A DNA stretch of 64,000 nt from an uncultured Nitrososphaeraceae archaeon (lineage in GTDB: Archaea; Thermoproteota; Nitrososphaeria; Nitrososphaerales; Nitrososphaeraceae). Within the stretch, counting starts at the first letter, position 1, and each line of letters opens with the position of its first letter. The position numbers and the translations under genes were made by a program. Under the pieces are notes generated by a model, which was not told the origin of the DNA, did no database searches, and saw only the letters and a program-made list of their open reading frames with translations. The stretch is taken from assembly GCA_963765895.1 (NCBI GenBank), contig CAVXZB010000059.1, positions 1 to 64,000 of the forward strand. The letters run 5' to 3'. Shown here piece after piece: positions 1 to 64,000 of this stretch.

Positions 1-265
1 TTATGATATATATACAAACTGATCGTGCAGTTACTATGAATTAAGTTATTGACATCAACATACCTGACAAAAAGCTGTATATGTTTGAATTATCTATTTT
101 TGTTGCATAAAATGCATCTATTCCATTTCATCTTGGAAAAACCGCACAATCTGCAATAAAAATTAAGGACCTATAAAATTATATGCGATCGAGATGAAAG
201 CAAAGAATGGCTTTATGTCAGCCAGGATTTCATCATTCTACTTTTCAAAAATCTAGTACATATTC

Positions 266-676
266 ATGGCCCATGACCTGAATGTGTCCCTCTGCGATGT
301 CTGTGTTCACAAACTAACTCCTGAACCTACACAAGGCACGGATCTCACTATGGACACTATTTACGGTTGGACTATGGACTACGAAAATTTTAGAGAATCT
401 GGCAATTCTCTAAAATTTGATGCTTTGAAAAATGCTGATTTTGTTCAAATAGTAAACAGTAAGCTATCGATTGTCAGAAATACACCTAGAGGTAGATTTT
501 TTCCTACTTTTCTTATTAATCCAGAATTAAAAGATGAATTTACTAGAGATCTAGAACAAGATCAGGACACTGTGAAGCGCATGTTATATGATGTTCCTAG
601 CGCAATAGATAGAAGGAATATCACATTAAAATTATGGGCAGGATGTGGACAGCACTTAGTTGCAGTAGGATATTGA
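266..676 (+). CDS. hypothetical protein
   Basis: 136-aa ORF with natural-looking composition; no family recognised; may be a fragment. Confidence 0.35.
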   Translation: MAHDLNVSLCDVCVHKLTPEPTQGTDLTMDTIYGWTMDYENFRESGNSLKFDALKNADFVQIVNSKLSIVRNTPRGRFFPTFLINPELKDEFTRDLEQDQDTVKRMLYDVPSAIDRRNITLKLWAGCGQHLVAVGY

Positions 677-730
677 ATAAACTTTTCATTGTTTCTATCT
701 TTCCTATCTTGTCTAGAAGCTTTTATGTGT

Positions 731-1349
731 TTATCTAGTAATTATTCGCTGATCGCTTTCTGGATAGGGATATTCCATGTATTTAGTCTGCTGCCTTCCC
801 AACCTTGATACCTAGAAAATAGCTGACGATTCTTAGCGCTAAGTCTATGCCGGAAGAAATACCGGCGGAAGTAAAGATTGGTTCGACAGTTGTAAATCGG
901 ACATCTTCCCGTATTTTGACTTCTGGAGCTGACGTACGAAGAAAATCAAAGGCCTGCCAATGAGTAGTTGCTTCTCGTCCGTTTAATAAACCAGCTCTTC
1001 CAAGAAGACTAGAACCAGTGCATACTGATGCCGTCAACCTAGCCTTAGTTGCTCGATCTGCAATCCATCCAAGTATCATTTTATTACTTATTTCCTTGGG
1101 CGTACCCCAACCGCCAGGAATAATTAGCAAATCTAGATCTGGGCAGTTGTGGATCGTCGTACTAGGCGTAAATATAAGTCCGCCGACTGCAGTGATCTGA
1201 TGTAAATTTTCTGAAACGAGAAGTACCTTAAAGGGCGAGGATTCTTCATGTTGGCGATTTTCATTCAAACGCGTTATAGAAAATACTTCAAATGGTCCTG
1301 CAACGTCTAAGACTTCGACTTGATCAAAGATAAGTATTCCAACTATCAT
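731..1349 (-). CDS. DJ-1/PfpI (ThiJ) family protein, frameshifted near the C-terminus
   Basis: Motifs EVLDVAGPFEVF, LIIPGGWG, ASVCTGS (nucleophile Cys), ATTHW, TSAGISSGIDLAL. The ORF stops at 783, but the expected tail KYMEYPYPESDQRIITR* continues in another frame to 731. Confidence 0.85.
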
Positions 1350-2080
1350 TTTATTATTTGCTTCATTCTATAATATGTTATTATTGTTTCTGGAACTCAT
1401 ACTAAACGTTACAAATCAGTTTTCATTTATGATTTATTTTTTTATCGTAAACGCAAGTCCCTAAACACTTCAATTGACAATTATTATGACCAACAGATTG
1501 ATTTAATTATTTTAAGCCTCGCTTAGGAAATTTTTACTACTATATTAGTAATAGTACCAATCTGAATAGTGATAAGATCGGGTGCTGAACTAACTTATTA
1601 TCATTCATGTCTGCTCTCAAAGGTTCATTTTAGTATGATAATTAGTCTATCTATTATGGTTTAAATTATTAAGACATATTACACATACTAACGATATTGG
1701 TAAGAATGATCGAAAGAATTAACAATAACAATTAAAAGATTCCTGACTGACATTTATAAGACTGAGTTGCATTTTATGATCGAACCTTCAGAATATCTTA
1801 CGATGTTCAGCACAATTGATATGCTCATCTGAAAATATACAGTACAATACAATACTCCTTCAGGTGCCTATTTCTTTGGTGCTGAATCTAACAACAATTA
1901 TTGGTACTAACACGGTTGGCTGTGATCCTTTATTTGATCTGTACTCTAAACAAACACTGAATCCACATATATGGAATAGTAGTTTTGGTTAACAAAAGTC
2001 TTGTACATATTAATTTACAATGCTTATTACTTATGCAAATCACATTTTAAACATCTAGTGATGAATGACTGAAATTAGCC

Positions 2081-2452
2081 ATGGCAAGAAGAGTATTGCT
2101 TGTAGATGATGAACTTGATATAGTATATCCGGTCAAAGTAGGATTAGAACGCAAAGGGTTTGAAGTTGACAGTTATATAGATCCAATATTAGCACTGCAG
2201 AATTTCAAAAGGGGAACATATCAGTTATTAATTTTACACGTCAAAATGCCTAAGATGAATGGTCTAGACCTCCTAGACAAGATCAAAAAAGAAGATGATA
2301 AAATCAAAGTTTGTTTTTTCACAGCATCTGAAGAGTTTGCTTCTAATTATAAGAACGTATTCAAAGACTCTCAGGATAAATTTCTCTTTATATCAAAACC
2401 AATATCAATTCCTAAAATGACTAAACAGATAGAACAGTTTGTAAGATTATAA
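2081..2452 (+). CDS. stand-alone response regulator receiver protein (atypical: His at the phosphoacceptor position)
   Basis: VLLVDDE...LLILHVKMPKMNG...FFTA...ISKP receiver signature; the usual Asp is His (codon CAC). Confidence 0.85.
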   Translation: MARRVLLVDDELDIVYPVKVGLERKGFEVDSYIDPILALQNFKRGTYQLLILHVKMPKMNGLDLLDKIKKEDDKIKVCFFTASEEFASNYKNVFKDSQDKFLFISKPISIPKMTKQIEQFVRL

Positions 2453-2944
2453 CAATGTATGTATGTATGTAGGAAAATGCATTAAACAAAAGATCAAATT
2501 GAATAGCATACATAATAAATATTTGGAAGAATACATATACGCTAGCATCTGCAGTAGAGCTAAAGCCGACAATACAATCACACAAGATGTGACATTTAAA
2601 GATCTGATATTCAAAGACCTCAAGAAAAAGAGTTAGTTGTCTAGCAATAGAAAAGCAACAACCTAGGTTACTCGATAGACCACAGAATAAGCAGTTCCGG
2701 CATGGAGTAATATTGAAGAACATGGATGAGAGAATGTAAGAAGTTGCGGAGATTGCTGCTTTAATCATATCCTCGGCCTATAACTGTAATTTAGTTGTAG
2801 GCAAGTACATAGTACGGCTTAGGGTAACATGTGGTCTAGCACTTCGAGGACCTTCTGTCTCATTTACATGGCAAGTAATAGCCTATTCGCCGCCACCAAA
2901 TATCACATGTGTTCCCAACAGCAGAAATGGCAGGCTTATAATGG

Positions 2945-3210
2945 GGTACAAATGGAGATGACATTCAGATAGGATGTTCAGCAACAGACCTCAAAGGCAA
3001 TGGTGGAAATAAGAGAACAAACGATATAATGGAGATGATCTTGTGGATATGAAGATGATCGTATTAAGTTCAGGAACGATAAACTGCATGGCAACGCAGG
3101 AAATGATATGATTCGAGGGGCCCGGCAACGACCAATTATTTAGGAGTAATAGTAAGGATGTACTTACTGGAGGTCCAGGAAATGATCAGTTTAATTGTGG
3201 TGTAGGCATA
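2945..3210 (+). pseudogene. remnant of RTX/haemolysin-type Ca-binding repeat protein
   Basis: Manual translation across frameshifts gives GTNGDDIQIG..., NDKLHGNAGNDMIRG/PGNDQLF...KDVLTGGPGNDQFNCGVG (GGxGxDxL nonapeptides). Not in the ORF track. Confidence 0.65.
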
Positions 3211-3742
3211 CAAGATTTGGCTCGAGCTACGCAATATACTCGATGCGTAGTAAATTTACTAAACGAACAAGTGGACATAGATCGAAATGTATATAATCCC
3301 TATTTGGTAGTCTTATTGGAACTAATACCGGTGGTAGTAATGTTAGTCAACATAGTTCTCGTATCGAAGATATACTTGGTATGTAATAAATATCAATACA
3401 AACCTCATACATTTTATGACTGCTATGAGTGTATCGTAAGAGATCAAAAATATATAAGTAGGTTTCAATTGCTTTCTACGCTGACAAAATCTCTGCAACA
3501 TTATGATTACTTTGTCCACCGTATTTTGATTATGCTCAATAACATGTATTTTACCTTAGGTAAAATTAAAAAGTGGCATCACATATTTCATATCTGATTT
3601 CTACGAACACATAAGACATTAGTCTATACATTTAATCTTAATTGAGAAATGATTTTAGTGTAATGTATTTCATAATTGTATTAGAAAACAGTTTTCTGAA
3701 ATGAGCGCAATAGTAGTCTCTAGGATGGGTGACATCGATTTC

Positions 3743-4633
<891 letters not shown>

Positions 4634-5243
4634 CCGCAATAACACTTTGCAATACATACTATTTCATGATTAGAGTGAACCCACGAATTATCCAGACTGA
4701 TTCAATATGATAACAATCATCTACTTGATGTATATAATGAGAATCTATTGTGGATCTATCAATACTTGGGTAGAAATTACTTTATTTTACCGGCAAACTA
4801 TGGGTTTTTATCATCCTTAAATTGATTGTCGAGTGTAGCCGCCAAAGTAGGTCTACCAAGTTCAAGGCCACAAGTTTTACAAAATTCCATTTAATGTCGT
4901 TTTACTGGCAGACCGTGTGATATACTTTTTAGTGATAGTGTACAACAAAAGTACTTCATACCCCACCTGATGCTTTACTATCGCCATTACTCAAACATCA
5001 ACGATTTCTCGATTGGCCGCCTTGGGATGAATTAATCGATAATTAGATACTCGCCTCTCTCCATCATTATGACGTCCAGGTAGACCGTGCAATTAATCTG
5101 GTTTACTAGAGATTAGATGTGACTTAAGAGGTTATCATCAAGAGGTTCCGCACCTCACCTCGGGTTCAGCTATGGCCGCTATTGCAATGTATTACTTTAG
5201 AAATTGTTGAGATACAATTAATGGTCTACTAGTAGATCAATAT

Positions 5244-5480
5244 TTGGACCTTTTGCAGGAGTATGGCGATCTTGCAATAGTTACTGTAAGGGATACTGAA
5301 ACTGGAATAGACCCAGAGATTTTACCAAGATTGATTGATAAATTTACATCAAAATCCTTTCACGGAATAGGCCTAGGCTTGTTTATCTCCAGAAGCATTA
5401 TTGAAGGACATGGAGGAAAAATTTTGGCTGAAAACAATTCTAATAAGATAGAAGTTTGGGTTTAGTTTACCACTAACTCT
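5244..5480 (+). pseudogene. histidine kinase HATPase_c C-terminal fragment
   Basis: VTVRDTETGIDPEILPRL...FTSKSFHGIGLGLFISRSIIEGHGGKILAENN (G1/F/G2 boxes); no HisKA domain upstream. Confidence 0.8.
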
Positions 5481-5787
5481 GCATATTTCTAAATAAAGCC
5501 TGTTATGAAATATCGGTACTTATGTGTATGAACTTCTGGTTGTAGATTATCGCTTAGAATAGGATTGATCATATATTTGTTCAACGCCATCAAACCTGTT
5601 ATCTACAATGTTTACTGCGACGATAATGTGTTATCCTATGAATCAGATGCATGCAATAATCTTTTAGGTGTTTAGAATTATACATTTGGCAATAATAATC
5701 AAAATATGAATGAAAATCTGTCTGTTAGGACCAACTAGCACTCTCAAGATGTGATAATTGGTGTCACAGTTTCATTCATTCATTCAT

Positions 5788-7034
5788 TCATTCATCTGAG
5801 GGTTTTATACTTTTAAAATTAAAATACAAAATAACATCATATACAATTTTTAATACTCCTCCTAATATAAATGGGGCTGATAAGAGTGATAGTGACTGCA
5901 ATATATAGCCGGCTAATGAGGGAGATACTGCTTGTGTTATATTTCTTGAAATATTGGTGATCCCTGCTGCCTGCAGTTCGTTCATCCTCCCCAACTACTG
6001 CAACCAGATATGATTGTCTTGTAGGCACGTCCATTTGCGAGAGTCATTCTCGCAAGGTAGAATGCGACTGCTAGTGGAAAAGTAGGAGCAAACGCAACGG
6101 GTATAAGCAAAATATTGGATGGAATATGTGTAAACACCATTGTATTAATCAATCCTATTCTATTAGCAATTTTTGCAGCTGCAAGGAACGAGAACGCAGT
6201 AAGAACTCCAGCTATGGAGAAAATATAAGATAGTGTTGTTAATTCAACTCCAAATTTTGTAAAAAACCATAACGAAACTATACTTTGAATAACAAAACCC
6301 CCCGCAAAAGAATCTAGAGCGAAGAGAGAGGATAGTTTACCAACGATTTGCTTTGATTTTGGTGATAGTGTCTGTTTGAGTGGTTTAGATAGGTTATCAT
6401 CATTCACCTGGACCTCCACTTTATTCGAAATCAAATAGTAAATGCCTAATGTCGCAAGTCCAATGATGCTATAAAGTAGAAAAAGTGGTCTAATAGATTC
6501 AATTTGGTTTAATCCATACTGTTGTGCAATGATCTGTGGTAGACCAGAAAGTAGAACACCTGCAGACATTGCAAAGGTTCCAACCATATTGTAAAGGGCG
6601 TAAACTGTATTCCTTTTCTTTACATCATTAATCGTCTGAGGTAACACTGCTTGTTCTATTGAAAGGAAAGCACCAGTCTCAGTTCCAGTTACATTAATTG
6701 TACCTATTAAGGCAGATGCAATTAAATCTATATAATTAGTTGTTACAAAAAATATTACTCCAGATAAGGACATCAGAGCTGCATATAAGATCAGAATTTT
6801 TCTTCTACCTATTCTATCTGCATAAAAACTTGTTATTAGAGTAAAGATTACACTATTTATTAAAGTAGCAGTCAGTATTAGGCCAATGTAAAAATCTTCA
6901 ATACCGACTAATTTTAGATAGATTGCAAGAATTACATTTAGAAAACCATATGCAAATGTTCTTAGAGTTCTTGCAGCTAAAAGAAGTTTGCCATCTTTAG
7001 ACAACCAACAAAATAGAGTTACTTTGGTGTCCAT
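5788..7034 (-). pseudogene. MFS transporter, frameshifted near the 3' end
   Basis: Motif A (ADRIGRRK), many TM segments; C-terminal part split across ORFs 5982-7076, 5837-6034 (MDVPTRQSYLVAVV) and 5788-5994. Confidence 0.85.
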
Positions 7035-7149
7035 TCTAATCTCATCTGAATCTCGGACTAATTCTATTATGCACATACATAAATGTACACATTCAACAAG
7101 TATTATACAATATAAATAATCCTTATAGCATGAAGTGATTGCAATAATA

Positions 7150-7793
7150 GAGCGGCTACTATTGCTGCCAAGCTTAGCAGTTCAGTATAACTAAAATTGC
7201 TGTCTTATCATTTTCGTCTTGATTTTCCTCTAGTATACGTTGATGGAAATAACTTAAAGTTTCACCTGCAACTATTCTATATGACTCTGATTCATACTGA
7301 CCTTCTCTTCGTGAAGGGCTAATGATTTCCAATTAATACTAGTCTATTTCTAGATGTTTTTGGTCTTAAAATTGACTTGTAAGATATCATGTGTGGCTAC
7401 CCTTTACAAGGTAAAGTGTGAGAAAACCATTTCATTTCCAGTTTGTGGATTCTTTTTATATCAAACTTTTCACCATCATAAATGAGAGCAAATCAATCCC
7501 TCCTCATCTTGAGTACCAGCATGAATAATTTTGTAGTCATGATTAAACAAGCTTGCTAAACTACTGACCAGTTTCTCAACTACAGGTATATTTTCAATCT
7601 CACAAATACCAAGAATGTCAGGTCGAGTATTATTATTCATTTTGGAAATAAATTTTTGAAAGTTCGTCGAGTATATCTTCAGTCCATCCCTCTAATTCAT
7701 CTTTATTCTTTGTAATTTGTCAGTTCTATTTGGAGAGTTTTCTACATCAAACAAATTTTCAATATTCCACCATGCAATAAAATATTCTTTCAT
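7150..7793 (-). pseudogene. endonuclease/exonuclease/phosphatase family remnant
   Basis: Manual translation from ATG 7793: MKEYFIAWWNIENLFDVENSPNR...PDILGICEIEN...; several frameshifts and stops; 3' boundary approximate. Confidence 0.65.
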
Positions 7794-8030
7794 TTCATTT
7801 TACTACCCTACGTATATTCAAGATTATTGCTTCTAATATTTTAGTATGAGTCATATATGATTAGTAAGCAAATCTTTGCAGAGTTTTCATACAAACAGGA
7901 TAGATTGAAACAGGAACCAAAATCAATAAAAGGACTAAATCCGATCAAACAAAGGGCAGATAATCAATGAAGTTCCACAGAATATGAATGAACCATAGTG
8001 ACAAGAATTGGTAGAATATATCATCAATTT

Positions 8031-8978
8031 GGCTGTGTAGAAACCATCTCATACAGTCAAAGCTTTGTAAGAGTATAATACCAATAGTCTATTGAAAGAA
8101 TCAATGTACGTCAGACTTGCAGGTACTATGTTCCGTGTTTTGAAGCATGCAAGGATTCCTCTATTTTCTAACAGGAAAAGTAATCACATATTTACAATAT
8201 GGCAGCACATAGTTCTAGTTGCTATACGACAGTATGAAGGTAAGAGTTATAGAATGTTTGTCGAGTGGTTAATTGAAGCCTATTACCTAAGGTCATTTCT
8301 ACGGTTGTCACGTATTCCTCATTTTACAACATTGCAAAAGTTTACAGATAGAATCAATAATTCATTGCTTGAAAAGATAATTTCGTCATTCATTGTAATT
8401 AGTGGTACCAAGCATATCTTTGCAGGAATAGATTCAACAGGATTTAAGATAACTCATGCATCACAATATTATACTGATCGAACAGAATTGAGAAGAAAAT
8501 ATGCGAAATTATCTATTGGAGTAGATGTATTACAACAAATCATATGTACAATTAAGATAAGACGAGCTCCAACAAGGCATGATAATGTAGATTTCAGGCC
8601 AATTATAACAAGGACATCAAATATTCTTCCATTATCCGTAGTTACAGCTGATAAGGGTTACGATAGTGAAGATAATCACCTTCTCGTAAGAGAGGACTTA
8701 CATGCATTCAGTATTATTCCTGCTCGATATGAACATGTACCGATGTGGAGAACACATGGTAAGTACAGAAAGCAGATGAAGCGTGGTTACTCCAAATTGC
8801 TGTACAATCAACGAAACAAAGATGAAACCATAATATCAGTCATAAAACGACTATTTGGAGAGCATCTTATGTCTAGATTGACTAGAATGCAGAACAGAGA
8901 GTTATCATTTAGATGTATCACCTACAATATGCATAGACTGACTAATCTTGTAATATTGATGATGTTTTCTACATAGCC
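8031..8978 (+). mobile_element. IS5-family (IS903-like) insertion sequence, complete, 948 bp
   Basis: 18-bp terminal IRs GGCTGTGTAGAAACCATC (8031) and reverse complement GGCTATGTAGAAAACATC (8961-8978); 9-bp target duplication CATCAATTT at 8022-8030 and 8979-8987. Confidence 0.93.
8092..8976 (+). CDS. IS5-family DDE transposase
   Basis: GIDSTG, ADKGYDSE, YNQRNKDETIISVIKR (Y-2-R-3-E-6-K signature); intact ORF. Confidence 0.93.
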   Translation: MKESMYVRLAGTMFRVLKHARIPLFSNRKSNHIFTIWQHIVLVAIRQYEGKSYRMFVEWLIEAYYLRSFLRLSRIPHFTTLQKFTDRINNSLLEKIISSFIVISGTKHIFAGIDSTGFKITHASQYYTDRTELRRKYAKLSIGVDVLQQIICTIKIRRAPTRHDNVDFRPIITRTSNILPLSVVTADKGYDSEDNHLLVREDLHAFSIIPARYEHVPMWRTHGKYRKQMKRGYSKLLYNQRNKDETIISVIKRLFGEHLMSRLTRMQNRELSFRCITYNMHRLTNLVILMMFST

Positions 8979-9279
8979 CATCAATTTATCAAGCTGGAGG
9001 AAAAGGAGTAGAATATAATGTAAAGTAATATACGTGTAGTTAGGCAGAAGGCTTGAATATTAGTTAAACCTTAGATTTGGAGTCATGTCAACTATAAGTA
9101 AGTTATAGTGTTGTGGCACTAAAATGTCTGAGTGAGATTATAAAATAGACTTTAATATTGAAGATTACTATGCAGCAATCAATTGAATTTATTAGGTTTA
9201 AAGAAATAGGCTTTACCAATAAGTTGGTATCCACAACCACTTTATACAAATATAATACCGTACGCATGAAATATTCAAA

Positions 9280-10041
9280 ATGTACAAGATTCTTATCACT
9301 ACATTAATCTTGGTAATACCCACTATTGTCTGTCTTTCGTCGAATATTTCATCACATGCTCAGCCCTCGCAAGGCAATCACACTATAATAGTATCCGGTC
9401 ATGATTTCAATAGTACGTTGTCTACTTCTGGAAAGTCCATGATAAAAATAAAACCAGATAAAGTTACACTCTCACTAGGTGTTGAGACTACTAATAAAAC
9501 TGCTGATGCCGCATTAGTTTCCAATTCAAAGCTGATGGGTAAAATACTTATTGCATTAAAAAAAGTAGGAGTCAAGGACAATGAGACAAATACAGTTTCA
9601 TTTGACATTTCACCAAATTATAACTACTCACAATCAAACAGAGGTAATCTGATTGGATTTACAGCGAGAAACTCCATCATAATCGAAAGCTCTAACATTA
9701 ATGCAACATCTAATTGGATCGATACTGCAATAACCTCAGGAGCCAATAACATTAACAGTATAGATTTCACAATTTCCGATAAGAAGCTAGAACAAATCAA
9801 GAATTCGTTGATCAAGCCTGCGATTGATAACGCCGTAGAGAAAGCTGATATTGCAGCCTCTGCACTAGGATTAAAAATAGTTGGAGTGAAATCCATTAAG
9901 CTTTTAGAATTTACAGCATCTCCATTATCGCAGCAAGAATTTGCCACAAAAGCTATGGTTTCAAAGCCTTCAACACCAATCATTGCAGGTGAACAGACGA
10001 TATCACAAAATGTTGACATTATTTTTAATGTCGGTAAATAA
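9280..10041 (+). CDS. SIMPL (DUF541) domain protein, secreted
   Basis: Signal peptide; KPDKVTLSLGVET, GANNINSIDF, AIDNAVEKADIAA, PIIAGEQTI. Confidence 0.88.
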   Translation: MYKILITTLILVIPTIVCLSSNISSHAQPSQGNHTIIVSGHDFNSTLSTSGKSMIKIKPDKVTLSLGVETTNKTADAALVSNSKLMGKILIALKKVGVKDNETNTVSFDISPNYNYSQSNRGNLIGFTARNSIIIESSNINATSNWIDTAITSGANNINSIDFTISDKKLEQIKNSLIKPAIDNAVEKADIAASALGLKIVGVKSIKLLEFTASPLSQQEFATKAMVSKPSTPIIAGEQTISQNVDIIFNVGK

Positions 10042-10953
10042 AAACATTTTATTTTTTTACTTGGTATGACTTAGTATTATATAATATCTGTTCCCACTTT
10101 ATTATACACATTATTCTTTTATCGATCGTTACAACATCTCTAATCAGTAATCTGACCATTAAATAGCAGGAAATGTTTTTGCAGTTCTTGTCCAAGCGGC
10201 AATAGTAGTTGATCACAGTCTTAACATACAAAAACGATTCTTATGGATAAGTATTTAGTATTCATCAAACTGGAATTCAAGACCTACAGAGTAAATACCA
10301 ATAGCTGGTAAAATAGCAGAAATGTCAAAGATACGACAGAACAAGCTCCTAAAATTGCTCTAAGAAATACTAAAACAATAAAAAAAGGAGATGCAATCAC
10401 AAAGAAGAAAAAATCTAAGGCTGCCGCCGTAAATCAAGCAAAGAACGAAGTTGCAAATGCAGATATAATAATGCGATCTCAAAGAGTAAAAAAGAGCAAG
10501 CCAAGAAAAGGGCCTAGGTGAGCCAAAGGCCAGTAAATAATAAAGGTTAGATATGATAAGCAAGAAAAAGATGAAAATAAATGCAAGACTTAGATATGAC
10601 CTATTTAAAATCTCTTATACGAGAAATTAGTGAGGTCCATTTTGACTCTTATTTTTAAAAGGCTCATTTGAATTATCATATCCTAGCAATCTGTTCATTA
10701 ATCATAGATAAAGAGCCTTTTTTGGATATTGAATGTATGGGATAGTTAGTTTTTCTTCTTCTTTCACCTTTCCTTGATGGAGAAAAGTAAGACTGTCACA
10801 GAACTTATATCTGAGCCATCAAAATAGATTTCGATTTCTAAAATTCCATATGTAAGTTGATATCAATAACTAATGAATTTACCTTGATAACTCAACCTTC
10901 TCCTATTGTTGTGGTAACGGTTCTCTTTCTTCTATTTGTACAAGTCATAGATT

Positions 10954-11154
10954 CTACTGTCCGTCATGATTATTCGGAATTCCTATATCATCACAGGGTA
11001 GTATATGAAATCTAGTCTCATCTTGAGGCAGATATTTGTCTGAGCAATGCTCTTTTTCGCTTTCGTTTGCGTACACTGTGTTACCATGTGTCATAACGCC
11101 CAACAGTACCAAGCCTGCGAGGATAACCACACTTACCGTGACGATTTTGTTCAT
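10954..11154 (-). CDS. small secreted hypothetical protein
   Basis: MNKIVTVSVVILAGLVLLG...VYA signal peptide followed by a short two-Cys mature peptide. Confidence 0.5.
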   Translation of the reverse strand: MNKIVTVSVVILAGLVLLGVMTHGNTVYANESEKEHCSDKYLPQDETRFHILPCDDIGIPNNHDGQ

Positions 11155-11382
11155 AATATGTGAAACACTTTTCGTAAACAAAAGGTTTCTAAACGTTATT
11201 TCCAAATAAACTACTACTTTATTTTTCTGCCTAAATCCAAGTCCTACTCTTCATAATATCGCGTTCCTACGTTTTTATAATTGATTTTGGTTATCCTGTA
11301 TTGTTCGTAGCTAACCTTTTTCATCCAGTCTGCCATATTGCCGCCGAGTTGTTCCTGAATAGCCATCGTTTATCATGCCCAG

Positions 11383-12474
11383 TTAATATGATTTGAGCGA
11401 AGCCATATCAATAGAAAAGCGATACTTTACATCCGTATGAGAAAGTCTCTCATAAGCCTCGTTGACCTTCTCGATTGGAATAACTTCCACATCAGCGGTG
11501 ATGTTATTTTTGTCGCAAAAGTCAAGCATCTCCTGTGTTTCGGCAATACCCCCGATGTTCGAGCCTGAGAGGCTGCGACGCTTCAATATAAGACTAAAGG
11601 CCGCTACTGCATGAGGCTTGTCTGGTGCACCAACGAGAGTCTTGTTACCATCGCGGCAGAGTAATCGTAGGTATGAGTTAATATCGTGTTCGGCTGAAAC
11701 AGCATCGAGGATGAAGTCGAAGCTGCCCTTCATGCTTGCGCATCTGATCGGTATTTCGCGAAATAACCACCTCGTCTGCGCCCAGGCGAAGTGCGTCTTC
11801 TTTTTTGTTAGGCGAAGTGGTAAAGACTAGTACATGTGCTCCAAGTGCATGAGCAATCTTTATTGCCATGTGACCGAGCCCACCGAGACCTACCACACCG
11901 ACCTTTTTGCCTTTGGTAACACCCCAATGTCGCATGGACGAGTAGGTTGTAATTCCGGCGCATAAGAGAGGTGCAGCTCCAGCGAGATCCAGGTTAGAAG
12001 GAACCCGTAGGACAAAATGATCTTTGACTACAATACTATCTGAATAGCCGCCATAGGTTACGCCTCCAAGGTGCTCATCTGGAGAGTTGTAGGTGAGTGT
12101 TATATGCGGACAATACTGCTCAAAACCAGCCTGACACTCTGGACAGCTACCGTCGGAGTCAACTAAGCAGCCAACTGCAGCAATATCACCGGGCTTGAAC
12201 TTGGTGACCGCGGAACCGACCTTGGTGACACGGCCAACGATCTCATGTCCAGGAACGCATGGATAGACAATTGGTATCGCACTCCACTCGTTACGAACGG
12301 TGTGAAGGCAGAGTGGCAGATACCACAGAAAAGAATTTCGATCTGAACATCATGTTCGCCCGGATCGCGTCGTGGGATGGTGATTGGGGCAAGTGGCGAT
12401 TTAGCATTCGCAGCAGCATAAGCCTTTGCTTTATAGTGACCACGTTCTTCAGAGCTAAATTGCGTGGTTGTCAT
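11383..12474 (-). pseudogene. Zn-dependent NAD(P) alcohol dehydrogenase (cinnamyl-ADH/YahK-like), frameshifted
   Basis: CGICHS, GHE, VGCLVDS, GVVGLGGLGH, DVKYRFSID distributed over at least three frames (shifts near 12310 and 11735). Confidence 0.88.
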
Positions 12475-12780
12475 GACAGTCTCTGCGATATGGTATAAAG
12501 CCATTTATGAACAAGCGGTCTGGGTAGAAGACGGTAATCGCAGCAATGAATCATCAATATTACTGTATTACAAAGCGAAAATTAGAAGTGTAATCTATAA
12601 TCCATATTTGTCATAACTATTGCCATTGTCGGCAAGTACTACGTGGTTATATAAAGGCAAAGAGTGGCGCTTAGTATGTCTAAACACAGCACTGAGTATT
12701 TACAAGACTAGATAGATATTTTGGCTGTATATGACGGAATATATTTCCGGGAATTCGAAAAATATATTTGAAAGAGGAAT

Positions 12781-13472
12781 ATGAAGGTGAATATGAAAAA
12801 CAGGTCATACATGATAATATTTCCTTTGGCTCTCATAATTTTGTTTAGTACGTCCATGGTTGCCTATGGCATTTCGTCTACACCACAACTGTATCTCAAG
12901 GATTCTTCACCTTATGGTACACCTTATGCGGATTGGATAAAGAAGTGGTGGCAATGGAATGTCTCAGTGCCTAAAACAGAACATCTGCAAACTAATCCAA
13001 AAACGGTTTGTGCTACAAAGGTATCTGGGCAAGTATCTTTCTAGTTCAAAACTTACAAGGCACTTCACACTACTCGTGTACAATTCCTGCCAAGAATGCT
13101 ATTATGGATCCCATATCGACTGGTTCGTGCACTTCGATAGAAGCGCATTCCTCTAAACCAGCTGACTTAATTAATTGTGCTACAATAGGGGACCAGCATC
13201 TCACATTCAAAGCGACACTGGATGGAGTACCGCTCAATAATCTGGAGAATAACTATGCCATGACTAAGATCTTCGATATGACTGTACCTAATGGTAATTT
13301 CGAACTTCTTAAAGGTGGCACGTACCCGACTGGCGCAGGTGGTTACTTTATCTTTCTAAAACCTCTTCCAGTCGGTGAACACAACTTGCATGTGACAGCA
13401 AGGGTCGTCAATCCTACTGATCCCTCATTTAACTTTGACTATGATACATCATATGATCTAAGAGTTCGATAG
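12781..13472 (+). pseudogene. secreted hypothetical protein, frameshifted near 13040
   Basis: Signal peptide, PYGTPYADWIKKWWQW, then CTIPAK...GYFIFLKPLPVGEHNL in the next frame. Confidence 0.7.
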
Positions 13473-13638
13473 CCTATAATGATGCAATCACTGCAACCGC
13501 AAACTGATTACCTGATCTCGAAGTTATTGTACAGAATCATAAACAAATCAGTGAGATCGCAACGACTAAGTGACAATCGGTAAGCGATCTATATTGCCTA
13601 TTTATTGGTACGTTTGGCATCCCTGATGACAAAAAGGT

Positions 13639-14900
13639 TTAATGTTTCCTATTTCTAGTCTCATTTATCACTTCAGCAACATAATCTTTGACTTCAATAT
13701 CTGTGAGGGAAATGGCGATACCGGTATCCCGTGGAATCATATCTGAAACAGCCTTCACCTTTCTTAGAACCCTTTCAGTTACTGTATGAGTCATTTCTGC
13801 GCTAGCAATGTTTACGATGAAATTAACCTCTGTTTCAACCGATTTCCGAATCGAAGCTCGAAGTTAGGAATCCTGAGATACAGATATAGCAGATGAGTAT
13901 ATCCCGAAAAATACCAAATATGAAGACAATCCCATAAATGACGCTGAGAGTAGCCCAAATGGAGGAAATGGGCCAGTTATTATTTCCTGAGGTCGGTACG
14001 AGATTAATAGTAATAGTAAACCGATTCCAGAAATAACCAGGTAGCCCTTTACCTTTGTATTCTGGATCTTACGTGCTACTAGCACGAAAGCTAGACCAAA
14101 GAGAAGTCCACCTATCGGAGTGCTAACTTCCAGCATCAAAACATAGACAATACTATAGAGCATTGGATTTCCAGAACTATAATCAAACAATACATTTGTT
14201 ACCACAGGTTGGAATTGACTTAGAAAGTAGAGTAGTGGAACAAGCATGATTATCCAAAACTTTATTGTCCCTGGCTGTGCATAATAAAGCTTCCGTATTG
14301 GCTTGGTTGAATAATATCAGAGACATAGCTGAGCTGATCAGATACATATATCATCCCAATAATTGCATTAATCGAAAGACTCAAGCTTGCTAATAAATAA
14401 GCAAATGTAATCCTGCTCTTATTCAACCTCAGCCATGTTATAAACTTGTACGACAATAGGCCCATAACTGCTACGGCAGTTACAGAGCTTATCATGAAGA
14501 CCAATTCCAGATGAACAAGATAATATGATAGCGCGAAGTTTATTTCAATCAGAATTATTAGTAGAATAATAATAATAATAGCCAATTGCGTCAGCACCAT
14601 TGCCTTATACATGATCCTTAGTATCGACTTTTCAAAAGGAACATTTCTTGTGTAAACAAAGTTCAAGATGATGAGTTGTGCAATGATACTAAATACGCTT
14701 AATGCAGAATATATCGGGATATCGGTAGCAGAATTGTGGGGATTTGAAAATCCTGACACACTCACAATAGACACTTCAAGAACTAGGCAAACAACAAGAG
14801 CTGATATTACTCCAAAAACAGTCCAATAGTTGGACATCATTTTCATAAATTCATTCTTCGAGTAGGATCGCCAGTCAGAGTCATTTCGAAAGTCTGGCAT
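13639..14900 (-). pseudogene. multi-pass membrane protein, disrupted
   Basis: Consecutive hydrophobic ORFs 14262-14900 and 13864-14247 (FPPFGLLSASF...SAISVSQDS); reading continues past an in-frame stop to 13639. Confidence 0.7.
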
Positions 14901-15032
14901 ACTAAGGTAGATTCCTGTGTTTTGAACGTTGCGTTCTCATTGCATCGGAGCCGAATCGTCGAAGAATAAAGAAAGAAAAAGAGGTTGTTTCCACCGAGGT
15001 GAATGATATGAAATAGAATAGACACCGGGGGC

Positions 15033-15332
15033 CTAAATCTTTCCAAATAGCCATATGCTGTCCGCGAAAATGCCGGCGAACATAATAGACACACCATAGA
15101 TTATTCTAACTATGTTGAATCTAACTCTGCGATAAGCAACCCTTACTATTGTGCCAGAAATTGCTATCTTGTTTGCTACGTATCCACTATGCCACCTATC
15201 TGGTGAATAATACCTATCAAATAAGATAGCAGTAATATCTACCCATAAATCTGACTCATCTTTTTTATCGGGATACAAATAATCTCCCGTCACGCAATAC
15301 TTACCCGAACGCAACAGGAGATGAGCGCCCAA
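15033..15332 (-). pseudogene. small membrane-protein fragment; diverged copy at about 17130-17270
   Basis: Hydrophobic C-terminus; nucleotide similarity of 15068-15205 to 17131-17268. Confidence 0.35.
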
Positions 15333-15400
15333 GATTGCAGCAGGACTGAATATAAAGTTATATAAGAAGAGGCCGGTAAGTTGAATGATAAGGGATAATA

Positions 15401-16003
15401 TTGCTTACACAAACAAAAAGCCATTATTCTTATCCAATTTTAGATAATGGAATTAGTTCATTTCGTCATTCTTATAGTAACAATGGTGATCGTCATCATC
15501 AGCAATATCTTTCCGGGTCTTCCTCTCTTACCGATCCTAATTACCTACAAAATCAGGGATCGCGTTTAGATGCCATTATAGATACGGAAACAAAAGAACA
15601 ACCACAACCAAAATCACCATTTATCAAAAGGATACTTCTTGTAGATGATGATCCCGACGTCACATTAACTTTCAAAGCGGGTTTAGACGGTCATTATTAC
15701 AATGACAAGAAAAGATTTGAAGTATATACATATAACGATCCTTTATTGGTATTGACACAATTCAAACCACATTATTATGATCTTCTTCTAACTGATATTT
15801 ATATGCCAAACATAAATGGCTTTCAGTTATGTGAGAAGATATTAGAATTAGATGTTAACATGAGAGTATGTTTTATGTCTGCATTAGAAGTAAATATTCG
15901 AGCACTAAAAGACGTATACCGTAATGTAGGTTTTGGATGTTTTATCGAAAAGCCAGTGTCGATAAAATATTTAATTGAAAGATTATCAGCAGAGTTAGAT
16001 TAG
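15401..16003 (+). CDS. response regulator receiver protein with N-terminal extension
   Basis: RILLVDDDPD...DLLLTDIYMPNINGF...FMSA...IEKP; true start uncertain. Confidence 0.88.
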   Translation: MLTQTKSHYSYPILDNGISSFRHSYSNNGDRHHQQYLSGSSSLTDPNYLQNQGSRLDAIIDTETKEQPQPKSPFIKRILLVDDDPDVTLTFKAGLDGHYYNDKKRFEVYTYNDPLLVLTQFKPHYYDLLLTDIYMPNINGFQLCEKILELDVNMRVCFMSALEVNIRALKDVYRNVGFGCFIEKPVSIKYLIERLSAELD

Positions 16004-16620
16004 AATAGTAGTAATTTGATTTCCAGAAAGGATTAATCAGTTTATATTCGAAGTGATGCTATATTACAGTCAGTTGCCAAATTAGCTCTACAAATATAAA
16101 AGCCTACATAACTAAATTCATTACAGAAATAGCTGCTATTGCAATAGAACTTGCAACAATGTCTTTTTGATTATTTAGAGAAGTCGAAGCAAAAATCCAT
16201 GACCTTGAATGGATCCTGAAATTGAAATCTAGCTCAAGACTGTAAGCCGGCGGGTAATCGGAAAAAAGACTGTTCGATGGAAGCTTGTGAACCAAGGTAT
16301 ATGATATATGTTGAACAGGGTATAACTTCTACAATCGGACGAGCATGGCAATCCACACGACTCACATCGCAAAAGTGACCACTGTCACGGAGCACAGTAA
16401 GTAAAGTAAGTTCTTCTTTTTTCCTTTTATTTGGTAGTCGTACATATTACAATCGGCATCTGTAGTTCTATTGCAAGTGGCAATATAGGAGTTCTACTTA
16501 GATGAGAAGGACAAGAAGCCTAACTCACCAAAGAACATTCTAAAATATTAAACTATTAACGTATTTTGCTATGATATTAGCATGTTATCAGCGATACATA
16601 TATACTAGAAATCAGACATC

Positions 16621-17037
16621 TTGCAATATCTGGCAGAAGAAACTAATCCTCCTGTAAGGACACCAAAATCAAGATATAGAATTCTGTTGGTAGATGACGA
16701 ACCCGACATCACACTTACTTTCGAACAGATGTTAGAAGGTGAGGGATTCAAAGTTGATTCGTTTAATGATCCTCATATAGCTTTATCTAATTTCACTCCA
16801 GGTACTTACGATATTGCCCTTATTGATACCTTGATGCCTAAGATGAATGGATTTGATTTGTATAAAAAATTAAAAAACATAGATGACAAGGTCAAATATT
16901 GCCTTATAACCGCATATGGAGTATCTTATGAAACATTGAAGAAAAATTATCTTGCATTAAATGTTGATTGGTTTATCAGAAAGCCAATAAATACTGAGGA
17001 GTTAGTAAAGGAGATCAAATCAAAGCTAAATCCATGA
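16621..17037 (+). CDS. response regulator receiver protein
   Basis: RILLVDDEPD...DIALIDTLMPKMNGF...ITA...IRKP. Confidence 0.9.
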   Translation: MQYLAEETNPPVRTPKSRYRILLVDDEPDITLTFEQMLEGEGFKVDSFNDPHIALSNFTPGTYDIALIDTLMPKMNGFDLYKKLKNIDDKVKYCLITAYGVSYETLKKNYLALNVDWFIRKPINTEELVKEIKSKLNP

Positions 17038-17649
17038 GCTTGCGAAACTTTATTCTTACAAATGTGGTATTTTCATGGAATATAACTAATTCTGAAGCTT
17101 AAATCTCCAGATATCTATATGATGTCAGCTAAATGCCGGACGAACATATAGAAATACACGTAGGTTATTCTAACTATCTTATATCTATCTCTGCTATAAG
17201 CAACCAGTTACTGTTATGCCAGAAAATTGCTATCTTGCTAGCTACCTCCACTTTGCCATCTATCTGCTACTTATTATCTAATTTACTTTCTAATTCCTTG
17301 AGGATTCGATAATGATTCAGGAGAATTGACATAAATATTGGTTGAATTCTTATTGGATTAGCGGCATACATACATGCAGAATTGTCGAGATGACACGACT
17401 ATGTCTAACAATGGATTCATCTGGCAAATGATTTAGTCTTTCATTCCTCTTTAGTAGTTATATTCGGTTATTATTCGCTATTCTGATTTATTCAGTTAAA
17501 CAGTAAGGATGGTAAAGACAGTACCGTTCGAATTATAAAGTACTTCATTTGATTTGGCTTGATTTCGACAATATAACCAGGTAGAAATTCTCTCTGTAGT
17601 ATCCTTCAGCCAAGTGAGTTTATATTATTTCAATCAGCTACTATAATAA

Positions 17650-18882
17650 ATGATCAACCGAGCAAAATCATTTAAGAGAAGAACTTTAGTGACTGTGGTT
17701 ATTGCATCGTTGGCCAGCTCCTTCGATAACCAAAGATCCAAAGCTGAAAGTTGAGACTCTAGCTAAGGGTCTTTCCTCCCTACTAGCATGGCATTTATTG
17801 ATACTAGCAACATACTGGTCTTAGAGAAAGGTGGGCAAGTACGTCTCGTGTCAAATGGAGTACTAGAGGATAAGCCAGTCTTGCAAGTATCTGTTGATAC
17901 AGAAAGTGAACGTGGTCTGCTTGGAATTGCTATTATGAATAGTACAAAGACTAATGCTGCTAATAACAGCAAGTTTGTATATCTGTACTATACTGAATCG
18001 AAAGGTGGAGATCTTAGAAATAGAATTTACAGATATGAATGGAATGGACAAAACCAAAATCTTGTCAACCCTACCCTGATATTAGACCTTCCAGCTCTTC
18101 CAGGTCCTAATCATGATGGAGGGAAACTAGTTATTGGTCCAGACCATTACCTTTATGCAGTAATAGGAGACCTTAACCATAGAGGTAAGCTTCAGAATAT
18201 TAACGATGGACCTGATCCTGATGATACTTCAGTTATACTCAGAATTAATCTTAACGATGGTTCAGCTGTCAAGGACAATCCATTCATAAATGACGCTAAT
18301 ATTGCAATACACAAATACTATGCCTATGGAATACGAAATAGCTTTGGAATTACGTTTGATCCCATAACTGGTAATTTGTGCAGACAGAAAATGGGCCTGA
18401 TGTATATGATGAAATTAATGTAGTAAAACCAGCCTTCAATAGTGGGTGGACCCAAGTTATGGGACCTCTTTCAAGAAATACAGGTTTTAAGGTGGGGCCA
18501 ATTGGTTAATTTTCCACGCTCTCATTATGCGGATCCTGTATTTAGCTGGAAAAATCCTGTTGCAGTTACAGATATAGAATTTATGAAATCATCAGTGCTG
18601 GGAGAGAAATACAAAAATAATATTTTTGTTGGTGATTATAATAATGGTAATTTATATTATTTTGTAGTCAACAGTACTAGAACAGGAATAAATCTTGATA
18701 TCAACCAAAAGAAGATTGGATTGTCTGGTTTGGTAGTAAACAATGATAACCAACAATCTGCAGTAACATTTGGTACTGGTTTTGGTAGAATTAGTGATAT
18801 AAAGATCGGACCAACAGATGGCTTTCTATATGTTTTATCAATCAATGATGGAATAATATACAAAGTTGTACCAAGTCTGTAA
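17650..18882 (+). pseudogene. PQQ-dependent sugar (glucose/sorbosone) dehydrogenase, frameshifted
   Basis: ERGLLGIA, PGPNHDGG, YAYGIRNSFG, GFGRISDI; split over ORFs 17788-18423 and 18442-18882; 5' end degraded. Confidence 0.85.
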
Positions 18883-19009
18883 TAAGCTGCAAGGTGAGTT
18901 GATACTTTTTCCAATAGTATTAGCAGTAGTTAACTAGCGCAGAGCAGCATTCAGATATACCCGGCAAGATACGCGAAACCTATAACTGACATATCTAGCA
19001 TAGAATGTC

Positions 19010-19364
19010 ATGTCTAAAGCCGATCTTCACCATAGACTGGGTAGAGCAAATGAGATAACATTCAACGTCAAAGGTAGAAAATCCGGCAGAGATATCCCGA
19101 GGCCAGTCTGGTTCGTGCATGAGGATAACACTCTGTATTTGCTTCCAGTTCAGGGCTCTGAAACCAACCGGTATAAGAACATACTAGTCGATCCAACATT
19201 GAAGATTTCGCTAAATGGCGTAGAGACACCTGCAAGAGGTAAACCAATAACAAATAGTAGGTACTGTTAACGATATTGTGAGGAAATTCAAATCCAAATA
19301 TGGCGAAGGGGAGGTAAAAAAGTATTATACGAAGTTTGATGTAGCAGCTGAAGTCATCCTCTGA
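19010..19364 (+). pseudogene. deazaflavin (F420)-dependent nitroreductase/quinone reductase-like protein, frameshifted
   Basis: GRKSGRDIPRPVWFV...TNRYKNI; tail ...FKSKYGEGEVKKYYTKFDVAAEVIL* in another frame. Confidence 0.7.
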
Positions 19365-19614
19365 CAGATCTTCCCAGGAACTTACGTAGGCAAGGAATTA
19401 ATTAATTTATTCAGTCATGCAAAATATACAGAAAGATGAATGAGACTGGTTTTTAACATTCACTAGCATCTTTAAAACTATAAAACTTCAATGCTATTCT
19501 AAAAGAGGGGTAAATGCAATAATAATAATAATAATAATGATCAAGAATGGATTTATCATAGAGAAGAATAGAAAATAGGAGAATCAGGATATAGGCTCCA
19601 GTGTTTGATCAAAA

Positions 19615-20125
19615 GTGCCCGACAGGACAGTTACTAGATCCTTCAGGATCAATGAAAGCGCTTTCCTAGCTCTTGAGGAAGAGGCTAAGAAACGCAACAT
19701 TAGCCTCAACACTCTTGTGAACCAACTCTTTATGTCCTACGCAAACTTTGATCGGTACTTCCAAAGGCTTGGCATGCTGAAAATATCCAAAGTAACATTC
19801 AGGAAGATTTTGAAAGCTGCCCCGGCTAACGAAATCGTTAAGCTGGCAAGAGATGTAGCTCAAAATAGCTCGAGGATAATTATTCCTGCAAGATACGGGA
19901 CACTGTCACTCACAAGCGCTTTAGAGTATCTCAACAATCTTGCAGATTACGCCTATTTTGTCGAGCGTAGTGAAGTTGTTTCACCCGGAGGAAAACGAGT
20001 AATTACGTTAATCCACAGTTACTGGAAAAGGGGGGTTAATCTTTGTCAAAGCTTACACGAAAGCTCCCTTTGAACAGATTAATAGGAAACCGAAATTAAA
20101 TTCGACAGAATAAGGCATCATCTAA
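19615..20125 (+). pseudogene. ribbon-helix-helix N-terminal domain protein, 3' end disrupted
   Basis: TVTRSFRINE...LEEEAKKRNISLNTLVNQL RHH pattern; frameshift near 20030 and a stop near 20112. Confidence 0.65.
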
Positions 20126-20364
20126 AGGTAGCTGTTCAAACTGCACCCGCTATCAAAGACAAATCGCCGGACTAAAAAGGGCCCTCATAAAAGCTGACGA
20201 CAAGAACGTGCGCCACACTATGCAATATGAGGCCACGATAAACCGGTCAAAGGCTGAACACCATTCACAAAAGTCAAAAAGGGCTGGTGTTGGAACAGGT
20301 TGGGCAACCCGAGGCCAACACCGCCCGAAGCATATCAACTTCCATGAACTGGTGAAGAACAAGG

Positions 20365-20906
20365 ATGATGATCGCTAGAGGTACATTATCAGAAGATGAA
20401 AATAAACGTTTTCAAGACAAGGAAACTAATTCTAGCCTTAGTAACAAATCAATTACAAATCAATTACTTAGATTACCAGAAGAAGAATTCTGTAGGCTAG
20501 TTGCAATCCGTCTGAATACGCCACTATCAAAAGCCGATCAAAAAGAGTTTGGAGAGGAACCTAGAGAATATTGGTCATTGAACTATCTAGTAGAGGAGAT
20601 CTTCCTTAAAATTGCCCAATTGAGGATTTTAGTTACTCATAACGGTAAGCAAGTTAGCATTTACAAATACTATAATCAGGCTCTACGCCTAAAAAGTGGA
20701 TTCCCATAGCAAAGGCACCAGTTGAATTTGTCATCAACGCATCAGATCTAACTTTAAGGATTTTGGTAGAACTCAAAGCATTAGGTCATGAAGAATCACA
20801 ACAAGTGCTAAAATTAGCGGTCATAAAAATTTTCGAAAATATTGTTGGTCCCAGATATGCTCATGGTAGTATTATTCGAAATCTAAGTGCGAGGTTGGAT
20901 AAATAA
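20365..20906 (+). pseudogene. hypothetical protein upstream of MCM, frameshifted near 20705
   Basis: ORF 20365-20709 continues as KAPVEFVINASDLTLRIL...LSARLDK* ending at 20906, immediately before the ATG at 20908. Confidence 0.5.
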
Positions 20907-20907
20907 C

Positions 20908-23123
20908 ATGGCCTCAACAGCCAGTCACATTGTACTCTGTCTCTGAAGCAAAGAAGATTAAGTCTGGGCAGATAACGGTTACTGGAATCATAAGCTCACT
21001 TTCTACTCAATACTGGGTAATATCTAATTCAAAGTGGGAATGCCCTAATTGTAACCAAGTCGGTAGCCAGAATTATATACCACCTCGTATGCTCCCACCA
21101 AGACGCCTGGACAATATATCAAGTACCGAATTAAAGTGCTTTGAATGTCACAGCACCGCATTTACTGTTAGCCATGAATACCATACAGCCAAGACTATTC
21201 AAGTCATTGATGCTGATAATAACCATAATGAAAACTATGATTCACTTGAGGTAGTGTTATATGATGAATCATGGAGTCATGCATTTGCCGGCGAAATTGT
21301 AGATATAACAGGTGATCTACATGTCCAGCCAAAGACACAAAGCGTAATCAATAGCAATGGCAAGAAACTTGTCAGTATTTTACATAGTAGTAGACTTAAC
21401 TCAAAACATAGAGAAAAGATCATAATCACCCATAAAGATATTGAAATCTTTAAGAGACACAAGGCAATATGTGAAAAGGCTTACCAAAGTGAACTTGAAA
21501 CCATAGAGCGTTATCCAGAGATAGCAAAAAAGATCAAACCAATGCGATATATCGATAGAGTTGTTGCAATGGTTGCACCTAATGTAATAGGACATAACGA
21601 CAAAAAATTGGGACTACTAAGATCTATAGTTGGAGCAAGATCAGATCACGGAAATGATAATGGAAGAAGGGGAAGAATAAATACACTGCTCGTAGGCGAA
21701 CCAGGGACAGCAAAGAGTACATTAGCAAAAGAGGCTACTCGTTTATTACCTAATTCCAGATATGTAACAGCTCAACATGCTAGTGGCAAAAGCCTCATTG
21801 CTATTGTCGATAAAGAAAATGATAGTCTAGTATGTAGGTATGGAGTAGTTGTACTTGCTAAGGGCGCCGTTTGTGCAATAAATGAGATAGGCGCTATGAA
21901 TCCTACAGATCAACAATTTTTGCTAGATATTGCTGAGGAAGGAAGATGTACCGTAGATAAATACGGCACCCATTTCGAGATCGACGCACCCACAACCATC
22001 ATAGCGACAGCAAATCCACTTAATCAAACTTGGAGCAAGGGCTATAACATATCAAAAGACGAGATACCAATACTCAAACCTCTTCTTGATAGATGTGATC
22101 AAGTTTATGGATTCATGGATTTTCAATCTGAAAATGAAATCAATGAATTCACAGTACCAGAAAACTAGGGTTAGAAACCGTCCATCACATAACTATAATT
22201 TCCTAAGGAAATTACTTGTTTATACTAAAACCCTCGAGCCTGTAGTGACAGACGATGTAGGAGCTAGACTAAACAATTTTTGGGAGAAGGGTAAAATTCA
22301 GGGAGCAGTTACCACTAGGGCATACGATTCAATATTTAGGATCGCAGAAGCGCAAGCAAGACTTAACCTCAGTAACATAGTCACAGACGATATCGCAACT
22401 CAGACAATGAATTGGATCGGCCTAATGATATCACAATACGGTAAAGTTGTAGTAACAATCCGAAGCCCGCGCGATGCCGCTTATAATGCATTCGTGGACA
22501 TCTTAAAACATACTAGTATTGGCATAACTATCACAGAGCTTTGTGCTAGGGTATGCAAGGAAAATAGACATATAGCTGAATACTTGGGCGAGAAGTGGAA
22601 TATTGAACATAATCATAAGCTAAGAGCTGTAACTGACATGCTCCTAAACCACGGAAAAATAAAATTAGTAAATGCCAAGCCAATGGTACTACAATACATC
22701 GATAAGGAAATATCATCTGACAAATCTGACGTATCTGACACAACTATCAAGGCCAGTCAAAATAATGTGGCACTGTCCACAACTGACGCATCTGACGTAT
22801 CTGACACGATATCGGTTAACATGAAAAAGTTGCCCGCATTCATGACTGAACAAAATAATCTGCAACCTGACATATCTAATCTATCTGACACTGCCCAGAC
22901 TAACACCAATAAATCGGCCAATGTTATGACTGAACAAAATAATCAGCTATCTGACATATCTGACATATCTGACACATTCGGAGACCAGCAGATTATCAAG
23001 GAACAAGAATCGTGTAATATCTATAGACTCGGACACTCAGATACTTGGGCTTGCGAAAATTGCAGACAAAAAGGAGATGTACATCACATGAGAGGACATC
23101 TGTGTAGTGGAGATGCAAAATAA
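20908..23123 (+). pseudogene. mcm: MCM-family replicative helicase of mobile-element type, frameshifted
   Basis: Zn ribbon CPNC...CFEC; APNVIGH; Walker A GEPGTAKS; Walker B variant AINE; ATANP; Arg finger LLDRCD; R...IAEAQARL; shifts near 20930 and 22155; C-terminal SDxSDxSD repeats and a CxxC...H...C finger. Confidence 0.85.
22715..22975 (+). repeat. four triplets of 9-bp-period ATCTGAC units in the MCM 3' end
   Basis: Triplets start at 22715, 22781, 22865 and 22949; each ends TCTGACAC. Confidence 0.92.
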
Positions 23124-23348
23124 CCAGTCATGATTCTATCTCCATTTATGAAAAGATTGTTAAATATGGTCCTGTTACCTTACAGTCTATTTAAGTAATT
23201 TAAAAAAGTATTAATCGTCATCGTACAAAGTATGAAATACGGCTTGCTAGCTTCATGATTATGTACAGTTTTGTATCATTGTTTTCTATTTGTATTCGCT
23301 CACTAGATTCAATATTCTACAATTGGTTTAAATACTTCAATCGATTAC

Positions 23349-24194
23349 ATGATGGTTCTGATTCCGCAGGAATATCTAGATCACGCTTGGATTATAATAT
23401 CGAATCCGATCATAACTGGCATAATTGGAGTCGCTATAGATCATTTTTTATTGAAACCATTTTAGAGAAAAATAGAAATAGGAAAAAAGCATTATTACAA
23501 CACTATAAGACATTAAGAGAAGATGTTCTTGATCACTGGCTTCAATATGAAGCGGAACTGTATTCACAACTAAATACGTTTCCTAAAACAACCATACCTC
23601 TATATACACAAATTTCGGAGAAACTAAGGTCGAAATACTTCAATCGGCTCCGATCACATCTGAAGATATCTTATAAAGAAATCGATGATATAATAACTGA
23701 TATCGAAGAAAGTGAATCAAAGCACAATCAGGAAGTTGCCGATTTTATTAACGGGTTGAAACAAAGAATTAGAAATACAGTTTACATAGAAAATGACTGT
23801 AGGTTAGAAGGCATATCTGAGCATCAATTCGCAACCGATGTTACACCACGCTTCGTTTTAGACCATATCATTCATTACTATATCGAGAAATTCAGCAGAC
23901 CTGATTACCAATTAGCGGTACGAAAATTGAACTCACATTATCAACTGTACAGGGCTTCTGACATGAAAGAAATTGGTAGAGGAGATCAACAAAGCATGGA
24001 ATGCCTAAAGAAAAAACTGGACGTCCAAGAACGTGATATAATAAAAGTACTAAAACGAACTTAGTGATGAAGGAAACAGACTAATTAAACGCTTTCTAGA
24101 GCTCAAATCAAAGGCGACTGACTTAGTCGTACAGATAGATGACGGTTATCTTTATGGTAAATGTGACTTCGAATCAAGACTACGATTCTTCTGA
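23349..24194 (+). pseudogene. hypothetical protein with N-terminal TM anchor, frameshifted
   Basis: MMVLIPQEYLDHAWIIISNPIITGIIGVAIDHF joins the 23255-24064 frame near 23460; a tail ...YGKCDFESRLRFF* ends at 24194. Confidence 0.55.
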
Positions 24195-24338
24195 TCCATT
24201 TTTTTAGTGTTTTGAATCATAGTTACCCATATTTTTTTCATCAACCTTGATTCCACACTTCTCAGTAGGGGTTTTCCTATTTAACCCCATATGCATGGCG
24301 GTCATAATAATTTGTGAGATTGTATAATTATATCTGAT

Positions 24339-24539
24339 GTCAGATAGGTCAGATAGCTCAGATAGAGGTGGAGAGCTGCATAAGATTAAGGACTGTCGGC
24401 CATACTAATGTCAGATGGGTCAGATACGTCAGATAGTTACAGTTCTAGGTGAATAGAGATTATCCGCTGCTAGGGGGTCAGAAACGTCATATATGTCAGA
24501 TGGGTCAGATACGTCAGATGGGTCAGATACGTCAGATAG
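24339..24539 (-). repeat. GTCAGAT 9-bp-period array (3+3+7 units), inverted relative to the MCM cluster
   Basis: Units at 24339/48/57, 24410/19/28 and 24477-24531. Confidence 0.92.
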
Positions 24540-24690
24540 TGGAGCATGCGCCCTCCTACTCATTTTTCATCAATACTGAGCTTAGAGTTGTCATTCGATC
24601 TAATGATGAAATATAAGCGAGCGATTTTAATAACACATAGAATCACGGTACTATAAAATAAGAAGAGCAATTTTATTAAAGGAATATTAA

Positions 24691-26091
24691 ATGACAGAGG
24701 AAAATTCTTCAAAGCGATCTAAGGACCACAATACTCCTGAAAAACAGAGGGCATTAGTACTCCAAGGAGGGGGAGCATTGGGTGCGTATGAAGTAGGTGT
24801 ATTGAAAGTGCTGTGTAAAAAGCTTCTTGAAAGTGGTGGAAACGACACGGAAAATGGGCCGTTATTTGATATTATTGCAGGCAGTTCCATGGGTGCAATG
24901 AACGCCGCAGTGCTTGTAAGCAATGTAGTCAACAGACATAAGAGCTGGAAAGAAGCAGTAGGAGTGCTTGAAGATTTTTGGATGGATGAAAAAAATGGTC
25001 TCTCGTCCACTCCAGATATTAACAAATGGTTGGATGACGCAAAAAAACAAAAAAACTTTAATGCTTCATCAGAGGCTGCAAGAAGATATTACTCAGTAAA
25101 ATATTACTTAGCTAAGGGAACACCAAATGTGTGTTTTAAAGATCCAGAACCAGAACGTGATGTGAAATTTGGCGATAGGGATAATAATAACAATCCGGTA
25201 CAATGGACTTGGTATATTAGCGATCCATTACAACATACTATAGAGCGATATTCAAAAGATGAAAATACTGAAAAATTGAAAATAGCTACCAGCTGGGAAC
25301 ATAGACAGCCTAGGTTACTTGTCATTAGCGTTGATGTATCTGACGGGAAGACAATAACATTTGATAGTTATCACACAAAAGATGATCTTGAAAAAGGAGT
25401 GTATGAAGGTGATGGTATTACTATAGATCATATTATGGCTAGCGGTACGATACCGCTCTTCTATAAGTTCCGGGTAATAGATGGAAGAAGTTTCTATGAT
25501 GGAGGTTTTTTAAATAATACACCATTTAGAGAACTCTTGCAGGCACATAGGGATTATTGGACTAAAGTAGCAGATAATGTCAAAGCTAAAATTCCCGATC
25601 TGGATGTGTATATAGTAAACGTGCATCCTTCTAAAAGAAATATTATTCCTAACGACCATGATGGGGTTAATGATAGATTTAATGATATAACATATTCAGA
25701 CAGGAATTCTGGCTATGATGAAATGGTAACAGATATTGTAACAGACTACAATGATTTGGAAGAAACATTGCTTGGCGCCATACAATTAATACATAAACTT
25801 ACTAATACAAATGAGGGTATGGTATTTCAAAATGGGTTTGAGCAGTTTCTAACGATTGCTGAAGAAAAAAGTAAAACACGAGAAGTTAGGCGGGAAAAAT
25901 ACAAAGATCTAATAAAAGGCAAATTCACATTAAAACAGGTAATAAGAATAGAACGTGCATCTGACGTAGATGCTATTACCGGTAAGGAAGCGGATTATTC
26001 CAGCAAAGCTACAGACTTTACTCATGATTCCATAAAGATGCTAATTGAACAAGGAGAAAAAGATGCATTGAAGATACTCGAAGGATGTTAA
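24691..26091 (+). CDS. patatin-like phospholipase
   Basis: ALVLQGGGALGAYE, GSSMG (nucleophile Ser), MASGTIP, DGG; intact 466 aa. Confidence 0.92.
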   Translation: MTEENSSKRSKDHNTPEKQRALVLQGGGALGAYEVGVLKVLCKKLLESGGNDTENGPLFDIIAGSSMGAMNAAVLVSNVVNRHKSWKEAVGVLEDFWMDEKNGLSSTPDINKWLDDAKKQKNFNASSEAARRYYSVKYYLAKGTPNVCFKDPEPERDVKFGDRDNNNNPVQWTWYISDPLQHTIERYSKDENTEKLKIATSWEHRQPRLLVISVDVSDGKTITFDSYHTKDDLEKGVYEGDGITIDHIMASGTIPLFYKFRVIDGRSFYDGGFLNNTPFRELLQAHRDYWTKVADNVKAKIPDLDVYIVNVHPSKRNIIPNDHDGVNDRFNDITYSDRNSGYDEMVTDIVTDYNDLEETLLGAIQLIHKLTNTNEGMVFQNGFEQFLTIAEEKSKTREVRREKYKDLIKGKFTLKQVIRIERASDVDAITGKEADYSSKATDFTHDSIKMLIEQGEKDALKILEGC

Positions 26092-26294
26092 TATTATAAT
26101 CAAGACAAAGGTATCTTTTCTAATACGTTAAACCAGCTCCAACACATCCTGTATAACATGAGTCCGAAAATAAGAGTCAGAGTCAAATATTCAAGCTCTG
26201 GCTCGATTCATATCTCAAAAGACTTGTTTCATATCGGAACCTGACTATAATTTCTCTCATAGCCAATCAAAATGAATCCTATTCAGGATATGAT

Positions 26295-26479
26295 GTCAGA
26301 TATGTCAGATATGTCAGATAGGTCGTTGGGCTGGATACAGATAGTTCAATGCGATGCGAGATTAAGGTTGGGGAGGTCAGATAGGTCAGATAGGTCAGAT
26401 AGTTGAAATGCAATCAAGGCGGTATGTGGTTCAAGATTCGCAGCTATAAAGTGTCAGATAGGTCAGATAGGTCAGATGG
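26295..26479 (-). repeat. GTCAGAT 9-bp-period array (3+3+3 units)
   Basis: Units at 26295/304/313, 26376/85/94 and 26453/62/71. Confidence 0.92.
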
Positions 26480-26576
26480 ACCTTAATTGTATTATAATGA
26501 CACGAACATTGCCATCATCGCTCAGGTAATAGACACGTCAGCTCGTGTGATCCTCTAATTCATATGTCATGGTAGT

Positions 26577-26900
26577 GATCCTATTGATAGGTAAAACTAT
26601 CAAGACCGGTGATTAACTTAATATCAGTCAACTATTAATTGGTGATACCTATAGATAGTAGCAATTAGTCGATGCGAATCAACATACTAATTCCGTTAAT
26701 ATGCAATAAGTTCAACACATCGGACAATATCGGATTTTTAACACATCTAGCATAATCATCCCGGAAATAACGTTATAATAAGATAGGAGCGTGCCAGGTT
26801 ATAAATATTATCAAAAAATCTGTGTCCTATGTGTAGACTGACGTCCCAGGATGGTGATAAAATTTGTGTATGCTGATATGATGAGGCGCGCCAAATATCA
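26577..26900. repeat. non-coding segment with diverged copies at 34009-34055 and about 35450-35720
   Basis: GATCCTATTGATAGGTAAAA identical at 26577 and 34009; CTATAGATAGTAGCARTTAG, GGACAATRTCGGATT, AATCATMCCGGAAA, GCGTGCCAGRTTATAAATA and GAGGCGCGC shared in the same order with 35470-35717. Confidence 0.8.
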
Positions 26901-26914
26901 CGTAAAACTGGGTA

Positions 26915-27050
26915 TCATGGATTTGCAATTTGCTCGCTTTTGTATCAACACCTGGCTGAAAGCCTGTTATTGTGTCTGTCCCAGGTCCACAATTAAACTA
27001 GTCGCGTCCTGCGCCTCCAGTCAGAATATCGTTACCATCGCCAGCTGGAT
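26915..27050 (-). pseudogene. C-terminal remnant of RTX-type Ca-binding protein
   Basis: Manual translation: GDGNDILTGGAGRD*FNCGPGTDTITGFQPGVDTKRANC. Confidence 0.7.
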
Positions 27051-27471
27051 CTAATAGATATAGTTTTTGAAAAATTGATCCGCAGTATAGACGCGGTCAT
27101 GATGACTAACAGGTATATCAGGAGAAGCAATGACTACTCAGAGTCTTGGCCTATCCCCCTCGTAGATGGGGAGATAAAAGGAATTAGTAAGACTAAGCAA
27201 TACCATGACCGCGGTGATAATCAATATAGCGAAGGAAAAAATTTGCAAATTAATGGTCCTAAAATCTAGAGTATGTATAATTAGTTTTTTATAGGCAAAT
27301 TTCACCCTCCTGCCCACCTAAGATAGTCAAGTGTGTCGGTTTAGAAATGGTCCCCTTTCATAGTAGGCCTAATACTGTTTTTGGTGAAAAATAGGTAAAA
27401 TATAATGAATAAATATTCAGATTTTTCTTACATAATACCTATTTTAAGGCCATTAGTAGTGTATACAAATA

Positions 27472-28420
27472 ATGGACAAAATTAATTTACTTGTCAAAAC
27501 TCTCTTGATAACCACTCCTCTCAGTTCCAATTGTAGCAGTAACAGTAATCAGCAACTCGAATAATTATAAGCAAATGCGTCTACTAATACTACAGAAACA
27601 CTATCTTCGCTACCATTATCAATTCCATCTCTTCCATCTGCTTCTTTAGTAAATGAAACGGTTACTTCCTCTAATAATAATTCGTTTGTATATGCAAGTC
27701 CAACTGTTTTAAATTTAAGAGTCTTTGGATAGAGTGGATAGGTGGGTTATAAAGTTCCACTATATAATTTGGTACACGTCCTGCTCCCTTATGCTATGGC
27801 CTTCAGCTAAATGAACTCCTAAAGCATCCTATGAACGAAACTCAAAGAGATCAGTTGTTAAAACATTTCTTTTACAAAAAACTTGGTATACGCAGCAAAC
27901 TTTACTAAATATTTTAATGGCAAAAATTAGCACACCAACTGAGACTAAAATCACAGGCCCAACAGGTCCAGGAGTTATTTGCAAATTCCCCTACCGCTCA
28001 GAAACAAACACTACTGCAAATAATTGTAATCCTTCACTATGGAACTTTATGCCACTACCCGGGCCACCAAGGTTAGATAATGCTCAACCCATGTGTCACG
28101 GTAGCAGGAAATGTATCTGTGGTACAGTTTCCAGCCGATGGAGATGCAGTTATGGCCTTAACATTGGATAAACCATATAGCAATATGGTTACGGTAGGAG
28201 AAATTTCAATGACAAAATGAAAGGAGGGATATGGGTAGAATTAATATATTAGAAAAGCCAATGAATTTAACCACAGTTGAACCCTTCAAAATAGGATCTT
28301 GTAAAGGCTATAATGGACCGGTATTTAATCTTCCTAAAGTGGGAGACCACTTGACGGTAACAGGTAAATACATAATTGATGTGCGCCGCGAAGGCGGTCA
28401 TGCTAATCCACCTACCCTCG
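27472..28420 (+). pseudogene. secreted hypothetical protein, paralogue of 29382-30168, multiply frameshifted
   Basis: CNPSLWNF...PPRL...CVTVAG...ADGDAV...GGIWVEL...PKVGDHLTVTGKYIID...GGHA across frames; boundaries approximate. Confidence 0.6.
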
Positions 28421-28559
28421 AGGGTAGATATGGATGTCCATCCCCGCATAATCGTGGTGACGTGTGGCGAGCCTTGTAATAGAATTTACTTAAAGTCTTA
28501 AACCTAACGTTAAGTCAATGCTGACCAGAGAGAATTTGAACCAATAAAAATTATTTTTT

Positions 28560-28860
28560 CTCCTTTTCGCAACATTTTACATTCGGACACTTTAACAATC
28601 AATTCATTTATCATGTTTGCTCCTGCAATACTAAGAGCATGAATAATGATTCTGCTGAATGGGGTTCGCCTTTGGAGCTAACCGTTCTAATAGTACTTAT
28701 TTGTCCACATTGAGAGAGCATCTTATTAAATAGAAGTGCATTTTCTTTCCTTAGAGCATCTGTAAAGCCATTCCATGTTTCGATCTCTTTAGCTAAGATA
28801 TGGACATTGCCATTTTCATTTTGTTCATCTTTGGGACACTTCCATTATCATCTTGAATAG
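28560..28860 (-). pseudogene. small helical hypothetical protein (EIETWNGFTDALR...SKGEP...ESLFMLLVLQEQ)
   Basis: Manual translation; about 95 codons with frameshifts; not in the ORF track. Confidence 0.5.
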
Positions 28861-29170
28861 TTTACATTCTCTTTAATAATAGATCGCAAGGGGAGAGGCG
28901 AATGAGTTTGTATATTCATTGAAATATACTTATGTGCTGCTTTCATGAACGTGATCTCAATTTGGTCAGGCTTAGCACTTAGGTCTAACCGAAGAGAAGA
29001 CGGCGAGGACGCCTTGCTATAGGTAGGCGCAAGTATTAACGTCTAATCATATGTCTTGAATAGTAGCGATCACTGAAGTTGGTTATCAAGTAATCTTGTT
29101 CAGCGATTATTATTTCTAGACTCAATCAACTTTAATACAACCAGATCTGATTAATAATTAACAGGATAAA

Positions 29171-29377
29171 ATGACATACTCCTTACATAAGAATACTGAA
29201 ACTATAATTGAGTTATCTGATGATTTTGTCAATCGTCTGATTAAAGATTTGGAGGAACTAGCAAATAGTAAGAAACTTTCGGATACGCATGAAAGAGCAG
29301 ACAAAATATTATTGGAATTTGCCCCTGATGAAATTAAGGATGCTTGGAAAAAGGTAACAAAAGTGAAGATAGAATAA
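29171..29377 (+). CDS. small hypothetical protein
   Basis: 68-aa charged helical ORF with ATG start, immediately followed by the next gene. Confidence 0.5.
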   Translation: MTYSLHKNTETIIELSDDFVNRLIKDLEELANSKKLSDTHERADKILLEFAPDEIKDAWKKVTKVKIE

Positions 29378-29381
29378 ACCT

Positions 29382-30168
29382 ATGACAACCATGAGGGGAT
29401 GCATAATAATCTCATTTTTGTTTGCCTCTTTAGTCATTGTTCTCGTTGCTATCCCTGACGTTTTATTTCCTCAAAATAGTTGAGGCAAGATGTCCAAATG
29501 GTTATCACAAAAGTCCGAATGGCGATTGTGAACTGGTGGTTTCTCATGAAGGAAAGTGGCCTAGATGTCCAAATGGTTTCCATCGTAGTCCAGATGGAGA
29601 TTGTGAGAGAGTCGCCGATAATAATAGTAATGATGGCAACAATAAATAATGAGGACCAACTAAGCGACATTCCTTCCAATAACGGCAAAGATACAACTAG
29701 CAATAGATTCTCATCATCTGGTACCTCAGCCTCTATTCCACTATCACCATCAATTGTAACAGCCTCCGAATCAACACCAGGAAAATGTGACGACTCACTT
29801 TGGAATCATGTATATAATCCAAGCAGGTTGCAGATAGTTGATAAATGCATAACTGTAACTGGTATTATCGACAGTATCAGATCTGAACAAGACGGTGATT
29901 TGCATATACGATTAAAGCTTGATCCTTCGCATTCTCATCTAGTAAACCAGGCTAATGAGAAAACCAATTTGGAGATCTAGTCCTAGAGCCTATTTGTATA
30001 GGAAAAGTAACCCAAGCGAGTGCAATTTCTGCTTGTCAGAATTTCCATCAAGGCATTGATATTCCACCAGTAGGTAGCCACATTCAAGTTATTGGATCCT
30101 ATGTATTAGATAAGGAACATGGTGAATGGGCAGAAATACATCCTATTACAACTATAGCAAAGGAGTAA
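29382..30168 (+). pseudogene. secreted protein with two CPNGxHxSPxGDCE repeats and a C-terminal DGDLH...EIHP domain, three frameshifts
   Basis: Signal peptide from ATG 29382; repeats in ORF 29437-29649; SLWNHVYNPSRL...DGDLHIRL in 29480-29980; DLVLEPIC...DKEHGEWAEIHP to stop 30168. Confidence 0.7.
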
Positions 30169-30699
30169 CAATTACACTCACAGTCATTGCCAACAATATC
30201 GACGAGCAGTATTGTATCCAAATTATTCCTTTACGTTAGAACAGAAACGAGATAGATCTCAGTGTTTAGACAATATTGGGCGAGCCATGTTTTACCATAG
30301 TAACTAATGATGCTTATTTCGCATTGGTCTTGGATTAGGTCCCTTCTTTCAACTTCGATAAGGATGTCTCCCCAGCGTCCTCAACTGCAATCGATTTTTA
30401 GCTTCTGGTTAATGCTAGGATTGTATCCAGTTCATCCATCTCTATACGGCGCGATGGACTGCCTTCCCTTCTGGATACCTTTAGTAGGTAACCGTGAGGA
30501 TAATTCATAGTCGGTATTCCTCTATCCATCAGAAATGCCTTGGCTTCCTCAGCATTCATTTTTCAGAGGTATCTGGCCGATATCGTTTAAAACACTATGG
30601 ACCTGAAAAATTGCCCATTATGTGCATATCCAAAGCGTATGAATTCTCAAGCAATCTCTATATTGTATTCTTTTCTACAATCATCCAGCCACCATGGAA

Positions 30700-30809
30700 C
30701 TAGAAATGCCAAGGACGGGATCCTGGTCGATCACTGGGATGTGATTCAAGACGAGGCGAACCAGGAGCCAGTCAAAGAGCGGTCTTCCCATGTTCGTGTC
30801 ATGGACTAG
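30700..30809 (+). pseudogene. SnoaL-like (NTF2 fold) C-terminal fragment
   Basis: DGILVDHWDVIQDEA followed out of frame by ...QSKSGLPMF. Confidence 0.55.
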
Positions 30810-30903
30810 ATTTTTTTATCTATATTCAAGATTACCGTAACCATGGATAGAACACATATCGCCGTCATTATGGAATAGCCATTGTTGATGTATAGAAAAC
30901 CAA

Positions 30904-31111
30904 CCCTGACGGATTAGATTTGCTAGTTATTCTCATGGAATTTTCACGCTCAGACCACTAGTAATATTCTATCCGTCAGGGTATCCATAGTAACCATCAG
31001 TACATATTTCAATTCTATGTAACAAAATTAATTAATTTCTATAAGGAATAGCACGTATTCATAATATGGAAAACCAATATAGTACTATGGATACCCTGAC
31101 ATCTCTGACGG
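30904..31111. repeat. 18-bp perfect inverted repeat flanking an AT-rich core
   Basis: GTCAGGGTATCCATAGTA (30975-30992) and TACTATGGATACCCTGAC (31083-31100); CCCTGACGGAT (30904) is inverted to ATCCGTCAGGG (30971). Confidence 0.85.
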
Positions 31112-31254
31112 CCTAATTTTTCGAGTACACCAAAAAGCGTAAAAGAGCCAGCTACTTATCGAAGAATTGGGGGCCACACATAGGAACACCTGCCCACAAT
31201 AAGCCCTCTACTGAAACTTTATGGTCTGATTATAAGTTTTGGGTATTTTCCTTA

Positions 31255-31509
31255 CTAATTTATATAATATTTCTTAAGCAGACTGTCTAGTAATACCTCA
31301 GTATCATCAACATCAAATATCTTCGTGGTTCCTCCCTGACTCATGCATTCCTCAGTGAATTCATAGATATGCCTTGTCAGCGCTTTGATTGCCCCTGATA
31401 CTATAAGCGGCATCATGCTGTAGTGACCAACTGCCCCAGGAGGATGCCCGTTCAGGATTGCTGCCGTTTCTATATCACTCTTCGTTGTTACTTTGAATGG
31501 ATATCCCAT
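31255..31509 (-). CDS. hypothetical protein (possibly a fragment)
   Basis: 84-aa ORF; no family recognised. Confidence 0.3.
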   Translation of the reverse strand: MGYPFKVTTKSDIETAAILNGHPPGAVGHYSMMPLIVSGAIKALTRHIYEFTEECMSQGGTTKIFDVDDTEVLLDSLLKKYYIN

Positions 31510-31796
31510 TTCTACTGAAATATCGTCTGATTCCGATGCTTCCCCCTTTCAAACTTTCATCATCGTTGAGTGTTAGGCTCGGCGGGACCATCCACGAGTT
31601 CTTCTTAGACATTACTAAGCTGAATTGTACCAATAGTTGAGTAAATGCTCGGAAGTATCAAATATTGAGATACTATTTCCGCAGGTATTCCTAAATCTTT
31701 GATAAGACGATTGATATCCGTAATATTCAAGCTATTAACAATGCAGTGCCGCTTCCTGACAATAATAAATATACGAGATGATGTGAATAGGATTTT

Positions 31797-33331
31797 ATGA
31801 ATTCCAGTATCAACAGAGCATTAATATTTCAAGGAGGCGGTTCGCTTGGTGCATACGAAGCGGGTGCCTATAAAGCTATTAATGAAGAACTTTCAGCATA
31901 CTTTAGATCAGTAGGCAGAGGAAACGAGCCAATATTTCATATCGTATCCGGAACGTCAATAGGCGCAATAAATGCTCCTTTACTAGTAAGCTATGTAAAG
32001 GAAAATAAAACATGGGAAGGATCAGGCGAAAGGCTTGTCGAGTTTTGGGAATATCTGTCTACTCAGTCGTCTGTTGAAAACATACCATACTTTACAAACT
32101 ATTGGGATTCTTGGCGTAGATTAGATAGACGAATTGCTTCAGGAGAATCTGCCAGAAGATACTTTAGCACTAAGGAATTTATTTTTAGAGGAGTTCCCCA
32201 TGTGTTTATACCAAAGACACCCTTGCCAGACAATAGATTTTTTGATCCTTCAAATACGTGGTATGTCTATGACAATAGACCATTAAAAGAAAGCTTGGAA
32301 AAGTTTGCCAAGTTTCCTATTTCCACAAGCTTCGAGAATAATGAACCAAGACTCTTGCTAGTTGCTGTGGATGTACAAGAGGCTACTCCTGTGGTTTTCG
32401 ATAGCTACGAAAAAGAGGATGGAACAAGGAAGTCTGAATATGGCAAATATGGTAGAGTTAAATTTATAGATTCAGCGAAGAATCAGAATGAGAATCAGGA
32501 GAAAGAGGCATTTGAGCACGTTATAAGATACGATGATGGCATAAAGTCAGATTTCGTTTTGGCCAGCTGTTCAGTTCCAGTTAATTATGACTATACTAGG
32601 ATAAATGTGGAAACCCGAAACCTGGCCTTGGGAGAAGGACGAGACGAGAAAAATGTAGCCATGGAGATTAATAATCGGCCTCATCAAATGATGAAAGTAA
32701 TAGCGACTTACGCATCTTCTGGGACGGTGGACTATTAGCTAATACACCTCTAAGACAGACCTACCTTGCTCACAAGCATTATTGGCAGCGAGTTAGAAAA
32801 TTAGAAGATAATATACCAAGTCTCAAATTTGGTATAATAAATCTCCATCCGATTAAACAAGAATATCCTTCTTATGATTATGATGGCGTTATTGACAGGA
32901 AGAACGATATCATATACCATGATAGAACAGAATTTGATGAATATGTTGCAGTTCTTATATCTGATTATGCAACACTCGCAGACCAGCTAATTAAATTAGC
33001 CGAAGGGAATGGTATGAGTAAAGAAGCACTCCAAACAATTTTGAATAGAAAAGCTAAGGCTACTTTTTTAGCCACGGGCAAGCATGGGAGATATATTGAT
33101 TTAGTAAAGGGTAGAGTAGATATTGATTTTGTTGCTCGCTTGGAACGAAAGAACGACAGTCATACTATTTCAAATAAGACATTTGACTTTTCAAAAACTA
33201 CGGTCCGACAGCTAATTCAAGACGGATATGACGAGAGTAAGGAACAGATGAAAGCAATAGTTGCTAGTTTAAGAGAGGGAATTGTCTGGCACATAGTCAC
33301 TTTTCAGAATCTAAAATTCCTGTTTTGTTGA
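31797..33331 (+). pseudogene. patatin-like phospholipase, frameshifted near 32680
   Basis: ALIFQGGGSLGAYE, GTSIG, LASCSVP; FWDGGLLANTP lies in the shifted frame; C-terminal FDFSKTTVRQLIQDGY. Confidence 0.88.
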
Positions 33332-33397
33332 TATCCTCTTCTATAACGACCTTATGAGAGGCCTGAGAATAGGGCAAGCCATACCAAGAGCATTATA

Positions 33398-34005
33398 TTG
33401 ATAAAGCAAGATGTTCGCAACGGGGAACCGGAAACTATGCCATTAGAAAGTTTCCCGGTGAGTTCCCCGTCTGAAAATGGTCCAATTCACGCTCAATTTG
33501 AGCACAAACTGGGAACCGGGAAACTCGGGGACTTGCCTTCATCTGTGGCAGGTGAAAATGAAAATGAAGTGGCATCATCTAATGGGCTAGAAGTACCGGT
33601 AAGTTCCCCGACTTTCCAGAGTTCCCGTTCTGGCGAAAATCACGCTCAATTCGCTAGCGATACAAACGGGAACCTGGCGGGGAAGTCGAGGGGTACGCGA
33701 GTTCATGTTCCCCATTACACCACGCTTCGTTATCAAGTACAAACAGCGAGGCAGCCAAAGTCATCTCTGTAACCGACTTCTTTTATGATGATCCAACTAT
33801 GCCTTACGTAGCGCTACCAGACCATGAATTGGACCAGAGCCCATGTTGTCATATTATATCTATAAAGGATGGATACTATTACTGTAGGTTGCATCCTGAA
33901 ATAAAGAACGTACATCTGGAATCCATAGAGCACCACATCAAGTACAAAGATCCAGCGACGCATAAATCAGAGTTATTAAAATTGTCCAAACTTACTCATA
34001 ACTAG
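33398..34005 (+). pseudogene. 3' tail of a putative replication protein (repeat-rich linker plus small Cys/His domain)
   Basis: Low-complexity ORF built on GGGAAC/GTTCCC motifs, then YYYCRLHPE...IEHH; same layout as the MCM tail (repeat linker then Zn finger). Confidence 0.4.
33420..33715. repeat. alternating inverted GGGAAC(T)/(A)GTTCCC motif clusters
   Basis: ACGGGGAAC (33420) with GTTCCCCGT (33462); 33511-33537 imperfectly inverted to 33598-33626; direct repeat TCACGCTCAATT at 33487 and 33640. Confidence 0.8.
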
Positions 34006-34147
34006 CTGGATCCTATTGATAGGTAAAAATATCAGGATTTGATGAACTTAATATCTTCGACTTTCCAAATCGATGGATTAGGGCTAGCCCTTACAGAAAA
34101 CCACAATGAGTTCATCTTGTTATACTGTGATGAAAGAGCTCACAATC

Positions 34148-35171
34148 TTATAGCCGACCGATCAATTGCATGAGTCGCGTCTGCTCATCATCATCATCAC
34201 CATCATCATCATCACCATCATCATCATCACCATCATCACCTGCACCTGTTGTGTGCACTAGCGATACCATTAGCTCGTCAAGTCCCGCCGCCAGAAGTTC
34301 GGTAAGCCGAGCAACCACTATTGATTCATTTCCAGAAATAACCAAGCTATCTACAAGAGCATCGGGTACCGCCTGGTCTGATGTCAATGAAAAACCTGCA
34401 TTAGAGAACATGGCAGCATAGAAAGGGATCTTAGCATAAAAGTCAAGCATTTGATGTCCTGCGGCTAGGACAGCATGCCGATCTTCGGTAACTGCTACCG
34501 GTACATATGCCACCAATGGAGGCGGTGATCGTCCAACTGCAGCTGCTGATGTACGTAAAGCTGGAATTCCAGTATTAAGCAGATACGGAACAGGACATAC
34601 CCATGTAAGGGCTCCATCGGCAATTTGTCCAGCTAATTGAAATGCTGATTTTCCTAGCGTTGAAATAAGTATGGGAATCTGCGACGTGCGTGGTAATGTG
34701 GCTTTAACGTTATAGAAGTGTCCATGATGATCGACCTTTCCCTGCCAGAGTGCAGGACACGCAGTACCTTTTCAGAATATTCGCGCAGATGGGCTAACGG
34801 CGTTTTCTGTTGCAGACCATAAATATCTTCTATAATAAAGCGGTGACTGGGGCCTATTCCAAGACGCAATCGACCAGGTGCAAGATCATATAAAGCTAGC
34901 ACCTGCTGAGCCAGGACCAAGGGATGACGTGGATAGGTTGGTGTAATCAAGATTGCCCGGCGTCCCGTAGACGTTTTTGTTGCTGAGGCTGCAGAACGTC
35001 GTTAATACATCTGGCAAAACAGGTGGTTGGGCCATCCATATCTGTCGCACTCCAGCGGGCTTCTTTATAAACAATAGTTTTGACCGCGATCGCCACATTA
35101 GAGACCATAATGAGTCCAACGCGTTCTCGTATTGGCGGAAGACTTGAAACTTGAAGACTCTGATCCTCCAT
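34148..35171 (-). pseudogene. LLM-class (F420/flavin-dependent) oxidoreductase, multiply frameshifted
   Basis: PTYPRHPLVLAQQ...APGRLRLGIGPSH; AGQIADGALTW; AGLDEL; acidic GDDDD repeat near the C-terminus. Confidence 0.85.
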
Positions 35172-36208
35172 TATAGATTCACCTCGAAGTGTAATCGTTT
35201 ATTCTCTCAGGGTAGGATATCATGCTGAAGTTTCATTCAAAATCTACTATTTCAACTTTTAAACAGTAAAGTCTTGTTTAACTGGTTTGATAGGTGGCGT
35301 AATTTAATGCAACTAGATTTTGGTTCTAACTACGTCAGGACGAATAGATTCCTCTAGTCATCTTAGATGTAGATTGGTATCAACTGTACTAATGACCATG
35401 AGTAATTTGAAGTCATTGAGGAGCCATGTATCATTAACTATAGCCATATCAACCCATCAAATTGATAATATCTATAGATAGTAGCAGTTAGCAGATTTGA
35501 GTCAGTGTATTAGTTCTGTTGATATCCAAATTATAATAAATTGGACAATGTCGGATTCATATGAAGTACAGCAAAATCATACCGGAAAAGTTGGCATTCA
35601 ATACAGATATGCGGCGTGCCAGATTATAAATACTTCTAAAAAAGACGGATCAGATGTATAAATCTGTGCCTCTGGGTCAAGACAAAAAATTTATGTACAT
35701 TTGTCTAGAGGCGCGCGCCTACCACACCAAAAAAGAAATAGGAAAGTTAGGATAATAATATAGAGTTTGAGAAGGCGGTAGATTACGACGACTTTTGTTA
35801 CTTCAAAGCCGGTGAAGACGCATATCATTCTATAACAAAAGACGGTTGGTACATTCGTGATAGTCAATATGATAGACCTATAGCGTCGCTAGAACCATTC
35901 AAGTACTATCCCTGGTGCTCGAAGGAGTTAAAGAAGAAATGAGGACGTCGCTCATATTCGGTTTATCGTCTCCTCAAGTGTGCGTCAATTAGGACGGTAA
36001 AGACTCTACTGAATCGGCATACATGGGGCTTTTACCAATCAGCAGACACCGATTGAGATGATGTTTGAACGTTTCGATCGGCAAGATACTACCATTTGTA
36101 ACTTAGTTGATTGAGATAAAAAATCGCTTGGTCTTGGTATGTGTAAATAATAGTCAATTTTGACAATTAATCGGAATTCTAAATTAGTTTGTCTGTTCCG
36201 GAAATGAT

Positions 36209-36406
36209 TTATCTCTTTCTTCGATGTTCTTCGTCCAATATCATTGCATATATTTGCTGCATGGCTTCTACCTCTGCTAGATTTTCCTCAACGATTCGCA
36301 TGTTGAACTTTTCCTGGTCTACCGACTTTTGCTTCTTCTGAATTGCTTTGTATATCATATCTTTAACCTCCTTTACCGTTAGTTCCTTCTCTTTAGTTTT
36401 GGGCAA
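36209..36406 (-). CDS. small charged hypothetical protein
   Basis: 65-aa helical ORF with TTG start. Confidence 0.4.
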   Translation of the reverse strand: MPKTKEKELTVKEVKDMIYKAIQKKQKSVDQEKFNMRIVEENLAEVEAMQQIYAMILDEEHRRKR

Positions 36407-36664
36407 TTGTTACATTCTGTAGGTAGGTAGTGATTTCTATAGGCTGAAGAACTGCAAGTAGAGGGAGTGTCCTTATCATGACAACATTTCCAGTAGAGCA
36501 GTCTAAAAAAACTGTATTGGAAGTTTATGAACGGCTAATCTGCATTAATATTACATGTCAGAAACTGCCCTGCTGCCTATGGTACCAGTTGCTTGTAGTG
36601 AGCCAGGGTGGCTCTAACATCTTGGCGTGTATTCGCATAGATATATGTAGTTGCAGGACTTATT

Positions 36665-37334
36665 TTATCCACCTTCCTTTAACTTGTTGCGGCGATCAAG
36701 TTCGGCCTTGCTTGGTGTTTCTAGCCCAAGTGACCCCGTCTTGACTCCTCCTGAGCGCTCGTAATTGGCGATTATAACTCCGCTTGGCGAAATCCCGCTT
36801 TCAAGAAGTTTGAACCCAGCTGGAATTGTACCTTCTGCAAACAAGCGCTTGCCCGTGCTAAGAGTAACAGGAAATATTTTTAGCCAAAGCTCCTCGACCA
36901 AGTCATACTTTAAGAGTGTCTGAACAAGATTGCTCCTGCCATGAACTTGTATTTCTGGCCCATCCTGCTCCTTTATCCTTTTAATTTCCTCTGGAACATC
37001 ACCATTTATCAGTTCTGAATTATTCCAATCAAGCTTTGTCAAGGTCTTTGAAGCTACGTATTTCTTGGCATTATTGAGTCTGGCCGCGAATGGGTTTTGA
37101 TCTGCGTTCACGTATGGCCAGTACGCTGCAAAATCTCTGGTACGTTTTTCTGCCAAGCAATAAATCAAAAGGTTTACTCGTCTGCTTGATCATCACACTA
37201 AGAAGAAAGTCGTCAAAGTATCCAGCTACCCAGCCTTCGTGTTCGAACCCTCCAGTAGGATCTTCTTCAGGCCCACCCGGAGCCTGCATCACGTTGTCAA
37301 GGGTTATGAAAGACAGGACAATTGTCTTTCTCAT
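36665..37334 (-). pseudogene. dihydrofolate reductase-like (RibD C-terminal) family protein, frameshifted
   Basis: FITLDNVMQAPGGPEED, LLLGRKTY, KYVASKTL, LVQTLL, FPVTLSTGKRLF. Confidence 0.88.
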
Positions 37335-37560
37335 TTATTTCCCCTCTCCTAAAATTTCCCTCGCTATATATCTGATAATCTTTTTCACAAGTTCATATGT
37401 GATTGGCTTATCCAAAGGAAATCGGACAGAACCTTTTTCTTGTATGTGGTGCCAGTTCTTTTTTGACCGCTTCAATGCCATGGTGGTTTTGAACTTTCCT
37501 CCGACGCACATATCATTTTCAGTAGCCGACGCTTCCCAGTAATTCGAAGCAAAAGCCAGC
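37335..37560 (-). pseudogene. fused fragments of an SRPBCC-like and a DUF1801-like gene
   Basis: W...ENDMCVGGKFKTTMA (SRPBCC-like) runs into KGSVRFPLDKPITYELVKKII (DUF1801/YdhG-like C-terminus). Confidence 0.5.
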
Positions 37561-38245
37561 CGATGATAGACATTCCAAATGACATTAATCGGATCATAAG
37601 AAAGCAAGACATTATTATTAATATAGCTCCACGCGCTTAAGTTCTGCAAATATAGTAAGATATTCAGACCATTATCTTCAAGAACAGCAGCAACATCTGC
37701 ATTTACTGATGCGATCGTTTACAAGGGGATAATTTTTTCTTTCACCCCCTTCACAGAAAGAAATTTTCCCCCTAGTAGTCAGAAAGTAAATGAAGTAGAG
37801 CAGAACCTAAGCTTTATCCTATCACACCAGAATTCGGCAGTTTCCGATAACTCATTGATCCACATAGAACCGAAGGTCATCTAATCTTCGGACGCCTATA
37901 ACCTTATCAACAGATATCTATTGATATGGTCTCACATTGTCCTACACTATCAAACACTGTTCCACATTATAGTTACAGGTCTTGACGACGAAATGGCACT
38001 TCGTTTCTAATCAACTGCAATTAGAATCTTCTTCTATAAATATTAAGCAGAATGTTCAATAACATCTATCACTACAATTGTGACATGTGGAGTAAGGCCA
38101 AATCAATTATCGTAATGCCAACAGTCATGATGGCAATAGTGCTAAATTCTGTGATTGTAGAGTTAAGAAATTCTGGATATAAGGTCGTAACGGGTTTCGT
38201 GGAGGAATCAAAGAAGGGTTTACCACCAAGGGCTGAAAGTAAATA

Positions 38246-39076
38246 ATGAATAAATTTATTATTTTATTTTTGATTGTTGGCTTGGCAGCTTCTATGGTTT
38301 CGGCCAGTGGTTTTAGTGTGGGTCTGGTCGAGGCTAAGGATTCAGATAGTGGCGGCGACGATAGTAGTGATTCAGGAACCAGCGATAATGGTGACAATGG
38401 CGGTAGCGACAGCGGTTCAAGCGATAATGGCGGCGGTAGTGATAGCGGTAGTAGTGATTCAGGAACAAGTGATAATGGTGGTCCAGACAGTGGTTCAAGT
38501 GACAATGGTGATACAGATTCAAGCGATAGTGGTTCAGCCGATACAGGAACTAGTGATAGTGGTTCTACCGATAATACGGCAACACCAGAATCAGCACCAG
38601 TACAAGAAGAAACACCAGCAATAGCAGACACTGCAACGGCAAATGCTAACGCCGCGCAAGTGACAAATACTAACCCTCCTGTAGTAAATCCATTAATCCC
38701 AGCAAAAACACCTAATACCGATCCAAATCCCAATCCAACAATAAAGATACCAAAACACGTTTCGAATTGTAATGGCACATTTAAAGACTGTAGAACCAAG
38801 GAAGGCTTTTTCTGTAAGGCAGGTTCTGGAGCTCATGAATGTGAATGTGATAACTTACATAGCAAAGACTGTGGTGGTCCTGGTCGTCATCGTCATGGTG
38901 GTCATAACACAGTAGTAGTTGTTCACAAGACAAAGACAGTCCATGAGAAAGATTCACATAGTATAACAACAGTATTCGTTCCAGACGTAGGCTTAGTCCA
39001 ACCGTTGAACTGTAAGTTAAATCAGAACAATGGAAAGATTGGATGCGAATTTGTAGTAATAAAGGTGATTAACTAA
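38246..39076 (+). CDS. secreted protein with Ser/Asp/Gly repeats and Cys/His-rich C-terminal region
   Basis: Signal peptide ending VEA; DSG(S/T)SDNG repeats; Pro/Thr linker; eight Cys and RHRHGGH. Confidence 0.8.
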   Translation: MNKFIILFLIVGLAASMVSASGFSVGLVEAKDSDSGGDDSSDSGTSDNGDNGGSDSGSSDNGGGSDSGSSDSGTSDNGGPDSGSSDNGDTDSSDSGSADTGTSDSGSTDNTATPESAPVQEETPAIADTATANANAAQVTNTNPPVVNPLIPAKTPNTDPNPNPTIKIPKHVSNCNGTFKDCRTKEGFFCKAGSGAHECECDNLHSKDCGGPGRHRHGGHNTVVVVHKTKTVHEKDSHSITTVFVPDVGLVQPLNCKLNQNNGKIGCEFVVIKVIN

Positions 39077-39159
39077 CCACATCTTTAGTTTACGAATAGA
39101 CAACTCTTTTTCTCTAAGGTCAGATTTACCTTAAATACTATGCAGCGAGTATATGGTGC

Positions 39160-40209
39160 GTGTCAAGTCACAGACTTGTTAGGAAAGTTCATCTAGTCCT
39201 AATTGCTGTCATATCTATGCTTGTTATCGCAGGTCCTTCAATTAGTAATTATGGTTATTTTGGCATTACTAAAGTAGCGCATGGTCAATCAGATCCAAAC
39301 CAAACGAATTCTAGTGCTACGAATTCGGTAAATACGCACGATATCCCATTAAAAAAAGTCCATGTAGGAGATATTGATGTTGCGTACAAGATGTTTGGCA
39401 AAGGTGACCCTATAATACTTTTCAATGGCGCTTCTGATAGTATGGATGCCTGGGATCCGTCCTTTTTAACTGGTATTTCTTCAAATCACACAGTGATTGT
39501 GTTTGATCAACGTGGAATTGGAAATTCAACGGCTGGTTCCAAACCATACACACCTCAGCAACTAGCAAACGATACAGCTGGTCTGCTTGATGCTCTAAAA
39601 ATACCAAAAGCAGATGTTATGGGATATTCTTTGGGAGGACATATAGCTCAGGCATTTACAATTAGCTATCCAGAAAAGGTTAACAGGCTAATACTTGTTG
39701 CTTCATCATGTGGCGGAAAAGATGGTATACCTAAACCACCTGAATTTAAGAAATTGCAAGCTGATATTGTAAACAAATCTCTACATAATATTCCAGTTAC
39801 TCAGGAATTGAAAGCGCTTAATGTTGCCTCGTTAGGATCAGGATGGATCAAACTGCATCCTGAATCTGCAGTCATTCCAGCCAACACTACATCATTACAA
39901 CAATTGAAGCCTGGTTTGCCCCCTGATATAGCAAATAAGCAGAACAACGTAGGACTTGCTTGGACGGCTCCCAACTGGAGTGGTGCTTGTGATAAGGAAG
40001 GGAAACTGGCAAAACCCACGTTAGTTATAACTGGAACAGACGATAATAGCTACGTGCCGCATGGAAATGCTTTAATTCTTGCAAGCAAAATTCCAGGAGC
40101 CTGGCTTGTACAGATTAAAAATGCGGGTCACGCAATAATGAATCAATATCCGACTGAGATTGGTAAGATAGTAAATACATTTCTATCGACTACTACCCCA
40201 AACAAGTGA
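39160..40209 (+). CDS. alpha/beta hydrolase with N-terminal signal/TM
   Basis: FDQRGIGNS, GYSLGG (nucleophile Ser), TGTDD, NAGH. Confidence 0.92.
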   Translation: MSSHRLVRKVHLVLIAVISMLVIAGPSISNYGYFGITKVAHGQSDPNQTNSSATNSVNTHDIPLKKVHVGDIDVAYKMFGKGDPIILFNGASDSMDAWDPSFLTGISSNHTVIVFDQRGIGNSTAGSKPYTPQQLANDTAGLLDALKIPKADVMGYSLGGHIAQAFTISYPEKVNRLILVASSCGGKDGIPKPPEFKKLQADIVNKSLHNIPVTQELKALNVASLGSGWIKLHPESAVIPANTTSLQQLKPGLPPDIANKQNNVGLAWTAPNWSGACDKEGKLAKPTLVITGTDDNSYVPHGNALILASKIPGAWLVQIKNAGHAIMNQYPTEIGKIVNTFLSTTTPNK

Positions 40210-40901
40210 ATCATACATTGGATCTAACACTTGATAATGACCACTAACCCGTATCCCCTGCTTCTTGCTTGGGTGTGTTCTACTGAATTACTAATAGTGA
40301 CAATTGTTGGAACTGTACGAGCGCATGCATGGGCACGCCATCATGAGGAATCACGTCTTAACCTAGCATAATCTGATGAAAGGCAGGGAGGACATAGCAT
40401 ACGCCCATGATTCAGTTACTATCGAACTAACCTGACTTGAATCAAATATTATCCTATATGTAAAAACTTGCTATATGAACTGAATGCTTTGCTTTACATT
40501 CTCTAAATTGATACTATCTATAGATACTTTCAATTTGCACCGTTAACATTGTTTCTAAATCCATGCCAAAGTGCTGATGCTTAACATCTATTGGGCTCAA
40601 ATGTTTTGCCTCACATTTGTATAGCTGATTTAGTAGGTTACGGAAAAGATCAGCAGGCGCTAGAGTATCCTGGGGTGTAATAAATATTGACACATTCAAC
40701 TCACTCTTAACTGGCAGTCAGTCACTGGTACAAATCGTAATTTTGTGCTTCATCATTTCATGTCAGGCAATTAACGGGCCCTTAATTAGGTCGAATTTGA
40801 TTTACACACCCTTGCCCATACTGCGTGAAAGTCCCTAGCAATATTTCTGCTAAAGAATACTCGCATTTTTAGGTTTGTTATTTTTTGTTCACAGCATAAC
40901 C

Positions 40902-42159
40902 TTACCGCGCGCCTACATCCTGTCTCCTTTCTATCTCCTGTAATCTAGATGATAAAGACACAAGTTGATCGGATAGTTGAGATATAGCATCATCCTTTAC
41001 TTTATCACGCTGTCTTAATGACTGATTTAATTCCTCTAATTCCTCTACCTTTGTCTGTATGTCTGCGCCCTGCCTTTGTAGTTGATGGACATTAAGGAAT
41101 GTTAGATAAGACTCAATTTTACGGAATATTTCAGCTTTTTCTGAATCCTTTTTGCGCCAGTATGTAGAACCAGAATGTCCTATGAAATACTCAGAGTAAT
41201 CGGCGTAACCAAGATCGGAGATCGTGGTCTTTACAAACCTTCTAAATGAATGAAGAGTAATTTGTCTTCGTCTGTTACCATCCTCTCTAGCACCTTTGCC
41301 CATTCTATCTAAGGTTTTTGCAAAAGATTTAACTAAATCCTGATATAGTGAAAGAGTCTTCGTAATGGCCTTGTTTTGGTAAACCGCAAACACTAGGTCA
41401 GAATCATCTTTGATGGGTGTTCGATATTCTGTTACTGTTTTATTTTTTGATGTTGTATTATGTTGATCATTATAAGATACCCTTCTTGTTCGATATTTAT
41501 AGTCTATCCACAACTTTAGTTGGTGTGCCGTTTCGTTAGTTAAAAATGCAGTTCTATCTGTCCTTGTTTTAGTATATTCACCTCTTACAGAAAACCTCGT
41601 AGGTACTGAACCTTCTAGATCAAAATCCTTGATACGGAGAGATAGAGCCTCCTGTGCTCGCATTCCAGTCGAAGCTAGCGAGCATTACATATGTTTTTAG
41701 TCTAATATCTGAGCAGGCGTTTAATATGTCGGTAATATCTTCTTTGGATAGTGCTTCTTTATTTTTTCTAATTGATTTCGGTAGTTTTACCTTTAGTTCA
41801 AACTTCCTTGGGCTAATATCTACATCGTGATATTCCAGAAAATTTTTGACAGTTATAATGCGCTGTTTCATTGTATCAACTGAAATGCCAGTATTGCTCA
41901 AGTATGAACTATATTCGTTTAAAACATCAAAAACATCCTGATCACCTTCTTTAATTCTTCTAATGAGTTTATCTATGGCTAATGCACCAAATACAGTTGA
42001 TAGAAAATTCTCGAAGGACGCTAATCTTCTGCTATAGGCATATGCTGTTGCTTTGCTCATTATACTGACGTTTTTGATGTATTTGGAAACTGCATCGCTA
42101 TTATTGATCAGGAGCCTGATGCTCTGCTGGGTTGGTAACGACGATGAATGGTTGGCCAT
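40902..42159 (-). pseudogene. tyrosine recombinase/integrase, frameshifted near 41680
   Basis: N-terminal SAM-like region; TGMRAQEA (R), YTKT (K), LHSFRR (HxxR), IGH, TYW (Y); C-terminal coiled coil. Confidence 0.9.
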
Positions 42160-42373
42160 GATTACTAGTACTATCTGAATCTATACTTTTATACCTTTTG
42201 TATTCATAGACTTTAATGCCCTATGAATTGACCAATCCATAGACTAGTTGGGCAGGCTAGATTGGTACTGATTTAATTGTACACTATGTTGAACCTTAAA
42301 TAGCATGCATCTAACGGTTTTTAACAGTAAACCCATGTAGAAAATTAACTGTAGAATTCAGATCCTTTAATGT

Positions 42374-42577
42374 TCATAATAGGGGCTCAGGCACGAAAAA
42401 TTTATACCAACTCTTACCATCTCGTATGGCACATAATAAATCTATTGTCGTGATCCTACCAATTACTATGCCATTGTCATCAATTGTGGGTAGACCGTTA
42501 AATACTTCTAATATTATCCTTGTAGCGATCTCTACTGCTGTTACGTCATCTTTTGCAGCTACAATATCTACAGACAC
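42374..42577 (-). pseudogene. CBS-domain protein truncated after the first CBS repeat
   Basis: FNGLPTIDDNGIVIGRITTIDLL; CBS similarity is lost after ...RDGKS at about 42410. Confidence 0.7.
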
Positions 42578-42819
42578 ATTACGTCATATATATTCATAAA
42601 TTTATTTACTAAAAATGGTTATTAACACTTTTTAATTTTGCTTATGTATTCATGATTAGAGTATACTGGACACATGTACGTCTTTTTTTATTCCTGTTGG
42701 AGGAGTAGGAGGAGGACAACGATGTATGGTATATGAAAAGGAACAAAATCTATCTATCCAGGTCGATGAGACGAGTTTATGAAACTATTATGAAAGTTGT
42801 TGTCATATAATAAAGCATT

Positions 42820-43383
42820 ATGGTAGAAAGACAAGCAGAAGATACTATAGAAAATATTGATATAGACTCCTCTACACACAAACCAGCATATAATACAAGT
42901 GCAATAAACCATGCATTGACAAGAGCTAACAAAGACCAAAAGTTTCTAGACTCTGCAATAAAATTACTTGACAATAAACAACAAATGCAATTCCCAGCTA
43001 TTAAAGAAGAAATTTTAGATTATATTTCACGTGTAAGTAATGACACGGATGTAATATCATTATTTCAAAGCTTAGATGGCTATATTAGATTCAAAGATAT
43101 ATATCACGTGCGAAAAGCACTTGAAGAAAATAATCATGCAAATAAAACAAAACATCAGATAACAGATAGTACACGCAAGAACCCTGACGTTAGGACACGC
43201 GACATAACAATTGACAGTAGTACAAAAGAGAAAGAAGCTGTAAATTTAAATGAAGAAAGAAAAGACTATCCTGAAGTTACACCGACTGCTATGTCTAATT
43301 ATATTTGTGATATGTGTGGCAAACCCTTTCAAACGAGGGATGATCTAGTACATCATCAGAATTTTGAAAAAGGAAAAGCCTAG
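42820..43383 (+). CDS. DUF2795-like domain protein with C-terminal C2H2-like zinc finger
   Basis: FPAIKEEILDY...ISLFQSL...FKDIYHVRKAL; YICDMCGKPFQTRDDLVHH. Confidence 0.7.
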   Translation: MVERQAEDTIENIDIDSSTHKPAYNTSAINHALTRANKDQKFLDSAIKLLDNKQQMQFPAIKEEILDYISRVSNDTDVISLFQSLDGYIRFKDIYHVRKALEENNHANKTKHQITDSTRKNPDVRTRDITIDSSTKEKEAVNLNEERKDYPEVTPTAMSNYICDMCGKPFQTRDDLVHHQNFEKGKA

Positions 43384-43724
43384 TATTGGATTATAAAAAA
43401 ATAAAATGATATAGAGAGAAGAAAGGACTAGAGTACAATATATTCATTAATGATGGATACAACAAAGCAATAAGAAGAAATAATATACCTTGATAATCTC
43501 CTATATGAAATTGGAGTCATTTATTTGTTTATTATAGACCCTACTACAAAATTACATCTATTTGATCATGATGATTATGCTGTTAATATTTCTATCTAAA
43601 AATGGCCATGTATTTTACACATGTAGTTATAGTACGACTTAGCCAGCTAATGCAAGCTTGTAATAAATTTAGGTTTTCATCTATGTATGAAACGTTAAAA
43701 AGCAATAATGTTGTTTTAAAGATT

Positions 43725-44087
43725 ATGTCTTCTCACTCTAATTCTAGTACTAACGATAGTACCAGTGACACCCAGCCACCGAAAGATCAAATTCCTACTG
43801 AGTATAATGAGGAACAGACGCAAAGAGTTATTCGGAAACAACATCGAATATCCGGTGAAGGAAGAGATAAGACTATTTATGATTTCCCATATGCGGCAGC
43901 AGTAGCACAAGTTCTAAAGGATTTAGACTTTCCAACAAATAAACAGAACATAATTCAACACATTGAACAGAAGCGGTCAGTCATGCCTGAGAGTAATGAG
44001 GTGCTATCCGTATTACAACAAATAGAAGAAAAGGACTATAATAATGTCGCAGAAGTTACTAAAGCAGCAGGCTTGGTGGACGGATAA
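43725..44087 (+). CDS. DUF2795 domain protein
   Basis: AAAVAQVLKDLDFPTNKQNII...LQQIEEKDYNNVAEVTKA; likely start MSSHS at 43725. Confidence 0.8.
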   Translation: MSSHSNSSTNDSTSDTQPPKDQIPTEYNEEQTQRVIRKQHRISGEGRDKTIYDFPYAAAVAQVLKDLDFPTNKQNIIQHIEQKRSVMPESNEVLSVLQQIEEKDYNNVAEVTKAAGLVDG

Positions 44088-44418
44088 CGTTCGCCAAGCA
44101 TATCTGCATAATGCAGAAGGTTCCGGAAAAATCGACCATACAATTTTTAAAAAGGCAAGCCTGAAGTCAGTCAAGTTATGTTGCATTAGTATTTGATAGA
44201 ACAAATGTCATTATAGATCATGTTGAGAAAATAGTTGTCTCTTTTTCCTCTTCTAATATTTCATCAGAATCATTCTAATTGTTTAAATATCTATTTGTCC
44301 TCGAAAGAGTCCAAATTAATTAACTTCCTCTACTATAGCTTTGGGTTTATTGTCATTTTCATTATTGGTTTTTGACGCCACTTATTTTCTGATCAGTTTT
44401 ATCATTCATATGGTCTTA

Positions 44419-44993
44419 CTATATCATGCTGCCAACTGATTTTTCAACGTCTACCATATCATGGTATTCTCTATCTGGAAGACTATTTAGTATATCCAAA
44501 ATTTTGTTTGAGTCGCTAGAATTAATTTGAGATAAATTTTTCTTTGTATAATTTTTTAAACTACTTTTGCTCTTTGGAAAGTGTATTCCTGTTAGAAGCT
44601 TTGCAATTGCAACTGCTGATACAGAAGCCGTAGCCGCAGTTCTTCCTCCTTGCTTACTAGGTTGCTATATTGATTCAACTTCGTTTGCCTCTCTTACATT
44701 CTTCACACTTTTTAATTCACCTAGTGTCATTGCAACTTCGGCAGAATCTCTGTATATGCGAGATGGAAGAGATTCTATTAATTCAAAAAAGATCTTTACT
44801 AATAGTTGATGCCTTCCAAGATGAATATTGTACCAAATCCATCTTTAGTTTTTGGATAGTCAATGCCAGCTAATACTTTTTCAACATCTGCGGCAGAAGG
44901 AGCCTGTGGTGGATGTGCAGTATCCATATGTCTTTGTAAACGAGATTTCTGTTCAAATCCGTCTTCACAAACACTGCATGTAAATTGAGCCAT
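44419..44993 (-). pseudogene. C2H2 zinc finger plus two DUF2795 domains, disrupted
   Basis: CSVCEDGFEQKSRLQRHMDTAH; LAGIDYPKTK...LPSRIYRDSAEV; LTGIHFPKSK...LPDREYHDMVDVEK; two frameshifts and one in-frame TAG. Confidence 0.8.
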
Positions 44994-45029
44994 TGGACTT
45001 TCCTTTTATCTTATCTTATCTTATCTTAT

Positions 45030-45240
45030 CTTATACTTCCTAATGCCCCTTTCCACTTCTGCCGTATTGTGGTAAATTCTATCAGGTATCTCCTCCAAAG
45101 TATCAATCACTTGTTCTGGCCGATCTAACTTTATCTTATTTTGTTTTGCGTACTCTATAACCTTATCTTTATCTTTTGGAAAAACTATTTCAGATAGTAA
45201 TTTAGCTATTGCAGCAGCAGATGGTGCCTTACTTGCGGCT
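45030..45240 (-). pseudogene. DUF2795 domain fragment (no start found)
   Basis: Manual translation: KAPSAAAIAKLLSEIVFPKDKDKVIEYAKQN...LEEIPDRIYHNTAEVEK; runs into a (TTATC)5 repeat at 45006-45030. Confidence 0.75.
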
Positions 45241-45269
45241 ATGAACTAGTACAGCAAATAAAAAAAATA

Positions 45270-45445
45270 AAACCAGAGATTAACATTTTGCTTATGAGTG
45301 CATTTGAATATAAAGATTCTGATTTTCAAAAAGGTTTTTCATCATCAGATATAGCTGGATTTATAGAAAAGCCTGTATCTTTACACAAATTAAATGAAAT
45401 GGTACTGCATCTACATAGCAAAGACTTCGCATTCTTCCAATTTAA
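45270..45445 (+). pseudogene. response regulator C-terminal fragment
   Basis: LLMSAFEYKDSDF...IAGFIEKPVSLHKLNEMV. Confidence 0.6.
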
Positions 45446-45785
45446 GTTAATATTTGATTGATTAATTAACTAATTACTCGTCAGTGTCTGTAACATTTGC
45501 AAAGACATAGGTATTTGCTAACCTAACATATCTTGATTCTTTCAATATCGGTAGTATATTATACTCCAAAGCTCTAATGGTGTCAATATTCTATATATGG
45601 TAACCATCATAAAGGTGATTCGTGCCCAGATACGATTTTGATTGTTTTGTCTTTATTTATCAAATATAGAGAAGATATGTACGTCTAAATCTTATACATC
45701 TTGGAATAACGAATAACTTTTGAAGGATTTTTGATTACAGCCGCAAATTAAAACCTAATATAGATGTTACAAGTATATATATGTA

Positions 45786-46691
45786 ATGTTAGCAAATGAA
45801 TTAATATGTAAAACATGTAATAAATTCTCTAATCTAATTACAGATGCAGAGTCTGGCGAAACGATTTGTACTAATTGTGGTATAGTTATTAATACTGATA
45901 AGTCATCACAACAGATTACCCAAGAGCGGCATGCATTTGATGCTATTCAAAGTAGAGTAGGGATGCCACTAACATTAACACGTCATGATAGAGGCCTTTC
46001 TACAGTAATTGGAAGTCCAGATAAGGATGCTAGTGGACAAGGACTAGACAATTCAGTACGTTCTATGATGCAAAGATTAAGGACATGGGATTATAGAATT
46101 CAAGCTAGTTCACCAACAGATAGAAATCTTAAAAATGCGTTTCAGAAGCTTGAAAGGTTAAAGGGAAAACTTGGATTGCCAAATAATGTAATAGAAAAGG
46201 CAGCCTATATCTATAGAAAAGTGCAGCAACAAAGAATGGTCAGAGGAAGGACAATAGCTGGAGCACTAGCAGCGTCTATTTATGTTGCTTCCAGGGAGGC
46301 TGGAGTTCCACGAACATTAGCTGAGGTAGCGTCTCTTAGCAATGTATCCTACAAGGAGCTCTCAAGAGCATATAGGCAAATAGTTTTAAATTTGGAATTA
46401 AAAGTCCCACTGGTAGATCCAATAAGATGCATTGCAAAGATTGCAAATAAAATGGAGATAAGTGAAAAAACAAAAAGGCATGCTGTGAATTATATGCATG
46501 ATGTGATAACAAGTGGAATTGCCGCTGGAAAGGATCCTATGGGATTGGCAGGAGCAGTTTTATATCTATCGTGTATCCATGGCAATGAACAGAGAACTCA
46601 GTTAGATGTTGCCGCTGCCTCTGGAGTAACAGAAGTAACTCTGAGAAACAGGTGTAAAGAACTCAACATAAAGATTCCCCAACTCAATTAA
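45786..46691 (+). CDS. tfb: transcription initiation factor IIB (TFB paralogue)
   Basis: Zn ribbon CKTC...GETICTNCG; HDRGLST; RLRTWD; two cyclin repeats (RGRT, GKDPMGLAG, GVTEVTLRNR). Confidence 0.95.
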   Translation: MLANELICKTCNKFSNLITDAESGETICTNCGIVINTDKSSQQITQERHAFDAIQSRVGMPLTLTRHDRGLSTVIGSPDKDASGQGLDNSVRSMMQRLRTWDYRIQASSPTDRNLKNAFQKLERLKGKLGLPNNVIEKAAYIYRKVQQQRMVRGRTIAGALAASIYVASREAGVPRTLAEVASLSNVSYKELSRAYRQIVLNLELKVPLVDPIRCIAKIANKMEISEKTKRHAVNYMHDVITSGIAAGKDPMGLAGAVLYLSCIHGNEQRTQLDVAAASGVTEVTLRNRCKELNIKIPQLN

Positions 46692-47974
46692 TACAACAAC
46701 TGAAGCAAAAAAAATAATGTCACAAGAATATTTTTTATTAATGTAGTATATAACATTCTTGCTGTCGCAGGTTGGAATATCTACATACAGTTACGCTGTA
46801 GACTAAAGAAATACTCTGTTCCGTTATGTATTATATTTATTTTCCCAGTAGTCTTAGCAAATTTTGTTACCATAGCCAAGGTATTCAGTACAAAACGCAA
46901 TCAGAGATAGAATAGCAGCTACTAATTGAGCCATTAGGCACTTTACATATTATTTCCTCTACAATTTGAATCAAATGTTGAGGCCTAATCAATCTTAATA
47001 GCATCGTTGTGGGCCCATCTTTTAAAGGGTGTAATATTCTCTCTTCTATAGTGTTGCTATTTCTATTAATCAAGATAACAGTTTAAAATCATATTCAATT
47101 GATGTACTTACACAGATTAGTTAAATTTGATTACTTACATGGATTAGACTTATTTGCTTAGTTCTTGTACATACTGCGAGTGTAATTAACCTCTCCAAAG
47201 TGTTCATCGTCATTACCTCCAACTTCTTTTTTATAACATCATCCTAGTCTGTTACTAATAGCAGTTCTAACTATTAGATAGATAGATAATAATGCCTTAT
47301 AGTAACTATAGAAATTTCCTGCAGGAGTTAATAAACATTGTACAGAGCGAGATCAGTTCAATTGAACAATGCAAGTTATATTTTATGTTAATACGTAGGA
47401 GATTTCTTGAAGGTGCAAGAGGCATAACACTAATTCAGGTTTGCACCTAGGAGTATGTTCAAATAGTAGGAAATTTTGATTAAAATAGGGTAGAGCTAAT
47501 CTTAATGATGAAAATTAGACTATAACTGATTTCAGTTGTAAGAGAGGATACAAATTAATAAATACACTTATGCTAGAATGAATTAATTTGGCAGAATTTA
47601 TCAAGTTATAAACGAAGAAGGCCTACTGTTAATAATATTACAAAAGATAAAAGATAAAAGAAAATTAAAGAACTTTTAGCACCTAGAACACTGTCTACGT
47701 ACTAATAGGACAAAAAATGAAATTTTTTTGGTTAGCTCAACAAACACTACTCATGGTGATTTCATTAAGTTCTATGATTTATTTTAATATATTTTACGCC
47801 ATTGTATGCTCTTTACGATTATGTTCTGCAAGCTCTTGAGTAGTATCAAAAGTCATATTGCATTGTCCACATGTTAATGATTTGCTTGTGCTTGTACTGT
47901 CTGGGCCAGGTGGAGATTTTGACGACATACTGTTATAGCTTGCATAATATATTATTTATAAATTCAACATAATT

Positions 47975-48246
47975 TTACAACCGTATATTCCAGGCAATAG
48001 ACTCGTAGACCGCAGAGAGTATGAGTAACATTATTATATTTGCACTTTTGATCTGCTGGAACCTGATCAAGGCTAGATAATATTTTACAATGTCCTTTTC
48101 TTGTATTTTTAGAACACTTTTCAATAGCAGCATGTTTATCGGTATAAGTTTGATGGTTTTGTATGATATATCTTCAGTTCTTGCATCAATATCGTGTTCT
48201 AATGCATCGCAGGCATACGGTAAAGAAGGCAATTCATATTTTTCAT
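47975..48246 (-). pseudogene. sod: Fe/Mn superoxide dismutase N-terminal remnant
   Basis: YELPSLPYACDALEHDIDART matches the SOD N-terminus; then degrades. Confidence 0.65.
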
Positions 48247-48409
48247 ATTATGTTTATTTATATTAAAGAAATTAATGTTATAACTTCTTAAGTCGATTAT
48301 GTCGCTCGTCTGATTACAGGAATTTCAGTATTACTTGAAATCAAGCTGGATAGTCGATAATTGATTTTAATTCAGTTAATTCGGATTTAGTAAAGGAGAA
48401 TTTTATCAA

Positions 48410-49309
48410 TCAATTTTTTAGTCCCGCAAGCATGCGAGTAACCTGATATGTGCTAATCCAGTCTTTTTTTCCCAAGTTGTTTGCAATTGATGTAATAAAC
48501 TTATTTCTGACGGAATCAGCAAATGAAAGAGGAGCATAAATATCTGAGGATGTTTGAAGTATAAGTTGAATATCTTTAAAGGCAGACGATAGATCAAATC
48601 CCACATTATCAAAATCTCTTGTGCGAATTCTGTTTGCATATTGTTTTAATCCAGGATAATCAAAAATCATTTCCAGCAATTCATTCATAAGTTGTAAATC
48701 CACATTACTTTTCTCTCCCAGAACATATACTTGACCAATTACATCAAGAAGTACTAACATAACATAGTTTGCAGCCAATTTTAAGCTATTAGATTTGGCG
48801 TGTTCTTTTCCAGTGTTGATAATCCTTTGACAATAACTATTAAATAATCGATCGCATAACCTGATACTTTTCTGATCGCCGGCTACGAACGTAATGAGCT
48901 TGGCTGCTTTAGCAGCTATAGGATTTCCTAATACGGGAGCGGATAAGTATAAAGAACCGTGTTCATTGTGAATTTTAGCTAATTGGGTAGAAAGAGATGG
49001 AGAAATAGTAGACGTACCAATGTGGATTTTATTTGGTTTCAAGCCAGATAATATTCCTTCTTCGTTTGTAACTACATCTAGTAATGCATGATCATCACTT
49101 AGGCTAGTCAATATAACGTCTGATTTTGCTGCGGCTTCTTTTGGACTAGCTACGCTATTGGCCTCTGCTTCAACTAAGGTATAAGTTTTCTCTATTGTTC
49201 TATTATAAACCACAAGGTTAAATCGTGATTTTAAAATATTTTTTGCTATGGCAGTTCCCATTCGACCAAGACCAATAATGCCGATATTTTGAATAGATTC
49301 TGCTGGCAT
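48410..49309 (-). CDS. NAD(P)-dependent beta-hydroxyacid dehydrogenase (3-hydroxyisobutyrate/6PGD NAD-binding family)
   Basis: IGIIGLGRMG, VYNRT, STISP, APVLG, LKLAAN, KDIQL. Confidence 0.9.
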   Translation of the reverse strand: MPAESIQNIGIIGLGRMGTAIAKNILKSRFNLVVYNRTIEKTYTLVEAEANSVASPKEAAAKSDVILTSLSDDHALLDVVTNEEGILSGLKPNKIHIGTSTISPSLSTQLAKIHNEHGSLYLSAPVLGNPIAAKAAKLITFVAGDQKSIRLCDRLFNSYCQRIINTGKEHAKSNSLKLAANYVMLVLLDVIGQVYVLGEKSNVDLQLMNELLEMIFDYPGLKQYANRIRTRDFDNVGFDLSSAFKDIQLILQTSSDIYAPLSFADSVRNKFITSIANNLGKKDWISTYQVTRMLAGLKN

Positions 49310-49679
49310 TTACTTTATTCATAATTTACTATTCTCTATTTCTAATAATACTTTGCAGCCTTATTAAGGCCAGAAGTCTTTATTAAGATTTGGAATTAGA
49401 AGAATTTTTGTCAGAGTGGATAATTTTTCCTTATGATAGCAACGTGCAAATAGATTTAACCATTTTAATATTTGCTTTAATTTGCAATTTTTTCTTTCTA
49501 ATGAAAAATACTCGACAACTAAATTCTATCCGTTATGTACTATATCGTTATTTCTATGACAATGCGAGTAGGCTAGATCAATAAAGCCTGATACGGTCTT
49601 TTTCATTTTCATATTTTACCATATTTTCATATAACCTTTCAAAACTTCGACATTTTTAATTTTTCTCTGGTGGACGGAG

Positions 49680-50703
49680 TCAAAAATAAGTCAGCACTTT
49701 TTTACTGAATTCCTGAATAAATTTGATTTCATTGGGGCTACTACTAGGGATATATATCCTTGTAAATCCCATCTTAAAATATTCTTCTATTGGTTTAATT
49801 GTGTCTTTAATTGAAGTAATAATCTGTATATATTCCTTAAGCTTTTCATCTGGAACTTCTTCCTTTGCTCTTTGTTCTAATTCCCTTGGATCATTTATAT
49901 CTAAATTGAAAGCATCTTCTATTGCTGTCGCTTGCCAAAATTTTGTGGACTCAAAAGCTTCATCATAGTCCTCTGAAAATGACACTTTGTACTCGGCTAT
50001 CTTTTCTAAAGATCCCAGTTCCCTTTTATTTTCTTTAGCTTCTTTATCAAATACATCAAATATTTCTGCTGCCTTATCTGGTTTTACAACTGTAATTATG
50101 TCATCACTATACTTTGCAGCAGTTTTTTATAGATTCTTCTCCAACAGCAGCCATGTATAGAGGTATATTTTGAGATGGAGGAGAGTACAATTTTGCGTTT
50201 CTAATTTTAAAGTATTTGCCAATGAAGTTCACGAAACCATCACTGCCAAAGCCCTTATTATTGTCTTCTCCATCTTTTTTCCACAATTTTCTTATGATTT
50301 GTATTGCTTCAGTGGTTCTATCTAATCTCACTTTGGCATCAGGCCATTCAAAGCCAAGAGAAACTTCATTCATGGCCTCTCCTGTGCCTATACCAAGACC
50401 TATTCTTTTAGGGTAAAGTATATCAAGCGATGCAAATGCCTGAGCTATTACTGCTGGATTATAGCGATAAACTGCAGCAGTTACTCCTGTTACGAACTGT
50501 ATTTTTTGTTCTCTCGGCTGCAGCAGCTATCCAAATCCAAGTAAAATTTCCATAACCATTATCATGCCATCATGGATGAAAGTGATCACTAGTCATCGCA
50601 GTAGTGAACCCGCATCTTTCTGCTTCCTTTACAATTCAAATAAATTAGCCATAGAATATTGTTCTTGGGCAACCCAGTAGCCAAGTGTGTTGTTACGCGT
50701 CAT
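49680..50703 (-). pseudogene. F420-dependent LLM oxidoreductase (G6PDH-related family), frameshifted
   Basis: GYWVAQEQY, TSDHFHPWW, YNPAVIAQAFASL, GLGIGTGEAMNE; several shifts. Confidence 0.85.
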
Positions 50704-50926
50704 ATTCTTGCCTCTTACCTAAATTCATAACTTACTATTTTGTTGCCCGTCTCATCTGTTTTAGATATATCCTCATGCAAAAGCTTTCTTATTGATGAAA
50801 ACATTTCATAACGTCAGTATACCATAAATTATTTAATAATTACATGGAGTATTATAATTATTATGTTCCTGTAATTAGTGACTTTAAGAGCTCTATTCTG
50901 ATTATATTCCAGCAGTATAAGTTATA

Positions 50927-51060
50927 ATGTCTCAAATTAGTAAAATGTCACTACATGGTAGCAAAGAAAAAGTTGAACAAAAACTATGTGAGTCCATTGC
51001 TTTAGAAATGTCTGTACAAAAATCAGTCCAAGAATTATTCGAGGCTATTAGGTGAACTAA
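50927..51060 (+). pseudogene. N-terminal remnant resembling thaumarchaeal ferritin-like proteins
   Basis: KEKVEQKLCESIALEMSVQKSVQEL; recognised from memory only. Confidence 0.3.
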
Positions 51061-51304
51061 ATGGAGTAGCTAGGTTACCTATGCTTAATGGAGTAATATT
51101 GATCTGGCCTTGGAGATGTAGTATTTGCTATTTATCAATGTTATTTAGACTCGTTATTTAGCCCTTGGTATTGTAAGTACCTGCAAAGAAAATACCTGGT
51201 TAACACAAGAATCTATCTTAAATTGTACACACATCGTAGATGAATTCATGATTCATTTTATAATATCATGTTGTAAACGCATCTGAAATTATAGATGTAT
51301 TCTG

Positions 51305-51356
51305 ACATTATTACTAACATTATTACTAACATTATTACTAACATTATTACTAACAT
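51305..51356. repeat. tandem repeat (ACATTATTACTA)4
   Basis: Four perfect 12-bp units plus a partial unit, intergenic. Confidence 0.92.
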
Positions 51357-51616
51357 ACAATATTAGGTAGTCATTGGTTGGTGAAAATTAATTTAAGTTG
51401 AGTTAGCATCTTTATTCCGGTTTCCATCTTATAACGAACTTCATTTGAACAGATATTTTATTAAATTCGATTATTATAACTACAATATACAATAAAACGA
51501 TGATTAATAATAATTACATAAATTGTAGATGATTACATGAGATTCTGGGTTATAGTTACTTTTTTAGGTATGTATCTTTTCCCTACTGTTATATATTAGA
51601 AGAGGGAAAAATATGC

Positions 51617-52042
51617 ATGGATATATCGAAAAAGGATTCTCATTCAGATCAAGAGTTAATGAAAATATATGATTTGAGAAATATTGCAGTCGTTGGAATG
51701 TCCAATAAAGAAGGAAAACCTGGTTACTTTGTACCTAAATACCTAATTGAACGTGGATATAATGTGATTCCAGTAAATCCTACTTTAAAGGAAGTACTTG
51801 GAAAAACATCATATCCAGACATTGCCTCTATACCAACTAAAATAGACATCATTGATATATTTAGGAAATCCGAAGATGTACCTCCAGTCGTAGAGGATGC
51901 TTTGAAGAAAAAAGGCGTGAAAATCATATGGATGCAAGAAGGCATATACAACGAAGATGCCGAAAAAATGGCTAAGGAAAATGGGTTGGACGTTTTATTT
52001 AATAGATGTATGATGGCAGAACATAGGAGACTATTTAAATGA
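51617..52042 (+). CDS. CoA-binding protein (YccU-like)
   Basis: IAVVGMS, GYNVIPVNP, IDIFR, IWMQEGI, NRCMMAEH. Confidence 0.92.
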   Translation: MDISKKDSHSDQELMKIYDLRNIAVVGMSNKEGKPGYFVPKYLIERGYNVIPVNPTLKEVLGKTSYPDIASIPTKIDIIDIFRKSEDVPPVVEDALKKKGVKIIWMQEGIYNEDAEKMAKENGLDVLFNRCMMAEHRRLFK

Positions 52043-52678
52043 ATAAATTATGGTGTAATTATTTTTATAATAACAAACTGCGGCATCATCTTACCTCCAA
52101 TACGTTAACCTATTATATTACGATATTGTCAATAGTATCATTAAAAGTAGTTTGATTCATGTGATAGATATGTATTTCTGAGTTTAAAAGTAATTAAACA
52201 TTGTAACAAATAAATACCTTTCCACAGCAATTACACTTACATAGGTTTAAGGTAGTTTTAACATTAACTCAAGATTAATGCTCAGATTATCACAATTCTC
52301 CAAATAATTGGAGTTATTGCGAATGTAGTTCTTTACCTTCATCAACTGTTGTAGTATCTGTATGTCTATGCACCTATATGTCTATCCTGTGTATACACCA
52401 GTCTATAAAATTGTCATCCCATCGAGGCACCACACAGATACCCGTTGATAACACAGAAGAAGAAATGTGACTACGTTTAGATCACGACTGTCATTTCACA
52501 CATAATCTAACACTTATTCTGATACCTAGAATCCAATGAATGTAGTCCAAATATAATATTTGTCTACTATCTCATTTGCATGATCAGATTAGGAGGAATT
52601 TCCATATTTATGATGAGTTAACATAGTTAAACCAGTTTTATTAACCATTGATGAAAATCTATTGTAGCACGTAATAAG

Positions 52679-53029
52679 ATGCCTTCTCTACCAGGCCTTG
52701 GAACGAAACCTATAAACCATCTATCAACATCACATTGTTATAGGGATAGAATTTATATTATTAAGGACGTCATTCTATCTTTAGTAGAATATGGACATCT
52801 TAACCAAACATCTTTGATTCGTTTCTGTGGTTTAAATCTAAAAAAGCACAGATCAATATTAGATGAGCTAGAATCAAATGCATTCATTAGCAGAAGTGAA
52901 TACTTAATAGGGCATAGAACTATGACAATTTATAAGCCAACACAAAAAGGAATCGTATTTTGCAATAAGATAATTGTTCCATATGAAAAAGTGTTTCCAA
53001 GGGATAAAAAGCAGCTCTCTGAGATCTAA
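52679..53029 (+). CDS. winged helix-turn-helix protein
   Basis: YRDRIYIIKDVI...LNQTSLIRFCGLN...YKPTQKG archaeal wHTH pattern. Confidence 0.8.
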   Translation: MPSLPGLGTKPINHLSTSHCYRDRIYIIKDVILSLVEYGHLNQTSLIRFCGLNLKKHRSILDELESNAFISRSEYLIGHRTMTIYKPTQKGIVFCNKIIVPYEKVFPRDKKQLSEI

Positions 53030-53289
53030 GGGAACCGTGGAATCAGGAGATGGTCAAGTCAGAGAGAACAAAAATAAAAGTCATAGGATTATCACTACGA
53101 TCTCATAGGAACAACAAAGTATTGGTCACATTAATAGACCGTAGAGTATCTTGTCTTCCAGAGGACAAATCAGATATAGATTATAGTTATAAAAGATTAA
53201 TTTAGTGTAGATTATATTTTAGTAACGCTATATACAGAGAATAGAGCCGATTAGCAACTTCAACAACTAATACTATAAAATTATATTGG

Positions 53290-53733
53290 TTATGTCTCGA
53301 TACCATATTCTTCTGCGATTTTTCTATCTGCTTCTTCCCTCTCTCTTTGAAATTCTCTATACCCTTTAGTCCATTTTACTACTATTGAACGGCATTGCCT
53401 TATCCCTGCAATAATCATTGTAATAGAAATAACGATTAGCAGAACCAATAGTATTCCAAGTACGACACCAAATTCATTCTCAATTTCAAGAACTGCGAAA
53501 AATGTCGGGTGTGATATTAAAAAGAGCGAAAGGCCTATTGCAAGTGGGGCAAGAATTAGTGCAGAAACAGAAATATAAAGTAACGTTCTTCTTATCTTTA
53601 GAATTTGGAACATAACATCATCCATTGATGTGACGATATCTAATCTAGACTGCTCTGTTCTAGTTATAGCAGAGTTAGAAATAGAGACACTATCCTTATT
53701 ATCGTGGTCATCTTGATCTTTAGCAGGATTCAT
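53290..53733 (-). CDS. two-TM membrane hypothetical protein
   Basis: Two hydrophobic segments and a charged C-terminus. Confidence 0.7.
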   Translation of the reverse strand: MNPAKDQDDHDNKDSVSISNSAITRTEQSRLDIVTSMDDVMFQILKIRRTLLYISVSALILAPLAIGLSLFLISHPTFFAVLEIENEFGVVLGILLVLLIVISITMIIAGIRQCRSIVVKWTKGYREFQREREEADRKIAEEYGIET

Positions 53734-53874
53734 CTATCTAAGTACAATGAATAAATAAGATTCATTATTTATTTGATGATTAACTTTGTTAACCTATTAA
53801 ATATGAGCATTAAGTAACAATGTGAATTTACATAGATTAGCATACTTTAAGACCGTATTCGTAATATTATTGAT

Positions 53875-54126
53875 ATGAGGGAAAAGAAAGGTAATGCGAT
53901 ATGGCATTTCCCTGGTATTAATGCCAATTTTATTGATTCTGGACTGATCATGAAGGACACAATGGTACTTGAACATGACTTTACACATACGAATCTTATA
54001 GTAACGGCAAGTTGGATAATTCAGTGCATAACCTGTAAAATCTATTTCTGTAAATTATGCGGCATAGTATTAAATAATTTTCATGATTTTAAAAATCATG
54101 TATGTAGGGTCGGCTATATATCATGA
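53875..54126 (+). CDS. small Cys/His-rich (zinc-binding) protein
   Basis: HDF...CITCKIYFCKLCG...HVC; start uncertain. Confidence 0.5.
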   Translation: MREKKGNAIWHFPGINANFIDSGLIMKDTMVLEHDFTHTNLIVTASWIIQCITCKIYFCKLCGIVLNNFHDFKNHVCRVGYIS

Positions 54127-54424
54127 TTTTTCTTCTCTGATGAATGGATATTATGTAATATCCTAGAATAATATTAATTAAGAGAATTATATTATGACCA
54201 TCCTTCTATACTTAACACTAGTATATTACCAAATTTGGATAAATAATTTAGAAATATCCATTTGTTTGTTATATAAAATATCATCCTAACAAATGTGCAC
54301 ACAAATGCTTTCATCGCCGTTGAGACTCATCTAATCTAACTAACCTAGAATTGCTCGTTTTGAGTTAGCGGCGATGCTTTAAGTTGACTGGGCTGAGATT
54401 GACTGATAGTGGGACATCTTAATT

Positions 54425-54592
54425 CTATGTTTTCTCATCTTTAAGTAACTTGTAAATTCTCTCAATAAATAAATCAAACTCGGTATTGTCTTCACGATTT
54501 GTATGCCTTCTTTCTGACAAATACCAACTTAAGCTAGCATAAATCCACTCTAATTCTTTCTTTGAGACTTGGATGCTAATCATTCTTTTCAT
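54425..54592 (-). CDS. small hypothetical protein (55 aa)
   Basis: Manual ORF MKRMISIQVSKKELEWIYASLSWYLSERR...IYKLLKDEKT*, below the ORF-track cutoff. Confidence 0.45.
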   Translation of the reverse strand: MKRMISIQVSKKELEWIYASLSWYLSERRHTNREDNTEFDLFIERIYKLLKDEKT

Positions 54593-54999
54593 AGCACACT
54601 CCTATCACTAGTAGTTGTACCTATCATATAGATCTGCTTAAAGGATTAGTAACGAAGTTCAATGTCGCTATCCCCAAATGAGACTGCAATTCCCAGTATA
54701 ATTGGGCTCTAGTAATGTTTTGTTCATCTTAAAATGAGGTATTATTCATATATAAAATAACTTCTTAGTATTATTTCTAGAAGAGTTTTCTACACTATTT
54801 TTTTTGAAACAGGTTTTTATCTCATTCTAGATGAGAATAAAAATAAAGTCAATGGTATGATTTTTTCTTTTCATCACTTTACAGAAAGAAAGAAATTTTC
54901 ATCAAAGGATGGTTAAAGTATTGTTGAGATCCATTCCGTAAGTAACTAAGTTTACCGCCCTATAAAGATCAGATTACAAGAATGGCAAATATTTATAAG

Positions 55000-55260
55000 A
55001 AAATCTACATTCAGTTTGCTCGTAAGATAGGTATGAACGTCATTACTATCACGCAAGGAAATGATAGACAGGGTTAGCAAAAGAACTTGGTGCCAGGTTT
55101 TACTTTGATAGTCAGCCCAGAATGCTGTTAAAGAACTTGGTAATCTGGGGGGCCCTAAGGTTATTCTTGCAAATCTGCTGGGGAAAAGCAACGAGTACCA
55201 TGTAATTGTTAGGTTTGGTATAAGTGATAAACTCATCAAATAATGCTTCGGATGAACTTC
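55000..55260 (+). pseudogene. zinc-binding alcohol dehydrogenase internal remnant
   Basis: AKELGARFYFDSQ/NAVKELGNLGGPKVILA across a frameshift. Confidence 0.5.
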
Positions 55261-55323
55261 TTGAGATATCTCAAACTTACAAACAGATCAATCAGAGTAA
55301 AAATATTATATGAAAGAAGTTTA

Positions 55324-56877
55324 TTACTTATTGACTGGAACTATTCTGTATATTGTTCCTTGTTTTTCGTCAAACGTTAATACATATAGGTAGCCATCAT
55401 AAGGGCTTACCTTAAGATCTGTAATACCACCAAAGCCTTTTCCAAATATTATTTGATCAAAAGAATCAGAACTGTTTGCAACCCCATCTGCAAGTTGACC
55501 GGTCGGGAGTAGTAATCGTTTCCTTTGGAGGTCTAGTTTGAAGTGATAAATATTTCCATTTTTCGCATCAGCAACAAACATATCATTTTCATATAGATTT
55601 CCCATCTTGTTAGAATTAAGGAATGTAATCCCGGTCGGAACGACTTTCCGAAACCAAGTAAATTGGGGTGGATGATATTTTCCTTTCCCACCAAAATTGA
55701 CCAAGTCATTTGGATGAAGAGATGCAACATGCTGCTTTTCAGTTTGATCTATATTAAATCCATGTAGCCATATGCCATCAATACGATTGTAGCCACTGTT
55801 AAATCCAGGGAAAACCAAATTGATTTCATCACCAAATGGTAAACCAATTTGTGTATCCCAGAGAATTCTTGTTATAGGATCGAAAGCAAGTCCAAAACTA
55901 TTCCATATCCCGTAGGAATAGTAAAGATTTAATGGAAATTTATTTCCTAAAATGCCAGGTAATATTGGCTGACCATTTTGAGTAACTCTGAGTATCCCGC
56001 TAGTTCCATCAGGTTCACTTCCATTTTGGATATTCTGTGCTTTAGTATTATGTCCATTAATTCCAACGTCACCTATGGTAACATATACATTATTATCAGG
56101 CCCGATAATCACCTTACCGCCATCACCGATAGCCCCCGGAGTTGCTGGAAGATCTAACAATAATTTTGGATTTACTAACTTATTACCGATCAATTCATAT
56201 CTATATAGTCGGTTACCCAATGGCTGTTTTCCTTCGGTAATATCATCACTGGTATGAATCTGGCCTTGAGTATAGTATAGGAAAACATTAGCTATAGTAG
56301 TAGTCTTATTATGATGACTATTAGGATCTCTGGGGGCTGTAGTGATAGAAGAATGAGGAGCAATTGTGATACCTAACATACCTCTATGACCATACGTGGC
56401 AACACTTACATTAAGTAAAGGTTGTTGCAGTTCGGTACCATCTACAATTCTTCTTACTATGCCTTCATCTTTCTCTGTGACTAAAATATCGTTAGGGCCT
56501 AAAAAGGCCATGCTGGTTGGATATCCTAATCCTCTGAAAACCACTTGTGTCTTTAGCTTGGGATTAAGTATTGTTGGTCCTTTAGGAAATGGGAGAGCAA
56601 CTTCGGGATATTTTGATGCTATTGGTTTGGCAAAAGCACTATGATTAATTTGTAGTATAAACTGTAGAAATTTATTTGATGTAGATGTAGATGTAGAAGT
56701 CAGAATGATTAAGATTGTAACCAAAATTATACTCGCTACGCATAACGACAATAGCGACATGAAATGTGGCATTATGAACTCATAGAATATACCAAGGTAG
56801 TTTCCTATATCTATTGAGTTGGCAATATGTATAGAAAGTAGGACCTTGGAGTGCCGCAACACCGTCTTCTCCACCAT
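55324..56877 (-). CDS. PQQ-dependent sugar (glucose/sorbosone) dehydrogenase, membrane-anchored
   Basis: YPTSMAFLG, HRGMLGI, LLDLPATPG, YSYGIWNSFG, DEINLV, GFGGITDL; true start probably near 56760-56775. Confidence 0.9.
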   Translation of the reverse strand: MVEKTVLRHSKVLLSIHIANSIDIGNYLGIFYEFIMPHFMSLLSLCVASIILVTILIILTSTSTSTSNKFLQFILQINHSAFAKPIASKYPEVALPFPKGPTILNPKLKTQVVFRGLGYPTSMAFLGPNDILVTEKDEGIVRRIVDGTELQQPLLNVSVATYGHRGMLGITIAPHSSITTAPRDPNSHHNKTTTIANVFLYYTQGQIHTSDDITEGKQPLGNRLYRYELIGNKLVNPKLLLDLPATPGAIGDGGKVIIGPDNNVYVTIGDVGINGHNTKAQNIQNGSEPDGTSGILRVTQNGQPILPGILGNKFPLNLYYSYGIWNSFGLAFDPITRILWDTQIGLPFGDEINLVFPGFNSGYNRIDGIWLHGFNIDQTEKQHVASLHPNDLVNFGGKGKYHPPQFTWFRKVVPTGITFLNSNKMGNLYENDMFVADAKNGNIYHFKLDLQRKRLLLPTGQLADGVANSSDSFDQIIFGKGFGGITDLKVSPYDGYLYVLTFDEKQGTIYRIVPVNK

Positions 56878-57752
56878 TGATGCCCTTGGTATTTTATAGC
56901 ATTATTTAATAGGTTGGAAATAACTCGCGTGAATCCTTCTCTATCTACCCCTCAACTATAATATCTTCCTTGTTATTGTCATATATCTATATCCATAACA
57001 ATTGGCTGTTGTAACATCCACTATAGAACGAGCTATAAGAATTGTATGTCCTTGTTGCGAATCAAAGTCTGAATAAAGCCGACTTATCAAAACATATAGA
57101 TAGAATACACCTAGGAGGTGGACTTCTTGGTTGAGATATGGGAGAGTAGTAACAGCTTTATTATGAGAATTAAGAATAATGAGTTTTTTATTATCTCCCA
57201 CAGTGGTCAGATAAATGTACTATTGTTAATGTCCATGTGTCTATATTTATGCTAAATGTGTAACTGAAGTCTCATTTGTTACTAGTAGATGGTTACTTGT
57301 AATCTATGAGATATTCATGTGACATAGAATGATCGAAGTGTTACCGAATGTAATATAATTAAATAACTTTTTCAGGCAATATTAATGTATTAAAGCAAGG
57401 AGATCAAGTTACTTTCACAACTTATCTAACTCCTTTCATAAATACCATGATATTCAGTTGTGTGCACCTGATGGCATTAAACATGAGACCTGAAACTGTG
57501 CTTAGCATAACTAGCAAAGGGAAGAATTTATTTAAGTCCAGGACATTATGGAATCACATATTCTAGACCTTTTAAAAATATTATTATTATTATAATATAC
57601 ATTGAAGCGCTACTGATACAACAAAATAGTTTCGAGTAATAATACAATTTGAGGTAGCTTGCTAATATAAAATAACATATAATAAGCGTAAGAAGTACAA
57701 GCCAATTCAAAGATCACATTGGGACCTATGATAGAATTATGGTTTACTCAAA

Positions 57753-60356
57753 ATGGCTAATACAGTAATATATCTTGTACCACATACGCATTATGACGCA
57801 ATATGGGTATTCAATAAGGAAGACTACTACTATATCAATATAGAATTTATTCTAAAGCAGGCTGTGCAGCTAATGAAGACCACAGATTACAAGTTCCTGA
57901 TCGAACAAACTTTTCTTTTAGAGCACATCGAAAATGAGTATCCAGAACTCTTTACTGACATAAAGACTTTAGCAAGAGAAAACAAAATTGAGGTGGCTGG
58001 TGGGCAGTACCTATTATCAGATGTAATGCTGCCTGATGGAGAGGTGTTGATAAAAGAGATAGTAGAGGGGAAAAAATATGTCAAGGAAAAACTGCATCAA
58101 GATGTTCTTGTTGCGTGGGGATCTGATGAATTTGGATTTAATGCACAATGGCCACAGATTCTGCGGGGTTGTGGATACAAATATTTTGCGTTTAGGAGAG
58201 GTCTGGATAAACCCAAACCATCAGAATTTTTGTGGGAAGGGTTAGACGGATCCAGCATTATTTGCCATTGGATGCCTTTGGGATATAGAGCAGGCCTTGA
58301 TCTAACAACATTGGATAAATCTTATAATGAATTAAGAAAGTTTGCAGCATCTAATCAGATTTTAATGCCTTCTGGTAGCGGAGTGATGGGCCCACAGCCA
58401 GAAACCTCGGCTGTGGTAAAGAAATGGAATGAACATGATCATCAAGATAACGCGAGGATGATTATCGCAACACCACTAGAATTTTTCAAATCTTTAGAAA
58501 AGGAGAAAGTTGACTTCCAGATAAGAAAGGGCGAAATGTATTCAGGCAGACTGTCTGAAGTGTTTCCTGATAGTACCTCATCAAGGATGTGGATTAAACA
58601 ACGTACAAAAAAATATGAAAGCTCTCTACTCACATTAGAAAGGTTGGATACTATTTGTAATTTGGAAGGATGTGCTAGTATTCTAACACCAGATCAGCTT
58701 AAGGAATATTGGAAAAAGATTCTTTTTATAGCCATGCACGATGCATTACCAGGCACAGGAATTGACGAAGTATATGAAGAAATCAGAAATATATTTGATG
58801 ATGTAGAGAATACATTAAGCAAAACTATTTTGGCTCATGTTAGTGAACTGGGTAAGAGCGTAAAGGGTGAACCTGATCTGATTATATTTAACCCACTTTC
58901 ATGGGAGGTCAGAAATTGGTGCGAGTCTGATTTAGAATTTGATGAAGGTATAGTCAAAGGGATTGTAGGCTTGAATTCGGTAAAAGATGATGCTGAGAAT
59001 AGTGGAGAAACATTTGATCTGGAGACTCTAGATCATACTCTTCATCCGGATGGAAGTATTAAGACGATAAGAATAGGTTTTATTCCTACAGTACCTGCTT
59101 TAGGATTCTCCACATATAAAATAATTAAAGGTGGAAATTGGTCTAGGAGTGATTCTAGTACTATTCATTCTTCCAACGAGATAGGTTTTAAGCAGAAGAT
59201 TATTGATGGTTTTGAAATACAAGTAGATCCTGATAATGGGGTTGTTACTGTGTTTAAGAATGATATAATGTATTTTAAGGGAAATGAACTAAGTGTAGAG
59301 GAAGAATTAGGTGATCTATATTATCATAGGGGAAATCTAGGATTACTTAAGTCTGAAACTGGAAAAGGAGTCAAATATGGTGCCTTTAAAGCAGACAATT
59401 TTAGAACATCAAAAGGCAAATTAAGGTCCCATATTACATTGGATAGTAATTATTATGCACTGCGTTGGCCATATAGATTGACCGATAAATTAAAGCCAGT
59501 ATTGTTTAGACATAAATACATAGAGATAAAGAAAGAAATAATTATATACAATGAATTGTCGCGTATCGATTTTATAACACACATACATGACCGACATCCC
59601 CATTCTCGAATTAGAGTGGGATTTGAAACTCCAATAAACTCTAAAAGCTACTGGTCAGGAACGCAGTTTGGTGCGATAAGAAGAAAGACAAATCAATTTT
59701 ATTCTAGCCAAAAGAATACGAAAATGAGTGAAAAGCCAACAGGAGTCTTTCCTTCACTTGAATGGATTGATTATTCAAACGATAACCATGGAGTAAGCGT
59801 CTTACACCAAGGGATTCCGTCTCATGAAATTAGAGATCATTCAATTTATTTAACATTATTACGAAGTGTAGTCGTACTCTCCTCAGATGGGATAATGGGA
59901 CCATGCGTACCAACTCTTGATGCAGCTGAAATAAGACCATACACATTCAGATATTCGGTACTACCTCATGATGGTGATTGGAAAAAGGCAGCAAGTTACC
60001 GATATGGAATGGAGATTAATATGCCATTAGTTTCAATACAAATCACGAAGAAGATCGGAGATACTAAACGTAAGAATAGATATCTTGGTAGATTCTCTTT
60101 TTTGGAAATCAGACCTAAAAACATTCTCCTTAGTGCACTTAGGATGAGTGAAGATAACAAGTCAGTTATCGTTAGACTTTTTGAGACAGAAGGAAAAAGA
60201 GCTGTTGCCAGTCTAAAATTTAGCAAAATTATAAAATCAGTAGTCATTACAGACTTAGTCGAAAATGAGATTAAAAAGCTTAAACAATTTAAAAATGATA
60301 CCTTACAAATAGAAGTCGAACCATATAAAATTGTCACCTTAAAGTTGGAATTTTAG
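57753..60356 (+). CDS. glycoside hydrolase family 38 alpha-mannosidase
   Basis: VPHTHYDAIW (HxD Zn ligands), WGSDEFG (nucleophile Asp), MHDALPGT, LTLLRS; intact 867 aa. Confidence 0.92.
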   Translation: MANTVIYLVPHTHYDAIWVFNKEDYYYINIEFILKQAVQLMKTTDYKFLIEQTFLLEHIENEYPELFTDIKTLARENKIEVAGGQYLLSDVMLPDGEVLIKEIVEGKKYVKEKLHQDVLVAWGSDEFGFNAQWPQILRGCGYKYFAFRRGLDKPKPSEFLWEGLDGSSIICHWMPLGYRAGLDLTTLDKSYNELRKFAASNQILMPSGSGVMGPQPETSAVVKKWNEHDHQDNARMIIATPLEFFKSLEKEKVDFQIRKGEMYSGRLSEVFPDSTSSRMWIKQRTKKYESSLLTLERLDTICNLEGCASILTPDQLKEYWKKILFIAMHDALPGTGIDEVYEEIRNIFDDVENTLSKTILAHVSELGKSVKGEPDLIIFNPLSWEVRNWCESDLEFDEGIVKGIVGLNSVKDDAENSGETFDLETLDHTLHPDGSIKTIRIGFIPTVPALGFSTYKIIKGGNWSRSDSSTIHSSNEIGFKQKIIDGFEIQVDPDNGVVTVFKNDIMYFKGNELSVEEELGDLYYHRGNLGLLKSETGKGVKYGAFKADNFRTSKGKLRSHITLDSNYYALRWPYRLTDKLKPVLFRHKYIEIKKEIIIYNELSRIDFITHIHDRHPHSRIRVGFETPINSKSYWSGTQFGAIRRKTNQFYSSQKNTKMSEKPTGVFPSLEWIDYSNDNHGVSVLHQGIPSHEIRDHSIYLTLLRSVVVLSSDGIMGPCVPTLDAAEIRPYTFRYSVLPHDGDWKKAASYRYGMEINMPLVSIQITKKIGDTKRKNRYLGRFSFLEIRPKNILLSALRMSEDNKSVIVRLFETEGKRAVASLKFSKIIKSVVITDLVENEIKKLKQFKNDTLQIEVEPYKIVTLKLEF

Positions 60357-61043
60357 TACTTCTTCTTTCCTTTTTTTGGCTTCCACGATAACATGGCCAT
60401 TTGGATTGACTATAATACTACCACCGATACTCACTAACCCATTATGCATACCTACAGCATCGGCCTTGGCGACATATATCTTATTTTCTAATGCTCTAAC
60501 TATGGGAAATGATTTGTTTTTTCTCTCTTTTTTTAATGCTTCTTCTTTACTATAATAATGCGATGATAAATAGAATAAGATTTTAACATGTCTGTATTTC
60601 ATTGCTAGCATAGGGTTATTTTGATCTCTACATATAAGGACACCACACTTGATTCCGTTTATATCAAATACAAGTGTAGTTTTGCCTATAGCGAAATATT
60701 TCTTGTCGTATTCTGTCAAGTTGTTCTTATAGTATGTTAATAAAGATGTATTTGGTCTAATGACTAAAGCACTATTATAGATTCTACTATTCGAATACCA
60801 TGATGAACCAACCACGAGAGAAATGCCGTATGAATTTGATGCTTGCTGCAACTTTTCTATCCCATTTCTTATTTGTTCCCATTTCATTTTGTGATGGTCA
60901 ACTATGTAACCGGAGAGAGCACATTCAGGAAAACATAAAAGGTCCAATTTACTTTTATGGGCATCGCGAATATGGCTTAGGATCTTTAACACGTTCTTGT
61001 TTATTTCTGATGTTAATCGCATTTGTATGATTCCGATTCGCAT
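60339..61043 (-). CDS. carbon-nitrogen hydrolase (nitrilase superfamily)
   Basis: CFPECALSGY (E), YYKNNL (K), GVLICRD (C), RALEN; likely start MRIGIIQM at 61043. Confidence 0.9.
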   Translation of the reverse strand: MRIGIIQMRLTSEINKNVLKILSHIRDAHKSKLDLLCFPECALSGYIVDHHKMKWEQIRNGIEKLQQASNSYGISLVVGSSWYSNSRIYNSALVIRPNTSLLTYYKNNLTEYDKKYFAIGKTTLVFDINGIKCGVLICRDQNNPMLAMKYRHVKILFYLSSHYYSKEEALKKERKNKSFPIVRALENKIYVAKADAVGMHNGLVSIGGSIIVNPNGHVIVEAKKRKEEVLKFQL

Positions 61044-61841
61044 ATTACTATCTACTGTTAATAATTCAGAAAACCTATCTAAAAACTTAAGCATATTGCA
61101 CAGTGTTGAAGAATTCACTCTATAGATATCGTGTCAATTATAGATCTTGAATTGCACTCAACATCATCAATTTCATCCTTGATACTGATATAATCCATTG
61201 TCTTGTTCGTTCATCGTCAGGAAATTCCTGCCATGAATGTGTACCTACACTACTCTGTGCATATAGTGAATTGTCCTTGATTGTTATTGCCGTATGGTTT
61301 TGCGCATAACTCATAGACAAGTATTGTCTCGAGCTTTTGCTTTTGCTGCTTCTTCTGCTTTTCAGTTATAATCACAACTCTATAAGCTAGCGCAAATGTT
61401 ATTCATTACTGATCACCGTGCTGCAAGACTGCGACAACTATGCTCATATTAATACTTTATCTGTACAAAAATTTGATCACTTTAGGCGCATTTAGTTAAT
61501 TCTTTTGAACCAAGTATAATCAATCCATATGCCATATAGGGGTATCATGATATACTCAACCCACAGCTAATACGCCGCCTGTTGTAGACACCAATAACAC
61601 TAACAATAACAATGCCAGGACTACAACCACAACAATATCAAGAGTAACCCAACTGGTCAACGGGCTAACCAATTGATGAGCCATCGGCTACAACTATTGT
61701 AAAACTACAAGCAGATGGTAACGAGTATATTAGTATGGGAAAAACAAAGCTAAATGTAAAGATACTATCTACTATTATGTAATGTTTTTTAGAACTGTGA
61801 CCCTACAATTTTTATTGTTGAAATACTATAGTTAAATTTTT

Positions 61842-63824
61842 TTGCAAAAAGACAAAAGTTATATCGATAGTAATATTACTAACAATATATTAACAATTTA
61901 CAATTACCCTCTAAAAGTAAGTAAAATTGTATTATTTGCAAGAAGATATCCTATACCAGTTTTTGCAGTTTTGGGATTACTCTTAGGTGCCATCTATTAT
62001 GTATCAGATCAATCTGTTGCGGGACAATGGATTTGGTTTTCGACATTAATTATTGGAGGAATTCCTGTTGTGTGGGGTACTATAAAGGGAATGATCCATC
62101 GTCATTTTGCTTCTGATATAGTAGCAATGCTGGCAATTATTGCAGCTATCTTAACAAATGAAGCTTCACCGGGAGTAGTTATTGTCATAATGCAAACTGG
62201 TGGTAAAGCACTAGAGGATTATGCATTTAGAAGAGCTTCATCTTCGCTGGATGAATTAATGGCTAGATCTCCACGCATTGCATATAGAAAAATGAGGAAA
62301 GTAAATAATAACAACAATAGTACTAATTATGACGGTATTGAAGATCAAAGATTAGAAGAAATAAAAGTAACCGATGTTCGAATCGGTGATTTACTTGTAG
62401 TACGATCGGGCGATCTTATTCCTGTCGATGGAATGATAATCTCCGGTCGAGCACAAATTGATGAATCCGCACTTACTGGAGAACCTTTACCAAAAAACAA
62501 AGGCGTTAGTGATGAGGTCTTTAGTGGCACTATTAATGCAGGAGGAAATGCCTTTGAAATTCAAGCCAGTAAAGTTAGCGAGGATAGTCAGTATGCTAAA
62601 ATAGTGCAGCTAGTGCGGAAAGCCCAAGAAGAGAAAGCCCCAATACAACGGCTTGCAGATAGATATGCATTATGGTTTACTCCAATAACACTAGCAATAA
62701 GTGGATTTGGTTGGCTCATAACACAAAATCCACAGACTATCTTATCTGTCCTTGTTGTTGCTACTCCATGTTCACTTATATTTGCAACTCCTGTAGCTAT
62801 TATGAGTGGAATAAATAGATGTGCAAAGATAGGAATTATAATAAAGACTGGAGCTGCAATTGAACAGATAGGTAAATCACAAGCAGTTGTATTTGATAAA
62901 ACAGGCACTATTACTTACGGATCTCCTGTTGTAGAGGACATTGTTGTTTTAACAAAAGGTGGCAAAATAATACAAGAAGAGGTCGATAATAATAGTATTA
63001 ATAACAATAATAACAATACTGTCATTACTAACAACAATAACAATGCTTCAGATGATCTATTACTCAAAGCTGCTGGAATAGAGCAAATGTCTTCTCATCC
63101 AGCAGCTCGTGTAATTGTCCAAAAAGCCAAAGAAAAGTTTGGTAGTATTTTATTGGCTATTCCAAGAAATTTTCATGAAATAGCTGGGGCTGGGGTAGAA
63201 GGTGATATTAATGGTGAACACATTATAGTTGGTTCACAAAGACTTTTTGAAAATAATGACAACAATAAATATCATCATCAGGAACAGCAACAGCAGCAAT
63301 TAGAATTTGATAAGAAATTACTACTAAATACTATAAAGAAACGAGGTGAAGGAAAGATGATTGCATTCATAGGTATCGACAGTCTTTTTGTAGGAGCTAT
63401 AGTACTTGGTGATAAGATAAGGTCAGGAGTTGATGTGATGATGCAACGTCTTCAAAAGCTTGGAGTAAAAGAAACAGTTATGCTTACAGGAGATAGCTTT
63501 GACAGCGCAAAGGTTATTGCCAAACAAGCAGCCGTCACTAATTTTGAATTTAACCTTTTGCCGGAGCAGAAGGTATTGGCAATAAAGAAATTGAAGGAAC
63601 AGTATGAGAATATTGTCATGGTTGGTGATGGAATTAACGATGCTCCTGCATTGGCAGCCGCTACAGTAGGTGTTGCCATGGGAGCTAAAGGAACAGCAAT
63701 ATCAGCTGAGGCCGCGGATATGGTGTTGCTAGTAGATGATGTCACGAAAGTTGCTGATGTATTAGAAATAGGTCAGAGAACAATACAAATAGCAAAGCAG
63801 AGTATTTACGTTGGGTTAGGAGTC
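61842..63824 (+). pseudogene. heavy-metal P1B-type ATPase truncated by IS insertion
   Basis: DESALTGE, VVATPCSL, FDKTGT, SSHP, MLTGD, GDGINDAPALA; native sequence ends at QSIYVGLGV where the IS terminal repeat begins. Confidence 0.92.
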
Positions 63825-64000
63825 GGCTATGTAGAAAACATCATCAATATTACAAGATTAGTCAGTCTATGCATATTGTAGGTGATACATCTAAATGATA
63901 ACTCTCTGTTCTGCATTCTAGTCAATCTAGACATAAGATGCTCTCCAAATAGTCGTTTTATGACTGATATTATGGTTTCATCTTTGTTTCGTTGATTGTA
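63825..64000 (-). mobile_element. second copy of the IS903-like element (right end only, runs off the window)
   Basis: 63825-64000 is the reverse complement of 8803-8978 with no mismatch that I could find, starting at IR GGCTATGTAGAAAACATC. Confidence 0.95.

Follow-up and report, generated by a model that had tools for sequence, protein, structure and literature searches.

The MCM gene, its neighbors, and the repeat clusters

The window that we analyzed is a 64,000-nucleotide stretch of contig CAVXZB010000059.1 from an uncultured Nitrososphaeraceae archaeon. At its center of interest are an MCM helicase gene of a mobile-element family and three clusters of a short repeat that reads GTCAGAT on one strand and ATCTGAC on the other. 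The features are as follows (window positions).

20365..20906, plus strand: conserved gene that immediately precedes the MCM gene, split into ORFs 20365-20709 and 20763-20906
20930..23123, plus strand: MCM helicase gene, mobile-element family, in two ORFs (20930-22168 and 22086-23123) with a one-base (+1) frame change near 22150
22467..22697, plus strand: winged-helix domain, at residues 128-204 in the second MCM ORF (AlphaFold2 model)
22715..22975, minus strand: cluster 1, four ATCTGAC triplets (GTCAGAT on the minus strand), 12 units, 9 exact, read as (x-Ser-Asp)3 in the MCM tail
23013..23105, plus strand: small zinc-ribbon-like C-terminal module of the MCM (residues 310-340; pLDDT about 80, short strands 312-323)
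23255..24064, plus strand: 269-aa ORF between clusters 1 and 2, with only a sub-threshold Pfam match (HAAS, 19.5 bits versus a cut-off of 27)
24339..24537, plus strand: cluster 2, arrays of 3, 3, and 7 GTCAGAT units (10 exact), intergenic, upstream of the patatin gene
24691..26091, plus strand: patatin-like phospholipase gene (Pfam Patatin, 3.8e-26), between clusters 2 and 3
26295..26477, plus strand: cluster 3, three GTCAGAT triplets (9/9 units exact), downstream of the patatin gene where ORFs are sparse

The MCM gene matched the Pfam families MCM (7.3e-36), MCM_OB, and MCM_lid, and its intact relatives are 702 to 735 aa long and 62 to 70% identical over the second ORF. Since the MCM gene and several of its neighbors are broken, the copy of the element in the window may be inactive. 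The AlphaFold2 model of the winged helix had mean pLDDT values of 64 to 90 per 10-residue block over residues 121-200 (86 to 90 from residue 131), with helices at 128-187 and strands at 192-204. Its Foldseek matches in the PDB were the lid plus winged-helix domain of MCM subunits, and the domain is kept across the family alignment (A1). Between this confident domain and the small zinc module, the tail (residues 211-310) dropped to block means of 28 to 38. The zinc-ribbon-like module occurs only in some MCM subfamilies, while others carry different C-terminal domains.

The conserved upstream gene has 45 homologs and may be a detached N-terminal part of the MCM. It is homologous to L001 8237-8746 and L003 5816-6322 in two related loci, each of which abuts its own MCM start. 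Its AlphaFold2 model had a mean pLDDT of 84, and the top PDB fold matches were MCM2-7 chains, which were weak (E of 0.06 to 0.3; TMq about 0.44); Pfam and NCBIfam gave no family match. The 269-aa ORF found nothing in PADLOC or NCBIfam and has no counterpart in the 12 related loci described below. The patatin-like gene, with weak matches to PADLOC phospholipase effectors and to an NCBIfam CBASS lipase (the latter far below its cut-off), is likely cargo. Among 27 ORFs of at least 110 aa scanned with Pfam between 8 and 42 kb, there was no Orc1/Cdc6 family member, such as would be expected beside the Orc1/Cdc6-bound ORB or mini-ORB boxes of an archaeal chromosomal origin. There was also no ParA or ParM family member, such as would be expected, together with a small DNA-binding protein, beside a plasmid partition centromere.

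An initial annotation, made from the letters of the DNA, had counted 34 units with a 9-bp period in three clusters, and its coordinates and counts were reproduced (12 + 13 + 9, degenerate units included), as were the start-to-start triplet spacings of 66, 84, and 84 bp in cluster 1, 71 and 67 bp in cluster 2, and 81 and 77 bp in cluster 3. Exact GTCAGAT occurred 35 times on both strands of the window; in 100 shuffles the mean was 9.45 (sd 3.19) and the maximum 20, with none reaching 35. Of these 35 copies, 28 fall in the clusters (minus strand, 9 at 22715-22973; plus strand, 10 at 24339-24537 and 9 at 26295-26477). When up to 3 mismatches were allowed, (GTCAGATNN)2GTCAGAT matched 16 times, always within the clusters (0.00 expected). 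The period is specific, with 19 triple sites at 9 bp versus 0 to 3 at each other period from 6 to 15 bp in the window and the 12 related loci.

Within the 3' end of the MCM gene, cluster 1 encodes SDxSDxSD, as annotated, with TCT GAC in 9/9 Ser-Asp units and an A before 12/12 units; its arrays correspond to about residues 210-297 of the second ORF, inside a segment predicted by AlphaFold2 to be disordered (208-309). Clusters 2 and 3 have the opposite orientation. They had also been described as lying outside any intact ORF, which does not hold strictly, as three 44-aa ORFs consisting mostly of repeats overlap them (24429-24563 minus, 26272-26406 plus, and 26279-26413 minus); their plus-strand reading gives SDx repeats too. 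Measured from the MCM stop, these opposite arrays lie at distances of 1.2 and 3.2 kb, and two genes intervene. Cluster 2 lies about 150 bp from the patatin start, on its upstream side, and its 7-unit array includes an internal duplication of 18 bp. One arm of cluster 3 (26294-26321) is a perfect 28-nt complement (100%) of 22947-22974. The sequence AGATTAAGG, noted earlier as recurring in the first spacers of both clusters, is present there, but its recurrence is not significant (3 matches versus 0.84 expected; at least 3 in 6/100 shuffles). In 60-bp segments scanned across 22000-27200, no clear AT-rich unwinding region adjoined the arrays; the sole segment with AT ≥ 0.78 sits within the 269-aa ORF.

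Arrays and codon choice at related loci

The window was compared with 12 related loci (13 sequences in total). These loci were picked via MCM homology, and the link between arrays and MCM is thus judged within MCM-bearing loci. A total of 26 of 35 arrays lie inside MCM ORF spans, and 8 of the other 9 are within 3.4 kb downstream. Arrays are embedded in the MCM ORF in 8/13 sequences; four (L002, L005, L010, and L011) have none, L011 being cut by a contig end and L010 being only 23% identical. The word is near-constant across MCMs that share 34 to 59% identity, and it stays unchanged while the domain after the tail varies between subfamilies. Both orientations occur in the MCM tails of relatives, and both read as Ser-Asp (e.g., L001 10568-11227). 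A minus-strand array followed by a plus-strand array 66 to 108 bp downstream (start to start) was found three times in L001 and also in L003, L006, L007, L008, and L009; the spacers of these pairs are rich in A-tracts in L006 to L009 but not in L001 or L003. Non-coding copies were found in L001 as well, with a triplet at 11604, 47 nt past the MCM stop codon, and a group of two exact units at 12814. These two groups bracket a PycC-like cyclase gene (11860-12441), and a duplicated copy of the MCM 3' end accompanies them. Integrase genes are 3 to 15 kb away from the arrays. Small ORFs near the MCM module include one with a weak VAPB_antitox match (L001 7789-8025), and none is kept beside the MCM gene across loci. 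By eye only, L001 8018-8209 and window 19615-20073 look AbrB- and RHH-like.

Read forwards, GTCAGAT also encodes Ser-Asp (G TCA GAT), a point missing from the initial annotation, and this makes a comparative test of codon choice informative. The test sample comprised 68 coding units from the window and 7 of the 12 loci, 54 of which are Ser-Asp. TCT GAC was used in 22, TCA GAT in 18, TCT GAT in 13, TCC GAT in 1, and AGY in none, so that 53/54 carry one of the three codon pairs that the word allows (TCT GAC, TCA GAT, or TCT GAT). Background Ser-Asp dipeptides used AGY in 61/215 and TCT GAC in 16/215 cases (P = 1.5e-8 for no AGY; P = 1.1e-11 for the TCT GAC excess). The synonymous base before the unit was A in 48/48 ATCTGAY-type units; the 20 forward units had G (11) or A (9) there. 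Position 8, which was left out of unit selection, was A in 76/102 units. The G/A variant covaries between orientations (Spearman rho of 0.77, p = 0.04, 7 sequences): L006 has ATCTGAT 5 times and ATCAGAT 3 times, and L009 has ATCTGAC 6 times and GTCAGAT twice. In two loci, ATCAGAT serves in both orientations. At the x position, homologous proteins have residues (V23, I21, T12, L9, R6, A5, M4, and K4 of 91) that fit the codons NTA/NCA and ANG.

At the protein level, the motif is present in 22/23 close homologs. The MCM family comprises 8586 library representatives at E ≤ 0.001, and in the best 149 beyond the close homologs, the only ones in which it was counted, 58 have a double and 41 a triple motif.

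Because codon choice is not free, the preceding base fits the word, both orientations read as Ser-Asp, and ATCAGAT is used both ways in two loci, these sequence comparisons indicate that [G/A]TCAGATA is kept at the DNA level, with the peptide repeat as a consequence. This bears out the initial annotation's proposal of DNA-level selection, for which it had named a comparison of synonymous codons in homologous SDxSDxSD tails (0/54 AGY versus 61/215 in the background); copies in non-coding DNA beside a related MCM point the same way. Since the word is readable as Ser-Asp either way, it fits inside a tolerant linker.

A candidate origin and its alternatives

Our preferred reading, which we put at about even chances, is that the arrays are iterons marking the replication origin of MCM-encoding integrative elements, with an MCM that loads itself without Orc1/Cdc6. 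The 8-bp word [G/A]TCAGATA, in 9-bp-phased groups of about three, would be a protein-binding site under DNA-level selection. Arrays of one orientation sit where the MCM gene encodes a predicted disordered linker, and opposite arrays follow either in the same tail, as in the relatives, or in downstream non-coding DNA, as clusters 2 and 3 do. Three adjacent sites might each take one winged-helix domain of the MCM hexamer, oppositely oriented arrays might position two hexamers, and the MCM could load itself without Orc1/Cdc6 by analogy with the Rep helicases of staphylococcal pathogenicity islands (SaPIs). The Ser-Asp-x peptide repeat would be a by-product of the DNA word. Several observations weigh against this reading: the opposite arrays in the window are not immediately downstream of the MCM gene, no AT-rich region clearly adjoins the window arrays, 4 of the 13 sequences lack arrays, and the word hardly changes among divergent MCMs. 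Extending it to a large family of archaeal mobile-element MCMs, with their own origin within the helicase gene, an 8-bp iteron in 9-bp-phased triplets matching three winged-helix domains, and loading free of Orc1/Cdc6 or any other loader, is a more tentative step, and we would put its chances at somewhat below even.

The initial annotation had proposed an Orc1/Cdc6-independent origin and, as its putative binder, the winged helix or zinc finger at the MCM C terminus. The winged helix is conserved and the domain after the tail is variable, so the former is the likelier reader of the word and the zinc ribbon the weaker candidate. Clusters 2 and 3 had been taken either as further sites, which we favor, or as tails of decayed rep genes; for the latter, a tblastn search of 23124-30000 with 60 of 172 family proteins found no MCM remnant (best E of 0.065).

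It is possible, although we consider it unlikely, that the arrays bind another factor, either a conserved host protein or an RHH- or AbrB-type regulator of the element, and serve copy-number control, transcription control, or partition rather than helicase loading. Iterons usually change together with their initiator; tandem repeats of 7 to 11 bp are bound by RHH proteins, among them omega, ParR, and MetJ. A word that barely changes among MCMs this divergent is explained equally well by a conserved host factor, and cluster 2 is close enough to the patatin start, and the small ORFs close enough to the MCM module, to suit a regulator. However, none of those ORFs accompanies the MCM gene from locus to locus, the scanned region lacks ParA and ParM, and the placement inside the MCM ORF in most sequences ties the arrays to the MCM and not to its variable neighbors.

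Use of the arrays as recombination hot spots, or as sites of cargo insertion or duplication, seems improbable. The patatin gene is bracketed by the same-orientation clusters 2 and 3, the PycC-like cyclase gene of L001 is bracketed by repeat groups together with the duplicated MCM 3' end, and the internal 18-bp duplications reflect array change by slippage. These are two cases only, however, and the distance of the integrase genes makes arm-type integrase sites unlikely. The family-wide placement of both orientations in the MCM tail would be left unexplained, while an origin region that gains cargo would also fit the iteron reading.

Least probable, and already disfavored, is that the functional unit is an acidic or phosphorylatable [S/T/Y]-D-x peptide, with DNA identity from recent duplication and shared descent and with clusters 2 and 3 as decayed coding remnants: the motif is a family hallmark, the Ser-Asp frame is chosen in both orientations despite a second open frame in each, and one or two indels would make the plus strand of clusters 2 and 3 Ser-Asp-coding in an assembly with several split genes, yet AGY codons are absent, the synonymous third position before the unit is fixed, the G/A variant covaries, the x residues of the disordered acidic tail are mostly hydrophobic (V, I, and L), in line with the DNA word, the tblastn search found no MCM remnant flanking clusters 2 and 3, and one L001 triplet lies past the stop codon.

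A survey of thaumarchaeal integrated elements (PMC6563490) does not appear to describe how the MCMs of archaeal mobile elements locate their start sites and presumes only recruitment of the host replisome by MCM. A defined DNA word next to a conserved winged helix would turn this question into a simple binding and loading experiment, and a loader-independent MCM, if real, could serve as a minimal model of how MCM is loaded. Because the word reads as Ser-Asp in either orientation, it illustrates how a gene can carry a DNA signal, and it cautions that behind a conserved peptide repeat there may be a DNA motif.

Comparison with known replication systems

Cryptic integrated elements of Thaumarchaeota, found in ammonia-oxidizing archaea, encode an integrase and an MCM as replication protein; the MCM is presumed to recruit the host replisome, and neither an origin nor iterons appear to be named for them (Krupovic et al. 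2019, PMC6563490). The element in the window, with its MCM and integrase genes, resembles them. In SaPIs, self-loading Rep helicases (of which one type, Rep2, is MCM-like) double as initiators and use a C-terminal winged helix to bind 5- to 6-nt iterons just downstream of rep; these iterons flank an AT-rich region in opposite orientations, and one hexamer contacts neighboring iterons of ori through three or four of its C-terminal domains (PMC9371898; bioRxiv 10.64898/2026.10.17.759575). The locus described here likewise encodes a hexameric AAA+ helicase with a C-terminal winged helix (its gene frameshifted in the window) and has short words clustered at or just 3' of the helicase gene. Opposite orientations are found here too, with A-tract spacers in L006 to L009, but the window arrays have no AT-rich block beside them and the opposite ones are kilobases away. 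Unlike SaPIs, the elements considered here have an archaeal host and, as helicase, a true MCM that includes OB and lid domains. Their word is 7 to 8 bp long and has a strict 9-bp period in groups of three, and many arrays are inside the ORF and translated. SaPI iterons are generally island-specific, whereas the word here, a candidate binding site known from sequence, is conserved across distant family members.

The alpha protein of phage P4 is a primase-helicase whose C-terminal DNA-binding domain reads short octamer iterons, and its ori and crr are two iteron clusters kilobases apart, in opposite orientation and both needed in cis. The window shares with P4 the short (here candidate) iterons in separate, opposite clusters kilobases apart, but alpha is of the bacterial SF3 helicase type, its word is different, and its arrays are untranslated. 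In phage lambda, ori consists of four 19-bp iterons in one orientation within the coding sequence of the initiator O itself, in its flexible-linker part; O itself has no helicase role and brings in DnaB through P. As in lambda O, the repeats described here lie inside the ORF of the putative initiator, in a segment that codes for a predicted disordered linker.

Repeat arrays and their gene context

The exact word GTCAGAT occurred 35 times on the two strands of the window, whereas shuffled sequences averaged 9.45 copies and never exceeded 20 (35 was reached in 0 of 100 shuffles). Three clusters contained 28 of these 35 copies and, with degenerate units counted, together held 34 units, in the same places as reported in the initial annotation.

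Clusters of the GTCAGAT/ATCTGAC word in the window
22715 to 22973, minus strand: cluster 1, in the 3' part of the MCM gene; 9 exact copies, 12 units including degenerate ones
24339 to 24537, plus strand: cluster 2, between a 269-aa ORF and a patatin-like phospholipase gene; 10 exact copies, 13 units including degenerate ones
26295 to 26477, plus strand: cluster 3, downstream of the patatin gene; 9 exact copies, 9 units

Triplets of units at a 9-bp period were spaced at 66, 84, and 84 bp in cluster 1, 71 and 67 bp in cluster 2, and 81 and 77 bp in cluster 3. The triplet pattern, allowing up to 3 mismatches, gave 16 matches against an expectation of none, every one within the clusters. Period 9 was specific: in the window and 12 related loci, exact triple sites numbered 19 at this period versus 0 to 3 at each other period from 6 to 15. 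Similarity comparison of the spacers between triplets found nothing in common except the word, and the sequence AGATTAAGG, initially noted as shared between spacers of clusters 2 and 3, was not significant. Two segments of cluster 1, 22817 to 22891 and 22901 to 22975, form an 84-bp (28-codon) direct repeat (77% identical) holding its last two triplets; the repeat covers triplet and spacer, and both were therefore duplicated as one module. Within the patatin gene are two lone exact ATCTGAC words (minus-strand matches at 25338 and 25959), both in the Ser-Asp frame A-TCT-GAC, where ~0.2 would be expected per 1.4 kb (n = 2 only). No match to cluster 3 was found by blastn in plasmid and phage collections, no Rfam family was found over 19000 to 29000, and a scan of 22000 to 27200 for AT-rich unwinding regions found none adjoining the window arrays.

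The MCM gene (Pfam MCM, 7.3e-36, with MCM_OB and MCM_lid) is split into ORFs at 20930 to 22168 and 22086 to 23123 by a single-base frameshift near 22150, placed by reference to intact homologs. When the second ORF was modeled with AlphaFold2 (24 aligned sequences as input), the lid and winged helix (residues 38 to 204) were mostly confident, with block mean pLDDT of 84 to 94 and dips to 64 to 76 around residues 111 to 130, and Foldseek matched the folded part to the lid and winged-helix domain of MCM subunits. Segment 208 to 309 had a block mean pLDDT of 28 to 38 (over residues 211 to 310) and was followed by a small zinc-ribbon-like module at residues 310 to 340 (pLDDT ~80). This low-confidence segment, the predicted disordered tail, holds all of cluster 1. 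A phmmer comparison with PDB sequences gave the second ORF only matches at E ≥ 0.2, and tblastn of this ORF against plasmid and phage collections returned no match.

A conserved gene of ~169 aa abuts the MCM start in the window (20365 to 20906, split) and in the related loci L001 (8237 to 8746) and L003 (5816 to 6322). Its AlphaFold2 model was confident (pLDDT 84), and its best PDB fold matches were MCM2-7 chains, at weak E values of 0.06 to 0.3. Judging from the predicted fold, it may represent a detached N-terminal MCM subdomain; no similarity was found between the upstream ORF and the N-terminal extension of the MCM in L009. Pfam, NCBIfam, and PADLOC had no family for either the 269-aa ORF or the upstream ORF family, and atlas searches were equally uninformative. 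A 152-aa ORF (19615 to 20073) that precedes the MCM module has an N-terminus that is ribbon-helix-helix-like by eye; it matched nothing in Pfam, NCBIfam, or PADLOC, and none of the 12 loci has an equivalent.

The arrays lie within an island at ~10 to 41 kb with higher G+C content (0.38 to 0.44) than the flanks (~0.33), which ends near a split tyrosine-recombinase gene (40902 to 42159); no tRNA genes were found in the window. Genes split into adjacent or overlapping ORFs comprise this integrase gene, the upstream ORF, and MCM (20930 to 23123), as well as a glucose/sorbosone dehydrogenase gene (17788 to 18882) and a second patatin gene (31797 to 33328). Either the island's genes are decaying into pseudogenes or the splits are assembly indel errors.

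Ser-Asp reading and codon use

Read forwards in the frame G-TCA-GAT, the word encodes Ser-Asp, which the initial annotation had overlooked, and its complement does so too in the frame A-TCT-GAC. A 9-bp-phased array therefore reads (Ser-Asp-x)n in either orientation, x being the residue between Ser-Asp units. Tails of relatives hold both orientations, each read as SD; in L001, ATCTGAC-type and GTCAGAT-type arrays alternate over 10568 to 11227.

Coding units were chosen by peptide pattern alone, within open stretches no shorter than 40 codons, yielding 68 units from the window and seven loci. The 54 Ser-Asp units were encoded by TCT GAC (22), TCA GAT (18), TCT GAT (13), and TCC GAT (1), and never with AGT or AGC, compared with AGY in 61/215 and TCT GAC in 16/215 background SD dipeptides (lack of AGY, P = 1.5e-8; excess of TCT GAC, P = 1.1e-11). 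The base preceding the unit, a synonymous third position of the x codon, was A in 48/48 ATCTGAY-type units; among 20 forward units, it was G in 11 and A in 9. Position 8 of the word, which was unused in picking units, was A in 76 of 102 units, and this explains the usual identity of x: in one orientation, NTA/NCA codons mostly give V, I, L, T, or A, and in the other, ANG codons mostly give M, R, K, or T. The predicted residues (V, I, L, T, A, M, R, and K) occupied 84 of 91 x positions in 23 homologs. The first base of the word differs between loci, shifting together in both orientations (Spearman rho = 0.77, p = 0.04, in a small sample of seven sequences): L006 has five ATCTGAT and three ATCAGAT, L003 has mostly that form, L009 has six ATCTGAC and two GTCAGAT, and the window has the G form only. 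Given the restricted codons, the flanking base, and this covariation, codon choice in homologous tails was therefore not free (AGY in 0/54), as had been anticipated if selection on the motif were at the DNA level. The constraint acts on the DNA word [G/A]TCAGATA, with the Ser-Asp peptide following from it.

Clusters 2 and 3 had been placed outside any intact ORF. Stops occur in every frame between their triplets, and the only ORFs overlapping the clusters are 44 aa long and made of the repeats. The plus strand gives SDx because GTCAGAT in the frame G-TCA-GAT is Ser-Asp: the 44-aa ORF in cluster 3 (26272 to 26406) reads MSDMSDMSD...RSDRSDRSDS, and 24339 to 24400 in cluster 2 gives the peptide MSDRSDSSD. 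If there are indel errors in the assembly, a short SD-peptide ORF might run over cluster 3; with a single indel, an ORF of 70 aa could cover the whole cluster. No MCM remnant was found near clusters 2 and 3 when 60 of 172 family proteins were searched by tblastn against 23124 to 30000 (best E = 0.065, from chance or motif-level matches). In L001, a triplet lies 47 nt past the MCM stop codon, and the 3' end of the gene is present in a second copy, after which comes another group of units, at 12814. Since this search showed no nearby MCM remnant, the spacers share only the word, and L001 has copies past the stop, we favor the earlier proposal that clusters 2 and 3 would be further sites over the alternative of decayed rep gene tails.

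Relatives and array architecture

A protein search recovered 23 longer homologs with 34 to 70% identity over the second ORF, 22 of which have [S/T/Y/P]-D-x-[S/T/Y/P]-D motifs, nearly all located in the tail. A profile search of a representative library returned 8586 proteins at E ≤ 0.001, of which 1959 reached 1e-30; among the best 149 beyond the first 23 homologs, many of them fragments, 58 have the double motif and 41 the triple. Some family proteins of ~1000 to 1180 aa (P0021, P0022, and others such as P0080, P0122, and P0126) have N-terminal extensions of 330 to 500 residues preceding the MCM part, and such long representatives still have SDx tails. That the extension is a primase-like domain is only a guess.

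The 12 loci came from a scan of species-representative genomes; all are from Nitrososphaerales MAGs, 23 to 59% identical. Arrays (two or more units at 9 bp, one or more of them exact) were present in 9 of the 13 sequences and absent from L002, L005, L010 (the most distant), and L011 (cut by a contig end). In these sequences, which were all picked through MCM homology so that the array-MCM link within them is no genome-wide measure, 26 arrays fell within the span of an MCM ORF. Of the other nine, eight were located no more than 3.4 kb downstream of an MCM gene, and one, in L012, was 6 kb from an MCM fragment.

A minus-strand array with a plus-strand array 66 to 108 bp downstream (start to start) recurred in six loci—L001 (three pairs), L003, L006, L007, L008, and L009—and the spacer of the pair was A-tract-rich in L006 to L009. 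In five loci, the MCM ORF is extended at its N-terminal end, and this extension holds a further array.

Arrays in N-terminal extensions of MCM ORFs (locus position)
L004: 983
L006: 3677
L007: 8584
L008: 8485 and 8605
L009: 1873

In this one clade of relatives, such arrays lie ~1.8 to 2 kb upstream of the tail arrays, so that the helicase core has arrays on both sides. The tails of the window MCM and its closest protein relatives hold one orientation only; in the window, the arrays of opposite orientation are 1.2 and 3.2 kb away on the downstream side, and the 269-aa ORF and the patatin gene intervene. The MCM tail of L001 contains, between array sets, a long (AAT)n microsatellite encoding poly-Asn (~11010 to 11125), a fully AT stretch that could be an unwinding region. 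The MCM 3' end of L001 is duplicated (~11510 to 11600 and 12630 to 12725) alongside a nucleotide cyclase gene.

Candidate binders and known systems

We infer protein binding to the arrays, the identity of the binder, and an origin function. The domain after the tail varies by subfamily (by eye, a Zn ribbon, a C2H2-like finger, a helical domain, or a KGFQF-type end), while the word is constant across subfamilies and the winged helix is conserved, which leads us to prefer the winged helix over the Zn module as the candidate reader of the word. A different binder, from the host or the element, with a regulatory or partition role also fits and would account for the unusual constancy of the word, but it comes without a conserved neighboring gene. 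A role in recombination or cargo capture is suggested by two cases of a defense-like gene bracketed by same-orientation arrays: the patatin-like phospholipase in the window (24339 to 26477) and a PycC-like nucleotide cyclase (11860 to 12441) in L001 (11604 to 12840). A function purely at the peptide level is disfavored, as the codon, flanking-base, and covariation results all argue against it. Arm-type integrase sites were rejected because integrase genes are 3 to 15 kb distant.

Iterons tied to an initiator-helicase gene are already known. The placement of the sites in a disordered linker-coding segment resembles lambda O, and opposed clusters kilobases apart resemble the two of P4 ori/crr. 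Nothing retrieved by full-text literature searches on iterons or origins of MCM elements in archaea described these arrays, and excerpts of a survey of thaumarchaeal integrated elements (PMC6563490) contained neither such arrays nor an origin for MCM-encoding archaeal elements. The closest worked-out system, as set out in excerpts of PMC9371898 and bioRxiv 10.64898/2026.10.17.759575, is the Rep/ori of staphylococcal pathogenicity islands (SaPIs), whose Reps are self-loading helicases, one type being MCM-like. There, Rep binds 5- to 6-nt iterons through its C-terminal winged helix; these closely follow rep, in opposite orientations around an AT-rich region, and three or four C-terminal domains of the Rep hexamer contact ori (PMC9371898; bioRxiv 10.64898/2026.10.17.759575). 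By analogy, the three units of a triplet would each be bound by a winged-helix domain from a single MCM hexamer, and opposed arrays would place two hexamers. What appears to be new is the association of candidate iterons with an archaeal MCM, their translation in both orientations, and their occurrence across a large family.
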